Below are positions 1 to 64,000 of a DNA stretch of 64,000 bases, in pieces. Position 1 is the stretch's first letter. Each line of letters starts with the position of its first letter. Source of the DNA: Macrostomum lignano. Lineage: Eukaryota. The notes under the pieces are model-generated. The model did no database searches and was not told the DNA's origin. It saw only the letters and a list, made by a program, of their open reading frames with translations. The stretch covers positions 62,001 to 126,000 of the forward strand of contig NIVC01002002.1 in the NCBI GenBank assembly GCA_002269645.1, written 5' to 3'. A program made the position numbers and the translations under genes.

Positions 1-65
<65 letters not shown>

Positions 66-112
66 GAGTGTCTGTCTGTCTGTCTGTCTGTCTGTCTGAG
101 TGTCTGTCTGAG

Positions 113-149
<37 letters not shown>

Positions 150-214
150 GAGTGTCTGTCTGTCTGTCTGTCTGAGTGTCTGTCTGAGTGTCTGTCTGAG
201 TGTCTGTCTGTCTC

Positions 215-257
<43 letters not shown>
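1..257. repeat. (TGTC)n microsatellite
   Basis: Direct reading; PKG intron. Confidence 0.97.
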
Positions 258-306
258 CAGTGCCAAACCCAGTCTCCATCTGTTTTACTGTCCGTTAATA
301 GCTTAC

Positions 307-400
307 CAGCTCCACCCGGCCGAAGCCGCCAACCCCGAGCGTGGCCACAATGTACAGATCCTTCAGCGTGAGATGTCTGAATTCTTCGGATCGTTTTGAC
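307..400 (-). CDS. PRKG1: cGMP-dependent protein kinase, internal exon (start of kinase domain); gene continues beyond left edge
   Basis: Manual translation [31 protein letters not shown] contains the glycine-rich kinase loop typical of PKG. AG acceptor at 401-402, GTAAGC donor at 301-306, phase matches the upstream exon. Confidence 0.95.
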
Positions 401-496
401 CTGGGTTAAATTTGAATTAGCAAACTATTAGCAATTCGCGAACTTTGAGTAGTGAACCGACACTTAAGGCTTGGTTTTAAGCGAAAAGATACTTAC

Positions 497-565
497 GTTT
501 GCTTCTGCTCGTCCGGGTATTTCCTATCAAAGCTGGCCAAGTCGCCAATAAGCTGCTTATAAGAC
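497..565 (-). CDS. PRKG1: PKG internal exon (end of CNB-B / linker)
   Basis: SYKQLIGDLASFDRKYPDEQKQT; AG at 566-567, GTAAGT at 491-496; phase 2 at both ends. Confidence 0.92.
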
Positions 566-635
566 CTGATGAATACAGAGGGGAAAAAAAAAATTTCAAC
601 TGAAACCTGAAAGTTCACCCGACTCCTCAACTCGA

Positions 636-1120
636 CTCCACTGTGCAAACAGCCAGACACCCCCGACTCCAGGCACCCCTCACTGTGCAAACAGCCACCC
701 CTTCCTGCCCCCGACTCCAGGCACCCCTCACTGTGCAAACAGCCACCCCTTCCTGCCCCCACTCCATGCACCCCTCACTGCGCTAACAGCCACCCCTTCC
801 TGCCCCCGACTCCCCGCACCCCTCAACTGTGCAAACAGCCACTCCTTCCTGCCCCCGACTCCTCGCACCCCTCACTGTGCAAACAGCCACCCATTCCTGC
901 CCCGACTCCAGGCACCCCTCACTGTGCAAACAGCCACCCCTTCCTGCCCCCACTCCATGCACCCCTCACTGCGCAAACAGCCACCCCTTCCTGCCCCCAC
1001 TCCATGCACCCCTCACTGTGCAAACAGCCACCCCTTCCTGCCCCCACTCCATGCACCCCTCACTGTGCAAACAGCCACCCCTTCCTGCCCCCACTCCATG
1101 CACCCCTCACTGCGCAAACA
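636..1120. repeat. 47-bp minisatellite (~10 copies)
   Basis: Unit CCCCTCACTGTGCAAACAGCCACCCCTTCCTGCCCCCACTCCATGCA recurs at 915, 962, 1009. Confidence 0.93.
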
Positions 1121-1141
1121 GCAGAACAGGGTTCAACTTAC

Positions 1142-1213
1142 TCTCTGTTAAGCACCAGACAGTCAACTCCATTTGGGTCCTCTACTACGATGTTGGCAGT
1201 TCTGACGTCTTCG
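1142..1213 (-). CDS. PRKG1: PKG internal exon (CNB-B phosphate-binding cassette)
   Basis: EDVRTANIVVEDPNGVDCLVLNRE; AG at 1214-1215, GTAAGT at 1136-1141. Confidence 0.95.
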
Positions 1214-1378
1214 CTGAAATTGACGGTGATTTTGCGTTAAAACAAAATAGAATTTTGGTGGAGCCATTGTGAAAAAGACACTATAAAGTCATAAAGACAC
1301 CATAAAATGGCAGGTTTTCTCGGCGGTCACGTGGCAAAACCAAATTTCATAGAATAACAACCTCCCTATCAGACTCAC

Positions 1379-1615
1379 TCATTGAGAGCCTTCTCTCCGA
1401 ACCAGTCGCCTTTGCCCATGTTTCGAATGTACACCGTGTCTCCGCTAGTCGAATCCTTCTTAGTGACGCGCACGTTGCCTTTGGCGATGATGTAGAAGGT
1501 GTTGCCCTTGGCGCCCTGTCTGATGACGTACTCCCCGTCGGCGTAGTGGTCGGCCTCCAGCACGTCGGCCAGTTTGCTGAGCGTCTCGCCAGGAAGCTCC
1601 TTGAAGGTTGGTACG
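1379..1615 (-). CDS. PRKG1: PKG internal exon (cyclic-nucleotide-binding domain B)
   Basis: [43 protein letters not shown]...[10 protein letters not shown]; AG at 1616-1617, GTGAGT at 1373-1378. Confidence 0.97.
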
Positions 1616-1659
1616 CTGAAATTTTTAGAGAAAATCTACCGCCGTCAGGATGGCGAACG

Positions 1660-1930
1660 TATATAGTAGTATCAGTATATACATAGCTGTATCAGTATAT
1701 ACATAGCAGTATCAGTATGTACATAGTAGTATCCCAGTATTTACATAGTAGTATCAGTATTTACATAGTAGTATCAGTATGTACATAGTAGTATCATGGC
1801 GAACGTATATAGTAGTATCAGTATGTTCATAGTAGTATCAGTATGTATATAGTAGTATCAGTATGTTCATAGTAGTATCAGTATGTATATAGTAGTATCA
1901 TGGCGAACGTACATAGTAGTATCAGTATGT
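1660..1930. repeat. 20-bp minisatellite
   Basis: Unit ATAGTAGTATCAGTATGTAC with interspersed ATGGCGAACGT. Confidence 0.9.
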
Positions 1931-1980
1931 AAAGAGTGTTTGAATTTTTTTTCAATAGCTAGACATTTATAATAGCGCAC

Positions 1981-2086
1981 CTCTTTAAGAAGTCCATGTA
2001 CTCTTTGTGCTTCAGCAGCCCGGTCTTCATCATGATCGATTGGAAAGTTTGTCTGTCGATTGCCCATAGTTTGCAATTGCTTCGAG
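1981..2086 (-). CDS. PRKG1: PKG internal exon (end of CNB-A)
   Basis: [35 protein letters not shown]; AG at 2087-2088, GTGCGC donor at 1975-1980; phases 1/2 fit the neighbouring exons. Confidence 0.95.
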
Positions 2087-2282
2087 CTGCGGGTGTATTA
2101 TTGCGACAATTCATATTATTTTCAAACCCTAGCGCACTACTAAAAGTAGATGAAGGCCAAGCTTAGTTGATCAATGGGTTTTACTTGTGCCTCAGAAAAA
2201 TTTAGGATTTGAATGTTAGAGTGGAGGAGAGATACAGTCGGATTGAGAGGGAAAGTCAATATGTGAGGGAGAACCGGTTTGA

Positions 2283-2675
2283 GAGGCAGGGAGGGTGAGT
2301 GAGAGGCAGGGAGGGTGAGTGAGTGAGAGTCAGGGAGGGTGAGTGAGAGGCAGAGAGGGTGTGTGAGAGGCAGGGAGGGTGAGTGAGAGGCAGAGAGGGT
2401 GTGTGAGAGGCAGGGAGGGTGAGTGAGAGTCAGGGAGGGTGAGTGAGAGGCAGGGATGGTGAGTGAGAGGCAGGGATGGTGAGTGAGAGTCAGGGAGGGT
2501 GAGTGAGAGGCAGGGAGGGTGAGTGAGAGGCAGGGATGGTGAGTGAGAGTCAGGGAGGGTGAGTGAGAGGCAGGGAGGGTGAGTGAGAGACAGGGATGGT
2601 GAGTGAGAGGCAGGGAGGGTGAGTGAGAGTCAGGGATGGTGAGTGAGAGGCAGGGAGGGTGAGTGAGAGTCAGGG
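2283..2675. repeat. 20-bp G-rich minisatellite
   Basis: Unit CAGGGAGGGTGAGTGAGAGG. Confidence 0.93.
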
Positions 2676-3196
2676 GAGTACTGTAGATCTGTGGAACTCT
2701 CGGCAGCTGGGAGTTGTGTTGAGTGACAGAGTCAGGGAACAAGGAAATGCATTAGCACCATCATTGTTTAATCCCGATATTGATTAGGTGAGTTAACTCG
2801 CTAATCTCTATCCCTTCCTTTGAAGAGAATCTGCAATCAGTTTGCAGTCAGTCAGTTTCATAGATTCGCGATCTGTTAATGCAATTTTGAACTTTACTTT
2901 GCTTTGCTAATCATTTTTGATTAAGCTACTAAGTCTGTGCCGCGGCATTAATATGGATCTGCAAGCGCTTAGGACACCTGTTGGGAATTATTAGATATCA
3001 TATTCTCCCCTTTCTAACCTGTTTATTCTCACTTTATCTGCCCACAACAGGTAGAGCCTAGCAACAGTGGAAATTTCAGGATACGAGGCCAGGCCAGTGT
3101 CCTTGAGAATTGCATGAGATATTGTTGAACTTTCACTAGCCCTTCTACTGCTGATCTGAACTGGTCCACCGCATAGAGAGTGTGTAGCGAAGCAAC

Positions 3197-3240
3197 GTGT
3201 GTGTGCGTGTGTGTGTATGTGTGTGTGTGTGTGCGTGTCA
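3197..3240. repeat. (GT)n microsatellite, imperfect
   Basis: Direct reading. Confidence 0.85.
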
Positions 3241-3437
3241 AACACGGATAAAAACCAGCTTGTATCGAAGCGGCAAGAAAAAGCAGCTCTTGTTGCATTT
3301 TTCTTTCGCTTCTCTTTGGCTGATAATGCGAGAGAGTCAGCTGTATCGATGCAAGTCAATGATACTGTAACTTCTAGGATAGTGAGCTTAGTGAGACCTA
3401 GTCCTGATAGAGTGAATGTCTGTTAGATGTTCTTGTT

Positions 3438-3585
3438 CTGACAGAATGACTGTCACTTCCTGACAGAATGACTGTCACTTCCTGACAGAATGACTGTCAC
3501 TTCCTGACAGAATGACTGTCACTTCCTGACAGAATGACTGTTACTTGCTGACAGAATGACTGTCACTTGCTGACAGAATGACAGT
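3438..3585. repeat. 22-bp minisatellite
   Basis: Unit TGACAGAATGACTGTCACTTCC. Confidence 0.92.
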
Positions 3586-3631
3586 CAGTGTGATCTGGAG
3601 TCACTATCCCTGACACAATGCCTTCGCTCAC

Positions 3632-3748
3632 CTTTCACAGTGGCGGTCCTCTTGCAGTTGTACAAGATGGCCAGCTCCCCGAATACGGTGCCCGGCCCAA
3701 TTTCATTGATCTTGTCGCCTTTCGTATTCGTGACCTCGGCTGAACCCT
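3632..3748 (-). CDS. PRKG1: PKG internal exon (CNB-A phosphate-binding cassette)
   Basis: [38 protein letters not shown]; AG at 3749-3750, GTGAGC at 3626-3631. Confidence 0.96.
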
Positions 3749-3825
3749 CTGCAATGTGTTAAATGGGCAGGGTTCGAATCACTGCCATTGGGATTTTGGG
3801 AAAATTGCCTGCCGAGGGGGATTAC

Positions 3826-3992
3826 CTTCCATCACGTAGACAAGGGAGCCAACTTCGCCAAGTTTAATAATGAGCGCGTGCGCCTTGTGCGACACCGGAT
3901 ACATGTAGTCAATTATCTCGCTGATCTGGGCGTTTTCCAGGTTCTTCATAAACGCGTTCTCCAATATGGCCCGCTTGATCAGGTCGCGCGTT
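3826..3992 (-). CDS. PRKG1: PKG first shared exon (start of CNB-A)
   Basis: TRDLIKRAILENAFMKNLENAQISEIIDYMYPV...GSLVYVME; AG at 3993-3994 (phase 2), GTAATC at 3820-3825. Confidence 0.96.
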
Positions 3993-4034
3993 CTGCATTG
4001 GCATTGCGATTGCGAGGTTTGAGCTGGTTTTAAT

Positions 4035-4430
4035 GAGGGATTCCCCTTGAACATTGAAGTAGAGATTGGGGATTCCCCTTGAACATTGAAGCAGAGATTA
4101 GGGATTCCCCTTGAACATTGGAATTAGAGATTGGGGATTCCCCTTGAACATTGGAATAGAAATTGGGGATTCCCCTTGAACATTGGAGTAGAGATCAGGG
4201 ATTCCCCTTGAATATTGGAATAGAAATTGGGGATTCCCTTTGAACATTGGAGTAGAGATCAGGGATTCCCCTTGAACATTGGAGTAGAGATCAGGGATTC
4301 CCCTTGAGCATACGAGTTGAATTATCGGGGATTCCCCTTGAGCATTGGGGTAGAGATCAGGGATTCCCTTTGAAAAGTGGAGTAAAGATCAGGATTTCCT
4401 TTGGACATTGGAGTAGAAATCGGAGATTCT
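4035..4430. repeat. 32-33-bp minisatellite (~12 copies)
   Basis: Unit GGGATTCCCCTTGAACATTGGAGTAGAGATCA. Confidence 0.92.
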
Positions 4431-4829
4431 CCTCACAGTATCAGGAATGAAGATATTTACACACTGACTAGTAATCAGTAAAAAGGGATTTCACATGAGA
4501 ATTTGAGATAGCAATCAAGGATAGCAGCGAGCTATTCCCGCGAATATTGCGTTACGATGTTTCTTCAGACACAAAAGAAGAAATTTAGCTTTATTCTCGA
4601 GTAGCATAGAATTTTCATTTGAGCAAAAAATTTTTATCCCGGTCTTAACCATCCTGTGCAGTTATAATCCCTTTTAGGGCCCAAAAAGTGCTTCGTTCGA
4701 TATCAGCTCGTAAAACACAGCCAATACTCGTATCTGTGCATGGGACAAGTGCGCCAACAGCCCATCATTTTATCGCCTTACATTTCGCCTGAATGATGAA
4801 TATCAATATGAGCATCCTGAATCGGGTGT

Positions 4830-5781
4830 CTGACTGTCTTAGTGTCTGCCTTAGTGTCTGTCCTAGTGTCTGTCTTAGTATCTGCCTTAGTGTCTGTCCT
4901 AGTGTCTGCCTTAGTGTCTGTCTTAGTGTCTGTCCTAGTGTCTAACCTAGTGTCTGTCCTAGTGTCTGCCTCAGTGTCTGCCTTAGTGTCTGCCTTAGTA
5001 TCTACCTTAGTGTCTGTCCTAGTGTCTGCCTTAGTGTCTGTTCTAGTGTCTGCCTTAGTGTCTGTCCTAGTGTCTTACCTAGTGTCTGTCTTAGTGTCTG
5101 TCCTAGTGTCTAACCTAGTGTCTGTCCTAGTGTCTGCCTTAGTGTCTGCCTTAGTATCTGCCTTAGTGTCTGCCTTAGTGTCTGTCCTAGTGTCTGCCTC
5201 AGTGTCTGCCTTAGTGTCTGCCTTAGTGTCTGCCTTAGTGTCTGCCTTAGTATCTGCCTTAGTGTCTGCCTTAGTGTCTGTCCTAGTGTCTGCCTCAGTG
5301 TCTGCTTTAGTGTCTGCCTTAGTATATCTGCCTTAGTATCTATCCTAGTGTCTGTCCTAGTGTCTGCCTTAGTGTCTTAGTGTCTGCCTTAGTGTCTGTC
5401 CTAGTGCCTGTCTTAGTGTCTGCCTTAGTGTCTGTCTTAGTGTCTGTCCTAGTGTCTAACCTAGTGTCTGTTCTAGTGTCTGCCTTAGTGTCTGTCCTAG
5501 TGTCTGCCTTAGTGTCTTATCAGTGTCTGTCTCAGTGTGTCTCAGTGTCTGTCTCAGTGTCTGTCTCAGTGTCTGTTTTAGTGTCTGTCCTAGTGTCTGC
5601 CTTAGTGTCTGTCCTAGTGTCTGCCTTAGTGTCTATTTTAGTGTCTGTTTCATTGTCTGCCTTAGTGTCTGTCTCAGTGTCTGTCTCAGTGTCTGTCTCA
5701 GTGTCTGTCTCAGTGTCTGTCTCAGTGTCTGTCTCAGTGTCTGTCTCAGTGTCTGTCTCAGTGTCTGTCTCAGTGTCTGTC
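4830..5781. repeat. 12-bp minisatellite
   Basis: TTAGTGTCTGCC grading into TCAGTGTCTGTC. Confidence 0.95.
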
Positions 5782-5795
5782 AGTCCATCTCTCAC

Positions 5796-6175
5796 CGCTG
5801 CGACTTCTCGCAGGGCTTGACATCGTAGAGCGCCAACTCGCTGGAGGACACCCCGCTGATGGCCATCCGCTTGGTGCGCGGCAGCTGCTGCGGCGCCAGC
5901 TGCTGCTGCTGCAGCCCGAAGCCCCTGGCGGCGCTCAGCTGGCGCTGCAAAATCGGCTGCCCGGCCACCGCCCCACCCGGAGTCTCCGGCTGCTGCCGGC
6001 GTCGCGTCAGGCCGCGCAGCCGTTCAACCTCGGCGCGGAGCTGCTCAACCAGACGGTTGCGGGACTCCAGCTCGGACTCCAGTTCGTCAATGAGCCGGTC
6101 GCGCTCGGCCAGCTCGGCGATCTTCTGCTGCAAAGCCAACTGCAGCTCCCGCAGGGTGCCCATCGCTAGAGACAT
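5796..6175 (-). CDS. PRKG1: PKG alternative first coding exon, I-beta-like leucine zipper plus autoinhibitory site
   Basis: (MSLA)[32 protein letters not shown]...[10 protein letters not shown]...EKSQR closely resembles the vertebrate PKG I-beta N-terminus. GTGAGA donor at 5790-5795, phase 2. The start could instead be the ATG at 6163. Confidence 0.92.
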
Positions 6176-6574
6176 GGCGAGCTGCTGTCGAGTGTCACAG
6201 CTTGGCGGCTCAGGCAACCTCGGATAGAAAAAGCTTGGCGCGGATTCTGCCGCCAGCCAATCGGCTTCAGCGGGGACCTGCTTGGCTGCTTCTGCTGGCA
6301 ACACTTGTTCCCGAGTGCCTGCCTCGCCTCTGCCTCTGTCCTTTTATCTCTCTATCCGTTCCTTATCTTGGATGTGACGGGCACTTGCTGTAGGAATTGG
6401 CTGGCTCTTCAAGTTTAGCAATTGCCTGGCTGCTTCTGCTTGCTGCTTCAACAACTGGAGTATTTCTTCTTTTGGTTTCTTGGAAATTGCGGAGTGTAAG
6501 GAGAGAGATATGGAATGTGTTGTATTGTTCGTTTTATTTGACTGTTTTATTGCACTGGCTATTTGAATAATCCG

Positions 6575-6985
6575 ACTGGCTATGAGGCTAATGGGGCTGG
6601 CTATGAGGCTAATGAGACTAGCTATGAGGCTAATGAGACCGGCTATGAGGCTAATGAGAATGGCTATGAGGCTAATGAGACTATCTATGAAGCTAATGAG
6701 ACTATCTATGAAGCTAATGAGACTATCTATGAAGCTAATGAGACTGGCTATGAGGCTAATGAGACTATCTATGAGGCTAATGAGACTATCTATGAAGCTA
6801 ATGAGACTATCTATGAAGCTAATGAGACTGGCTATGAGGCTAATGAGACCGGCTATGAGGCTAATGAGACTATCTATGAAGCTAATGAGACTATCTATGA
6901 GGCTAATGAGACTGGCTATGAGGCTAATGAGACTGGCTATGAGTCTAATGAAACTAGCTATGAGGCTAATGAGACTAGCTATGAT
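6575..6985. repeat. 21-bp minisatellite
   Basis: Unit CTATGAGGCTAATGAGACTGG and variants. Confidence 0.93.
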
Positions 6986-7689
6986 ATTAAGGTAGCTAAA
7001 TTTAGCGGCCGAACCCCTGACACCACTGCTACACCAGGTCTTACAAAATAGAACTATTATTATCGCAACAGTAGCAGGCGCCAAACCCAGTCCCAGCTGA
7101 TAAGAGGATCGATAAAATCCACGGGGCTACTCAGATTCACAAGCTAAGGAATAAATTCTTTTTTGATTGGCTGAGCAGTTTCTGGGACTGCAGCAGCACT
7201 GGGGATAAACATGCAGAACTTGTTGAAACCTGGCTCTGTTTTCCTTGGATTTATTTTTAGCTTAGCATATTCTTCAAGTCCCTGTCTTCGATGACCTCAT
7301 TTTTCCTTGAACCTCTTGTGAGCGACGCGAAATTTCTTTGCCAGAAATCTTCTCTCCAGCTTCTTCGCTTCTTTATCTCTATTCTCCATCTTTTTGCTCA
7401 GCGCAGCGTTAAGCTGTAGGAAATTTTGAGCTCTTGTCGGGGAAGAAATTCTGCATGGACTGCAGCGAGGAACTGGCAGTCTTATTGTGTGTGCCCGCTC
7501 ATGGATAAGCTGCTTCTGCTGTTGTTGTTGCTGCTGCTGCTGCAATTGCAGTCAGTTGTCTCTCAGCGCTAAATGTGCGAGCGATTTTAAGGAATTTGAA
7601 CACGTCAGCGAAGCTGGGGCTGAATAAGGGACAGATTTTAATTGGTAAAATCTATATTATATTATCTTTAGTATTATCTCAAGATAATA

Positions 7690-8470
7690 CTCTCTCCTGC
7701 CTCTCTCCTGCCTCTCCTGCCTCTCTCCTGCCTCTCCTGTCTCTCTCCAGCCTCTCCTGTCTCTCTCCTTGCCTCTCTCCTGCCTCTCCTGTCTCTCTCC
7801 TGCCTCTCCTGTCTCTCTCCTTGCCTCTCTCCTGCCTCTCTCCTGCCTCTCCTGCCTCTCTCCTGCCTCTCCTGTCTCTCTCCTGCCTCTCCTGCCTCTC
7901 CTGCCTCTCCTGTCTCTCTCCTGCCTCTCCTGCCTCTCCTGCCTCTCCTGTCTCTCTCCTGCCTCTCCTGCCTCTCCTGCCTCTCCTGTCTCTCTCCTGC
8001 CTCTCCTGCCTCTCCTGTCTTTCCTGCCTCTCCTGCCTCTCATGTCTCTCTTGCCTCTCCAGTCTCTCTCCTGCCTCTCCTGTCTCTACTTGCCTCTCTC
8101 CTGCCTCTCCTTCCTCTACCTGCCTCTCTCCTTGCCTCTCCTGCCTCTCCTGTCTCTACTTGCCTCTCTCCTGCCTCTCCTTCCTCTACCTGCCTCTCTC
8201 CTTGCCTCTCCTGCCTCTCCTGTCTCTACTTGCCTCTCTCCTGCCTCTCCTTCCTCTACCTGCCTCTCTCCTTGCCTCTCCTGCCTCTCCTGTCTTTCCT
8301 GCCTCTCCTGCCTCTCCAGTCTCTCTCCTGCCTCTCCTGCCTCTCCTGCCTCTCTCCTGCCTCTCTCCTTGCCTCTCCTGCCTCTCCTTCCTCTATTTGC
8401 CTCTCTCCTGCCTCTCCTGCCTCTCCTGCCTCTCTCATGCCTCTCTTTTGCCTCTCCTGCCTCTCTTCTA
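7690..8470. repeat. CT-rich 9-13-bp low-complexity tandem repeat
   Basis: CCTCTCCTG / CTCTCTCCTG units. Confidence 0.92.
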
Positions 8471-9082
8471 ACCGTCACCTCCGTATCTCCTCCTTGCATT
8501 CCCCCATGCCTTTGTTCTACCTACACTTCTCTTCTTTCAGTTGCTAAAAATAGCATTTCAACCCAGCTTGACCGCAGGATTCCATTCTCGATATTCTGCA
8601 CCAAATCAATATTGCAATTATAATAACCGCGCTGAGCAGTGAGAAGTGAAATAACGAATCTACCTGAGCTGAGGGGCCAGACCTGATAATCCAATGCTTG
8701 GGAAGGCAGCGGCTGGCCTCTGGCAGGGGGGAGGCGATCCAGGTCGGGATCGCGGAGGGATGAAACGAGAATCGGACGCGACCGAGTGGACATCTGCTCG
8801 GATCAAGGCGAAACCCGATCGCTCCATGGATCCTCGGCAGGGATATTTTCCCCTAAGTCTGGGTCCCGGCGCTTTTCGCCTCGTGTCCTTTTCACTTCTG
8901 GGTAATGCTGCGGGCCCGGCTGTCTCAAGTGCATAACGGGGAGCGGCTGAACCCCGTTTGGGTAAGCAAAGGAGAACGCGAAAGTATAAAACGTGATTCG
9001 GGCTTCGAAAAAGAGCTTATAGAATTCTGCGGCAACCCCTGCATTCTTTAGCGATTCTAAACAAGCACAGTACCGATCGATA

Positions 9083-9850
<768 letters not shown>

Positions 9851-9903
9851 TTTGTTCATCTGTCTCTATTTCAGTCTATTTATACCACAGCAGCCCTTCT
9901 CAC

Positions 9904-10008
9904 CCGTTGCTTTTATGGTAGATTTTGCCGGTGGACATCTGGGAGACGATGAGCTCATTCTGAGGCTCAGCCGAGATGCCCACTCCGCGATTCCGCCTTG
10001 TGCCGCCT

Positions 10009-10039
<31 letters not shown>

Positions 10040-10301
10040 CGGTGCCGCCTCCATCGCGAATCGGGGAGCCGGCGCTGTGGAACACGGACTGGTACTTGTC
10101 CACCTGGGACAGCAGCTCCGCAATGCGCCGGTCCTTTACCCGCACCTGGGATTTCAGATCCCCAACCTGCTGAGTCAGCTCGGCCAGCTGTTCGTCCCGA
10201 GCCCGGAGGCTCAGCCGCAGCTGCTCCACCTGCTGCTCCTGGCTGTCGTCAGGTTTCGGCGACGAATTCTCGTTCGGCTGCTGAGGATCCGGCGAGGACA
10301 T
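9904..10301 (-). CDS. PRKG1: PKG alternative first coding exon, I-alpha-like leucine zipper plus autoinhibitory site
   Basis: MSSPDP...LRARDEQLAELTQQVGDLKSQVRVKDRRIAELLSQVDKYQSVF...RRNRGVGISAEPQ...KIYHKSNG; GTGAGA donor at 9898-9903, phase 2, in frame with the exon starting at 3992. Confidence 0.88.
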
Positions 10302-10449
10302 CCTGCTGACGGGGGCGGTGGGCGGCGGAGGCTGGGGGATAATTTGCGGATAACGGTGATAGCCTACTCAACAGTAGCAAGGGAAGAATTTGAATTCACT
10401 TTAGGTCGTACCAAGCTGCTATCCAGAAAAGTAAAGAAGCTTGTACACT

Positions 10450-11113
10450 CCTGACACCTACTCTAGCGTTGACATCTACTTCAGTATCATCTGACAGCTA
10501 CTTCAGTACCATCTGACAGCTACTTCAGCACCATCTGACATCTACTTCAGTACCATCTGACACCTACTTCAGTACCATCTAATATTTAATTCAATTAACA
10601 TCGGACATCTACTTCAATACCATCTGACAGCTACTTCAGTACCATCTGACAGCTACTTCAGTATCATCTGGCAGCTACTTCAGTACCATCTGACAGCTAC
10701 TTGAGTACCATCTGACACCTACTTCAGTACCATCTGACACCTACTTCAGTACCATCTGACACCTACTTCAATCCATCTGACAGCTACTTCAATACCATCT
10801 GACAGCTACTTCAATACCATCTGACAGCTACTTCAATACCATCTGACAGCTACTTCAGTACCATCTGACAGCTACTTGAGTACCATCTGACACCTACTTC
10901 AGTACCATCTGACACCTACTTCAGTACCATCTGACACCTACTTCAATCCATCTGACAGCTACTTCAATACCATCTGACAGCTACTTCAATACCATCTGAC
11001 AGCTACTTCAATACCATCTGACAGCTACTTCAGTACCATCTGACAGCTACTTGAGTACCATCTGACACCTACTTCAGTACCATCTGACACCTACTTCAGT
11101 ACCATCTGACAGC
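10450..11113. repeat. 22-bp minisatellite
   Basis: Unit CTACTTCAGTACCATCTGACAG. Confidence 0.93.
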
Positions 11114-11120
11114 TTAAGTA

Positions 11121-11667
11121 CTCAAGTAGAAGGACGTTTCTTAGAAAATATTTAAAAGGCTGGTTTTCGCAGAAAAATGCACTACGGAGATTGGAAGTTT
11201 CATTTTTTCAGCACAAGAATTGTTATTGCTTTTGATAGGAGGCAGACCCCAGTGTTCATCTTTGAATATATTTTGCCTTTCTAATAGCTATATTGATATT
11301 TTCAAAAACTTTTCGTTCAGAAAATTAGGATTCTTTGTTAATTTTTTTCTACGTACAATTGCATGTCCTGTGCCTATAAAAATCATTAATATAGCATTTT
11401 TATGATTTTTAGGTACAGGGAATGTACGTAGAATAAAAAGCCAACATAGAATCCTAATTTTTTAAACAAAAGCTTTATGAATATCAATAGAGCTATAACA
11501 AAGGCACAACTTATCAAAGGATGAACATTTGGTCTGCCTCCTATCGAAAGCAATAACATTTTTTGTGCTGAAAAATGAAAACTTCCTATCTCCGTAGTGT
11601 ATTTCTTTGGAAAAACCTGCCTTCAAAAGTTTTCCAAGAAATGAGGTTTCCAGTCCATCTACTTAGG
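11121..11667. mobile_element. Palindromic MITE/foldback-like element (~550 bp) with possible TA target-site duplication
   Basis: Left and right halves are imperfect reverse complements over about 250 bp (e.g. ACTACGGAGATTGGAAGTTTCA...GGAGGCAGACC vs GGTCTGCCTCC...TCTCCGTAGT). TA at 11119-11120 and 11668-11669. Confidence 0.75.
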
Positions 11668-12114
11668 TAGTCCTTGCATCTGACATCTATGTCAGCACTA
11701 TCTGACACTTATTGCGGCGCTATCTGACACTTTATTTAGTCATATCTGGCACTTATTTAAAAACCGTAAGACACTACTAATACAGATACTATCGCTCTGA
11801 AACCAAATCCCCAGTGCTTGGATATATTGCCACACGCAAAGGAGGAGGTCAAACTGCCTTCGTGACCCCAACACTTTGTCACACATTACAGAATTTACGA
11901 CCAAAACAGCTTTGAAGCTGGCCGCCCATATCAGGCCAGATAAGAATTGTTCCGAATGGCCAATCAATGAAATATTGCTTGCACCTCACTCGCTTACTCC
12001 GTCGGCCAGAAACAAGCAGACCAGAGGGCGGGCAGCCTGCGTGAAAATGGGAACCTTTCACGCCCACGCCCTATCCCTCACGTTCACGACTTAGTATCAA
12101 TCAAGCTTTACATC

Positions 12115-13050
12115 CCTAAAATTCACATCCCTAAACTTCACACCCCAAACTTCACACCCCAAACTTCACAAACCCAAACTTCACATCCCCAACCTTCACA
12201 TCCCCGAACTTCACATCCCCGAACTTCATGCCACAAACTTCACATCCTCAAACTTCACACCTCCAAACTTCACATCCCCGAACTTCACATCCCCCAAACT
12301 TCACAAACCCAAACTTCACATCCCAAACCTTCACATCCCCGAACTTCACATCCCCAACCTTCACATCCCCGAACTTCATACCACAAACTTCACATCCTCA
12401 AAATTCACACCTCCAAACTTCACATCCCCGAACTTCACATCCCCCAAACTTCACAAACCCAAACTTCACATCCCCAACCTTCACATCCCCGAACTTCACA
12501 TCCCCGAACTTCATGCCACAAACTTCACATACTCCAACTTCACACCTCCAAACTTCACATCCCCGAACTTCACATCCCCCAAACTTCACAAACCCAAACT
12601 TCACATCCCCAACCTTCACATCCCCGAACTTCACATCCCCAACCTTCACATCCCCGAACTTCATGCCACAAACTTCACATCCTCAAACTTCACACCTCCA
12701 AACTTCACATCCCCGAACTTCACATCCCCCAAACTTCACAAACCCAAACTTCACATCCCCAACCTTCACATCCCCAACCTTCACATCCCCGAACTTCACA
12801 TCCCCGAACTTCACATCCCCCAAACTTCACATCCCCGAACTTCACATACTCAAACTTCAAATCTCCAAACTTCACACCCCCAAACTTCACACCCCAAACT
12901 TCACATCCTCAAACTTCACATCTTCAAACTTCACATCCCCAAATTCACATCTTCAAACTTCACACCTCCAAACTTCACACCTCCAAACTTCACATCCCCA
13001 AATTTCACATCCCTAAACTTCCAAATCCCAAACTTCACACCCCAAGCTTT
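12115..13050. repeat. 15-bp minisatellite with higher-order blocks
   Basis: Unit AACTTCACATCCCCG/A. Confidence 0.93.
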
Positions 13051-13549
13051 GCACCCCAACTGCCCCGATTTCACAACCCCAACTGCTATTTCATATTGTG
13101 AAATGTGAAATTCAGAACAGCAGAGTGAGGCCGTGTCTTGATAAGTCTTCATTTAAAAGCGTGAGAAAACTTCTTAGCAAGACGCGAGTGAGACTGAGTA
13201 TATCTATGAATTGAAGAACAACTATGAAGCACAGAATCCCGACAGCACAGAATCCCTACGCGGAAAGCTTCTTATAGAGCCTCTCAACTTAAGCTGCTCG
13301 ACACGCTTTCAATCCCACTCTCCCACTGCCGTCCGACGCCCAGAAGCAAGACGTGGAGTGACAACTCACCCCCCCTCAACTCAGCATTTTCAGACAACCG
13401 TAGGTTTACTGTAGTTCAGTTTTGCACTCAAAAGAAAGGCAACTTAGGCGGCTTTCTTCAATTGTAGCTCCTGTTGCTAAATTTACCATAAATTTGGTTC
13501 AATTGAGCAGCTTTTTTTATAAACTTGGTCTTAATTCAAACGGCAAAAT

Positions 13550-15055
13550 ATGGATTGCTAATCTATTCTATTTGGATTGCTAATCTATTCTATATGGATT
13601 GCTAATCTATTCTATATGGATTGCTAATCTATTCTATATGGATTTCTAAACTAGTCTATATGGATTGCTAATCTAGTCTATATGGATTGCTAATCTATTC
13701 TATATGGATTGCTAATCTATTCTATATGGATTGCTAATCTGTTCTATATGGATTGCTAATCTATTCTATATGGATTGCTAATCTATTCTATGTGGATTGC
13801 TAATCTATTCTATATGGATTGCTAATCTATTCTATATGGATTGCTAATCCATTCTATATGGATTGCTAATCTATTCTATATGGATTGCTAATCTATTCTA
13901 TATGGATTGCTAATCCATTCTATATGGATTGCTAATCTATTCTATATGGATTGCTAATCTATTCTATATGGATTGCTAATCTATTCTATATGGATTGCTA
14001 ATCTATTCTATATAGATTGTTAATCTATTCTATATGGATTGCTAATCTATTCTATATGGATTGCTAATCTATTCTATATGGATTGCTAATCTATTCTATA
14101 TGGATTGCTAATCTATTCTATATGGATTGCTAATCTATTCTATATGGATTGCTAATCTATTCTATATGGATTGCTAATCTATTCTATATGGATTGCTAAT
14201 CTATTCTATATGGATTGCTAATCTATTCTATATGGATTGCTAATCTATTCTATATGGATTGCTAATCTATTCTATATGGATTGCTAATCTATTCTATATG
14301 GATTACTAATCTATTCTATATGGATTACTAATCTATTCTATATGGATTGCTAATCTATTCTATATGGATTGCTAATCTATTCTATATGGATTGCTAATCT
14401 ATTCTATATGGATTTCTAAACTAGTCTATATGGATTGCTAATCTAGTCTATATGGATTGCTAATCTATTCTATATGGATTGCTAATCTATTCTATATGGA
14501 TTGCTAATCTGTTCTATATGGATTGCTAATCTATTCTATATGGATTGCTAATCTATTCTATGTGGATTGCTAATCTATTCTATATGGATTGCTAATCTAT
14601 TCTATATGGATTGCTAATCTATTCTATATGGATTGCTAATCTATTCTATATGGATTGCTAATCTATTCTATATGGATTGCTAATCTATTCTATATGGATT
14701 GCTAATCTATTCTATATGGATTGCTAATCTATTCTATATGGATTGCTAATCTATTCTATATGGATTGCTAATCTATTCTATATAGATTGCTAATCTATTC
14801 TATATGGATTGCTAATCTATTCTATATGGATTGCTAATCTATTCTATATGGATTGCTAATCTATTCTATATGGATTGCTAATCTATTCTATATGGATTGC
14901 TAATCTATTCTATATGGATTGCTAATCTATTCTATATGGATTGCTAATCTATTCTATATGGATTGCTAATCGATTCTATATGGATTGCTAATCGATTCTA
15001 TATGGATTGCTAATCTATTCTATATGGATTGCTAATTTAGTCTATGGATTTGTAA
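13550..15055. repeat. 22-bp satellite, GATTGCTAATC-core family
   Basis: Unit ATGGATTGCTAATCTATTCTAT. Confidence 0.96.
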
Positions 15056-15684
15056 TCTGGCTTATGCTTGAATAATTTTTCCGTATTTTTTTCAGTTTTG
15101 TGCTTTGATTTATTTTTATTTGTAGTTGTTTGTAGGTTTTGTTTATTTGTAGTTTATTTGTTTTTTGTCTATTTCTAGTTCTTTGTTTATTGAAGGCTTT
15201 TATTAATTTGTAGCTTTTTTTCTATTTTTAGTTTCTTGTTTACTTGTATACGTAGGACTCTTTTTATTAGTAGTTTGTTTATTTGTAGCCTTTTGTGCGC
15301 GAAACTGAAAATGGCTGGTGAGTTGTCGATGAGTTGCTGCTCCAGTTCTGGATCTTGCTACAGCTCCAGTTTAACAAAGGATGCCGCTAAAATTCTTCAA
15401 AAAATTCTAAAAAGATGCTGGACCTTGCCCCAGTCTCGCTCCGCTCTGATTTATGCACCCTCATGCCGGTTTTTCCAACTGCTGGCCCTGGAAATCGCTT
15501 TTGCCGCTTTCAAGCTTCCTTCCCATTGGAAACAAAACTGTTCGGGTACAGTACAAGGTCATTGAGATTTATGATTTACAGAGAGCTTCTTGTCCGAGTT
15601 GAGGGGACAAGCGGGTGTTAACGCGTGCTTTTCTGATAGGTAACTGTGTTGCATCCGCCTGGAAAGTAAAATCCTTTACTAACC

Positions 15685-16745
15685 TAGTCTATAGATTGCT
15701 ACCGGTAATCTAGTCTATAGATTGCTACCGGTAATCTAGTCTATAAATTGCTACCGGTAATCTAGTCTATAGATTGCTACCGGTAATCTAGTCTATAAAT
15801 TGCTACCGGTAATCTAGTCTATAGATTGCTACATGGTAATCTAGTCTATAGATAGCTAATCTAGTCTATAGATAGCTAATCTAGTCTATAGATAGCTAAT
15901 CTAGTCTATAGATAGCTAATCTAGTCTATTGATTGCTAATCTAGTTTATGGATAGCTAATCTAGTCTATGGATTGCTAATCTAGTCTATGGATTGCTAAT
16001 CTAGTTTATGGATAGCTAATCTAGTCTATGGATTCCTAATCTAGTCTATGGGTTGATAATATAGTCTATGGATTGCTAATCTAGTCTATAGATAGCTAAT
16101 CTAGTCTATAGATAGCTAATCTAGTCTATAGATAGCTAATCTAGTCTATTGATTGCTAATCTAGTTTATGGATAGCTAATCTAGTCTATGGATTGCTAAT
16201 CTAGTCTATGGATTGCTAATCTAGTTTATGGATAGCTAATCTAGTCTATGGATTCCTAATCTAGTCTATGGGTTGATAATATAGTCTATGGATTGCTAAT
16301 CTAGTTTATGGATAGCTAATCTAGTCTATGGATTCCTAATCTAGTCTATGGGTTGATAATATAGTGTATGGATTGCTAATCTAGTCAATGGATTGTTAAT
16401 CTATTCAATGGATAGCTAATCTAGTCAATGGATTGTTAATCTATTCAATGGATTGCTAATCTATTCTATGGATTGCTAATCTAGTCAATGGATTGTTAAT
16501 CTATTCAATGGATAGCTAATCTAGTCAATGGATTGTTAATCTATTCAATGGATTGCTAATCTATTCTATGGTTTGCTAATCTAGTCAATGGATTGTTAAT
16601 CTATTCAATGGATAGCTAATCTAGTCAATGGATTGTTAATCTATTCAATGTATTGCTAATCTATTCTATGGATTGCTAATCTAGTCAATGGATTGTTAAT
16701 CTATTCAATGGATTGCTAATCTATTCTATGGATTGCTAATCTAGC
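15685..16745. repeat. 26-bp then 20-bp satellite, GATTGCTAATC-core family
   Basis: CTAGTCTATAGATTGCTACCGGTAAT, then GATTGCTAATCTAGTCTATG and variants. Confidence 0.93.
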
Positions 16746-17819
16746 TAACAGGATACGACAGAACAAAATCAACCGGTGACCTACTGAACTCAGAACTACG
16801 ACAGAATACGACAGAACTCAGAGGCGAAGTCGCTGCAGACACCAAACAGCAGATCAATGCAAAACTGGGAGAAGGCATCGATCTCAGCTCAGTTGTAAAT
16901 CCCCCAGCGATGTAGCAACGACTCAGATTGCACCGTTGCAAAATTTCGCCGCTCTAAATTCTCCTAGCAAAGTCACTTATTCTGTGAGGCACTCGATAAG
17001 CATGGATTGGGACAGCCCCAATCCCACTGCTAATTGCTGCACCGACCTGCCGAGTTCGAAGGGGGATTAACCCATAGGAAGCGAGTCAGTAACCAGCGAG
17101 CACTTTTCAACTGCTCTCAACTGCCCGGCCCTCCTCTGGTGTCAGTTGGACAGAAGCTGGCGGCGGAAACAGTTTAGCTGGGAGAGTCCGAAAAAAGGCG
17201 AACTGCTCATGGGTCCGCAGCGGCCGCGAGAGAGATCCTCCGCCGCTCATTTCCTGCCTTCCTCACCAGCTGAACTCGTCCATAGCGCGGATAGATGGGG
17301 ATATTTAGACGGGGGAAAATGTTCCCCGAAAAAAAAGTTCCGCAGCAGCGGCGACTGTCTACTTGTCCCCTCGGGCCACGCAGCTGCCGCAGCCCTGTGC
17401 CGCCACCGGCCCGCCAGACTACCAACTAGTGCTCTTCTTCCCGGGACATTAACTCGCAGATGACTGATCGAGGGCGGGGAACGGCACAGAGAGGGCGGCG
17501 AGAAGAACCAAAAGAAGAAGAAGAAGAAGAAGCGGTGGGTAGAAAAATTAATGGTGCAAAAGAAGCCCGCCGAGACACGGGATTAGGGGTAGACTGAGCA
17601 ACAGAGAACCTTGCTGAAGACAAAGGATAGAAAGAAGCGCTGATAGAAAAGTGAGTCCGAGTGAGATGGAGATGGAGACTGGGATAGAGAAACTGGGGGT
17701 GAGAGAGACAGCGAGATGGTGTTAGAGGAATAAAATTTAATAGGGAGAGACAGGGTGAGAGAGTGGGTAAGATGGGATGAATAAGAGGGAGTCAGAGTGA
17801 GAAAAAGGAAATATGATAC

Positions 17820-18895
17820 AAGAGAGAGTCGGGGAGAGAGTCAGCGTGAGAGTCAGGGTGAGAGTCAGGGTGAGAGTCAGGGTGAGAGTCAGGGTGAGAG
17901 TCAGAGTGAGAGTCAGGGTGAGAGTCAGGGGAGAGTCAGGGTGAGAGTCAGGATGAAATAAAGACGGGAGGAGCCAGTGAGAGAGTCAGGGAGAGAATCA
18001 GGGAGAGAGTCAGGAAGAGAGTCAGGGAGAGAGTCAGGGAGAGAGTCAGGAAGAGAGTCAGGGAGAGAGTCAGGGAGAGATTCAGGGAGAGAGTCAGGGA
18101 GAGAGTCAGGGAGAGAGTCAGGGAGAGAGTCAGGGAGAGAGTCAGGGAGATAGTCAGGGAGAGTCAGGGAGAGAGAGTCAGGATGAAAGAGAGACGTGAG
18201 GAGACAGGGAGAGAGTCAGGGAGAGAGTCAGGGAGAGAGTCAGGAAGAGAGTCAGGGAGAGAGTCAGGGAGAGAGTCAGGGAGATAGTCAGGGAGAGTCA
18301 GGGAGAGAGAGTCAGGATGAAAGAGAGACGTGAGGAGACAGGGAGAGAGTCAGGGAGAGAGTCAGGAAGAGAGTCAGGGAGAGAGTCAGGGAGAGAGTCA
18401 GGGAGAGAGTCAGGGAGAGAGTCAGGGAGAGAGTCAGGGAGAGAGTCAGGGAGAGAGTCAGGGAGAGAGTCAGGGAGAGAGTCAGGGAGAGAGTCAGGGA
18501 GAGAGTCAGGGAGAGAGTCAGGAAGAGAGTCAGGAAGAGAGTAAGGAAGAGAGTCAGGGAGAGAGTCAGGGAGAGAGTCAGGGAGAGAGTCAGGGAGAGA
18601 GTCAGGGAGAGAGAGTCAGGGAGAGAGTCAGGGAGAGAGTCAGGGAGAGAGTCAGGGAGAGAGAGTCAGGGAGAGAGTCAGGGAGAGAGTCAGGGAGAGA
18701 GTCAGGGAGAGAGTCAGGGAGAGAGTCAGGGAGAGAGTCAGGGAGAGAGTCAGGGAGAGAGTCAGGAAGAGAGTCAGGAAGAGAGTCAGGGAGAGAGTCA
18801 GGAAGAGAGTCAGGAAGAGAGTCAGGGAGAGAGTCAGGGAGAGAGTCAGGGAGAGACGGGAGGAGACAGGTAGAGAGTCAGGGCCAGGGTCAGGG
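17820..18895. repeat. 12-bp purine-rich repeat
   Basis: (GAGAGTCAGGGA)n. Confidence 0.95.
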
Positions 18896-19584
18896 AGAGA
18901 GATTCAGAAACGTAGAGAAACGTAGAGCAGATCCCTGTGTCCCCACCTTTGCCTTCTTAATTCACAGAAAGAAAAAATAGTTACATTCTAGGCCAAAATC
19001 TTAAAAATTGATCAGGAAATTGAAAGTGACCTGTTTCTAAATAATAAAAAATACGTGTCATCGTATGCAGCCTCCAGCTTATGCTCAACTAAGGATTACT
19101 TGTGCGAAGCTCTACATGAGGCTATATATAGGGATAAACCATATTTCTGCCTTCCTCTGCCTGAGAAAACCTGCCGATCCCAGATCTTGGCTGGTAGGCG
19201 GGGGTGTCGGATGCGTGGGGCATTTATTATGCAAAGTATGCGAACAGGAATGAAAGTGATTTATCTTCATGTGCTCGGGCGGTGCTCGGGCGGTTCGATG
19301 CCATCAAGAAATAAATAAATAGATAAATAAAATAGATAAGCCCCCCATTGGAGCACGAGTGATGATGCGGTTAAGCCGCGCAGCGCTAGTGTAAGCGTGT
19401 TCTCTGCATGCGATGCTGACTAACTATGGCTATTGTTATGAACTATTAGAGTGACAGCTCTGGGATGGAGGGCTGCAGAATCTGCCTGAAATCCTCCATC
19501 ATTCAGTCTGCAGGAGGCTGGGTGAGAGAGCGCAGATTTTTTAGAGTGAGTGCTGCTTGATGGAGAGTGAAAGGAACAGGAAGA

Positions 19585-20090
19585 GGCAGAGGGTGAGAGA
19601 CAGAGGGTGAGAGACAGAGGGTGAGAGACAGAGGGTGAGAGACAGAGGGTGAGAGACAGAGGTGAGAGACAGAGGGTGGACAGAGACAGAGAGTGACAGA
19701 GGCAGAGGGTAACAGAGGCAGAGGGAGACAGAGGGTGAGAGACAGAAGGTGACAGAGACAGAGGGTAAGAGCCACAGAGAGTCACAGAGACAGAGGGGGA
19801 CAGAGACAGAGGGTAAGAGAGACAGAAGGTGACAGAGAGAGAGGGTGGGACAGAGGTTGAGGCAGAGTGTTAGGCACAGGGTGAGACGAAAGATGAGACA
19901 GAGGGTGAGGCAGAGAATGAGGCAGAGGATGAGGCAGAGGGTGAGGCAGAGGGTGAGGCAGAGGGTAAGACAGAGGGTGATACAGAGGATGAAGCAGAGG
20001 GTGAGGCAGAGTGGTAGGCAGAGGGTGAGGCAGAGGGTGAGGCAGAGGGTGAGGCAGAGGGTGAGGCAGAGGGTAAGGCAGAGGCTGAAA
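19585..20090. repeat. 12-bp purine-rich repeat
   Basis: GAGACAGAGGGT / GAGGCAGAGGGT. Confidence 0.9.
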
Positions 20091-20960
20091 GACAGTGGGC
20101 TGATTCAAACCCATATAAGCTAACCGGCATGCTAGCCATGAGACCGGAGCAGCGCCAAGAGGGAGCTCACAGCATGAGAGCTGAGCTGCTCCCCGGCTCC
20201 CCTAGCACTCACACACTCGATCAATCAGTCTGGAGGACGGAGCGAGGCTCCTGGGAAAAAGAGAGGATGGCAGAGATTATAGGAAAATAAATGCAGACTT
20301 TACGCAGCCTGATCGGACTTACCTTAACTTAAAGTTAGCGCGGATAAAAGGAGTTGAGATGCGGTTCAGTTGCTATGACTTGTGGATCTGACATTGCTCA
20401 GCGTCTTCCCAGATATTCAATTTGTATCAGCTAGGTGTCTTTCGCTGAGAGGTGTCACCAGAGCTGATGCCCGGCTGTTATTAGCTTTATACTTTGGCTC
20501 GTGCCAATGCGAATCTGCAGTAGGTTTTTTTTTCTCACCCGCAGTTCCTCCGAGCTGAAGATTGAGGACCCGCGCGCCAGGGCTGCGCAAATATTAGCCC
20601 TTGGACATGAGTTCTCCACTTTTCCCCAGCTACCAGGGGTCCCCCTCTCTCTCTCCTGCGTTCCCCTCCCTCCCCTCTCCCGTTGAGCCAACCAGCATGT
20701 GCAGGGGGAGGGCATCCAGCCTCCCCGTCTCTAAGGATTCTAGAAATTCGCAGAGGCATTCGGTGTTCGCATCGATGCGCGGCGCACCGAGATTTGAAAG
20801 CCGGAGGATTTTTTCCGCACGGGCCCGGGGATTCCAACAGCTTGGGCTGGGAGAGGCAGCAGACATGGGTCAGTAACGATGATAGTAATAAAATGAGACT
20901 CTTCGAATCCTCTGCAAATGCCAGCCTTCCAAAACTTTCCGAACTGTTCTTTGTTTGATT

Positions 20961-21965
20961 TTATTGAAGATAGTTAGGAATCTCAAGGTGAGACTCCAGT
21001 GCAGAATCTCATGATGAGACTCCGGTGAAGAATCTCATGGTGAGACTCCAGTGAAGAATCTCATGATGAGACTCCAGTGAAGAATCTCAGGATGATACTC
21101 TAGTGAAGAATCTCAGGGTGAGACTCCAGTAAAGAATCTCAGGGTGAGATTCTAGTGAAAAATCTCAGGGTGAGATTCTAGTGAAGAATCCCAGGGTGAG
21201 ATTCCAATAAAAAATCTCAGGTAAGACTGCAGTGAAAATTCTCAGGATGAGATTCCAATGAAAAAGCTCAGGGTAAGACTCCAGTGAAAATTCTCAGGAT
21301 GAGATTCCAGCGAAATTCCAGTAATGAATCTCAGCGAGAGTCCAGTAATGAATCTCAGTGAGAGTCCAGTAAGGAATCTCAGTGAGAGTCCAGTAAGGAA
21401 TCTCAGCGAGAGTCCTGTAATGAATCTCAGCGAGAGTCCAGTAATGAATCTCAGTGAGAGTCCAGTAAGGAATCTCAGCGAGAGTCCTGTAATGAATCTC
21501 AGCGAGAGTCCAGTAATGAATCTCAGTGAGAGTCCAGTAAGGAATCTCAGTGAGAGTCCAGTAAGGAATCTCAGTGAGAGTCTAGTAATGAATCTCAGCG
21601 AGAGTCCTGTAATGAATCTCAGCGAGAGTCCAGTAAGGAATCTCAGTGAGAGTCCAGTAATGAATCTCAGTGAGAGTCCTGTAAGGAATCTCAGCGAGAG
21701 TCCAGTAATGAATCTCAGTGAGAGTCCTGTAAGGAATCTCAGCGAGAGTCCAGTAATGAATCTCAGTGAGAGTCCTGTAAGGAATCTCAGCGAGAGTCCA
21801 GTAATGAATCTCAGCGAGAGTCCTGTAAGGAATCTCAGCGAGATTCCAGTAAGGAATCTCAGCGAGAGTTTAGTAAGGAATCTCAGCGAGATTCCAGTAA
21901 GGAATCTCAGCGAGAGTTTAGTAAGGAATCTCAGCGAGATTCCAGTAAGGAATCTCAGTGAGAAT
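20961..21965. repeat. 26-bp then 24-bp minisatellite (left arm of an inverted array pair)
   Basis: TCTCAGGGTGAGATTCTAGTGAAGAA-type units, then GTAATGAATCTCAGCGAGAGTCCA. Confidence 0.9.
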
Positions 21966-22499
21966 TAACATTGATTTGCCAAGCCACTCCCCCAACTTGA
22001 AGTGTCCGCAGCTGCCTGAAGTGCAGCAGAGCTCAGCAGTGATAAATCATGAGGAGCATCGACCAGCCACAATCAATATTCCACAGTGCGGCTGGTGAGC
22101 AAGCGCGGCTCCGACATCTGTGCTGCAGTCGTCCGTCTACTCAAGCCCCAGTCTCCAGCCCCGATTCTCATTAAAAGTCAATAGAGAAGCCACTCTCCAC
22201 TGGCAGGATCCTCCGCCACAAACTCCTTCACCCACTGCCCCTGCCTCTCATTCTTCTCAACTCAGTTGCCAAGGCAACCGCCAGGGATTTCTGCTGCTGC
22301 TCAGTCCAGCGTCTCCGAAACCCACACGCATTCCTACGAGGGGCTGAACGGGAGCAGCGGGGGGTTGAAGCAGCAACTGGAAGCGCCTGCTGGCCTGACA
22401 TTGAAAGGAAATTCCTTTTAAAACGCTGCTAATTGTTATTGAGGGCCTTGATATTTGCACAGTTTTAAAGCACTGCCGGTCTTGAGGTATATCTATATT

Positions 22500-23331
22500 T
22501 TGAGATTCTTCACTAGCATCTCACCCTGAGATTCTTCTTTAACATCTCACCCTGAGATTCTTCACTAACATCTCACCCTGAGATTCTTCACTAACATCTC
22601 ACCCGGAGACTCTTCTTCACTAAAATCTCACCCTGAGACTCTTCACTAACATCTCACCCTGAGACTCTTCACTAACATCTCACCCTGAGATTCTTCACTA
22701 ACATCTCACCCGGAGACTCTTCTTCACTAACATCTCACCCTGAGATTCTTCACTAACATCTCACCCTGGAGATTCTTCTTCACTAAAATCTCACCCTGAG
22801 ACTCTTCACTAAAATCTCACCCTGAGACTCTTCACTAACATCTCACCCTGAGACTCTTCTTCACTAAAATCTCACCCTGAGATTCTTCACTAACATCTCA
22901 CCCGGAGATTCTTCACTAACATCTCACCCGGAGACTCTTCTTCACTAAAATCTCACCCTGAGACTCTTCACTAACATCTCACCCTGAGACTCTTCACTAA
23001 CATCTCACCCTGAGATTCTTCACTAACATCTCACCCGGAGACTCTTCTTCACTAACATCTCACCCTGAGATTCTTCACTAACATCTCACCCTGGAGATTC
23101 TTCTTCACTAAAATCTCACCCTGAGACTCTTCACTAAAATCTCACCCTGAGACTCTTCACTAACATCTCACCCTGAGACTCTTCTTCACTAAAATCTCAC
23201 CCTGAGATTCTTCACTAACATCTCACCCTGAGATTCTTCACTAACATCTCACCCCGGAGACTCTTCTTCACTAAAATCTCACCCTGAGACTCTTCACTAA
23301 CATCTCACCCTGAGATGAGATTCTTCAATAA
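22500..23331. repeat. 26-29-bp minisatellite (right arm, inverted relative to 20961-21320)
   Basis: Unit TTCTTCACTAACATCTCACCCTGAGA; its reverse complement matches the left-arm unit at about 24/26 positions. Confidence 0.92.
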
Positions 23332-24769
23332 CATCTAAAAGGATAAGGCAAAGTACAAGGACAAATTCTAATCATTAATATTGAAACCAGCCAATAGACA
23401 ATCGCTATACTATGGAAGCCCACGGTCTTATAGCCGGGTTTCAATCCCAGAAGGTCATTGCCATACCCATAACTTTAGGGAGAAAAAATAGTCTACAGTT
23501 TTTTTTCATCTACTCTCTCACCCGCTCGGCATAAGGTAATTAGTTAAATTGAACTGATAAGATCGGGAGGCCGTTTTAATTAGTGCGCTGTGGTACCTGG
23601 AGGTACAAGAAATCAGTGGAGCAGAAGACTGGAGGTGGTTCTAGGCCAGGTCGTGTCAAATATATACCATGGAAGTTCAGGATAGCTGGCTTGCAAGTGC
23701 AAGTGGGACATTCGCTACTTGAGTCAACAAGAGGTCTCATATTGCCTGTCTGCTGCTTTTGCTGCTAAAGATGCTACATCATTTAAATATACAGAAATCG
23801 GCTCAAATAAATGTATAGATAGTTCTCCATAATATCAAATGCAGATATGATATGTGAATTTTCGATGGGTTGAGAAATTCCATCCAGGAATAGTTCCAGG
23901 AATAGTTAAACCGCTTAAGCCCTGGGATGGCCCAACGATCTCCCAGACTCGAGCCTAAAGTGCATTTTCATGTCTATTTGAGCTGCTTCGTAGTAATTGA
24001 TTTGTTCAGACGGAAATGCGCACCCTGCCCTGGCTCCCAATTCTAACAGCAAGGCTGAAGCATAGAGACAACCCGAAGGTCAGTGCAGATTGATTGGAAA
24101 TTGTATTTTTTCAGTTTTTAGCCTCTCCCAGGGTAGAAATCATGTAGAAATGTAGCCAGAAAACTTGATTGTCTTTTAACCAGAGAGCAGAGCCTTGACC
24201 TGCGAGCTGCCCCAAGGAGTTCTATAATTAGCATCTCGTTTCCACTCCAGATGCTAACTATAGAACTCCTTGAAGCTGGTCCACACTATTTTTGTCTATA
24301 GCCGAGTGTAGTGACTGCTGCTCTAGAGAATGGAGAACAAAAGCAGTACTTATGTACGTACAAGTATTGTTAGTGAGACGTTAGTATAGTATTTTTGGAA
24401 CTCCATAACTTACGGCAACTGTCTGTTCAATCGATTGGCTTGAATTCTACTCAATCTCAATCTCTCTCTCAGCGTAAATCTAATTGGACTGGAAAGAAAC
24501 TCAAGGACTAGGGAGAAATCGAGAGACTTTACTGATCTTCTCTCTATCTAAAACTCTGTCTTTCTCAGTTTCTCCCCCTCTCTGTCTCTGATTCTCTTGG
24601 CGATGGGCAAACACTGGACTCCACTTGATCAGTTCAGTTGTGCCTGAGCCGCAGTTGGGGCTTCAGCTCGGGCCTGACTGTGCATGAAATTGGAGTATCA
24701 AGCTGGAGGGATACAAGGCCAATCAGTGCGGGAATTGTTCTGTAGTTTCTTTTTCTGGTGCTCCCTGGC

Positions 24770-25640
24770 TTACAGTGTCCTTGTGTTCTATCAGGTGTGT
24801 CCTTGTGTCCTATCAGGTGTGTCCGAATGTCCTGTCTGGTGTGTCCGAGTGTCCTATCAGGTGTGTCCTTGTGTCCTATCAGGTGTGTCCTTGTGTCCTA
24901 TCAGGTGTGTCCGAATGTCCTGTCTGGTGTGTCCTTGTGTCCTATCAGGTGTGTCCTTGTGTTCTATCAGGTGTGTCCTTGTGTCCTATCAGGTGTGTCC
25001 GAATGTCCTGTCTGGTGTGTCCTTGTGTCCTATCAGGTGTGTCCTTGTGTTCTATCAGGTGTGTCCTTGTGTCCTATCAGGTGTGTCCGAATGTCCTGTC
25101 TGGTGTGTCCTTGTGTCCTATCAGGTGTGTCCTTGTGTCCTATCAGGTGTGTCCTTGTGTCCTGTCTGGTGTGTCCTTGTGTCCTATCAGGTGTGTCCTT
25201 GTGTCCTATCAGGTGTGTCCTTGTGTCCTATCAGGTGTGTCCTTGTGTCCTATCAGGTGTGTCCGAATGTCCTGCCTGGTGTGTCCTTGTGTCCTTCCAG
25301 GTGTGTTCTTGTGTCCTATCAAGTGTGTCCGAATGTCCTGTTTGGTGTGTCCTTGTGTCCTTCCAGGTGTGTCCGGGTTTGTTGTCCGTGTGTCCTTGTG
25401 TCCTATCAGGTGTGTTCTTGTGTTCTATCAGGTATGTCCTTGTGTTCTATCAGGTGTGTCCTTGTGTTCTATCAGGTGTGTCCTTGTATCCTATCAGGTG
25501 TGTCCGGGTTCGTTGTCTGGTATGTCCTTGTGTCCTATCAGGTGTGTCCTTGTGTTCTATCAGGTGTGTCCGGGTGTCCTGTCTGGTGTTTTCTGTCTGG
25601 TGTATCTATTGAAGGTGTCCGTATGTCATACACATGTATT
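24770..25640. repeat. 22-bp minisatellite
   Basis: Unit GTGTCCTTGTGTCCTATCAGGT. Confidence 0.93.
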
Positions 25641-26305
25641 GGATGTGTCCGGGTGTCCAATTGGATGCGCTTTCTTGTCGCATATTGATAGATTGAATTT
25701 GACTAGTATTTGAATAATTTGTTTTTAATTATTCAAATTAATTTTTTTAATATTTTTAATGTTTTTAAACAAAAACTGCTTAAATTTGGGCACAACAACA
25801 CAGAGGGAAATATTTAATGTTACCTGGAAGATAAGCAATGCTATTTGATGTGAATGGTGTGTAGGCTCGCTCTTGTTCCACTACTTATAGTAGCTGTTAT
25901 GGAATAGAGCATCCGACAGGAGTTATTCCTCAGGTTCTTTATTTCTAATGCAGAATAGGAGTTTCCATGCAAAAATGATGCATTAAATGATTGAGAAAAT
26001 GGGAGAGCAAAGGGGGGAACGGAATGATGGCGAGGGGAGGCTTGGTATGCTGCTCGCTAATGATCCCGCTTCGGGGTAGGTCGGGAGGCGGCCCCGAATG
26101 AGGCCAGGTGGGCTGGTTAAAGTAACAAAAGAAGAAGCGGAGCGACTCTCCAGTCAAAGAGGCTAGAAGCCCCGCCCAAGCAATTTGCGAGCAGCAAATC
26201 CTGTCTTCTTTTTTAGCCCCGGGCTCCGCTTTGCACAATGATTCGACAATATGATTATTGCACTGCGGCTGACCCGATCTGCCATGTTGCGCATCATAGA
26301 GAGAA

Positions 26306-27190
26306 TGAAGGATTAGAATGGATTGCTAATCTAGCCAACACGAGTGATGAAGGATTAGAATGGCTTGCTAATCTAGCCAACACGAGTGATCAAGGATTAG
26401 AATAGATTGCTAATCTAGCCAACATGAGTAATAAAGGATTAGAATGGTTCGCTAATCTAGCCAACATGAGTAATAAAGGATTAGAAAGGATTGCTAATCT
26501 AGCCAACATGAGTGATAAAGGATTCGAATGGATTGCTAATCTAGTGAGCATGAGTGATGAAGGATTAGAATGGATTGCTAATCTAGCCAACACGAGTGAT
26601 ACAGGATTAGAATGATTGCTAATCTAGCCAACATGGGTGATGAAGGATTAGAATGGATTGCTAATCTAGCCAACACATGTGGATAAGGATTAGAACGGTT
26701 CGCTAATCTAGACAACACGAGTGATGAAGGATTAGAATGGATTGCTAATCTAGTGAACACGAGTGATGAAGGATTAGAATGGATTGCTAATCTAGTGAAC
26801 ATGAGTGATGAAGGATTAGAATGGATTGCTAATCTAACCAACACATGTGGATAAGGATTAGAACGGTTCGCTAATCTAGCCAACACGAGTGATCAAGGAT
26901 TAAAATGGATTGCTAATCTAGTGAGCATGAGTGATGAAGGATTAGAATGGATTGCTAATCTAGTGAGCACGAGCACGAGTGATCAAGGATTAGAATGGAT
27001 TGCTAATCTAGCCAACATGAGTAATAAAGGATTAGAATGGCTTGCTAATCTAGCCAACACGAGTGATGAAGGATTAGAATGGATTGCTAATCTAGTCACC
27101 ATTGATGTAGCAGTGGAAAGGATCGCTAATCTAATAAAATATCATGAAAATACTAGACTGAATTCATAATCTAGTACATGGGTTGCTAAT
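26306..27190. repeat. 42-bp minisatellite, GATTGCTAATC-core family
   Basis: Unit ATGAGTGATGAAGGATTAGAATGGATTGCTAATCTAGCCAAC. Confidence 0.93.
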
Positions 27191-27416
27191 CTATCCCACG
27201 GTCAAGGAGTCAGAAGCGAAGGCGAGGGCGTATCCACTCACCCTGTCACGCCATCCAGTCCTCAGCCCGGCGGTCCCGGCCAATAGCAGAGCTTTCAGCG
27301 CTTCTGCTCATAAGATAGGCACCCCCTGCCCTCCCAGTCTCCTCAATTCTACAGCGGCTGCCCTGGCTACCTTGCAGCCGAGGCGCTTCACTTTACCATA
27401 CAGAATAATTGAAATC

Positions 27417-28556
27417 ATGTGCCGGCGTTGTGCTCGAGACGGCGGCGACAGCGAAGGCGGCGGCGGCGGTGGTGGCGGCGGCTCGCCCTTCGCCAAGCGG
27501 GTGCAGGCCACCGCGCTGGCCCAGATCGGCACAGGCGCGGCCGCGTTTGTCGCCTCGATCGCATGCCACTTCGACCAGTGCTTCGCCGGCTTCCTGGCCG
27601 TTGGCACCTGGACCGGCGCCTTCTACGCCGCCAACGGCCTGCTGGCGCTCGGCACCTCACGCGGCAGCGGCGGCGCGCGCGCCTCAATCAGCAGCATGGT
27701 GCTGAGCCTGCTAGCTGCCATGCTGGGCCTCATGGCCATCGGCATGAGCATTGTCGGCGTTCTGGTCGAGTCCGACCTGCGCCGCTACGTGGCGGGCAGC
27801 GCCGACTTCCAGCAGGACTGGTACCTGGTCAGCCGGTGCCGCGGCATCGACCGTAGAATTTTCCTCCACGTCGTGGCCGTGACGGCGCACTCGGCGCAGA
27901 TCCTGGCGAGCTCCTTTCAGTCCGTCTTCGCCTTCAAGCGCTACGTTTACTTTGAAGCCACGGGCGGAGGCGGCGGCGGTGGCGGCAGCTGCTGCAGCTC
28001 GGGTCTCGGGCGCTCAACAGTCATCGGCCGCCGCGGCGTCAGCGCGAGGGCCGAGCACTTCGAAGACGACGATGAAGAGGATCGCGACGCCGACAACGAC
28101 AACGATCTCAACGCCGGCAGTTTGATCAAGAGCGGCGGCTTTGTCGGCGCGGACGGGTTGAAGCTGCCGCCGGAGTGCATCCCGCTGACGGCCATGAGCT
28201 CCATGGCTGGCATGGACTCCATTGGCCAGGGATCGCCAGCCAGGCAGCCGCTGCTGGCGCATCAGCAGCATCAGCACGGCGGCCTGCTGTACCAGCGGCA
28301 GGCATCCTCGCCGTCTGCCTACAGAAGCGGCTCAGCCAGCAAAAGCGCCGCCGGTTCGCCTCTGATAGGCCGGCTCGGCCAGACGCCACAGCATCTCCAA
28401 CAGCTTCATCATCATCATCAGCAGCAGCAGCAGCCGCAGCAAGTGTACGATCGCAGCGTCAGCGTCTCCAGCTACAGCAGCAGCGCCGCCAACTGGAGCC
28501 CCTCGGTGTCGGCCGGTCGGACGCCGCAGGCGAAATTCCCCCAGCTGACAGCCTGA
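27417..28556 (+). CDS. CD20/MS4A-like four-transmembrane protein with long low-complexity C-terminal tail (379 aa)
   Basis: Four hydrophobic segments, including GTWTGAFYAANGLLALG (resembles the MS4A/CD20-like TM2 motif). GC-rich codon usage, uninterrupted ORF. ATG at 27417 follows a plausible acceptor (CTTGCAG at ~27377). Family assignment is by recall, not search. Confidence 0.75.
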   Translation: MCRRCARDGGDSEGGGGGGGGGSPFAKRVQATALAQIGTGAAAFVASIACHFDQCFAGFLAVGTWTGAFYAANGLLALGTSRGSGGARASISSMVLSLLAAMLGLMAIGMSIVGVLVESDLRRYVAGSADFQQDWYLVSRCRGIDRRIFLHVVAVTAHSAQILASSFQSVFAFKRYVYFEATGGGGGGGGSCCSSGLGRSTVIGRRGVSARAEHFEDDDEEDRDADNDNDLNAGSLIKSGGFVGADGLKLPPECIPLTAMSSMAGMDSIGQGSPARQPLLAHQQHQHGGLLYQRQASSPSAYRSGSASKSAAGSPLIGRLGQTPQHLQQLHHHHQQQQQPQQVYDRSVSVSSYSSSAANWSPSVSAGRTPQAKFPQLTA

Positions 28557-29239
28557 ACTCCCTGTTCAGTCAAGCCGTCCCCTTCCCTCAGCTTCCCCAT
28601 CTCAGCGGCTGCTGAATCCCGGCTGTCCCCAACGGCCTCCGCCTCTCACCTCTTTCTCTCCCATTCTAGGTATTCTATCGCCTTGCTCGCGCGCACCTGA
28701 GCTGCCTTGAAGACAGGCAGAAGATTGAGAGGAGAGAGAGAGAGAGGGAGCGAGTGAGTGAGTTTGGCAGGGAGGATGTTTGCAATTTTTTGAATAGGAA
28801 AATTCCGCTTGGAAATGTCTCCAGTTACTAAAATCTAACATGGGCAGAGCAGGGAGTATGGGGAGAGGCCCTGTACAGGGCGGCACTGGTCTCTGAGCGG
28901 CGCAGGTTTTCAGTTTCTCATACTCAAATACCAGTAGCGATGCCTTCTTGCCCTGCTCAGCCGTGCTTGAGTTCAGCTCTCGTCGCCGGTCTTGGCTTTG
29001 GTGATCTCGCTTTTTTGTGCCGGCATGTAGCACTCTTGAGAAGTGACAGATGGGGAAGGGCGGGAATCGGTGGCTGAGCACCACTGCACCAGCTGAATAG
29101 CGATTGAGTTGAAGCTGGGAAGCTGAAAAAGATCCGCTCCGGTGGGGATGAATTCTGAGTCTGGCCGATCCGGTTTTATAAATATTGAGATATTTTTGGG
29201 TGATTAAGACTACTCAGACTACTGGGCAGACTTTGAGAA

Positions 29240-30120
29240 AGGCGAGAGAGGGAGAGAGGGGAGAGGGGAGAGGGAGAGTAGAAGAAGGGTGAGAGGCATA
29301 CAAGGTGAGAGGGATACAGGGTGAGAGGCATACAAGGTGAGAGGGATACAGGGTGAGAGGGATACAGGGTGAGAGGGAGAGAAAGTGAGAGGGAGAGAGG
29401 GTGAGAGGGTGAGAGAGAGAGAGGGTGAGAGAGTGAGGGAGAGAGGGAGAGAGGGTGAGAGGGAGAGAGGGTGAGAGAGTGAGGGAGAGAGAGAGAGAGG
29501 GTGAGAGGGAGAGAGGGTGAGAGGGAGAGAGGGTGAGAGGGAGAGAGGGTGAGAGAGTGAGGGAGAGAGAGAGAGAGGGTGAGAGGGAGAGAGGGTGAGA
29601 GGGAGAGAGGGTGAGAGGGAGAGAGGGTGAGAGAGTGAGGGTGAGAGGGAGAGAGGGTGAGAGAGTGAGGGTGAGAGGGAGAGAGAGTGAGGGTGAGAGG
29701 GAGAGATGGTGAGAGGGAGAGAGGGTGAGAGGGAGAGAGGGTGAGAGAGTGAGGGTGAGAGGGAGAGATGGTGAGAGGGAGAGAGGGTGAGAGGGAGAGA
29801 GGGTGAGAGAGTGAGGGTGAGAGGGAGAGAGAGTGAGGGAGAGAGGGAGAGATGGTGAGAGGGAGAGAGGGTGAGAGGGAGAGAGGGTGAGAGAGTGAGG
29901 GTGAGAGGGAGAGATGGTGAGAGGGAGAGAGGGTGAGAGGGAGAGAGGGTGAGAGAGTGAGGGTGAGAGGGAGAGAGAGTGAGGGAGAGAGGGAGAGATG
30001 GTGAGAGGGAGAGAGGGTGAGAGGGAGAGAGGGTGAGAGAGTGAGGGTGAGAGGGAGAGAGAGTGAGGGAGAGAGGGAGAGATGGTGAGAGGGTGAGAGA
30101 GTGAGGGTGAGAGGGAGAGC
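29240..30120. repeat. GA-rich low-complexity repeat
   Basis: GAGAGGGAGAGAGGGT-type units. Confidence 0.93.
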
Positions 30121-31094
30121 TGAAGAATGTAAGAGAGGGAGAGTGGGTGAGATTATGAGTCAATCCAAGAGGCAGACATCACGGAAGACCCACAGTGGAT
30201 TAGAGCGGATTAGAGGGGGATTAGAGTCGGCAGTAGAGCACGAGGCAGCGGTGATATGCCGAGGCAGACAGGTAAAAAGGGTTGCAAAGCAGTAACAGGA
30301 GTTGACGTGAAAGCAAGAAAGATAATTATTTTTCCCTGTGGCTTGCTTCAGATCAGAGATTTAAGCTCCTCCATGAAAGTCTTTCTGAGCTAAAATTTTC
30401 TGCTTGCAGAAAAATGTTCATCGTCTCTCATAAAGTTCGTTGTGCACCTCATCCCCGCGATCCTCGCACACCAACGAGGTTATGCTTTACTCTAGCTCGC
30501 TTCATCGCTCCCGGCCAGCCTCCTCTGGCCCGACCATTTGTTAAATCCTGACAGAAGCTCCCTTCCGACTCAATTTCCTTCACTTCCCACTCCAAGCCTC
30601 TTCTTCAAGAGCGGCGGCAATCATGCGAAGGGAAAGAAAAATGACTTTTTTTTCCAGGCTGGGATCTGGAGTGGCCAACAGACCGATAGGGGCCCGGCGG
30701 AGACACTTCGCTGCTCCAGAAATAAAAGAAGAAGACAGTATAGCACATTGCCTCTGTAACCTTCAGGTATTCGGAGTGCCTGAGCCATGAGTTCTAATAC
30801 TATAGGTAGGACCCTTCACACAGGCTGCTCGCATCATTCATTCATTGATTTCTCATAATGCCTGCTTGGAGAGGCCCTAACTGGCGATCTTCTCTGAACT
30901 CACTGCTCTACTGCAGATTTCTTGAAAAATTGTTGAAATAGCAGCGTTTTCAAACACTACTTGAGAATAGAAAGGATTATTTAAATAAGTTTGCATGCAG
31001 ACTGCTGGCCTCTGCCACTCCGGCGCCCATCCTGCACCTATCCTTTTGCTCATCTCCTTCCCACGCTCCTACTCGCTTTCCTGCATGTGTAATC

Positions 31095-31720
31095 CCCTCT
31101 CTCCTTCTCTCCTTCTCTCCTTCTCTCTCCTACTCCCCTCTCTCCTTCTCTCCTTCTCTCCCTCTCTCTCCCACTCCTCTCTCTCCCTCTCTCCCTCTCC
31201 CCCCTCTCTCTCCCTCTCTCTCCCACTCTCCCTCTCTCGCCCACTCTCCTCTCTCCCTCTCTCCCTCTCCCCCCTCTCTCTCTCCCTCTCTATCCCACTG
31301 TCCCTCTCTCTACCATTCTCCCTCTCTCTCCCACTCTCCTCTCTCCCTCTCTCTCCTACTCCCCTCTCTCCTTCTCTCCTTCTCTCCCTCTCTCTCCCAC
31401 TCCTCTCTCTCCCTCTCTATCCCACTGTCCCTCTCTCTACCATTCTCCCTCTCTCTCCCACTCTCCTCTCTCCCTCTCTCCCTCTCTCTCCTACTCCCCT
31501 CTCTCCTTCTCTCCTTCTCTCCCTCTCTCTCCCACTCCTCTCTCTCCCTCTCTCCCTCTCCCCCCTCTCTCTCCCTCTCTCTCCCACTCTCCCTCTCTCT
31601 CCCACTCTCCTCTCTCCGTCTATCTCCCTCTCTCCCTCTCTCTTCCACTCCTCTCTCTCTCCCTCTCCCCTATATCCCTCTCCCCTATATCCCTCTTCCC
31701 TATATTCCTCTCCCCCCTTT
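31095..31720. repeat. CT-rich low-complexity repeat
   Basis: Direct reading. Confidence 0.92.
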
Positions 31721-32221
31721 CCCTCCTCCGGTTCCATCTGTCCCCCTGTCTCTCTTTTCCTCCCCCCTCTCTACCTACCCCCGTTATTTACCTGCCAGTC
31801 ATGTCGCAACTCCCTTGATCACTCTATATTTACACTTGTGCTGGTCCATCTTCTATAGGGGTATTTTGTTTCACCCTCACAACCGAACGGGATCCCATTT
31901 TAATCCGTTCACAGTTACTTCCGCTATGGCTCTGTTAATTTTCTCGTCATTAGTAGTTTAGCCCACTCACTGTCCTACCTTTTCTCTCTCCCCAACTCAC
32001 TTCCTGTCTCTATCTAACTCGCGGATATTATTCAGTGTGTGGCTAATTGATGCTTTGATTTAGCTACTACTAACAGAGGTTAGTACTGAGTATTGAACTT
32101 TTCAATATGTATATTAAAAAATGATTTCTAATTCTTTTTTAGGCTGGCTAGTTGCAATGAAGCCGGTTTTGACTAAAGAAACTAAATGGCCCGTTTGCTA
32201 TGAAGGTCAATGGGCTCTGGC

Positions 32222-32745
32222 CTCTGCTCACCTGCCTCTCACCTCCCTGGTGGCGGCTCTGCCCTCTCTGCTCACCTGCCTCTCACCTCCCTGGTGGCGG
32301 CTCTGCTCACCTGCCTCTCATCTCCCTGGTGGCGACTCTGCCCTCTCTGCTCACCTGCCTCTCACCTCCCTGGTGGCGGCTCTGCCCTCTGCTCACCTGC
32401 CTCTCACCTCCCTGGTGGCGACTCTGCCCTCTGCTCACCTGCCTCTCACCTCCCTGGTGGCGACTCTGCCCTCTCTGCTCACCTGCCTCTCACCTCCCTG
32501 GTGGCGGCTCTGCCCTCTCTCTGCTCACCTGCCTCTCACCTCCCTGGTGGCGGCTCTGCCCTCTCTGCTCACCTGCCTCTCACCTCCCTGGTGGCGGCTC
32601 TGCCCTCTGCTCACCTGCCTCTCACCTCCCTGGTGGCGGCTCTGCCCACCTGCCTCTCACCTCCCTGGTGGCGGCTCTGCTCACCTGCCTCTCACCTCCC
32701 TGGTGGCGACTCTGCTCACCTGCCTCTCACCTCCCTGGTGGCGGG
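32222..32745. repeat. ~44-48-bp minisatellite
   Basis: Unit CTGCTCACCTGCCTCTCACCTCCCTGGTGGCGGCTCTGCCCT(CT)n. Confidence 0.92.
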
Positions 32746-33442
32746 TGGCTATTATTTGAATGACAGCTCAGCCCTCCGGGTTTGAAAGCGGATCTACAAT
32801 AGCGGGAGGGGGAGGGCTGTGGGCGGAGTTGCCTGTGCTCACCCAGCAGAGCCTGCGGAATCCCGCGCGCCCTGAGCTCACTCTGAGCAGCAGTAAGTGG
32901 AGAGGCTTTATAACCCTCGCGTGGACGGAATTCTGGCAGATTTTTTCAGCAGTTCACTCCCTCTCTGCGTCAAAGTCAGTCAAGCTGAACTTCTCTCCCC
33001 TTCTCTAACTCATTTTTTTCTCTCTGAAGCAAAATGAAGTGCTGGCGGAGTGGAAGGTGCATGGGGAAGCTGGATATAGGAGAGGTGAGAGCTTAGAGGT
33101 TGATTGACAATAAATTATTTATTCATGTGGCAAAGTGGGCGAGTTGGCAATCTAGAGAGCTGTGAGTGACTGTGTCGGAGTGAGAGTGAATAGCGCTAGT
33201 AGTTCACAGCACTGTATCCTCTGTTGGGCCGCCATTCTCTGTTGCCGCTGAACCTGACTACTCATTTTCGATTATTTTTTCTAAATATTTTTTCGCAAAT
33301 ATCTTCGTCAGATTTCGTTCCTCTTTGCGGTTTATTTCTTACCGTGTTACAGACTGTGTTACAGACGGTATTTAGTTTTGTTGATAAAATACATTGTGTA
33401 ATGGAGTTACAATTCGATTAAATGGATTCCGCTTTGCTTAAA

Positions 33443-34445
33443 ACAGCAGGGGACAGAGGCGAGACAGCAGGGGCAGAGACAGCAGGGGCAGAGACAGCAG
33501 GGGACAGAGGCGAGACAGCAGGGGACAGAGACAGCAGGGGCAGAGACAGCAGGGGACAGAGGCGAGACAGCAGGGGACAGAGACAGCAGGGGCAGAGACA
33601 GCAGGGGACAGAGACAGCAGGGGACAGAGACAGCAGGGGCAGAGACAGCAGGGGACAGAGACAGCAGGGGACAGAGGAGAGACAGCAGGGGACAGAGACA
33701 GCAGGGGACAGAGACAGCAGGGGACAGAAGAGAGACAGCAGGGGACAGAGGAGAGACAGCAGGGGCAGAGACAGCAGGGGCAGAGACAGCAGGGGACAGA
33801 GGAGAGACAGCAGGGGACAGAGGACAGACAGCAGGGGCAGAGACAGCAGGGGCAGAGACAGCAGGGGACAGAGGAGAGACAGCAGGGGACAGAGGAGAGA
33901 CAGCAGGGGACAGAGGAGAGACAGCAGGGGACAGAGGACAGACAGCAGGGGCAGAGACAGCAGGGGCAGAGACAGCAGGGGCAGAGACAGCAGGGGACAG
34001 AGGAGAGACAGCAGGGGACAGAGGACAGACAGCAGGGGCAGAGACAGCAGGGGCAGAGACAGCAGGGGCAGAGACAGCAGGGGCAGAGACAGCAGGGGAC
34101 AGAGGAGAGACATCAGGGGACAGAGACAGCAGGGGACAGAGGAGAGACAGCAGGGGACAGAGGGCAGACAGCAGGGACAGAGACAGCAGGGGACAGAGAC
34201 AGCAGGGGACAGAGACAGCAGGGGACAGAGACAGCAGGGGACAGAGACAGCAGAAGACACAGACAGCAGGGGACAGAGGACAGACAGCAGGGGACAGAGG
34301 ACAGACAGCAGGGGACAGAGGACAGACAGCAGGGGACAGAGGACAGACAGCAGGGGACAGAGGACAGACAGCAGGGGACAGAGGACAGACAGCAGGGGAC
34401 AGAGGACAGACAGCAGGGGACAGAGGACAGACAGCAGTGGGCAGA
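33443..34445. repeat. 15-22-bp purine-rich minisatellite
   Basis: GACAGCAGGGG(A)CAGA variants. Confidence 0.93.
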
Positions 34446-34954
34446 GCAGAGACAATCCTAGCTGTCAATGCACACAGCTGCAGGATCTGTTGCAGCAGGC
34501 ATTTTGCGTCAACCCAGCAGATTTTCAACTCTTTGATATGACGGGGAAGGGACAGGCGGACAGTCGGACAGCTGTCCGGAATTTCAGCCGATGCAATCAA
34601 CAACTGAAAGCTGGCGAATTATGGGATTAAGTATCTGGTATCGAGGCACACTGGGAGCGGGAAGGAAAATTCAGCTCATCGTCTTAGGAGCGGTTTTCGA
34701 TTCGTCAAAAGCTGACACCTTAAATGGGATAAAAATTTGCATACCGATGCGATGCGGCAGCCAGAAAATTCCGGCCGCAAGGCTAAGTAAGTAATGCCGT
34801 TTGGTCTCGGTTGAATTTAGATGAATAGATTTCCTTGGGCAGCTTGGTTAGCGGCAGGGGGCAGGCTCTGTTCAGCAAGCATTTCGACGCTCACACAGGG
34901 TGAAGGACAGAGCTGGATTTCTGAATCTACCCGAAATTTAAATTAGGAAAGACT

Positions 34955-35455
34955 CGGGGAGAGATTAGGAAAGGGAACGGTCTAAGAATTGATTATAACT
35001 AACGATATGTATCGTAAAAACATCACAAGAGAGAGAGAATCGGGTAGAGATTAGGAGAGCCAAATAGTCCTAAACTCTATTGTATCTACCGATATGTATC
35101 GTAATCAACATCACTGAAGTGAGAATCGGGTAGAGATTAAGAGAGCCAAATAGTCCAAAACTCGATTATAACTACCGATATGTATCTTATTAAACATCAC
35201 TAAACAGAGAGAATCGGGTAGAGATTAGGAGAGCCAAATAGTCATAAACTCTATTGTATCTACCGATATGTATCGTAATCAACATCACTGAAGTGAGAAT
35301 CGGGTAGAGATTAAGAGAGCCAAATAGTCCAAAACTCGATTATAACTACCGATATGTATCTTATTAAACATCACTAAACAGAGAGAATAGGGTAGAGATT
35401 TGGAGAGCCAAATAGTTTAAAACTTGATTGTAACTACCGATATGTATTGTATCGT
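34955..35455. repeat. 86/88-bp tandem repeat with 174-bp dimeric higher-order unit
   Basis: GAGAAT(C/A)GGGTAG at 35035, 35121, 35209, 35295, 35383. Confidence 0.88.
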
Positions 35456-36259
35456 AATGAGCATGGTCGGTACGATAGATTTACAAGAATATACATAGGA
35501 ACAGCCTCATTTTAGGGGAGACAGCTGATCAAAGCAGCTGAGATGGAGGGGCAGAGAGAGAGAGAGCACCTTTGATGATGCCAGAGGCCTCGCCGTCATT
35601 ATCGGCCGGTCCAGTCGCCATGCAGAGCAGAGCTCAGGGAGGGGACAGCAGAGGATCGATGCCTGTCGAATCGATACGCTGAGGATAATTATCCCGAATC
35701 CGCTGTTCCGCGTGTCTCTACACCCACTTCCCTCGATGTGCTCGCGGGGCCGGCCCTTCTTTTCTGAATCCCATATTGAGGCCGGCCGTTATCCCCCCCC
35801 CAAGTTGCAGCTGCGTGGCCCGCCATATCCCGCCCGCTCTCTCCATCTTTCTTTGATTAGAGCTGATTGATTTCGATCACGGATGGAGGCTGTGATAGGG
35901 CCTGAGCCCAGCATCCTGCATTGCATTCGTCAGCACAGTCTCCACTCAGACGCCATCAATAACCGAATTAATTATTGATCAGCTCAGCACAGGCGGAGAA
36001 AAAATTTCCCGCTTTTAGTCTGAACGCAGCGAATCGCAAAGGTGTTTAAAAGAGTGCTATGAAAATAAATAGAAACAACAATGAATGCAGATTTGCCTTA
36101 GCAATTGCAATTTTTCATACTATAAACACATGAGCACAAGATGCTACTTAGAGTAGAGCCTCTACTCGCAGCCGAAATGATTAGAAATTTTCATGTTAAT
36201 ACAATAATGCGCTTAGAAAATGCTTTCGACCCTCTACTAAAAGTAGAGCGGTTGGATTG

Positions 36260-36718
36260 TCAAGTCCGCTTCGCCGTGATAACGGAACTCGACGGCTGCC
36301 GCTGACCTCGCATGGACGTCGCCTCCTTCGCTGCCATCGCCACCGCGGCCCTGGCCAGCTCGTGCTGCTCCTCATCGTCCTCGAAGTCGGCCCGGGTGAA
36401 ATAGGCCTCATGGTAGCCCGCCGGGCTATCGCGCTCTGTCAGGGAGCCCGGGTCCTCGCCAACCGAATACAGCCGAACGTCCTCGCTGCGGGCCGTCACC
36501 CCGCCGAGCTGCAGCCGCTTGACGCCGACCAGCACGTTTCTGTTGTAGCAGCTGAAGGAGGCCTCCTTGCCCTTGGAGCTGCGCCAGGCCGTGCTGAGCT
36601 CGCCGGGCTCCAGGACTTCTCGGAGGGACCGGACTACAAAAGCCGGCCTGCTCAGGCAGAGGCTGGCGAGGCGGTCGCCCGGTTGGCCGCGAGGGTCCAG
36701 CTTGCCTTCGAGAATGCG
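36260..36718 (-). CDS. Uncharacterised protein, terminal exon (152 aa + stop)
   Basis: Open frame RILEGKLDPRGQPGDRLASLCLSRPAFVVRSLREVL...SFSCYNRNVLVGVKRL...TAKRT*; GC-rich; phase-0 acceptor CATAG at 36719-36723. Confidence 0.72.
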   Translation of the reverse strand, partial: RILEGKLDPRGQPGDRLASLCLSRPAFVVRSLREVLEPGELSTAWRSSKGKEASFSCYNRNVLVGVKRLQLGGVTARSEDVRLYSVGEDPGSLTERDSPAGYHEAYFTRADFEDDEEQHELARAAVAMAAKEATSMRGQRQPSSSVITAKRT

Positions 36719-36759
36719 CTATGGTAGGAGCATGCGTAGCGCAGGGTGTGTCTGGCGTT

Positions 36760-39700
36760 GCCTGTTCTCCTCTGCCTGCTGACTAGATTAGCAATCCACT
36801 CTGTTCTCCTTTGCCTGTTAGCTAGATTAGCAATCCACTCTGTTCTCCTCTGCCTGCTGGCTAGATTAGCAATCCACTCTGTTCTCCTTTGCCTGTTAGC
36901 TAGATTAGCAATCCACTCTGTTCTCCTTTGCCTGTTAGCTAGATTAGCAATCCACTCTGTTCTCCTTTGCCTGTTAGCTAGATTAGCAATCCACTCTGTT
37001 CTCCTCTGCCTGCTGGCTAGATTAGCAATCCACTCTGTTCTCCTTTGCCTGTTAGCTAGATTAGCAATCTACTCTGCTCTCCTCTGCCTGCTGGCTAGAT
37101 TAGCAATCCACTCTGTTCTCCTTTGCCTGTTAGCTAGATTAGCAATCCACTCTGTTATCTGCCTGTTAGCTAGATTAGCAATCCACTCTGTTCTTCTCTG
37201 CCTGCTGGCTAGATTAGCAATCCACTCTGTTCTTCTCTGCCTGCTGGCTAGATTAGCAATCCACTCTGTTCTCCTTTGCCTGTTGGCTAGATTAGCAATC
37301 CATTCTGTTCTCCTCTGCCTGCTGGCTAAATTAGCAATCCACTCTGTTATCTGCCTGTTAGCTAGATTAGCAATCCACTCTGTTCTCCTTTGCCTGTTAG
37401 CTAGATTAGCAATCCACTCTGTTCTCCTTTGCCTGTTAGCTAGATTAGCAATCCACTCTATTCCTCTGCCTGTTAGCTAGATTAGCAATCCACTCTGTTC
37501 TCCTTTGCCTGTTAGCTAGATTAGCAATCCACTCTGTTCTCCTTTGCCTGTTAGCTAGATTAGCAATCCACTCTGTTCTCCTTTGCCTGTTAGCTAGATT
37601 AGCAATCCACTCTGTTATCTGCCTGTTAGCTAGATTAGCAATCCACTCTGTTCTCCTTTGCCTGTTAGCTAGATTAGCAATCCACTCTGTTCTCCTCTGC
37701 CTGCTGGCTAGATTAGCAATCCACTCTGTTCTCCTTTGCCTGTTAGCTAGATTAGCAATCCACTCTGTTATCTGCCTGCTGGCTAGATTAGCAATCCACT
37801 CTGTTCTTCTCTGCCTGCTGGCTAGATTAGCAATCCACTCTGTTCTTCTCTGCCTGCTGGCTAGATTAGCAATCCACTCTGTTCTCCTTTGCCTGTTGGC
37901 TAGATTAGCAATCCATTCTGTTCTCCTCTGCCTGCTGGCTAAATTAGCAATCCACTCTGTTATCTGCCTGTTAGCTAGATTAGCAATCCACTCTGTTCTC
38001 CTTTGCCTGTTAGCTAGATTAGCAATCCACTCTGTTCTCCTTTGCCTGTTAGCTAGATTAGCAATCCACTCTATTCCTCTGCCTGTTAGCTAGATTAGCA
38101 ATCCACTCTGTTCTCCTTTGCCTGTTAGCTAGATTAGCAATCCACTCTGTTCTCCTTTGCCTGTTAGCTAGATTAGCAATCCACTCTGTTCTCCTTTGCC
38201 TGTTAGCTAGATTAGCAATCCACTCTGTTCTCCTTTGCCTGTTAGCTAGATTAGCAATCCACTCTGTTATCTGCCTGTTAGCTAGATTAGCAATCCACTC
38301 TGTTCTCCTTTGCCTGTTAGCTAGATTAGCAATCCACTCTGTTCTCCTCTGCCTGCTGGCTAGATTAGCAATCCACTCTGTTCTCCTTTGCCTGTTAGCT
38401 AGATTAGCAATCTACTCTGCTCTCCTCTGCCTGCTGGCTAGATTAGCAATCCACTCTGTTCTCCTTTGCCTGTTAGCTAGATTAGCAATCCACTCTGTTA
38501 TCTGCCTGTTAGCTAGATTAGCAATCCACTCTGTTCTCCTTTGCCTGTTAGCTAGATTAGCAATCCACTCTGTTCTCCTCTGCCTGCTGGCTAGATTAGC
38601 AATCCACTCTGTTCATCTCTGCCTGCTGGCTAGATTAGCAATCCACTCTGTTCTTCTCTGCCTGCTGGCTAGATTAGCAATCCACTCTGTTCTCCTTTGC
38701 CTGTTAGCTAGATTAGCAATCCACTCTGCTTCTCCTCTGCCTGCTGGCTAGATTAGCAATCCACTCTGTTCTCCTTTGCCTGTTAGCTAGATTAGCAATC
38801 CACTCTGTTCTCTGCCTGCTGACTAGATTAGCAATCCACTCTGTTCCTCTGCCTGCTGACTAGATTAGCAATCCACTCTGTTCCTCTGCCTGCTGACGAG
38901 ATTAGCAATCCACTCTGTTCCTCTGCCTGCTGACTAGATTAGCAATCCACTCTGTTCTCCTTTGCCTGTTAGCTAGATTAGCAATCCACTCTGTTATCTG
39001 CCTGTTAGCTAGATTAGCAATCCACTCTGTTCTCCTCTGCCTGCTGGCTAGATTAGCAATCCACTCTGTTCTCCTTTGCCTGTTAGCTAGATTAGCAATC
39101 CACTCTGTTCTCCTCTGTCTGCTGGCTAGATTAGCAATCCACTCTGTTCTCTTTTGCCTGTTAGCTAGATTAGCAATCCACTCTGTTCTCCTTTGCCTGT
39201 TAGCTAGATTAGCAATCCACTCTGTTCTCCTCTGCCTGCTGGCTAGATTAGCAATCCACTCTGTTCTCCTTTGCCTGTTAGCTAGATTAGCAATCCACTC
39301 TGCTCTCCTCTGCCTGCTGGCTAGATTAGCAATCCACTCTGTTCTCCTTTGCCTGTTAGCTAGATTAGCAATCCACTCTGTTATCTGCCTGTTAGCTAGA
39401 TTAGCAATCCACTCTGTTCTTCTCTGCCTGCTGGCTAGATTAGCAATCCACTCTGTTCTTCTCTGCCTGCTGGCTAGATTAGCAATCCACTCTGTTCTCC
39501 TTTGCCTGTTGGCTAGATTAGCAATCCATTCTGTTCTCCTCTGCCTGCTGGCTAAATTAGCAATCCACTCTGTTATCTGCCTGTTAGCTAGATTAGCAAT
39601 CCACTCTGTTCTCCTTTGCCTGTTAGCTAGATTAGCAATCCACTCTGTTCTCCTTTGCCTGTTAGCTAGATTAGCAATCCACTCTTTCCTCTGCCTGTTA

Positions 39701-42700
39701 GCTAGATTAGCAATCCACTCTGTTCTCCTTTGCCTGTTAGCTAGATTAGCAATCCACTCTGTTCTCCTTTGCCTGTTAGCTAGATTAGCAATCCACTCTG
39801 TTCTCCTTTGCCTGTTAGCTAGATTAGCAATCCACTCTGTTATCTGCCTGTTAGCTAGATTAGCAATCCACTCTGTTCTCCTTTGCCTGTTAGCTAGATT
39901 AGCAATCCACTCTGTTCTCCTCTGCCTGCTGGCTAGATTAGCAATCCACTCTGTTCTCCTTTGCCTGTTAGCTAGATTAGCAATCCACTCTGTTATCTGC
40001 CTGCTGGCTAGATTAGCAATCCACTCTGTTCTTCTCTGCCTGCTGGCTAGATTAGCAATCCACTCTGTTCTTCTCTGCCTGCTGGCTAGATTAGCAATCC
40101 ACTCTGTTCTCCTTTGCCTGTTGGCTAGATTAGCAATCCACTCTGTTCTTCTCTGCCTGCTGGCTAGATTAGCAATCCACTCTGTTATCTGCCTGTTAGC
40201 TAGATTAGCAATCCACTCTGTTCTCCTTTGCCTGTTAGCTAGATTAGCAATCCACTCTGTTCTCCTTTGCCTGTTAGCTAGATTAGCAATCCACTCTTTC
40301 CTCTGCCTGTTAGCTAGATTAGCAATCCACTCTGTTCTCCTTTGCCTGTTAGCTAGATTAGCAATCCACTCTGTTCTCCTTTGCCTGTTAGCTAGATTAG
40401 CAATCCACTCTGTTCTCCTTTGCCTGTTAGCTAGATTAGCAATCCACTCTGTTATCTGCCTGTTAGCTAGATTAGCAATCCACTCTGTTCTCCTTTGCCT
40501 GTTAGCTAGATTAGCAATCCACTCTGTTCTCCTCTGCCTGCTGGCTAGATTAGCAATCCACTCTGTTCTCCTTTGCCTGTTAGCTAGATTAGCAATCCAC
40601 TCTGTTCTCCTCTGCCTGCTGGCTAGATTAGCAATCCACTCTGTTCTCCTTTGCCTGTTAGCTAGATTAGCAATCCACTCTGTTATCTGCCTGTTAGCTA
40701 GATTAGCAATCCACTCTGTTCTCCTTTGCCTGTTAGCTAGATTAGCAATCCACTCTGTTCTCCTCTGCCTGCTGGCTAGATTAGCAATCCACTCTGTTCT
40801 CTCTGCCTGCTGCTAGATTAGCAATCCACTCTGTTCTTCTCTGCCTGCTGGCTAGATTAGCAATCCACTCTGTTCTCCTTTGCCTGTTAGCTAGATTAGC
40901 AATCCACTCTGTCTCCTCTGCCTGCTGGCTAGATTAGCAATCCACTCTGTTCTCCTTTGCCTGTTAGCTAGATTAGCAATCCACTCTGTTCTCTGCCTGC
41001 TGACTAGATTAGCAATCCACTCTGTTCCTCTGCCTGCTGACTAGATTAGCAATCCACTCTGTTCCTCTGCCTGCTGACTAGATTAGCAATCCACTCTGTT
41101 CCTCTGCCTGCTGACTAGATTAGCAATCCACTCTGTTCTCCTTTGCCTGTTAGCTAGATTAGCAATCCACTCTGTTATCTGCCTGTTAGCTAGATTAGCA
41201 ATCCACTCTGTTCTCCTCTGCCTGCTGGCTAGATTAGCAATCCACTCTGTTCTCCTTTGCCTGTTAGCTAGATTAGCAATCCACTCTGTTCTCCTCTGCC
41301 TGCTGGCTAGATTAGCAATCCACTCTGTTCTCTTTGCCTGTTAGCTAGATTAGCAATCCACTCTGTTCTCCTTTGCCTGTTAGCTAGATTAGCAATCCAC
41401 TCTGTTCTCCTTTGCCTGTTAGCTAGATTAGCAATCCACTCTGTTCTCCTTTGCCTGTTAGCTAGATTAGCAATCCACTCTGTTCTCTCTGCCTGCTGGC
41501 TAGATTAGCAATCCACTCTGTTCTCCTTTGCCTGTTAGCTAGATTAGCAATCCACTCTGTTCTCCTCTGCCTGCTGGCTAGATTAGCAATCCACTCTGTT
41601 CTCCTTTGCCTGTTAGCTAGATTAGCAATCCACTCTGTTCTCTGCCTGCTGACTAGATTAGCAATCCACTCTGTTCCTCTGCCTGCTGACTAGATTAGCA
41701 ATCCACTCTGTTCCTCTGCCTGCTGACTAGATTAGCAATCCACTCTGTTCCTCTGCCTGCTGACTAGATTAGCAATCCACTCTGTTCTCCTTTGCCTGTT
41801 AGCTAGATTAGCAATCCACTCTGTTATCTGCCTGTTAGCTAGATTAGCAATCCACTCTGTTCTCCTTTGCCTGTTAGCTAGATTAGCAATCACTCTATTC
41901 CTCTGCCTGTTAGCTAGATTAGCAATCCACTCTGTTCTCCTTTGCCTGTTAGCTAGATTAGCAATCCACTCTGTTCTCCTTGCCTGTTAGCTAGATTAGC
42001 AATCCACTCTGTTATCTGCCTGTTAGCTAGATTAGCAATCCACTCTGTTCTCCTTTGCCTGTTAGCTAGATTAGCAATCCACTCTGTTCTCCTCTGCCTG
42101 CTGGCTAGATTAGCAATCCACTCTGTTCTCCTTTGCCTGTTAGCTAGATTAGCAATCCACTCTGTTCTCCTTTGCCTGTTAGCTAGATTAGCAATCCACT
42201 CTGCTCTCCTCTGCCTGCTGGCTAGATTAGCAATCCACTCTGTTCTCCTTTGCCTGTTAGCTAGATTAGCAATCCACTCTGTTCTTCTCTGCCTGTTAGC
42301 TAGATTAGCAATCCACTCTGTTCTTCTCTGCCTGCTGGCTAGATTAGCAATCCACTCTGTTCTCCTTTGCCTGTTAGCTAGATTAGCAATCCATCTGTTC
42401 TTCTCTGCCTGCTGGCTAGATTAGCAATCCACTCTGTTCTTCTCTGCCTGCTGGCTAGATTAGCAATCCACTCTGTTCTTCTCTGCCTGCTGGCTAGATT
42501 AGCAATCCACTCTGTTCTCCTTTGCCTGTTGGCTAGATTAGCAATCCATCTGTTCTCCTCTGCCTGCTGGCTAGATTAGCAATCCACTCTGTTATCTGCC
42601 TGTTAGCTAGATTAGCAATCCACTCTGTTCTCCTTTGCCTGTTAGCTAGATTAGCAATCCACTCTGTTCTCCTTTGCCTGTTAGCTAGATTAGCAATCCA

Positions 42701-45700
42701 CTCTGTTCCTCTGCCTGTTAGCTAGATTAGCAATCCACTCTGTTCTCCTTTGCCTGTTAGCTAGATTAGCAATCCACTCTGTTCTCCTTTGCCTGTTAGC
42801 TAGATTAGCAACCACTCTGTTCTCCTTTGCCTGTTAGCTAGATTAGCAATCCACTCTGTTATCTGCCTGTTAGCTAGATTAGCAATCCACTCTGTTCTCC
42901 TTTGCCTGTTAGCTAGATTAGCAATCCACTCTGTTCTCCTCTGCCTGCTGGCTAGATTAGCAATCCACTCTGTTCCTCTGCCTGTTAGCTAGATTAGCAA
43001 TCCACTCTGTTCTCCTTTGCCTGTTAGCTAGATTAGCAATCCACTCTGTTCTTCTCTGCCTGCTGGCTAGATTAGCAATCCACTCTGTTCTCCTTTGCCT
43101 GTTAGCTAGATTAGCAATCCACTCTGTTCTCCTCTGCCTGCTGGCTAGATTAGCAATCCACTCTGTTCTCCTTTGCCTGTTAGCTAGATTAGCAATCCAC
43201 TCTGTTCTCCTCTGCCTGCTGGCTAGATTAGCAATCCACTCTGTTCTCCTTTGCCTGTTAGCTAGATTAGCAATCCACTCTGTTCTCCTTTGCCTGTTAG
43301 CTAGATTAGCAATCCACTCTGTTCTCCTTTGCCTGTTAGCTAGATTAGCAATCCACTCTGTTCTCTCTGCCTGCTGGCTAGATTAGCAATCCACTCTGTT
43401 CTTCTCTGCCTGCTGGCTAGATTAGCAATCCACTCTGTTATCTGCCTGTTAGCTAGATTAGCAATCCACTCTGTTCTCCTTTGCCTGTTAGCTAGATTAG
43501 CAATCCACTCTGTTCTCCTCTGCCTGCTGGCTAGATTAGCAATCCACTCTGTTCTCCTTTGCCTGTTAGCTAGATTAGCAATCCACTCTGTCTCCTCTGC
43601 CTGCTGGCTAGATTAGCAATCCACTCTGTTCTCCTTTGCCTGTTAGCTAGATTAGCAATCCACTCTGTTCTCTGCCTGTTAGCTAGATTAGCAATCCACT
43701 CTGTTCTCCTTTGCCTGTTAGCTAGATTAGCAATCCACTCTGTTCTCCTCTGCCTGCTGGCTAGATTAGCAATCCACTCTGTTCATCTCTGCCTGCTGGC
43801 TAGATTAGCAATCCACTCTGTTCTCTCTGCCTGCTGGCTAGATTAGCAATCCACTCTGTTCTCCTTTGCCTGTTAGCTAGATTAGCAATCCACTCTGTCT
43901 CCTCTGCCTGCTGGCTAGATTAGCAATCCACTCTGTTCTCCTTTGCCTGTTAGCTGGATTAGCAATCCACTCTGTTCTCTGCCTGCTGACTAGATTAGCA
44001 ATCCACTCTGTTCCTCTGCCTGCTGACTAGATTAGCAATCCACTCTGTTCCTCTGCCTGCTGACGAGATTAGCAATCCACTCTGTTCCTCTGCCTGCTGA
44101 CTAGATTAGCAATCCACTCTGTTCTCCTTTGCCTGTTAGCTAGATTAGCAATCCACTCTGTTATCTGCCTGTTAGCTAGATTAGCAATCCACTCTGTTCT
44201 CCTCTGCCTGCTGGCTAGATTAGCAATCCACTCTGTTCTCCTTTGCCTGTTAGCTAGATTAGCAATCCACTCTGTTCTCCTCTGCTGCTGGCTAGATTAG
44301 CAATCCACTCTGTTCTCTTTGCCTGTTAGCTAGATTAGCAATCCACTCTGTTCTCCTTTGCCTGTTAGCTAGATTAGCAATCCACTCTGTTCTCCTTTGC
44401 CTGTTAGCTAGATTAGCAATCCACTCTGATCTCCTTTGCCTGTTAGCTAGATTAGCAATCCACTCTGTTCTTCTCTGCCTGCTGGCTAGATTAGCAATCC
44501 ACTCTGTTCTCCTTTGCCTGTTAGCTAGATTAGCAATCCACTCTGTCTCCTCTGCCTGCTGGCTAGATTAGCAATCCACTCTGTTCTCCTTTGCCTGTTA
44601 GCTAGATTAGCAATCCACTCTGTTCTCTGCCTGCTGACTAGATTAGCAATCCACTCTGTTCCTCTGCCTGCTGACTAGATTAGCAATCCACTCTGTTCCT
44701 CTGCCTGCTGACTAGATTAGCAATCCACTCTGTTCCTCTGCCTGCTGACTAGATTAGCAATCCACTCTGTTCTCCTTTGCCTGTTAGCTAGATTAGCAAT
44801 CCACTCTGTTATCTGCCTGTTAGCTAGATTAGCAATCCACTCTGTTCTCCTTTGCCTGTTAGCTAGATTAGCAATCCACTCTATTCCTCTGCCTGTTAGC
44901 TAGATTAGCAATCCACTCTGTTCTCCTTTGCCTGTTAGCTAGATTAGCAATCCACTCTGTTCTCCTTGCCTGTTAGCTAGATTAGCAATCCACTCTGTTA
45001 TCTGCCTGTTAGCTAGATTAGCAATCCACTCTGTTCTCCTTTGCCTGTTAGCTAGATTAGCAATCCACTCTGTTCTCCTCTGCCTGCTGGCTAGATTAGC
45101 AATCCACTCTGTTCTCCTTTGCCTGTTAGCTAGATTAGCAATCCACTCTGTTCTCCTTTGCCTGTTAGCTAGATTAGCAATCCACTCTGTCTCCTCTGCC
45201 TGCTGGCTAGATTAGCAATCCACTCTGTTCTCCTTTGCCTGTTAGCTAGATTAGCAATCCACTCTGTTCTCCTCTGCCTGCTGGCTAGATTAGCAATCCA
45301 ATCTGTTCTCATTTGCCTGTTAGCTAGATTAGCAATCCACTCTGTTCTTCTCTGCCTGTTGGCTAGATTAGCAATCCACTCTGTTCTTCTCTGCCTGCTG
45401 GCTAGATTAGCAATCTACTCTGTTCTCCTTTGCCTGTTAGCTAGATTAGCAATCCATTCTGTTCTTCTCTGCCTGCTGGCTAGATTAGCAATCCACTCTG
45501 TTCTTCTCTGCCTGCTGGCTAGATTAGCAATCCACTCTGTTCTTCTCTGCCTGCTGGCTAGATTAGCAATCCACTCTGTTCTCCTTTGCCTGTTGGCTAG
45601 ATTAGCAATCCATTCTGTTCTCCTCTGCCTGCTGGCTAAATTAGCAATCCACTCTGTTATCTGCCTGTTAGCTAGATTAGCAATCCACTCTGTTCTCCTT

Positions 45701-47530
45701 TGCCTGTTAGCTAGATTAGCAATCCACTCTGTTCTCCTTTGCCTGTTAGCTAGATTAGCAATCCACTCTATTCCTCTGCCTGTTAGCTAGATTAGCAATC
45801 CACTCTGTTCTCCTTTGCCTGTTAGCTAGATTAGCAATCCACTCTGTTCTCCTTTGCCTGTTAGCTAGATTAGCAACCACTCTGTTCTCCTTTGCCTGTT
45901 AGCTAGATTAGCAATCCACTCTGTTATCTGCCTGTTAGCTAGATTAGCAATCCACTCTGTTCTCCTTTGCCTGTTAGCTAGATTAGCAATCCACTCTGTT
46001 CTCCTCTGCCTGCTGGCTAGATTAGCAATCCACTCTGTTCCTCTGCCTGTTAGCTAGATTAGCAATCCACTCTGTTCTCCTTTGCCTGTTAGCTAGATTA
46101 GCAATCCACTCTGTTCTTCTCTGCCTGCTGGCTAGATTAGCAATCCACTCTGTTCTCCTTTGCCTGTTAGCTAGATTAGCAATCCACTCTGTTCTCCTCT
46201 GCCTGCTGGCTAGATTAGCAATCCACTCTGTTCTCCTTTGCCTGTTAGCTAGATTAGCAATCCACTCTGTTCTCCTCTGCCTGCTGGCTAGATTAGCAAT
46301 CCACTCTGTTCTCCTTTGCCTGTTAGCTAGATTAGCAATCCACTCTGTTCTCCTTTGCCTGTTAGCTAGATTAGCAATCCACTCTGTTCTCCTTTGCCTG
46401 TTAGCTAGATTAGCAATCCACTCTGTTCTTCTCTGCCTGCTGGCTAGATTAGCAATCCACTCTGTTCTTCTCTGCCTGTTAGCTAGATTAGCAATCCACT
46501 CTGTTCTCCTTTGCCTGTTGGCTAGATTAGCAATCCATTCTGTTCTTCTCTGCCTGCTGGCTAGATTAGCAATCCACTCTGTTCTTCTCTGCCTGCTGGC
46601 TAGATTAGCAATCCACTCTGTTCTCCTTTGCCTGTTAGCTAGATTAGCAATCCACTCTGTTCTCCTCTGCCTGCTGACTAGATTAGCAATCCACTCTGTT
46701 CCTCTGCCTGCTGACTAGATTAGCAATCCAGTCTGTTCCTCTGCCTGTTAGCTAGATTAGCAATCCATTTATTCCTCTGCCTGTTAGCTAGATTAGCAAT
46801 CCACTCTGTTCCTCTGCCTGTTAGCTAGATTAGCAATCCATTTATTCCTCTGCCTGTTAGCTAGATTAGCAATCCATTTATTCCTCTGCCTGTTAGCTAG
46901 ATTAGCAATCCACTCTGTTCCTCTGCCTGTTAGCTAGATTAGCAATCCATTCTGTTCCTCTGCCTGTTAGCTAGATGTTAGCTAGATTAGCAATCCATTC
47001 TGTTCCTCTGCCTGTTAGCTGGATGTTAGCTAGATAAGCAATCCAGTCTGTTCCTCTGCCTGTTAGCTAGATTAGCAATCCATTTATTCCTCTGCCTGTT
47101 AGCTAGATGTTAGCTAGATAAGCAATCCAGTCTGTTCCTCTGCCTGTTAGCTAGATTAGCAATCCATTTATTCCTCTGCCTGTTAGCTAGATTAGCAATC
47201 CATTTATTCCTCTGCCTGTTAGCTAGATTAGCAATCCATTTATTCCTCTGCCTGTTAGCTAGATTAGCAATCCATTTATTCCTCTGCCTGTTAGCTAGAT
47301 TAGCAATCCACTCTATTCCTCTGCCTGTTAGCTAGATTAGCAATCCAGTCTGTTCCTCTGCCTGTTAGCTAGATTAGCAATCCATTTATTCCTCGGCCTG
47401 TTAGCTAGATTAGCAATCCATTTATTCCTCTGCCTGTTAGCTAGATTAGCAATCCACTCTATTCCTCTGCCTGTTAGCTAGATTAGCAATCCACTCTATT
47501 CCTCTGCCTGTTAGCTAGATTAGCAATCCA
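36760..47530. repeat. ~10.8-kb 36-39-bp satellite, GATTGCTAATC-core family (inverted orientation), intronic
   Basis: Unit TAGATTAGCAATCCACTCTGTTCTCCTTTGCCTGTTAGC; roughly 280 copies by length/unit. Confidence 0.98.
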
Positions 47531-47560
47531 TAATTTCTACTTATAGTCAATGTCACTCAC

Positions 47561-47701
47561 CTGGTTCTGCTTATCGTACAGAATGGCGCACCTGTCTGCC
47601 TCATTAGTCCGCAAGCCATTCTGTGGCAGCTCCCCCTGCCGCTCCGAGCCTCTGTCATCGCTGGAGCCGTCGCTCAGAGGCTCCTCGCCGTCGTCTTCCA
47701 T
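47561..47701 (-). CDS. Uncharacterised protein, first coding exon (47 aa)
   Basis: MEDDGEEPLSDGSSDDRGSERQGELPQNGLRTNEADRCAILYDKQNQ followed by a GTGAGT donor (47555-47560), phase 0, joining in frame to 36718. Confidence 0.68.
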
Positions 47702-50223
47702 TCGGATCGCTGTTGCAGAAAATCACAATTACTTTCACTGAGCTGGCTGCGTGTTAACTTCTGCTTTTCCAGGTGAGATTTGATCTCGCCAAGCCGCCCG
47801 TTTCCTGAGCGCAATTTTCTGCTTCTTCTAGTAGCCAGCAGGTGCACAGATGAAAGAGTTGAAGAAATTCTTAGGGCAGAAAGAAAAGTTTTCGTACAGT
47901 AGCTGCGGAAGCCTCCCGGCGGCTCTCTGCCCTTGAGCTTCTTGAGCCTGCATGTCTGGCATACCCCTCCGCCTCTCCTCTCCCCCCGTCTCCAAGTCGG
48001 CATTGGCCAACAAGGTGAAACGGTTCCCCGCGCTGCAAGCTCAAGAAAAGTTTCTACTCTGTGCATTTGCGATAACAAACTTTGCTAGCTTGGCTACTTT
48101 TCAAAGCGACAGGCCTCTTATACCCCCGCTGCGCCCGTTTGAGTCTTGCTTGTTTAAGAAAGAAAACCAGAGGTCGATTTTACTACAATATTTGTAGGTA
48201 AATTTAAGAACGATCCACTTCTCTACTACTCAAGCATGGAAAGTAGGCTGTATCGTTTAGAAGTAATCAACAAAAGTAGACCAGTACATATTTTTGAAGC
48301 ATAAATCAATCGACAATCATAAGTATATGTTTTAATAGCTAGTGAACACTTGTATTTGAATCAAACACAGATATATGGGATGTGAAGCTGGGAAAGGATT
48401 AACTATGTGGGGTAGATTCTAAATAAAACACTGGGTTTATTCATTTATTGATTTTTCAGCTTAAAACTGAAGTCACGTTACAACAGTGCGTCTGACGAAA
48501 CAGTTAAATAAAACATTTACGCTACTGTAAGTAGTAAATAAAGCATGTGTGAGCAAAGTTTCTATACAATTTGAGACCATTGACTCCAAAAATTGTGCCG
48601 TTTAAGGAAACGATCAAAAGCAGCATTTTGAAACGAAATAAATAAACAAAAGCATTCAACGAAGCTGATAATCTATACGAATATAATCAATCTTATGAAA
48701 CAGATATCTGCATGCTAGACTTAACAACAAATAGTACATCGTGCACTTCCTATAAGGCGCCACTAATTATGAAGAAAATCATATTGAAAACAAGTTCAAT
48801 TACATGGTACAATACAAGCAAAACAGTAGTACGGTATCTATTTACAGGTCGGAGAGCCACAAGGCCGCAGGACCGATCGCTGGAGCAAAGAAATTGACAG
48901 CGGAGCGAATCCTGCGGTAGCGGCCCTCTGTCATGACTAGATTCGACTCTCTCGTGTCTCTCGCAGCGTTGCCGCTTCAAGTTCAAAGCGATCAACAAAA
49001 AGCAAAAAAGCATCAACAAAAAAGCAAGCAGAAAAACACAGGCAAAGCAAAGCAAAACGGAACAATTTGGAGAGAGAGAAACAAAGAAAAGCGATTGCTG
49101 CGTTGAAGCAAAAATTGAAAATTTCCTGTGCAACAGTGAATACCGATGGGGGTGATGAAGCGAACTGACGCAGCTGTGAAGCGTGGCATTCAGTCCTGCC
49201 AACTGGATAACCAATAGAAATCAGCTCATCTGCTCATATTTACACTGATTTGTTACTGCAGCTCGAAAATAAATTAAGAAGATTTTAAATAGCAGGAAAA
49301 CACACAGTAAAACAAAAAAGACATTGCGCATTAAAACAAACGATCAACAAAGTAAAAACTAAGCGTATTTTACAATTCAAGGAACTGCAGCTGACGGAGC
49401 ATCAGCAAAGTTGGCTCAACAATTAAACGAGTCTTGGACTGAGAATTGCGAGCGCAACTATTATTGCATAACATCTGAGAAGCAATCGAAAACAAGTTTA
49501 ATAAACCGAGGTAGTTTTGGCCGGTAAATTCGATTCTACACCAATCCCATGCAATACTAGCTTGCAACCACAGATACTAGACTAACTAGAAGGGCCTACT
49601 CAGCACATTTGCGTGTAAGCTACTTTCAGTTTAGTAGTAAGTTAATCAGAGGCATTTTAATGTATTTTTAAAGCCAAGGCTTATTTCTTGGCTCTTACCC
49701 CCAGCTCAACCCCTCCAGCCACGCCCCGCCCCAATTTTTTGCCTTTCCCGGAATTCCAGCCTAAAGCTGCCATGTACATTTCAGTGGCCTGGCTAATGTA
49801 CATTATTGCTAAACCAATTTGCACGTTGTTTACGCCTGCAAACTTGGGCTTCTTAACCTATCAAAGTCATTTCAGCTGCCTTTTTATAAAATAGCGTATG
49901 TATTCTTCTTTGCTACTGAACTGAAAGTAGAAAGCTGTTTGACTAAGTATATATGCCTGAGTGACCAATCTAGTCATTTTAGTATCTCTGCTTGCAACCA
50001 TGGACTTTGTTACTGGAAACTGGAACCGTCTAAAGCTGTTATCTGCTTTTTAGCAGGACAGGGTCAGGGTTAGACACCCTGTCCTGCTAAAAAACCTGCT
50101 TTTATTCTATTTTTGCTACTGGAAATCAGATAGAATAATTCTCTCTAACTCAGCACGTGCCACTCCCGTCCAGTTTTTTCAAGTCCGCGGCAGTTTCCAT
50201 GCAGGGGTCCATGGCTTTAATCA

Positions 50224-50856
50224 TTACAGGCAGTCCACATCGAATCTGTCCGCCAAAACCCGGCGCAACCGGGGCGGCAGTCGCCACCATTGAGGCACCG
50301 CGGCGGTCGAGGCCGCAGCAGCCGATGCTGAGCGCGCCAGCACGGCGCAGCACCGGTCCTGCAGGCTCTCGTAGGAGCGCAGCAGCCGGGTGACGGACAT
50401 GCCGGTCTTGGCCGCGGTGGACGACAGCACGGGATAGAGCGGCTCTGGGCAGCTGTCCAGGCCGTCGAAGCCGGACTCCAGCCGGGTGCCGTTCACATAG
50501 AAGCTGAGCTGGCCACGCGGGCCGTCGAACAGCACGCCGACAATGCAGCTCTGATTCTCAGCGAACGGCTCGCACAGCCGCTTAGCTGAACCGTTGTGCC
50601 AGGCCAGGCCTTTGTGCGACAGCGCCCAGCCGTTGCCGTCCCGACCGATGAGGTTCTCCAGGAACTCGTTGGCGTGCAGCTGCGCATCGCCGGTGCACAC
50701 GCCCACCTGCATCGCAGTGCCGAATACTCGATCGCCGAATGTCACCTCCCAGTAGTACACCAGGCCGCGGTCAAGGGGCCGATTCGCCCGGACAGCCGCG
50801 TGTCCGTTGCTCCAGCGTGGATGGAACAGCACTGAGGTTGGCGTCAAAAGGACCGT
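50224..50856 (-). CDS. SPSB3: SPRY domain-containing SOCS box protein 3-like, terminal exon
   Basis: FHPRWSNGHAAVRANRPL...YYWEV...GTAMQVGV...WALSHKGLAWH...PLYPVLSSTAAKT...SLQDRCCAVL...LPPRL is a SPRY domain plus SOCS box. Phase-0 acceptor at 50857-50858, TAA stop. Confidence 0.9.
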   Translation of the reverse strand, partial: TVLLTPTSVLFHPRWSNGHAAVRANRPLDRGLVYYWEVTFGDRVFGTAMQVGVCTGDAQLHANEFLENLIGRDGNGWALSHKGLAWHNGSAKRLCEPFAENQSCIVGVLFDGPRGQLSFYVNGTRLESGFDGLDSCPEPLYPVLSSTAAKTGMSVTRLLRSYESLQDRCCAVLARSASAAAASTAAVPQWWRLPPRLRRVLADRFDVDCL

Positions 50857-50907
50857 CTGTCAAGTGTTCGAGGTAGGATATGCGGTGATGCAATTTGGCT
50901 TTAAAAC

Positions 50908-51200
50908 TTGGGATGGCTCAGCCAGGTGAACTGTCTGTGTCTGGGATGGCTCAGCCAAGTGAACTGTCTGTGTCTGGGATGGCTCAGCCAGGTGAACTGT
51001 CTGTGTCTGGGATGGCTCAGCCAGGTGAGCTGTCTGTGTCTGGGATGGCTCAGCCAGGTGAACTGTCTGTGTCTGGGATGGCTCAGCCAGGTGAACTGTC
51101 TGTGTCTGGGATGGCTCAGACAAGTGGACTGTCTGTGTCTGGGATGGCTCAGCCAGGTGAACTGTCTGTGTCTGGGATGGCTCAGCCAGGTATGTCTAGG
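50908..51200. repeat. 33-bp minisatellite in SPSB3 intron
   Basis: Unit CTGGGATGGCTCAGCCAGGTGAACTGTCTGTGT. Confidence 0.93.
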
Positions 51201-51599
51201 ATGTCTGCGATACTTCACTTAAGACCTTGTATATCTATGTACTTGTATATCTTGTACATCCAAAATGAAGCCGAATTCAGACTTAAAATGCACTTGAAAA
51301 GCGTTACGAAAACTAAAAAAAGTTTTGGACACCGAATGCATTTGCTTTGTACAAAAGATTTTTTGTAAAGGAGTGTGTGTGTATGTGTGTGTGTGTTAGT
51401 GCGAAATCTCAAATTTCCCGGATGGCTGAAAATGGCTAGTTGCTAACCCAATAAAGCGTGCTATGGGTGCAGACAATGTCGTTTCAAAGCAGTTCTTTCT
51501 GAGTGCGTGGGCGGCTGCAGGGAAAGTCAAAGCCCTCTTGGAGTAAGATGCTGATTTAGCAGGATGCGAATGAGGCACTGATCTATCTCACAGGATGTG

Positions 51600-52083
51600 A
51601 TCAAGGCAGGACAGGGTGGGGATTAAGGCAGGACAGGGTGGGGATTAAGGCAGGACAGGGTGGGGATTAAGGCAGGACAGGGTGGGGATTAAGGCAGGAC
51701 AGGGTGGGGATTAAGGCAGGACAGGGTGGGGATTAAGGCAGGACAGGGTGGGGATTAAGGCAGCACAGGGTGGGGATTAAGGCAGCACAGGGTGGGGATT
51801 AAGGCAGCACAGGGTGGGGATTAAGGCAGGACAGGGTGGGGATTAAGGCAGGACAGGGTGGGGATTAAGGCAGGACAGGGTGGGGATTAAGGCAGGACAG
51901 GGTGGGGATTAAGGCAGGAAAGGGTGGGGATTGAGGCAGGACAGGGTGGGGATTAAGGCAGGACAGGGTGGGGATTAAGGCAGGACAGGGTGGGGATTAA
52001 GGCAGGAAAGGGTGGGGATTGAGGCAGGACAGGGTGGGGATTAAGGCAGCACAGGGTGGGGATTAAGGAAGGACAGGGTGGGG
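51600..52083. repeat. 22-bp G-rich minisatellite in SPSB3 intron
   Basis: Unit AAGGCAGGACAGGGTGGGGATT. Confidence 0.95.
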
Positions 52084-52212
52084 AGGAAGCTTAAACAGTC
52101 GAGTTTCGATATCACTTTATGCTACTAACTCAGTAGCCCACTGTAAACACTATTCCCTAATAATAAACTACAAAATCCTACATTAAGAATCCCAAATAGT
52201 TGTTCAGCAAAC

Positions 52213-52575
52213 CTCATGCGACCTCGCCGTCTCGTCCAGTCGCCAATTGTCCGCGCACATGTCTCTGGCCGCGGCTGGCCGACGCTTGCGCTGCAACTGC
52301 TGCAGCAGCGGATTCTGCCGTCGCAACGGCTGCCCGATTCCCGTCACCGAGTGGCCGATGAGCGCGGAAGCGGCCGGCGACGATGCCGAACCTCCTGCCG
52401 GCTGCAGCGGCTCCAGCGGTTCAACCAGGCCAGCCTCCTCGTTGTGCTCCATCGTTGTCGCCTGGCGCTTGCACTTGACGGGCGGCGGCCCGAACAGCTG
52501 CCGCTCGACGATGTCCTCTTCGTCTTCGCCCGTCTCTGCGACGTAGCCGAAGCTGCTTATCACCGGTGACTCCAT
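52213..52575 (-). CDS. SPSB3: SPSB3-like, first coding exon
   Basis: MESPVISSFG...DMCADNWRLDETARSHE ends in the typical pre-SPRY motif (DNWxWxxxxRSHE). GTTTGC donor at 52207-52212, phase 0. Confidence 0.8.
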
Positions 52576-53864
52576 CTGAGCCCGGCGGCCAGCTCTGTGA
52601 GTAGCGGGGATCCGTGGGCTGACGAAAGAATCGAGGAGGGAAGCTGATTGAGGGGGCAAGAGAAGATGTGGAAAACTTGTGTGCTGGGAGCTTTATTCCC
52701 TATTATATATTTCAGGGGCCTCTTCAATCTTGAATTGGAGGGTTGGGGGCTTTTTTCAAAGGGGGGTTGGCGGAGCACAAAGAGCGACCTTCCGCTCGGG
52801 TTGGTCGGCGGGCCCCATCAGGCGCGCCCCTATAGCTTTTAGCTAAGGCCCTATATCGCTTATGAGTGGTTTAGACTGGGGGAGGGGGTGCCCCGGGACT
52901 CCTCTCTGCTGAATCACTCCTCCTGTTGTTTAGTTTCAACTTGGGGGGAGAGGGGCCACGTGGAGGCAGAGGGGGTAGCAGAAGCACACAAAGACAGGAG
53001 GCGGCCCCCTGGGGGGCTTAACGAAGCAAACGCGTGGCTTGGGGAAAATGGGACTGATGGGACTGGGGCAGCGCGGGAGAAAAGGGAGCGGAGCAGTGGA
53101 GTGATAGCGGATTTGCCCTGCAGCCTATTTTAGCCTCGATCTGAAGCGAAGGAGGAGAGGCTGGGCTGGATGCGGGCAGCCCGCCGCCTTCCCTCCTTCT
53201 CCCCTTTATCGGGATTTCTTCCCCACCCAACTTACTGCGGGGGGAGGCGCTGCCGCAGCTTCGGTGAACGATGAAGAGAGACAGGAAGAGCCAGAGAGCT
53301 GTGGGGCCGCACACTGGGCTGAGGGGCTGAAATAGCCTTCCCATGCCCAGCGTTAGCATTGGGGAAACGGATCGATATTTCCCACACTGGGGACTGCAGC
53401 TTAAGCAATTGGGAAGAGAAAGCCCAAAGCCTGCCGCCCTCCTCCTCCTTCTCCTCCTCCCTGATCCTCTCTGGCCGCATGCATTTGCTTGATCCCCCAG
53501 ATAATCTCCCTCCTACCCCTGTCCGCTGCCTGCAAGTGCTCAGTGTACAGTGAATATGAGCGTACAGTGCAGTCACGGCAGTTGCGTACACTGCAGTCCG
53601 AACTGCAATTGCTGAGTTTAATCGAAGGCAACGACTCAAGGAAAATTGTGAGTGCAAGTCTTCAAAAAAAAATAAATAAAATTGCGCGTGAATAATTTCA
53701 GGCACCAATTTCGGTTTTCTTTAGGAAAATTTGTAGCTAAGGTTTAATGTGAATTAAACATGAATAAGTTCTCCGTAATTCGTAGCCTTCAAAGCGGCAG
53801 TTTCTTGTATTAGTACTCAGTGAACTTATGGAAACGAATTTTTCGTTCAGTTTTGATGCTTGAC

Positions 53865-54182
53865 GTCTAACGGGTAACCCTGCCTTGTATAACGGGTAAC
53901 CCTGTCTGTCTAACAGGTAAACCTGTCTGTCTAACGGGTAAACCTGCCTTGCCTAACGGGTAACCCTGCCTTGTCTAACGGGTAACCCTGCCTTGTCTAA
54001 CGGGTAAACCTGTCTGTCTAACGGGTAAACCTGCCTTGCCTAACGGGTAACCCTGCCTTGTCTAACAGGTAACCCTGTCTGTCTAACAGGTAAACCTGTC
54101 TGTCTAACGGGTAACCCTGCCTGTCTAACAGGTAACCCTGCCTGTCTAACAGGTAACCCTGCCTGTCTAACAGGTAAACCTA
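53865..54182. repeat. 21-22-bp minisatellite
   Basis: Unit GTCTAACGGGTAACCCTGCCTT and variants. Confidence 0.92.
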
Positions 54183-54814
54183 CCTATAACCATAAGTTTA
54201 ACATGTAATAGTTAGTATATAGATGCAGCGCAGGTCCCCCTATAGGGACATAATTGCCAGTTTAACTATAAAACTCCCCATGCCTGAGACGCAGTGCAAC
54301 AGCTTGCTGACTGGAGTCTTATGCACACAAATTTATTATAAGGCTTGCAAATTGGCTTACTGGTTACAGTTGGTTGGTGAAGTAACCTGCAGATATGCTC
54401 ATTACTCATTTTATCAGGGAGCGCTGTGTATAGGCTCCGGCTTATGGCAAAATCCAACAGCTGCATTCTTTCCCATGGGTAGTGGTGTTGAGCAGCTGAT
54501 TTTTATTAATATTATTATATTACTCGAAATAAAACTATAGTAAGTTTTAAAGCCTGCTCCGCTCACGGCTCTGTGTCCGTGGCCTGTGAGTGAGTAAGCT
54601 CGTATCTAACTATATCGATTTACGGGCTATAACTGTCAGCTCACAAATTCAAAAGCGGACGAGTATAGCAGGTGCAGAAATTGAAACTCGAGTGCTGTGA
54701 CGACAACTGATAGCATAAATATAAAATTATTAGATTCTTATATGTACCTATGACTGGGATCTTTATGACTGGCACAATGATACTTCTCCGGCATACTGCA
54801 TGTACTACTAGTAT

Positions 54815-55313
54815 CCAATCTCATGGGTACTGAGATCCAATCTCATGGGTACTGAGATCCAATCTCATGGGTAGTGAGATCCAATCTCATGTGTACTGAG
54901 ATCCAATCTCATGGGTAGTGAGATTTAATCTCATGGGTACTGAGATCCAATCTCATGTGTACTGAGATCCAATCTCATGGGTACTGAGATCCAATCTCAT
55001 GGGTAGTGAGATCCAATCTCATGTGTACTGAGATCCAATCTCATGGGTAGTGAGATCCAATCTCATGGGAACTGAGATTTAATCTCATGGGTAGTGAGAT
55101 CCAATCTCATGGGTAGTGAGGTCCAATCTCATGTGTACCGAGATCCAATCTCATGGGTAGTGAGATCCAATCTCATGTGTACTGAGATCCAATCTCATGG
55201 GAACTGAGATTTAATCTCATGGGTACTGAGATCCAATCTCATGTGTAGTGAGATCCAATCTCATGGGTAGTGAGATCTAATCTCATGTGTACTGAGATCC
55301 AATCTCATGGGTA
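54815..55313. repeat. 22-bp minisatellite
   Basis: Unit GAGATCCAATCTCATGGGTACT. Confidence 0.94.
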
Positions 55314-56649
55314 ACAGAGGTCCTGTTGCTAGTTTGCAGTACCTACATGGTCTGTAAGGTGAGTAACAGCCGAGACCCACTTGTATTTTGACCAGAGGAT
55401 TGGTAAGCTTTTTTCCTCAAGGGCCAGATAAAGAATCCAGCTCATGGCTGCGGGCCATGCTGATGAGAGAGGAAATGAGAGGGAATATAGGAAAGAGAAT
55501 AGGAAAAAGGAGATGAGAGATGAGAGGGGAGAGGAGGGATGAGAATGGAGAAGAGAGATGAGGAGAAAGAGACATAAACCTTGAGCTGGCTCGAGGGCCT
55601 GATAGAGAGGCTTCGCGGACTTAGGCAGGCCGCAGGTTGCAACCCCTGGTTAAGACAGATGCGCGTTATTTTGGTCATACAGTCTGCCGCTTAGAGCCGT
55701 CAGACATCGTGGGCCTAATTTATTCCTCATTCATTTTTTTATCTCACATTCGAGTTTGTTCACTTGGACAGAGAGGGGGGGTGGGGCTGAGTAAATATTC
55801 GAATTCTGGTGAGGGGATGTAGGAGATGGGAGATGTGAAATGAGAAGAAGCAGAAGGAAGGAAGGCCTGGATGAACAGAAATGGGGGGGGGGTTGCCAGA
55901 TGTCGTGACTATTAAGGAAAATAACTGGGGCTGGCGGGAGGTTGAGGGGAGCTGGGAAGAGGAAGACCTAAAAAACACCGTCAACCCAACGGGCTGAGCA
56001 CGTATATGAGTTGAGTTAAGGAAGAAATAAAAGGGACCTGATAAAAAAGTGAGCAAGATAACAAATCGTACCGAAACCCCCAGCCCCCCCCCCTGCAGGT
56101 AGATCAGTTCGATGCCTTCAGCTGCCCTTAGCATAATATAATATCGAATATATAGGCAAAGTTGGCGCTGACTCACGAACAAATCCCACCAATTTATATT
56201 CTGAACAAAGACCTTCACCCCATCCCCGTAATAAAACTGATCTGTGTCGCGTGGCAGGGAAAGGAATGGGATTAAGCTCTTGTATTCTCTATGCTGGGAG
56301 GGGAGGGTAAGAGGGGATTTTGCGATGACACAGCCGGCCCGACCCTAACAGCCCTTCAAGCCAGTTCCTTTCTTTCCTGGCCTGAATTCGAGAACAAAGA
56401 CCTTCCGGACGGGCGCCTGCAACAGCTGCCGGAGCCGCTAGCCCAGCTGTTTGAACGGGAAATATGAAATCCCGCGAAACTCGAAGGGGAACGCAAACCA
56501 TCTGGAGAGTGGAGAGAAATTTTATAGGGGCAAATCATATATTTTCGCTGGCTAACGAGCTCAGTTATGGCATGGATTGAACTCGAAAATTCGTTTTTTT
56601 TGTCCAATTTTGATCGCCTAGTCTTAAGCTTACGCAAGATTACTTGGCT

Positions 56650-57770
56650 GCTCGAAATTTCATAACGTCGAAAAGCAGATTCTTTTACAAGCTCGAAATT
56701 TCACAACGCAAAAAAGCAGATTCTTTCACAGGCTCGAAATTTCACAACGCAAAAAAGCAGATTCTGTCACAAGCTCGAAATTTCACAACGCAAAAAAGCA
56801 GATTCTGTCACAAGCTCGAAATTTCACAACGCAAAAAAGCAGATTCTTTCACAAGCTCGAAATTTCACAACGTCGAAAAGCAGATTCTTTCACAAGCTCG
56901 AAATTTCACAACGTCGAAAAGCAGATTCTTTCACAAGCTCGAAATTTCACAACGCAAAAAAGCAGATTCTTTCACAAGCTCGAAATTTCACAACGCAAAA
57001 AAGCAGATTCTGTCACAAGCTCGAAATTTCACAACGTCGAAAAGCAGATTCTTTCACAAGCTCGAAATTTCACAACGTCGAAAAGCAGATTCTTTCACAG
57101 GCTCGAAATTTCACAACGCAAAAAAGCAGATTCTTTCACAAGCTCGAAATTTCACAACGCAAAAAAGCAGATTCTTTCACAAGGTCGAAATTTCACAACG
57201 CAAAAAAGCAGATTCTTTCACAGGCTCGAAATTTCACAACGCAAAAAAGCAGATTCTTTCACAAGCTCGAAATTTCACAACGCAAAAAAGCAGATTCTTT
57301 CACAAGGTCGAAATTTCACAACGCAAAAAAGCAGATTCTTTCACAGGCTCGAAATTTCACAACGCAAAAAAGCAGATTCTTTCACAAGCTCGAAATTTCA
57401 CAACGCAAAAAAGCAGATTCTTTCACAGGCTCGAAATTTCACAACGCAAAAAAGCAGATTCTTTCACAAGCTCGAAATTTCACAACGCAAAAAAAGCAGA
57501 TTCTTTCACAAGGTCGAAATTTCACAACGCAAAAAAGCAGATTCTTTCACAGGCTCGAAATTTCACAACGCAAAAAAGCAGATTCTTTCACAAGCTCGAA
57601 ATTTCACAACGCAAAAAAGCAGATTCTTTCACAGGCTCGAAATTTCACAACGCAAAAAAGCAGATTCTTTCACAAGCTCGAAATTTCACAACGCAAAAAA
57701 GCAGATTCTTTCACAAGGTCGAAATTTCACAACGCAAAAAAGCAGATTCTTTCACAGGCTCGAAATTTCT
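56650..57770. repeat. 41-bp minisatellite
   Basis: Unit GCTCGAAATTTCACAACGCAAAAAAGCAGATTCTTTCACAA. Confidence 0.95.
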
Positions 57771-58536
57771 CACTTCGATCTTGTGAAGTTTCAACTTTAC
57801 GAAGTTGAAGTTTCACAATAAAACAAAGGCAATGGCAATCCAGTTTTTGCGACTTCTTTGCTTCGAAGTAAATAGTCGTAGTCCTTGTGTCAAATTTGAT
57901 GCAATAATGACTCGAATATTCGGACTATGGTGTCTCCGGAATAATCGCAGCAGTGCGTGGAGTTGAAGAAAGAATTTTAACGTCTAAAAATGTTACTGAT
58001 ACAGTTAGTGGACAAGTGTTCCCACTAACAGCTGGAGGACAGACAATACAAAGAAGCAGTCTGAAGTAAAACTAAAACAGTATAGTAAACATTCTTCCCT
58101 ACTGCGGACTGAACGATTTTTTTATTTAATGCCTTCTTTATGTCCAGAAAATGTCCCATGAATGCATGCGCTTCCATTTTAGAAAGGAAATTTTCAACAA
58201 ATTTGTTACACAGATAATTTCGTTACAATTTATACTCTTAAACCTGGGCTTCTAGAGTTGAAAAAATGAAATAATATGCAGTGTCATTACTGCATGGATT
58301 GGCATAGTGTGTAGTGTTAATCAACTTCCATCCATCCTTATCTTTCCTATATTCTACAAACAGACACATCCTCTATTAATTTTCTGTATTATTAACTTTA
58401 AAACAGTTAGAGACATGAAAAATGACATTTACAGAGGCAAAATGGATTATGTTTTTTTATGTTCCTTCAGATCTCAACTACTACTAACAGTAAAACAAAT
58501 TTTCATAATCGACTGAAAACACACTCCACAGCAACT

Positions 58537-58608
58537 TCCTCGATAGTATAGTGGTCAGTATCTCCGCCTGTCACGTGGAAGGCCCGGGTTCGATTCCCGG
58601 TCGGGGAG
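58537..58608 (+). tRNA. tRNA-Asp(GTC)
   Basis: 72 nt; acceptor stem TCCTCGA/TCGGGGA, anticodon arm TCCGC-CTGTCAC-GTGGA, T arm CCGGG-TTCGATT-CCCGG; matches the metazoan tRNA-Asp pattern. Confidence 0.97.
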
Positions 58609-58611
58609 AGG

Positions 58612-58618
58612 TTTTTTT
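58612..58618 (+). terminator. Pol III terminator (T7)
   Basis: Seven Ts, 3 nt after the + strand tRNA-Asp. Confidence 0.85.
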
Positions 58619-58911
58619 ATTCCTACGAGAATGTGATTTGGTGCAATAAATTTATTATTTTATACCTCACGAAGTCTTTATTTCTTTTGTTTATCATATG
58701 AAAGTCATTTTTACGTTTTTTAAATTTGTCGATGTGGAGATTGCTGGCAGTTTTTTTATTCTACCATTAAGTAGCACAATGAGACTATAACTGCATAGTT
58801 TGAAAAAAGTTCGGAAAAAGCCCTAGATAATTGTGCATAATTAGGCTGATGCGTGGCTGATGGATGTATTTCGAAATAAAAAATAGTGATAAGGAAGAAA
58901 ATTTTCTGTGG

Positions 58912-58918
58912 AAAAAAA
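58912..58918 (-). terminator. Pol III terminator (T7)
   Basis: Seven Ts on the minus strand, 3 nt after the - strand tRNA-Asp. Confidence 0.85.
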
Positions 58919-58921
58919 TTA

Positions 58922-58993
58922 CTCCCCGACCGGGAATCGAACCCGGGCCTTCCACGTGACAGGCGGAGATACTGACCACTATACTATCGAGGA
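58922..58993 (-). tRNA. tRNA-Asp(GTC), identical to 58537-58608
   Basis: Exact reverse complement of the first copy. Confidence 0.97.
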
Positions 58994-59360
58994 AGTAATT
59001 GCAAGACTTCTCATTTCGCGAGTTTCTTTGTTTTATTTTATTTGTTATTGTTTGTTTTATTTCGCGACTGAATGTTCATTAGCCTTAAGACGTAGTTAAG
59101 GTAGTTAAGACGGTGAAAAAAGGCAAAATGTTATAGTGCAGCAAAGCTTTCGTAATTACCAGCTGTCGATCTGACAAACCAGACCGCGGTGTGATTTGAA
59201 TAGTGATTTTTCAATAGAAACGGATAAAATACATGTAATACGTAATTCCGGGAAGGTTGTGGGCCTCCTGGCGCCACGCTCGAGCTCGAAATATCGATCG
59301 TCCCACAACCATGCGCCGAGGCAATTCCGTACATTCGGCTGACAATAGCTCCTGAGGACA

Positions 59361-59948
59361 CATACATACATACATACATACATACATACATACATACATA
59401 CATACATACATACATACATACATACATACATACATACATACATACATACATACATACATACATACATACATACATACATACATACATACATACATACATA
59501 CATACATACATACATACATACATACATACATACATACATACATACATACATACATACATACATACATACATACATACATACATACATACATACATACATA
59601 CATACATACATACATACATACATACATACATACATACATACATACATACATACATACATACATACATACATACATACATACATACATACATACATACATA
59701 CATACATACATACATACATACATACATACATACATACATACATACATACATACATACATACATACATACATACATACATACATACATACATACATACATA
59801 CATACATACATACATACATACATACATACATACATACATACATACATACATACATACATACATACATACATACATACATACATACATACATACATACATA
59901 CATACATACATACATACATACATACATACATACATACATACATACATA
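59361..59948. repeat. (CATA)n microsatellite, about 147 apparently perfect copies
   Basis: 588 bp with no interruption seen. Confidence 0.97.
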
Positions 59949-60035
59949 CCAGGTTTTCCCGCAGCGAGATTTGCCCGCAGCGAGCTTTTCCCTCGAGAGT
60001 TTTTCCAGCCGAGGTTTCCAACCTCGGTGCAGATA

Positions 60036-62770
60036 TATTGCAATAATACCGCGACCTCTCCGAGGTGTAGTCGGAGAGCCGCGCTTAACTGCTTCGGCGG
60101 ATAACAGCGGCAAGACCAAGCGACAGCGGCGAAGCGAGCGCCGGCGAGTTGAACGTCGGCGTGAGCAAAACCGAGGTCGGCAACGTGGTTTCGTCCATCG
60201 AGCTACTGCTTTCCTTGGCCAATATCGGATCTTCCGGGTGTCGCTGGGGACCGTGAGGCTCACTGTCATACCACATGGCACGCTGCGGGTCGGGACGCTG
60301 AACTGCCGCATTCTCAAGGCTGCAGACTCGCTCGACGTTAGATGCGATGTTATCTCGCTGCAAGAGATGTCTATTAGGACCGACCCGGGAATTCACTGTG
60401 AGGACCTAGGCGTCGGTTGGACCCTCTGGTACACGTCGGTGGACCAACCAGGCCGCGGAGGAGTTGGAGCACTGATCGGACCGAGGCTGCAGCAGAGCTG
60501 TCGCTGCGTCTCCCTGTCTGACCGGCTGCTTTAGGTCGACGTCTGGCTTCGCGGCCGGAACCCTCGCCTGTTCCGCCTCCTGCCACCCGACCTGACGAAG
60601 CTCAATCAAGTCTTCTTCGAGCAGCTCTCGGCGCAGGTGGAGGAAACGGCGCAGCGTGACACAGTGATCGTCCTCGGAGACCTAAACACGGTTTTGCGGA
60701 GGTCCGAGCGGTCGCTGTTTGTTACACCACGCGAGAACGGCAACATTGGAGCACTGGAGGACTTCCTGGAGAGGTAGGACGCAGTGTGTCGGCCAGCACC
60801 CGCTTCCGCAAGCCACCCGGCAGGTTCGCGACCCTCGTGGGCTGCAAGCGAAGGCGAAGGGCCGATCACGTGCTTGTGCGTCTTCGTGAGCGCCGCCGCA
60901 TCACGCCGCTGGCTCTGCGGTCCGACCATCGGCTCCTCGTCTGCGACCTGCATGTACGCAATCCGCTTTGCCGTCCGCCGAAGCGGCCACCGCCTGGCTA
61001 CTACTGTGCGCTCAAGGACACCCACGCCCGTCGCCATTTCGCTATCGCCTTCGTCAGCGCTCTTGGCGACAGGTGCGGGTGCGTTGAGTACACGGAGTTA
61101 AGTGCCGCGGCTAGAGCCGCGGCAGAGCAAGCAGTCCCTCTGATGCAACCGGCCCAACATAGGCAGCCGGTCTGGCAGGATGACCCTGCGATTCGGCAAG
61201 CGAGTCAAGAGCTGGAGAGGCTCCGTTTAAGCAAGCGCCCAACTCGCAAGGCGGAGGAGGCTCTGGCGGCTGTCTACCTGCAGCGCAGCGTAACTGGCCG
61301 CTGTTGACGAAGCCATCCAGGCCGTCACCGCCGCTGGACTCGACGCTTAAAGGGCGCGTGGCCTGGTCCGCCATCAATGCTCTGTCCGGGCGGAAGCGGC
61401 GCATCCCGCTTAACCTGGCTGGCGATACTCCGGATGAGCGCAGAAATGAGCCGCGCGAGTTCTTTGCCGCCATCGTCAACGCGCCGCCGCTCCTGCTGCC
61501 AAACGATTCGGGGCTGCCGCCGAAGACGCCATTGCCGGCAAATGAGAGTTTTAATCTAGCCCCAGTCAGCACAGCCGACGTTGTGATGCTCGCTGTTCAA
61601 CCGGATGCTGCTATCGCGGTTGCAGCCCGTGCTGGATCCGTACTTGCGGCCTGAGCAGAACGGGTTCCAGCCCCATCGCGGCACAGTGGCGTAGATCCTG
61701 GGTCTTTACCGAGCGAGGAAGCGCAGGCACGCTAGTCGAGCCTGATTGCTCTTCTTTATTGACTTCAGGAAGGCTTTCAACTCGGTCGTGAGGGCCGTGC
61801 TCCAATGGTGCTTCGTGCGTAGCTGATTTCCGCCGTCATGGCGCTGTACATGTATATAGCACGAACGCTGCTGCGTTAACACCGGACGGTCTGTCAGATT
61901 TCTTTGAGTCATCTTCTAGGGTGCGTCAGGGAGATACGCTTGCGCGTTCTTGTTCGTTCTGGTGCTTGACTGGGTGTTGCGGACTGCTCTTCCTTCTAAC
62001 AACGACGGCTTCCTGCTGCAGCGACGCGTTGGTCGACGCTAACCGGAGAGGCGGCTCAGCGTGCTTTGGCTACGCCGACGATCTCGCCCTGCTGCGGCGC
62101 CCAGCGCCAGCTGGACCGGCTGGTGAGAGTTGCGGCAAGTGTCGGCCTGCAGTGGTCAAGACGCAGAAGACCGTCGTGCTCTGCGTGCCGGACGACATCG
62201 AGGATGCAGTTTTTTGCCGAGGCGCTGACGGGAAGGTGACGATCGAAGCTTTCGTGCTGTCAGCAGTTCGTCTAAACTCGGCGGTCTGGTTCCTGACGTT
62301 CGCGAGGACCTGCAAAGTCGCCGTGGACTTGCCTGGGCTGCCTTCCGTTCCGTGAGGGCTCTCCTGCAGTCCGAGGCCCTGCCCAACCGCCAGAGGGCGG
62401 CGTTCTTTCAGGTGGTGATCGAGACCGTCCTGTTGTACAACGCCGAGACCTGGACGCTGACGGATTCACTCGAACAGCTGGTCGATATGGCGCACGCTGG
62501 CCTGCTGCCGCTCCGCATTCAAGATCAGCTACGAGCGAGTCACCTGCAATGTGGCTATCTATCGCCGCTCCGCCCTGTCTCGTCCCAGCGAACTGTTGCG
62601 CCGTCGGTGACTCCAGCCGGCAAGCTATTTCATCCAAGCTGAGTCGTACTGCCCGCAGCCGGTGCAGGAGGTGCTGCTGCTGACGCTACAGGCACCCTAC
62701 CGGCGGGGACAGGTGCGCACTCAGCGTTTCGTCGACTGCCTGCTGGCTGATGTCGGCGCCCCGGACACTG
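60036..62770 (+). mobile_element. Decayed non-LTR retrotransposon (RTE-like: APE endonuclease + reverse transcriptase), pseudogenised
   Basis: APE motifs LRVGTLNC, DVISLQE, GRGGVG, VIVLGDLN, SDHRLL. RT motifs LRPEQNGF, FIDFRKAFNS, GVRQGDTLA, GYADDLA. RTE-type C-terminus ETVLLYNAETWTL. In-frame stops (e.g. 60532-60534), frameshifts and an apparent internal deletion near 61595. Ends approximate. Confidence 0.9.
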
Positions 62771-64000
62771 CCGGCGGTGCTGCCTACGTTCGTTCCCATG
62801 CCTGGAAACGCGCCCTGTGATGTTGTCTACCGAATGACTGGCAACGTATTATGTTGTGTTGTTATATTGAGTCCAGCCTTTAAGATTTTATATGGGGATC
62901 GATGCCGTCACTTGACGCCAACAATTTTACCTATATGACTTTGTTCACTGGCTCTAATAACAGTTGAAAATACTCAGCTTGCAGGTGACGAGCCAGTTTA
63001 CAGCTCAAAGTTTTCTAGGCTTGGTGTTGGTGTGCGTCTCTCTCTCCGCCAATATCGTTCTGCGTGAAGGCCGAATTTAATTCATTTTCGTCCCTTAGTG
63101 TAAAATTTTCGACCGGACTGAACCTATTGGTCTGTTGCCCTGTACAGTTTTTGATTTGCTTTATTTAAAAATACGGAATTGTGGACCATGTGTGCAAGCC
63201 CTGAAGATGACCGCTTGTGTCGAAACGCGTTGGCTTAAAATTTACTTGTATGTTGGTGTTAACCTTCATTTTTCTACTTTGTTCATAATTAGCCACTGCA
63301 ACAAAACTGCAGCTACAATGAGGCGTGCCGGATGAGTGGGGAAAGTGACAAAAGTTGCATATGTATACATGTACTGCATGTATTATATGCATATTTATGT
63401 ACATCTACATATGTACATGTTTATACAGCTATAATTTTATTATTGATGGGTTTCGGCCTTTTCGGCCCCTTTCGGGAAGCCTGTGGGCCTCAGGTCTCAG
63501 AAATAAATCAATTAGAGTCCTGGCCCCCCACTCCTGTCAGATGTCAGCCCCATGGTAGCTTGATCTTGTGGCGAGCAGTCTAGGTCCTATAGCTAAGAGA
63601 TGGACAGCGAGAGACAAGCAGGGAGAATTTTGAAGGTAGAGATCAGCCAATCCGCAGATTAACTAACCCGCTGCCACCAGCCCATGCGTCCTGGCTCACC
63701 AAACCGGAACTTTCGAAATCAGGCTTCCGACTAGAGGAAGCTTAGCACTTACCTGCCAACTAGTGTCTTTTTGCTGTCAATCTCGAAGTCATAGCCGATG
63801 ATAAGGGACACTGCTGGGACTTGATCGCATTGGCCATGCAGGTACAGAGGGGACTTGTGCAGGGGATTCTTGCAGTGGCGAGACTATGGGGTAGCTACAT
63901 GTACTATTTATTACATTGCTATAAATACGAGGAATTGTACTTTTGGCCTTCAACGCGCCAACCAGCCTCTCGTAGCGCTGATAATAGGCCAACTCGAACA

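What the first reader, a model, noticed from the sequence alone, without database searches (positions are those of the whole stretch)
36719..47560. A 10.8-kb intron that is about 99% satellite, each unit carrying two branch-point-like CUAAY motifs on the sense strand
Seen: only about 30 nt (donor side) and about 40 nt (acceptor side) of the 10,842-nt intron are non-repetitive. The sense unit reads GUGGAUUG-CUAAU-CUAG-CUAAC-AG/GCAAAGGAGAACAGA: two CUAAY motifs, then CAG, with a purine-rich spacer and no pyrimidine tract (some variant units have only one CUAAY). Known: CURAY is the metazoan branch-point consensus, and bipartite (A)CUAAY...UAAY is the STAR-family (QKI/HOW/SF1) binding element. 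Inference: the pre-mRNA or excised intron would present hundreds of such sites and could act as a sponge or nuclear scaffold, or as a splicing delay. The spliceosome must also ignore about 280 decoy branch-point/AG pairs.
Basis: partly seen in the sequence, partly recalled or inferred. Interest (0 to 1): 0.7.

Follow-up and report, generated by a model that had tools for sequence, protein, structure and literature searches.

The report
Minisatellite-filled intron in a flatworm gene
A 10.8-kb intron of an orphan gene in the flatworm Macrostomum lignano is almost entirely a 39-bp tandem repeat; it is the largest of many repeat arrays filling the long introns nearby, and nothing found here shows that its branch-point-like motifs have a function of their own.

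Summary
Window 36719-47560 (minus strand) is a GT-AG, phase-0 intron of 10,842 nt. Of this, 10,769 nt (99.3%) are 281 copies of a 39-nt unit, and the sense strand carries 455 CUAAY motifs.

The window is Macrostomum lignano contig NIVC01002002.1. The two flanking exons translate exactly to the 199-aa GenBank protein BOX15_Mlig018395g1, an orphan gene whose model came from an RNA-seq-guided pipeline.

The functional reading is not backed by what I could test:
- Every CUAAY is preceded by G (UGCUAAU, AGCUAAC), so the STAR/QKI hexamer NACUAA is never present.
- The second motif is present in only 61% of units.
- The same 15-nt core, GGATTGCTAATCTAG, builds three other arrays (periods 20-26, 22 and 42) on the opposite strand, outside annotated genes.
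- Half the window is minisatellite, and every intron over 300 nt whose borders I could place is 38-80% unrelated arrays.

In the sense orientation the array is poor in splice signals. Only 10 of 1,807 AGs reach the pyrimidine content of the weakest real acceptor, against 732 of 739 on the antisense strand. It has no GTRAG and no AGGT.

Nested 0.6-3-kb internal duplications and diverged edge units indicate growth by unequal exchange.

Best reading: an over-expanded intronic minisatellite that is tolerated, not a demonstrated RNA device.

The parts
47561..47701 (-). Exon 1 coding part (ATG at 47701-47699, 47 codons) of BOX15_Mlig018395g1
   Evidence: The translation joined to exon 2 equals the GenBank protein, 199 of 199 aa. 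The intron is phase 0.
47710..47726 (-). Acceptor-like site GATTTTCTGCAACAG| 8 nt upstream of the ATG; possible spliced-leader or 5'UTR acceptor (inference)
   Evidence: Read directly from the sequence. Trans-splicing is common in M. lignano (PMC5730564).
36719..47560 (-). The intron, 10,842 nt, GT-AG, phase 0
47531..47560 (-). Non-repeat 5' end of the intron, including the donor GTGAGT. This is the only GTRAG in the intron.
36762..47530 (-). 39-nt minisatellite array (A4), 281 units. The sense unit is GGAUUGCUAAUCUAGCUAACAGGCAAAGGAGAACAGAGU.
46768..47430 (-). Diverged donor-side edge units (84% identical to the consensus). Ten of them carry AATAAA on the sense strand.
36719..36761 (-). Non-repeat 3' end of the intron with the acceptor CTCCTACCATAG. 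The last 33 nt contain no AG and there is no CTAAY in this stretch.
36260..36718 (-). Exon 2 coding part (152 codons plus stop)
   Evidence: GC at codon positions 1/2/3 is 0.68/0.51/0.84.
26305..27095 (+). Related array A3 (42-mer). It shares 21 nt, GGATTGCTAATCTAGCCAACA, with variants of A4 and lies in the opposite orientation.
15680..16744 (+). Related arrays A2' and A2 (26-mer and 20-mer) with the same core
13548..15045 (+). Related array A1 (22-mer) with the same core

Best explanation
This is an over-expanded minisatellite (VNTR-type tandem array) that occupies almost the whole single intron of a small, lineage-restricted protein-coding gene of Macrostomum lignano.

Shown:
- The array belongs to a local family of four arrays that share the core GGATTGCTAATCTAG.
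- It has nested multi-unit duplications and diverged edge units.
- On the sense strand it lacks donors, AG|GT sites and pyrimidine tracts.

Inferred:
- It grew in place by unequal sister-chromatid or homologue exchange, and by slippage of blocks of 1 to about 80 units.
- It is transcribed as part of the pre-mRNA and removed in one step, from the only good donor (GTGAGT) to the only acceptor that has a pyrimidine-rich, AG-free run-up.
- It persists because in this orientation it does little harm to splicing.
- The CUAAY motifs are a property inherited from the family core, not a feature selected in this RNA.
- Its only likely consequences are extra transcription time, a large lariat, and perhaps some premature polyadenylation at the AATAAA-bearing edge units.
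For: 1. Array anatomy is as reported.
2. Twenty-unit blocks at lags of 16, 57-58, 78-80 and 135 units are 97-99.5% identical, against a 91-93% background. Edge bins are 84% identical to the consensus, against 93-95% in the interior. This is the classic signature of unequal exchange.
3. The same 15-nt core occurs in arrays of period 22, 20/26 and 42 at 13548-15045, 15680-16744 and 26305-27095, on the other strand. Their unique flanks share no homology.
4. The window is 50% tandem repeat, or 40% without this array, against 13.1% genome-wide.
5. PKG introns longer than 300 nt are 38%, 75% and 80% unrelated arrays, while introns of 77-165 nt have none. The SPSB3-like gene's roughly 1.3-kb intron holds arrays at 50909-52084.
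6. On the sense strand, only 10 of 1,807 AGs reach the Y20 score of the weakest real acceptor (at least 11 pyrimidines in the 20 nt upstream), against 732 of 739 on the antisense strand. There is one GTRAG (the true donor) and no AGGT.
7. The STAR hexamer is absent, and the second CUAAY is present in only 61% of units.
8. No Rfam family matches the array, and the sense RNA is not structured (z = +1.5).
Against: - No expression, lariat or population data could be examined, so neutrality is an inference.
- The core (unit positions 1-16) is at least 97% invariant across the 182 units of 39 nt and is free of indels, and it is shared between arrays. This could also reflect constraint on the core.
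- A3 lies 300 nt upstream of a coding-like plus-strand ORF. A3 and A4 may therefore both present the core in the sense orientation of their nearest gene (n = 2, not significant).
- About 100 decoy AGs have 7 pyrimidines in the 12 nt upstream (Y12 = 7), equal to the weakest real acceptors, so some mis-splicing is conceivable.
- Array length in a 2017 PacBio assembly may be inexact.
Confidence: 0.72

Rival explanations
1. The sense repeat RNA, as nascent intron or excised lariat, is a multivalent platform of branch-point-like sites that titrates SF1, U2 snRNP or a STAR protein (QKI/HOW orthologue), or that scaffolds a nuclear body.
For: There are 455 yUnAy-type motifs, all on the sense strand. 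The sense RNA is predicted to be unstructured and therefore accessible. UGCUAAU also occurs twice at branch-point distance (-33 and -21) in a real 96-nt PKG intron, so it is plausibly read as a branch site in this species. Repeat RNAs that sequester proteins are known in other systems (my own knowledge).
Against: None of the 455 motifs has the A required at hexamer position 2 for high-affinity STAR binding. The second motif is missing from 39% of units. The same core occurs in arrays outside annotated genes and on the other strand. Another CTAAT-rich array, at 6574-6984, is antisense to its host PKG intron. Any 39-nt unit matches several RNA-binding-protein motifs, for example GGAGAA. The host is an orphan gene of unknown expression.
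Confidence: 0.06
2. The core acts at the DNA level. GGATTGCTAATCTAG would be a binding site for a sequence-specific protein (TAATC/GATTA resembles homeodomain-type sites), so the arrays would act as clustered regulatory, insulating, heterochromatin-nucleating or recombination-promoting elements. That binding would explain why the core is conserved and shared.
For: The core is invariant within the array and shared by four arrays of different period, whereas the spacers differ. A DNA site would be expected to work in either orientation, which fits the mixed orientations.
Against: No protein is known and none was tested. Sharing can be explained by common descent within a 35-kb neighbourhood: in the 20-22-mers the core is nearly the whole unit, so the 'core' may simply be what all the arrays retained. 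Dozens of unrelated arrays populate the same window.
Confidence: 0.1
3. Length-based intron delay. The array is kept because 10.8 kb of extra transcription delays production of the mRNA.
For: The intron is about 10 times the reported mean intron length of 1.1-1.4 kb.
Against: At typical Pol II rates the delay is only minutes (my own knowledge). Any sequence would serve this purpose. No timing-sensitive role is known for this orphan protein.
Confidence: 0.04
4. Partly an assembly artefact. The exons are truly adjacent in the mRNA, but the array's length or internal order is mis-assembled.
For: The assembly authors stress the difficulty caused by repeats. Only one contig carries the gene.
Against: The array has an ordered, non-random variant structure. 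Its internal duplicates have diverged (97-99.5%, not 100%) and its edges are degenerate, as expected of a real array.
Confidence: 0.08

Closest known systems
Large intronic VNTR/minisatellite arrays of vertebrates (for example the 30-mer array in CACNA1C intron 3; from my own knowledge)
   Same: Tens of bp per unit, kilobases of head-to-tail copies inside an intron, internal variant structure, growth by unequal exchange, and removal with the intron.
   Different: Here the array is essentially the whole intron, reaching to within about 30-43 nt of both splice sites. It sits in a genome region where nearly every long intron is built this way.
Satellite-containing gigantic introns of the Drosophila Y-linked genes kl-3 and kl-5 (PMC6508621)
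   Same: Introns consisting largely of tandem satellite that must be transcribed through and spliced out.
   Different: The Drosophila introns are megabase-sized, made of simple satellites, and need dedicated RNA-binding proteins in spermatocytes. This one is 10.8 kb with a 39-nt unit, and nothing is known of its expression or cofactors.
Core-sharing minisatellite families (Jeffreys-type 'core' minisatellites; from my own knowledge)
   Same: Several arrays with different unit lengths share a 14-21-nt core.
   Different: The core is unrelated to the GC-rich, chi-like human core. Sharing was seen only within 35 kb, so local descent is enough to explain it.
STAR/QKI response elements and SF1/QKI branch-point competition (PMC2905418; PMC13004596)
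   Same: A CUAAY followed 9 nt later by a UAAC half-site, in 61% of units.
   Different: The hexamer reads UGCUAA or AGCUAA, not NACUAA, so the required A is replaced by G in all 455 motifs.
Repeat-rich RNAs that capture RNA-binding proteins (hsr-omega, PNCTR, NORAD, expanded intronic repeats; from my own knowledge)
   Same: Hundreds of copies of a short motif on one transcript.
   Different: Those RNAs have shown protein binding and accumulation. There is no such evidence here, and the best-guess motif fails the sequence test.

Membership tests
Minisatellite / VNTR-type tandem array | Head-to-tail copies of a 10-100-bp unit | tested here: met
   Period 39, 280.9 copies; 281 core-anchored units.
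Minisatellite / VNTR-type tandem array | Internal variant repeats and higher-order duplications; diverged array edges | tested here: met
   47 variants. Blocks at lags of 16, 57, 78 and 135 units are 97-99.5% identical, and the edges are 84% identical to the consensus.
Minisatellite / VNTR-type tandem array | Copy-number polymorphism between individuals or lines | not testable with these tools
   Only one assembly contig was available.
Spliceosomal intron of an expressed gene | GT-AG borders, an ORF continuous across the junction, and a transcript-based model | tested here: met
   The annotation pipeline is RNA-seq-based. No reads were inspected here.
Metazoan branch-point consensus (yUnAy / CURAY) | Sequence match | tested here: met
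   455 CUAAY on the sense strand.
Metazoan branch-point consensus (yUnAy / CURAY) | Actual use as a branch site | not testable with these tools
   This needs lariat sequencing. The nearest CUAAU is 70 nt from the 3' splice site, with several AGs in between.
STAR (QKI/GLD-1/HOW/SF1) binding element | Core hexamer NA(C/A)UAA with A at position 2 | tested here: not met
   All 455 motifs are preceded by G; ACUAAY count is 0. The requirement comes from PMC2905418.
STAR (QKI/GLD-1/HOW/SF1) binding element | UAAY half-site within 1-20 nt | tested here: met
   UAAC lies 9 nt downstream in 172 of 281 units.
Recursive splice sites | Juxtaposed AG|GT | tested here: not met
   No AGGT in the sense array.
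Satellite-bearing gigantic introns (Drosophila kl-3/kl-5 type) | Intron made mostly of tandem satellite | tested here: met
   99.3% repeat, but on a kilobase, not megabase, scale.
Satellite-bearing gigantic introns (Drosophila kl-3/kl-5 type) | Dedicated expression programme and RNA-binding proteins | not testable with these tools
   No expression data were available.
Protein-sequestering repeat RNA | Demonstrated protein binding and RNA accumulation | not testable with these tools
   Sequence shows only that the motif is multivalent.
Known structured RNA family (Rfam) | Match at the gathering score | tested here: not met
   Only two tRNAs matched, elsewhere in the window.

The most novel reading that the evidence does not exclude
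The array is kept because its transcript works as a multivalent branch-point mimic. Several hundred UGCUAAU/AGCUAAC sites on one nascent intron or lariat would locally titrate SF1/U2 or a flatworm STAR protein with relaxed specificity. That would tune splicing in the cells expressing this gene, or it would mark a class of M. lignano minisatellites seeded from duplicated branch-point segments that drive intron growth.
Probability: 0.06. Interest if true: 0.7.

Novelty: new member of a known kind. Interest (0 to 1): 0.3.

Why it matters
For this locus, the result is that a striking motif pattern is most simply a by-product of repeat amplification. That conclusion saves a wet-lab chase unless the cheap checks listed under next steps say otherwise.

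More generally, the window shows how M. lignano introns become long. Here, every intron over 300 nt whose borders could be placed consists mainly of minisatellite arrays that reach almost to the splice sites. At least for the largest array, the strand that is transcribed is the one almost free of splice-site mimics.

If that orientation rule holds genome-wide, it would be a clean natural example of splicing-based selection on repeat orientation. It would also be a practical warning for gene prediction and transgene design in this model flatworm.

Tried and rejected
1. Homologues of the host protein. A word-indexed search of 5.8 billion proteins found only the protein itself. A full HMMER scan of 1.84 billion representatives gave three weak hits to unrelated families (an unclassified repetitive protein, an fn3 protein and SKA2), judged spurious. 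Pfam gave nothing. AlphaFold without an alignment gave pLDDT 36.7, so no fold search was run.

2. A paralogous or homeologous copy of the locus, to compare intron length. Searches with the neighbouring SPSB3-like and PKG exons returned no M. lignano protein with a contig. The single M. lignano hit is not in the contig index. This was a dead end.

3. Literature on the core sequence or the gene identifier: nothing relevant. No paper found describes M. lignano minisatellite families.

4. A transposon origin for the core-sharing arrays. Their unique flanks share no homology within the window.

5. Recursive splicing was rejected because the array has no AGGT.

6. Stops in all three frames of the unit were rejected: sense frame 2 is open.

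7. Structured RNA was rejected.

8. Three ORFs at 60.6-62.7 kb that looked retroelement-like to me gave no Pfam hit, so no claim is made about them.
Full report
**What is there.**
Tandem Repeats Finder reports a single array at 36762-47530 with period 39, 280.9 copies, 91% matches and 3% indels. On the minus strand the region begins CAG|GTGAGTGACATTGAC... and ends ...GCTCCTACCATAG|CGCATT. It is therefore a canonical GT-AG interval of 10,842 nt.

Anchoring on the 15-nt core GGATTGCTAATCTAG gives 281 units in 47 sequence variants. The consensus GGATTGCTAATCTAGCTAACAGGCAAAGGAGAACAGAGT makes up 100 of them. Shorter 36-38-nt variants carry deletions in the purine-rich half.

The sense strand holds 455 CTAAY and the antisense strand none. 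172 units carry two, 108 carry one and 1 carries three. Only about 31 nt at the donor end and about 43 nt at the acceptor end lie outside the array.

**Which gene and organism.**
Joining 47701-47561 to 36718-36260 gives a 199-codon ORF. It is 100% identical over its full length to the GenBank protein BOX15_Mlig018395g1 of Macrostomum lignano. That protein is encoded on contig NIVC01002002.1 of assembly GCA_002269645.1, and its gene span of 11,442 nt equals exon 1 + intron + exon 2.

GenBank models for this assembly were produced from a genome-guided RNA-seq transcriptome (PMC5730564). The exon join therefore has transcript support by provenance, although I could not inspect reads.

The ORF has the same codon-position GC pattern (0.67/0.49/0.82) as the verified SPRY and PKG exons nearby, which argues that it is coding. 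It is an orphan. It has no Pfam domain and no credible homologue in two very large protein searches, and single-sequence structure prediction was uninformative (pLDDT 36.7).

The neighbours, both on the minus strand, are:
- an SPSB3-like SPRY gene at 50224-53345;
- a cGMP-dependent protein kinase (PKG) gene running from before position 1 to about 10367.

**Testing the motif reading.**
CUAAY fits the loose metazoan branch-point consensus. UGCUAAU also occurs twice at -33 and -21 from the acceptor of a real 96-nt PKG intron, so it is plausibly a usable branch sequence in this species.

The STAR-protein reading fails on sequence. All 455 motifs are preceded by G (UGCUAAU, AGCUAAC), and there is no ACUAAY. 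Quantitative binding work shows that Qk-1 tolerates substitutions only at hexamer position 1 of UACUAA, and that no other single substitution competes measurably (PMC2905418). SF1/QKI competition is described for ACUAA (PMC13004596 abstract).

The second motif is also not a fixed feature of the repeat. Unit positions 17 and 19 are only 61% and 65% conserved, and 108 units read CCAGC, TCAGC or CCAAC instead.

A random 39-mer of this composition has at least one CTAAY with P = 0.053 and at least two with P = 0.0013. This is unremarkable given how many arrays this genome must contain. Other arrays in the same window are equally CTAAY-dense. One of them, at 6574-6984, lies antisense to the PKG intron that holds it.

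**Are there 280 dangerous decoys?**
Six real acceptors in the window, including this intron's, have 11-17 pyrimidines in the 20 nt upstream of the YAG (Y20) and 7-9 in the nearest 12 nt (Y12). Only 10 of the 1,807 AGs in the sense array reach Y20 of 11 or more, whereas 732 of the 739 antisense AGs do.

The sense strand is 65% purine and its longest pyrimidine run is 5 nt. It contains one GTRAG, which is the true donor, and no AGGT, so it has neither internal donors nor recursive splice sites.

The real acceptor is preceded by a 33-nt AG-free, C/T-rich stretch. About 100 decoys (CTAATCTAGCCAG|C) have Y12 = 7, equal to the weakest real sites, so occasional mis-splicing cannot be excluded.

The orientation actually present is by far the more benign for splicing. 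The sense RNA is predicted to be unstructured (z = +1.5), and no Rfam family matches it.

**Context changes the picture.**
The same 15-nt core matches 411 times in the window with up to 2 mismatches (0.16 expected). It builds three further arrays on the plus strand:

| Array | Coordinates | Unit |
|---|---|---|
| A1 | 13548-15045 | 22-mer |
| A2', A2 | 15680-16744 | 26-mer, 20-mer |
| A3 | 26305-27095 | 42-mer; shares 21 nt with variants of the big array |

Their unique flanks share no homology. None lies in an annotated gene, although A3 sits 300 nt upstream of an unannotated, coding-like plus-strand ORF.

A second, unrelated family also has members in both orientations, at 20978-21963 and 22501-23316.

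Overall, 50% of the window is tandem repeat, or 40% without the big array, against 13.1% for the genome. Among the PKG introns whose borders I could place, those of 77, 96 and 165 nt have no array. Those of 365, 576 and about 1,540 nt are 75%, 80% and 38% unrelated minisatellite. The SPSB3-like gene's roughly 1.3-kb intron is about 60% arrays, with approximate borders.

Satellite-filled introns are therefore the local rule. This one is the extreme case, about 10 times longer than the others and about 10 times the reported mean intron length.

**How the array grew.**
Twenty-unit blocks compared at lags of 16, 57-58, 78-80 and 135 units reach 97-99.5% identity, against 91-93% for arbitrary lags. 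The first and last 20 units are 84% identical to the consensus, against 93-95% inside.

Nested block duplications of 0.6-3 kb and degenerate edges are what unequal exchange and slippage produce. Because the duplicates have diverged, they also argue against a simple assembly duplication.

**Best explanation and rivals.**
I conclude, with about 0.7 confidence, that this is an over-expanded intronic minisatellite of a locally amplified core family. It is transcribed and removed with the intron, and it is tolerated because its sense strand is poor in splice signals. The CUAAY motifs are inherited from the family core.

The rivals are:
- an RNA sponge or branch-point mimic (about 0.06);
- a DNA-level role for the conserved core, such as a protein-binding array or recombination signal (about 0.1);
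- a pure length or delay function (about 0.04);
- partial mis-assembly of the array length (about 0.08, and not exclusive of the others).

None of these can be settled from sequence alone. The invariance and sharing of the core is the one observation that the neutral model explains only by common descent.

**Comparison with known systems.**
It works like the large intronic VNTRs of vertebrates and, on a much smaller scale, like the satellite-filled giant introns of the Drosophila Y-linked fertility genes (PMC6508621). The core-sharing arrays recall Jeffreys-type minisatellite families. It fails the sequence definition of a STAR/QKI response element and of recursive splice sites. Membership in the class of protein-sequestering repeat RNAs cannot be tested here.

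**Verdict.**
It is a new member of a known kind, with interest of about 0.3. The most useful follow-up is computational: junction, poly(A) and strand-specific read mapping at this locus, plus a genome-wide census of array orientation in introns.

Noticed in passing
window 1-64000: Half of the window (32.2 kb) is tandem repeat, in more than 30 distinct arrays of 0.15-1.5 kb spaced every 0.5-1 kb. This is about four times the genome-wide 13% reported for M. lignano.
   Followed up: partly
window 401-3825 and 50860-52200 (minus strand): In the PKG and SPSB3-like genes, every intron over 300 nt is 38-80% unrelated minisatellite, often reaching within tens of nt of the splice sites. Introns under 170 nt have none. 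Here, long introns are long because of arrays.
   Followed up: partly
window 20978-21963 (+) and 22501-23316 (-): Two arrays of a second family, sharing the 22-nt segment AGTGAAGAATCTCAGGGTGAGA, face each other in inverted orientation across a 537-bp spacer. The layout is foldback-like. The second array's plus strand carries CACTAAC, a perfect STAR/branch-point heptamer.
   Followed up: partly
window 401-496 (minus strand): The 96-nt PKG intron contains TTGCTAAT twice, 11 nt apart, at -33 and -21 from its acceptor. This is the same octamer as the satellite core, in sense orientation at branch-point distance. It may be a proto-repeat of a branch-site segment.
   Followed up: partly
window 46768-47430 (minus strand): Ten diverged units at the donor-side edge of the array read GGAATAAAT. 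They place AATAAA on the sense strand 134-790 nt into the intron, where they could act as premature polyadenylation signals.
   Followed up: no
window 27393-28553 (+): A 387-codon ORF not in the GenBank annotation has a coding-like GC pattern at codon positions 1/2/3 (0.65/0.54/0.82). It has hydrophobic, membrane-like segments plus poly-Gly and poly-Gln runs, and no Pfam hit. It lies 300 nt downstream of core-family array A3.
   Followed up: partly
window 5795-6343 and 9903-10367 (minus strand): Two separate coding-like exons each encode a coiled-coil/leucine-zipper-like stretch followed by a pseudosubstrate-like motif (RTKRMAISG and RRNRGVGISAEPQ). This suggests alternative N-terminal exons of the PKG gene, as in vertebrate PKG I alpha/beta (my inference).
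   Followed up: no
window 58536-58609 (+) and 58921-58994 (-): Two tRNA-Asp(GTC) genes with identical scores lie in inverted orientation about 310 bp apart. They are followed by a perfect (ACAT)x147 microsatellite at 59360-59949.
   Followed up: partly
window 47710-47726 (minus strand): A good acceptor-like site (GATTTTCTGCAACAG|) lies 8 nt upstream of the host gene's ATG. It may be a spliced-leader trans-splice or 5'UTR acceptor. The SPSB3-like gene ends 2.5 kb upstream on the same strand.
   Followed up: no
window 36746-37480 (+) and similar: Because the unit is 39 nt (13 codons), one antisense frame stays open and gives repetitive pseudo-ORFs of up to 244 aa (LLCLLARLAIHSV repeated). This is a trap for ORF callers, not a gene.
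   Followed up: yes
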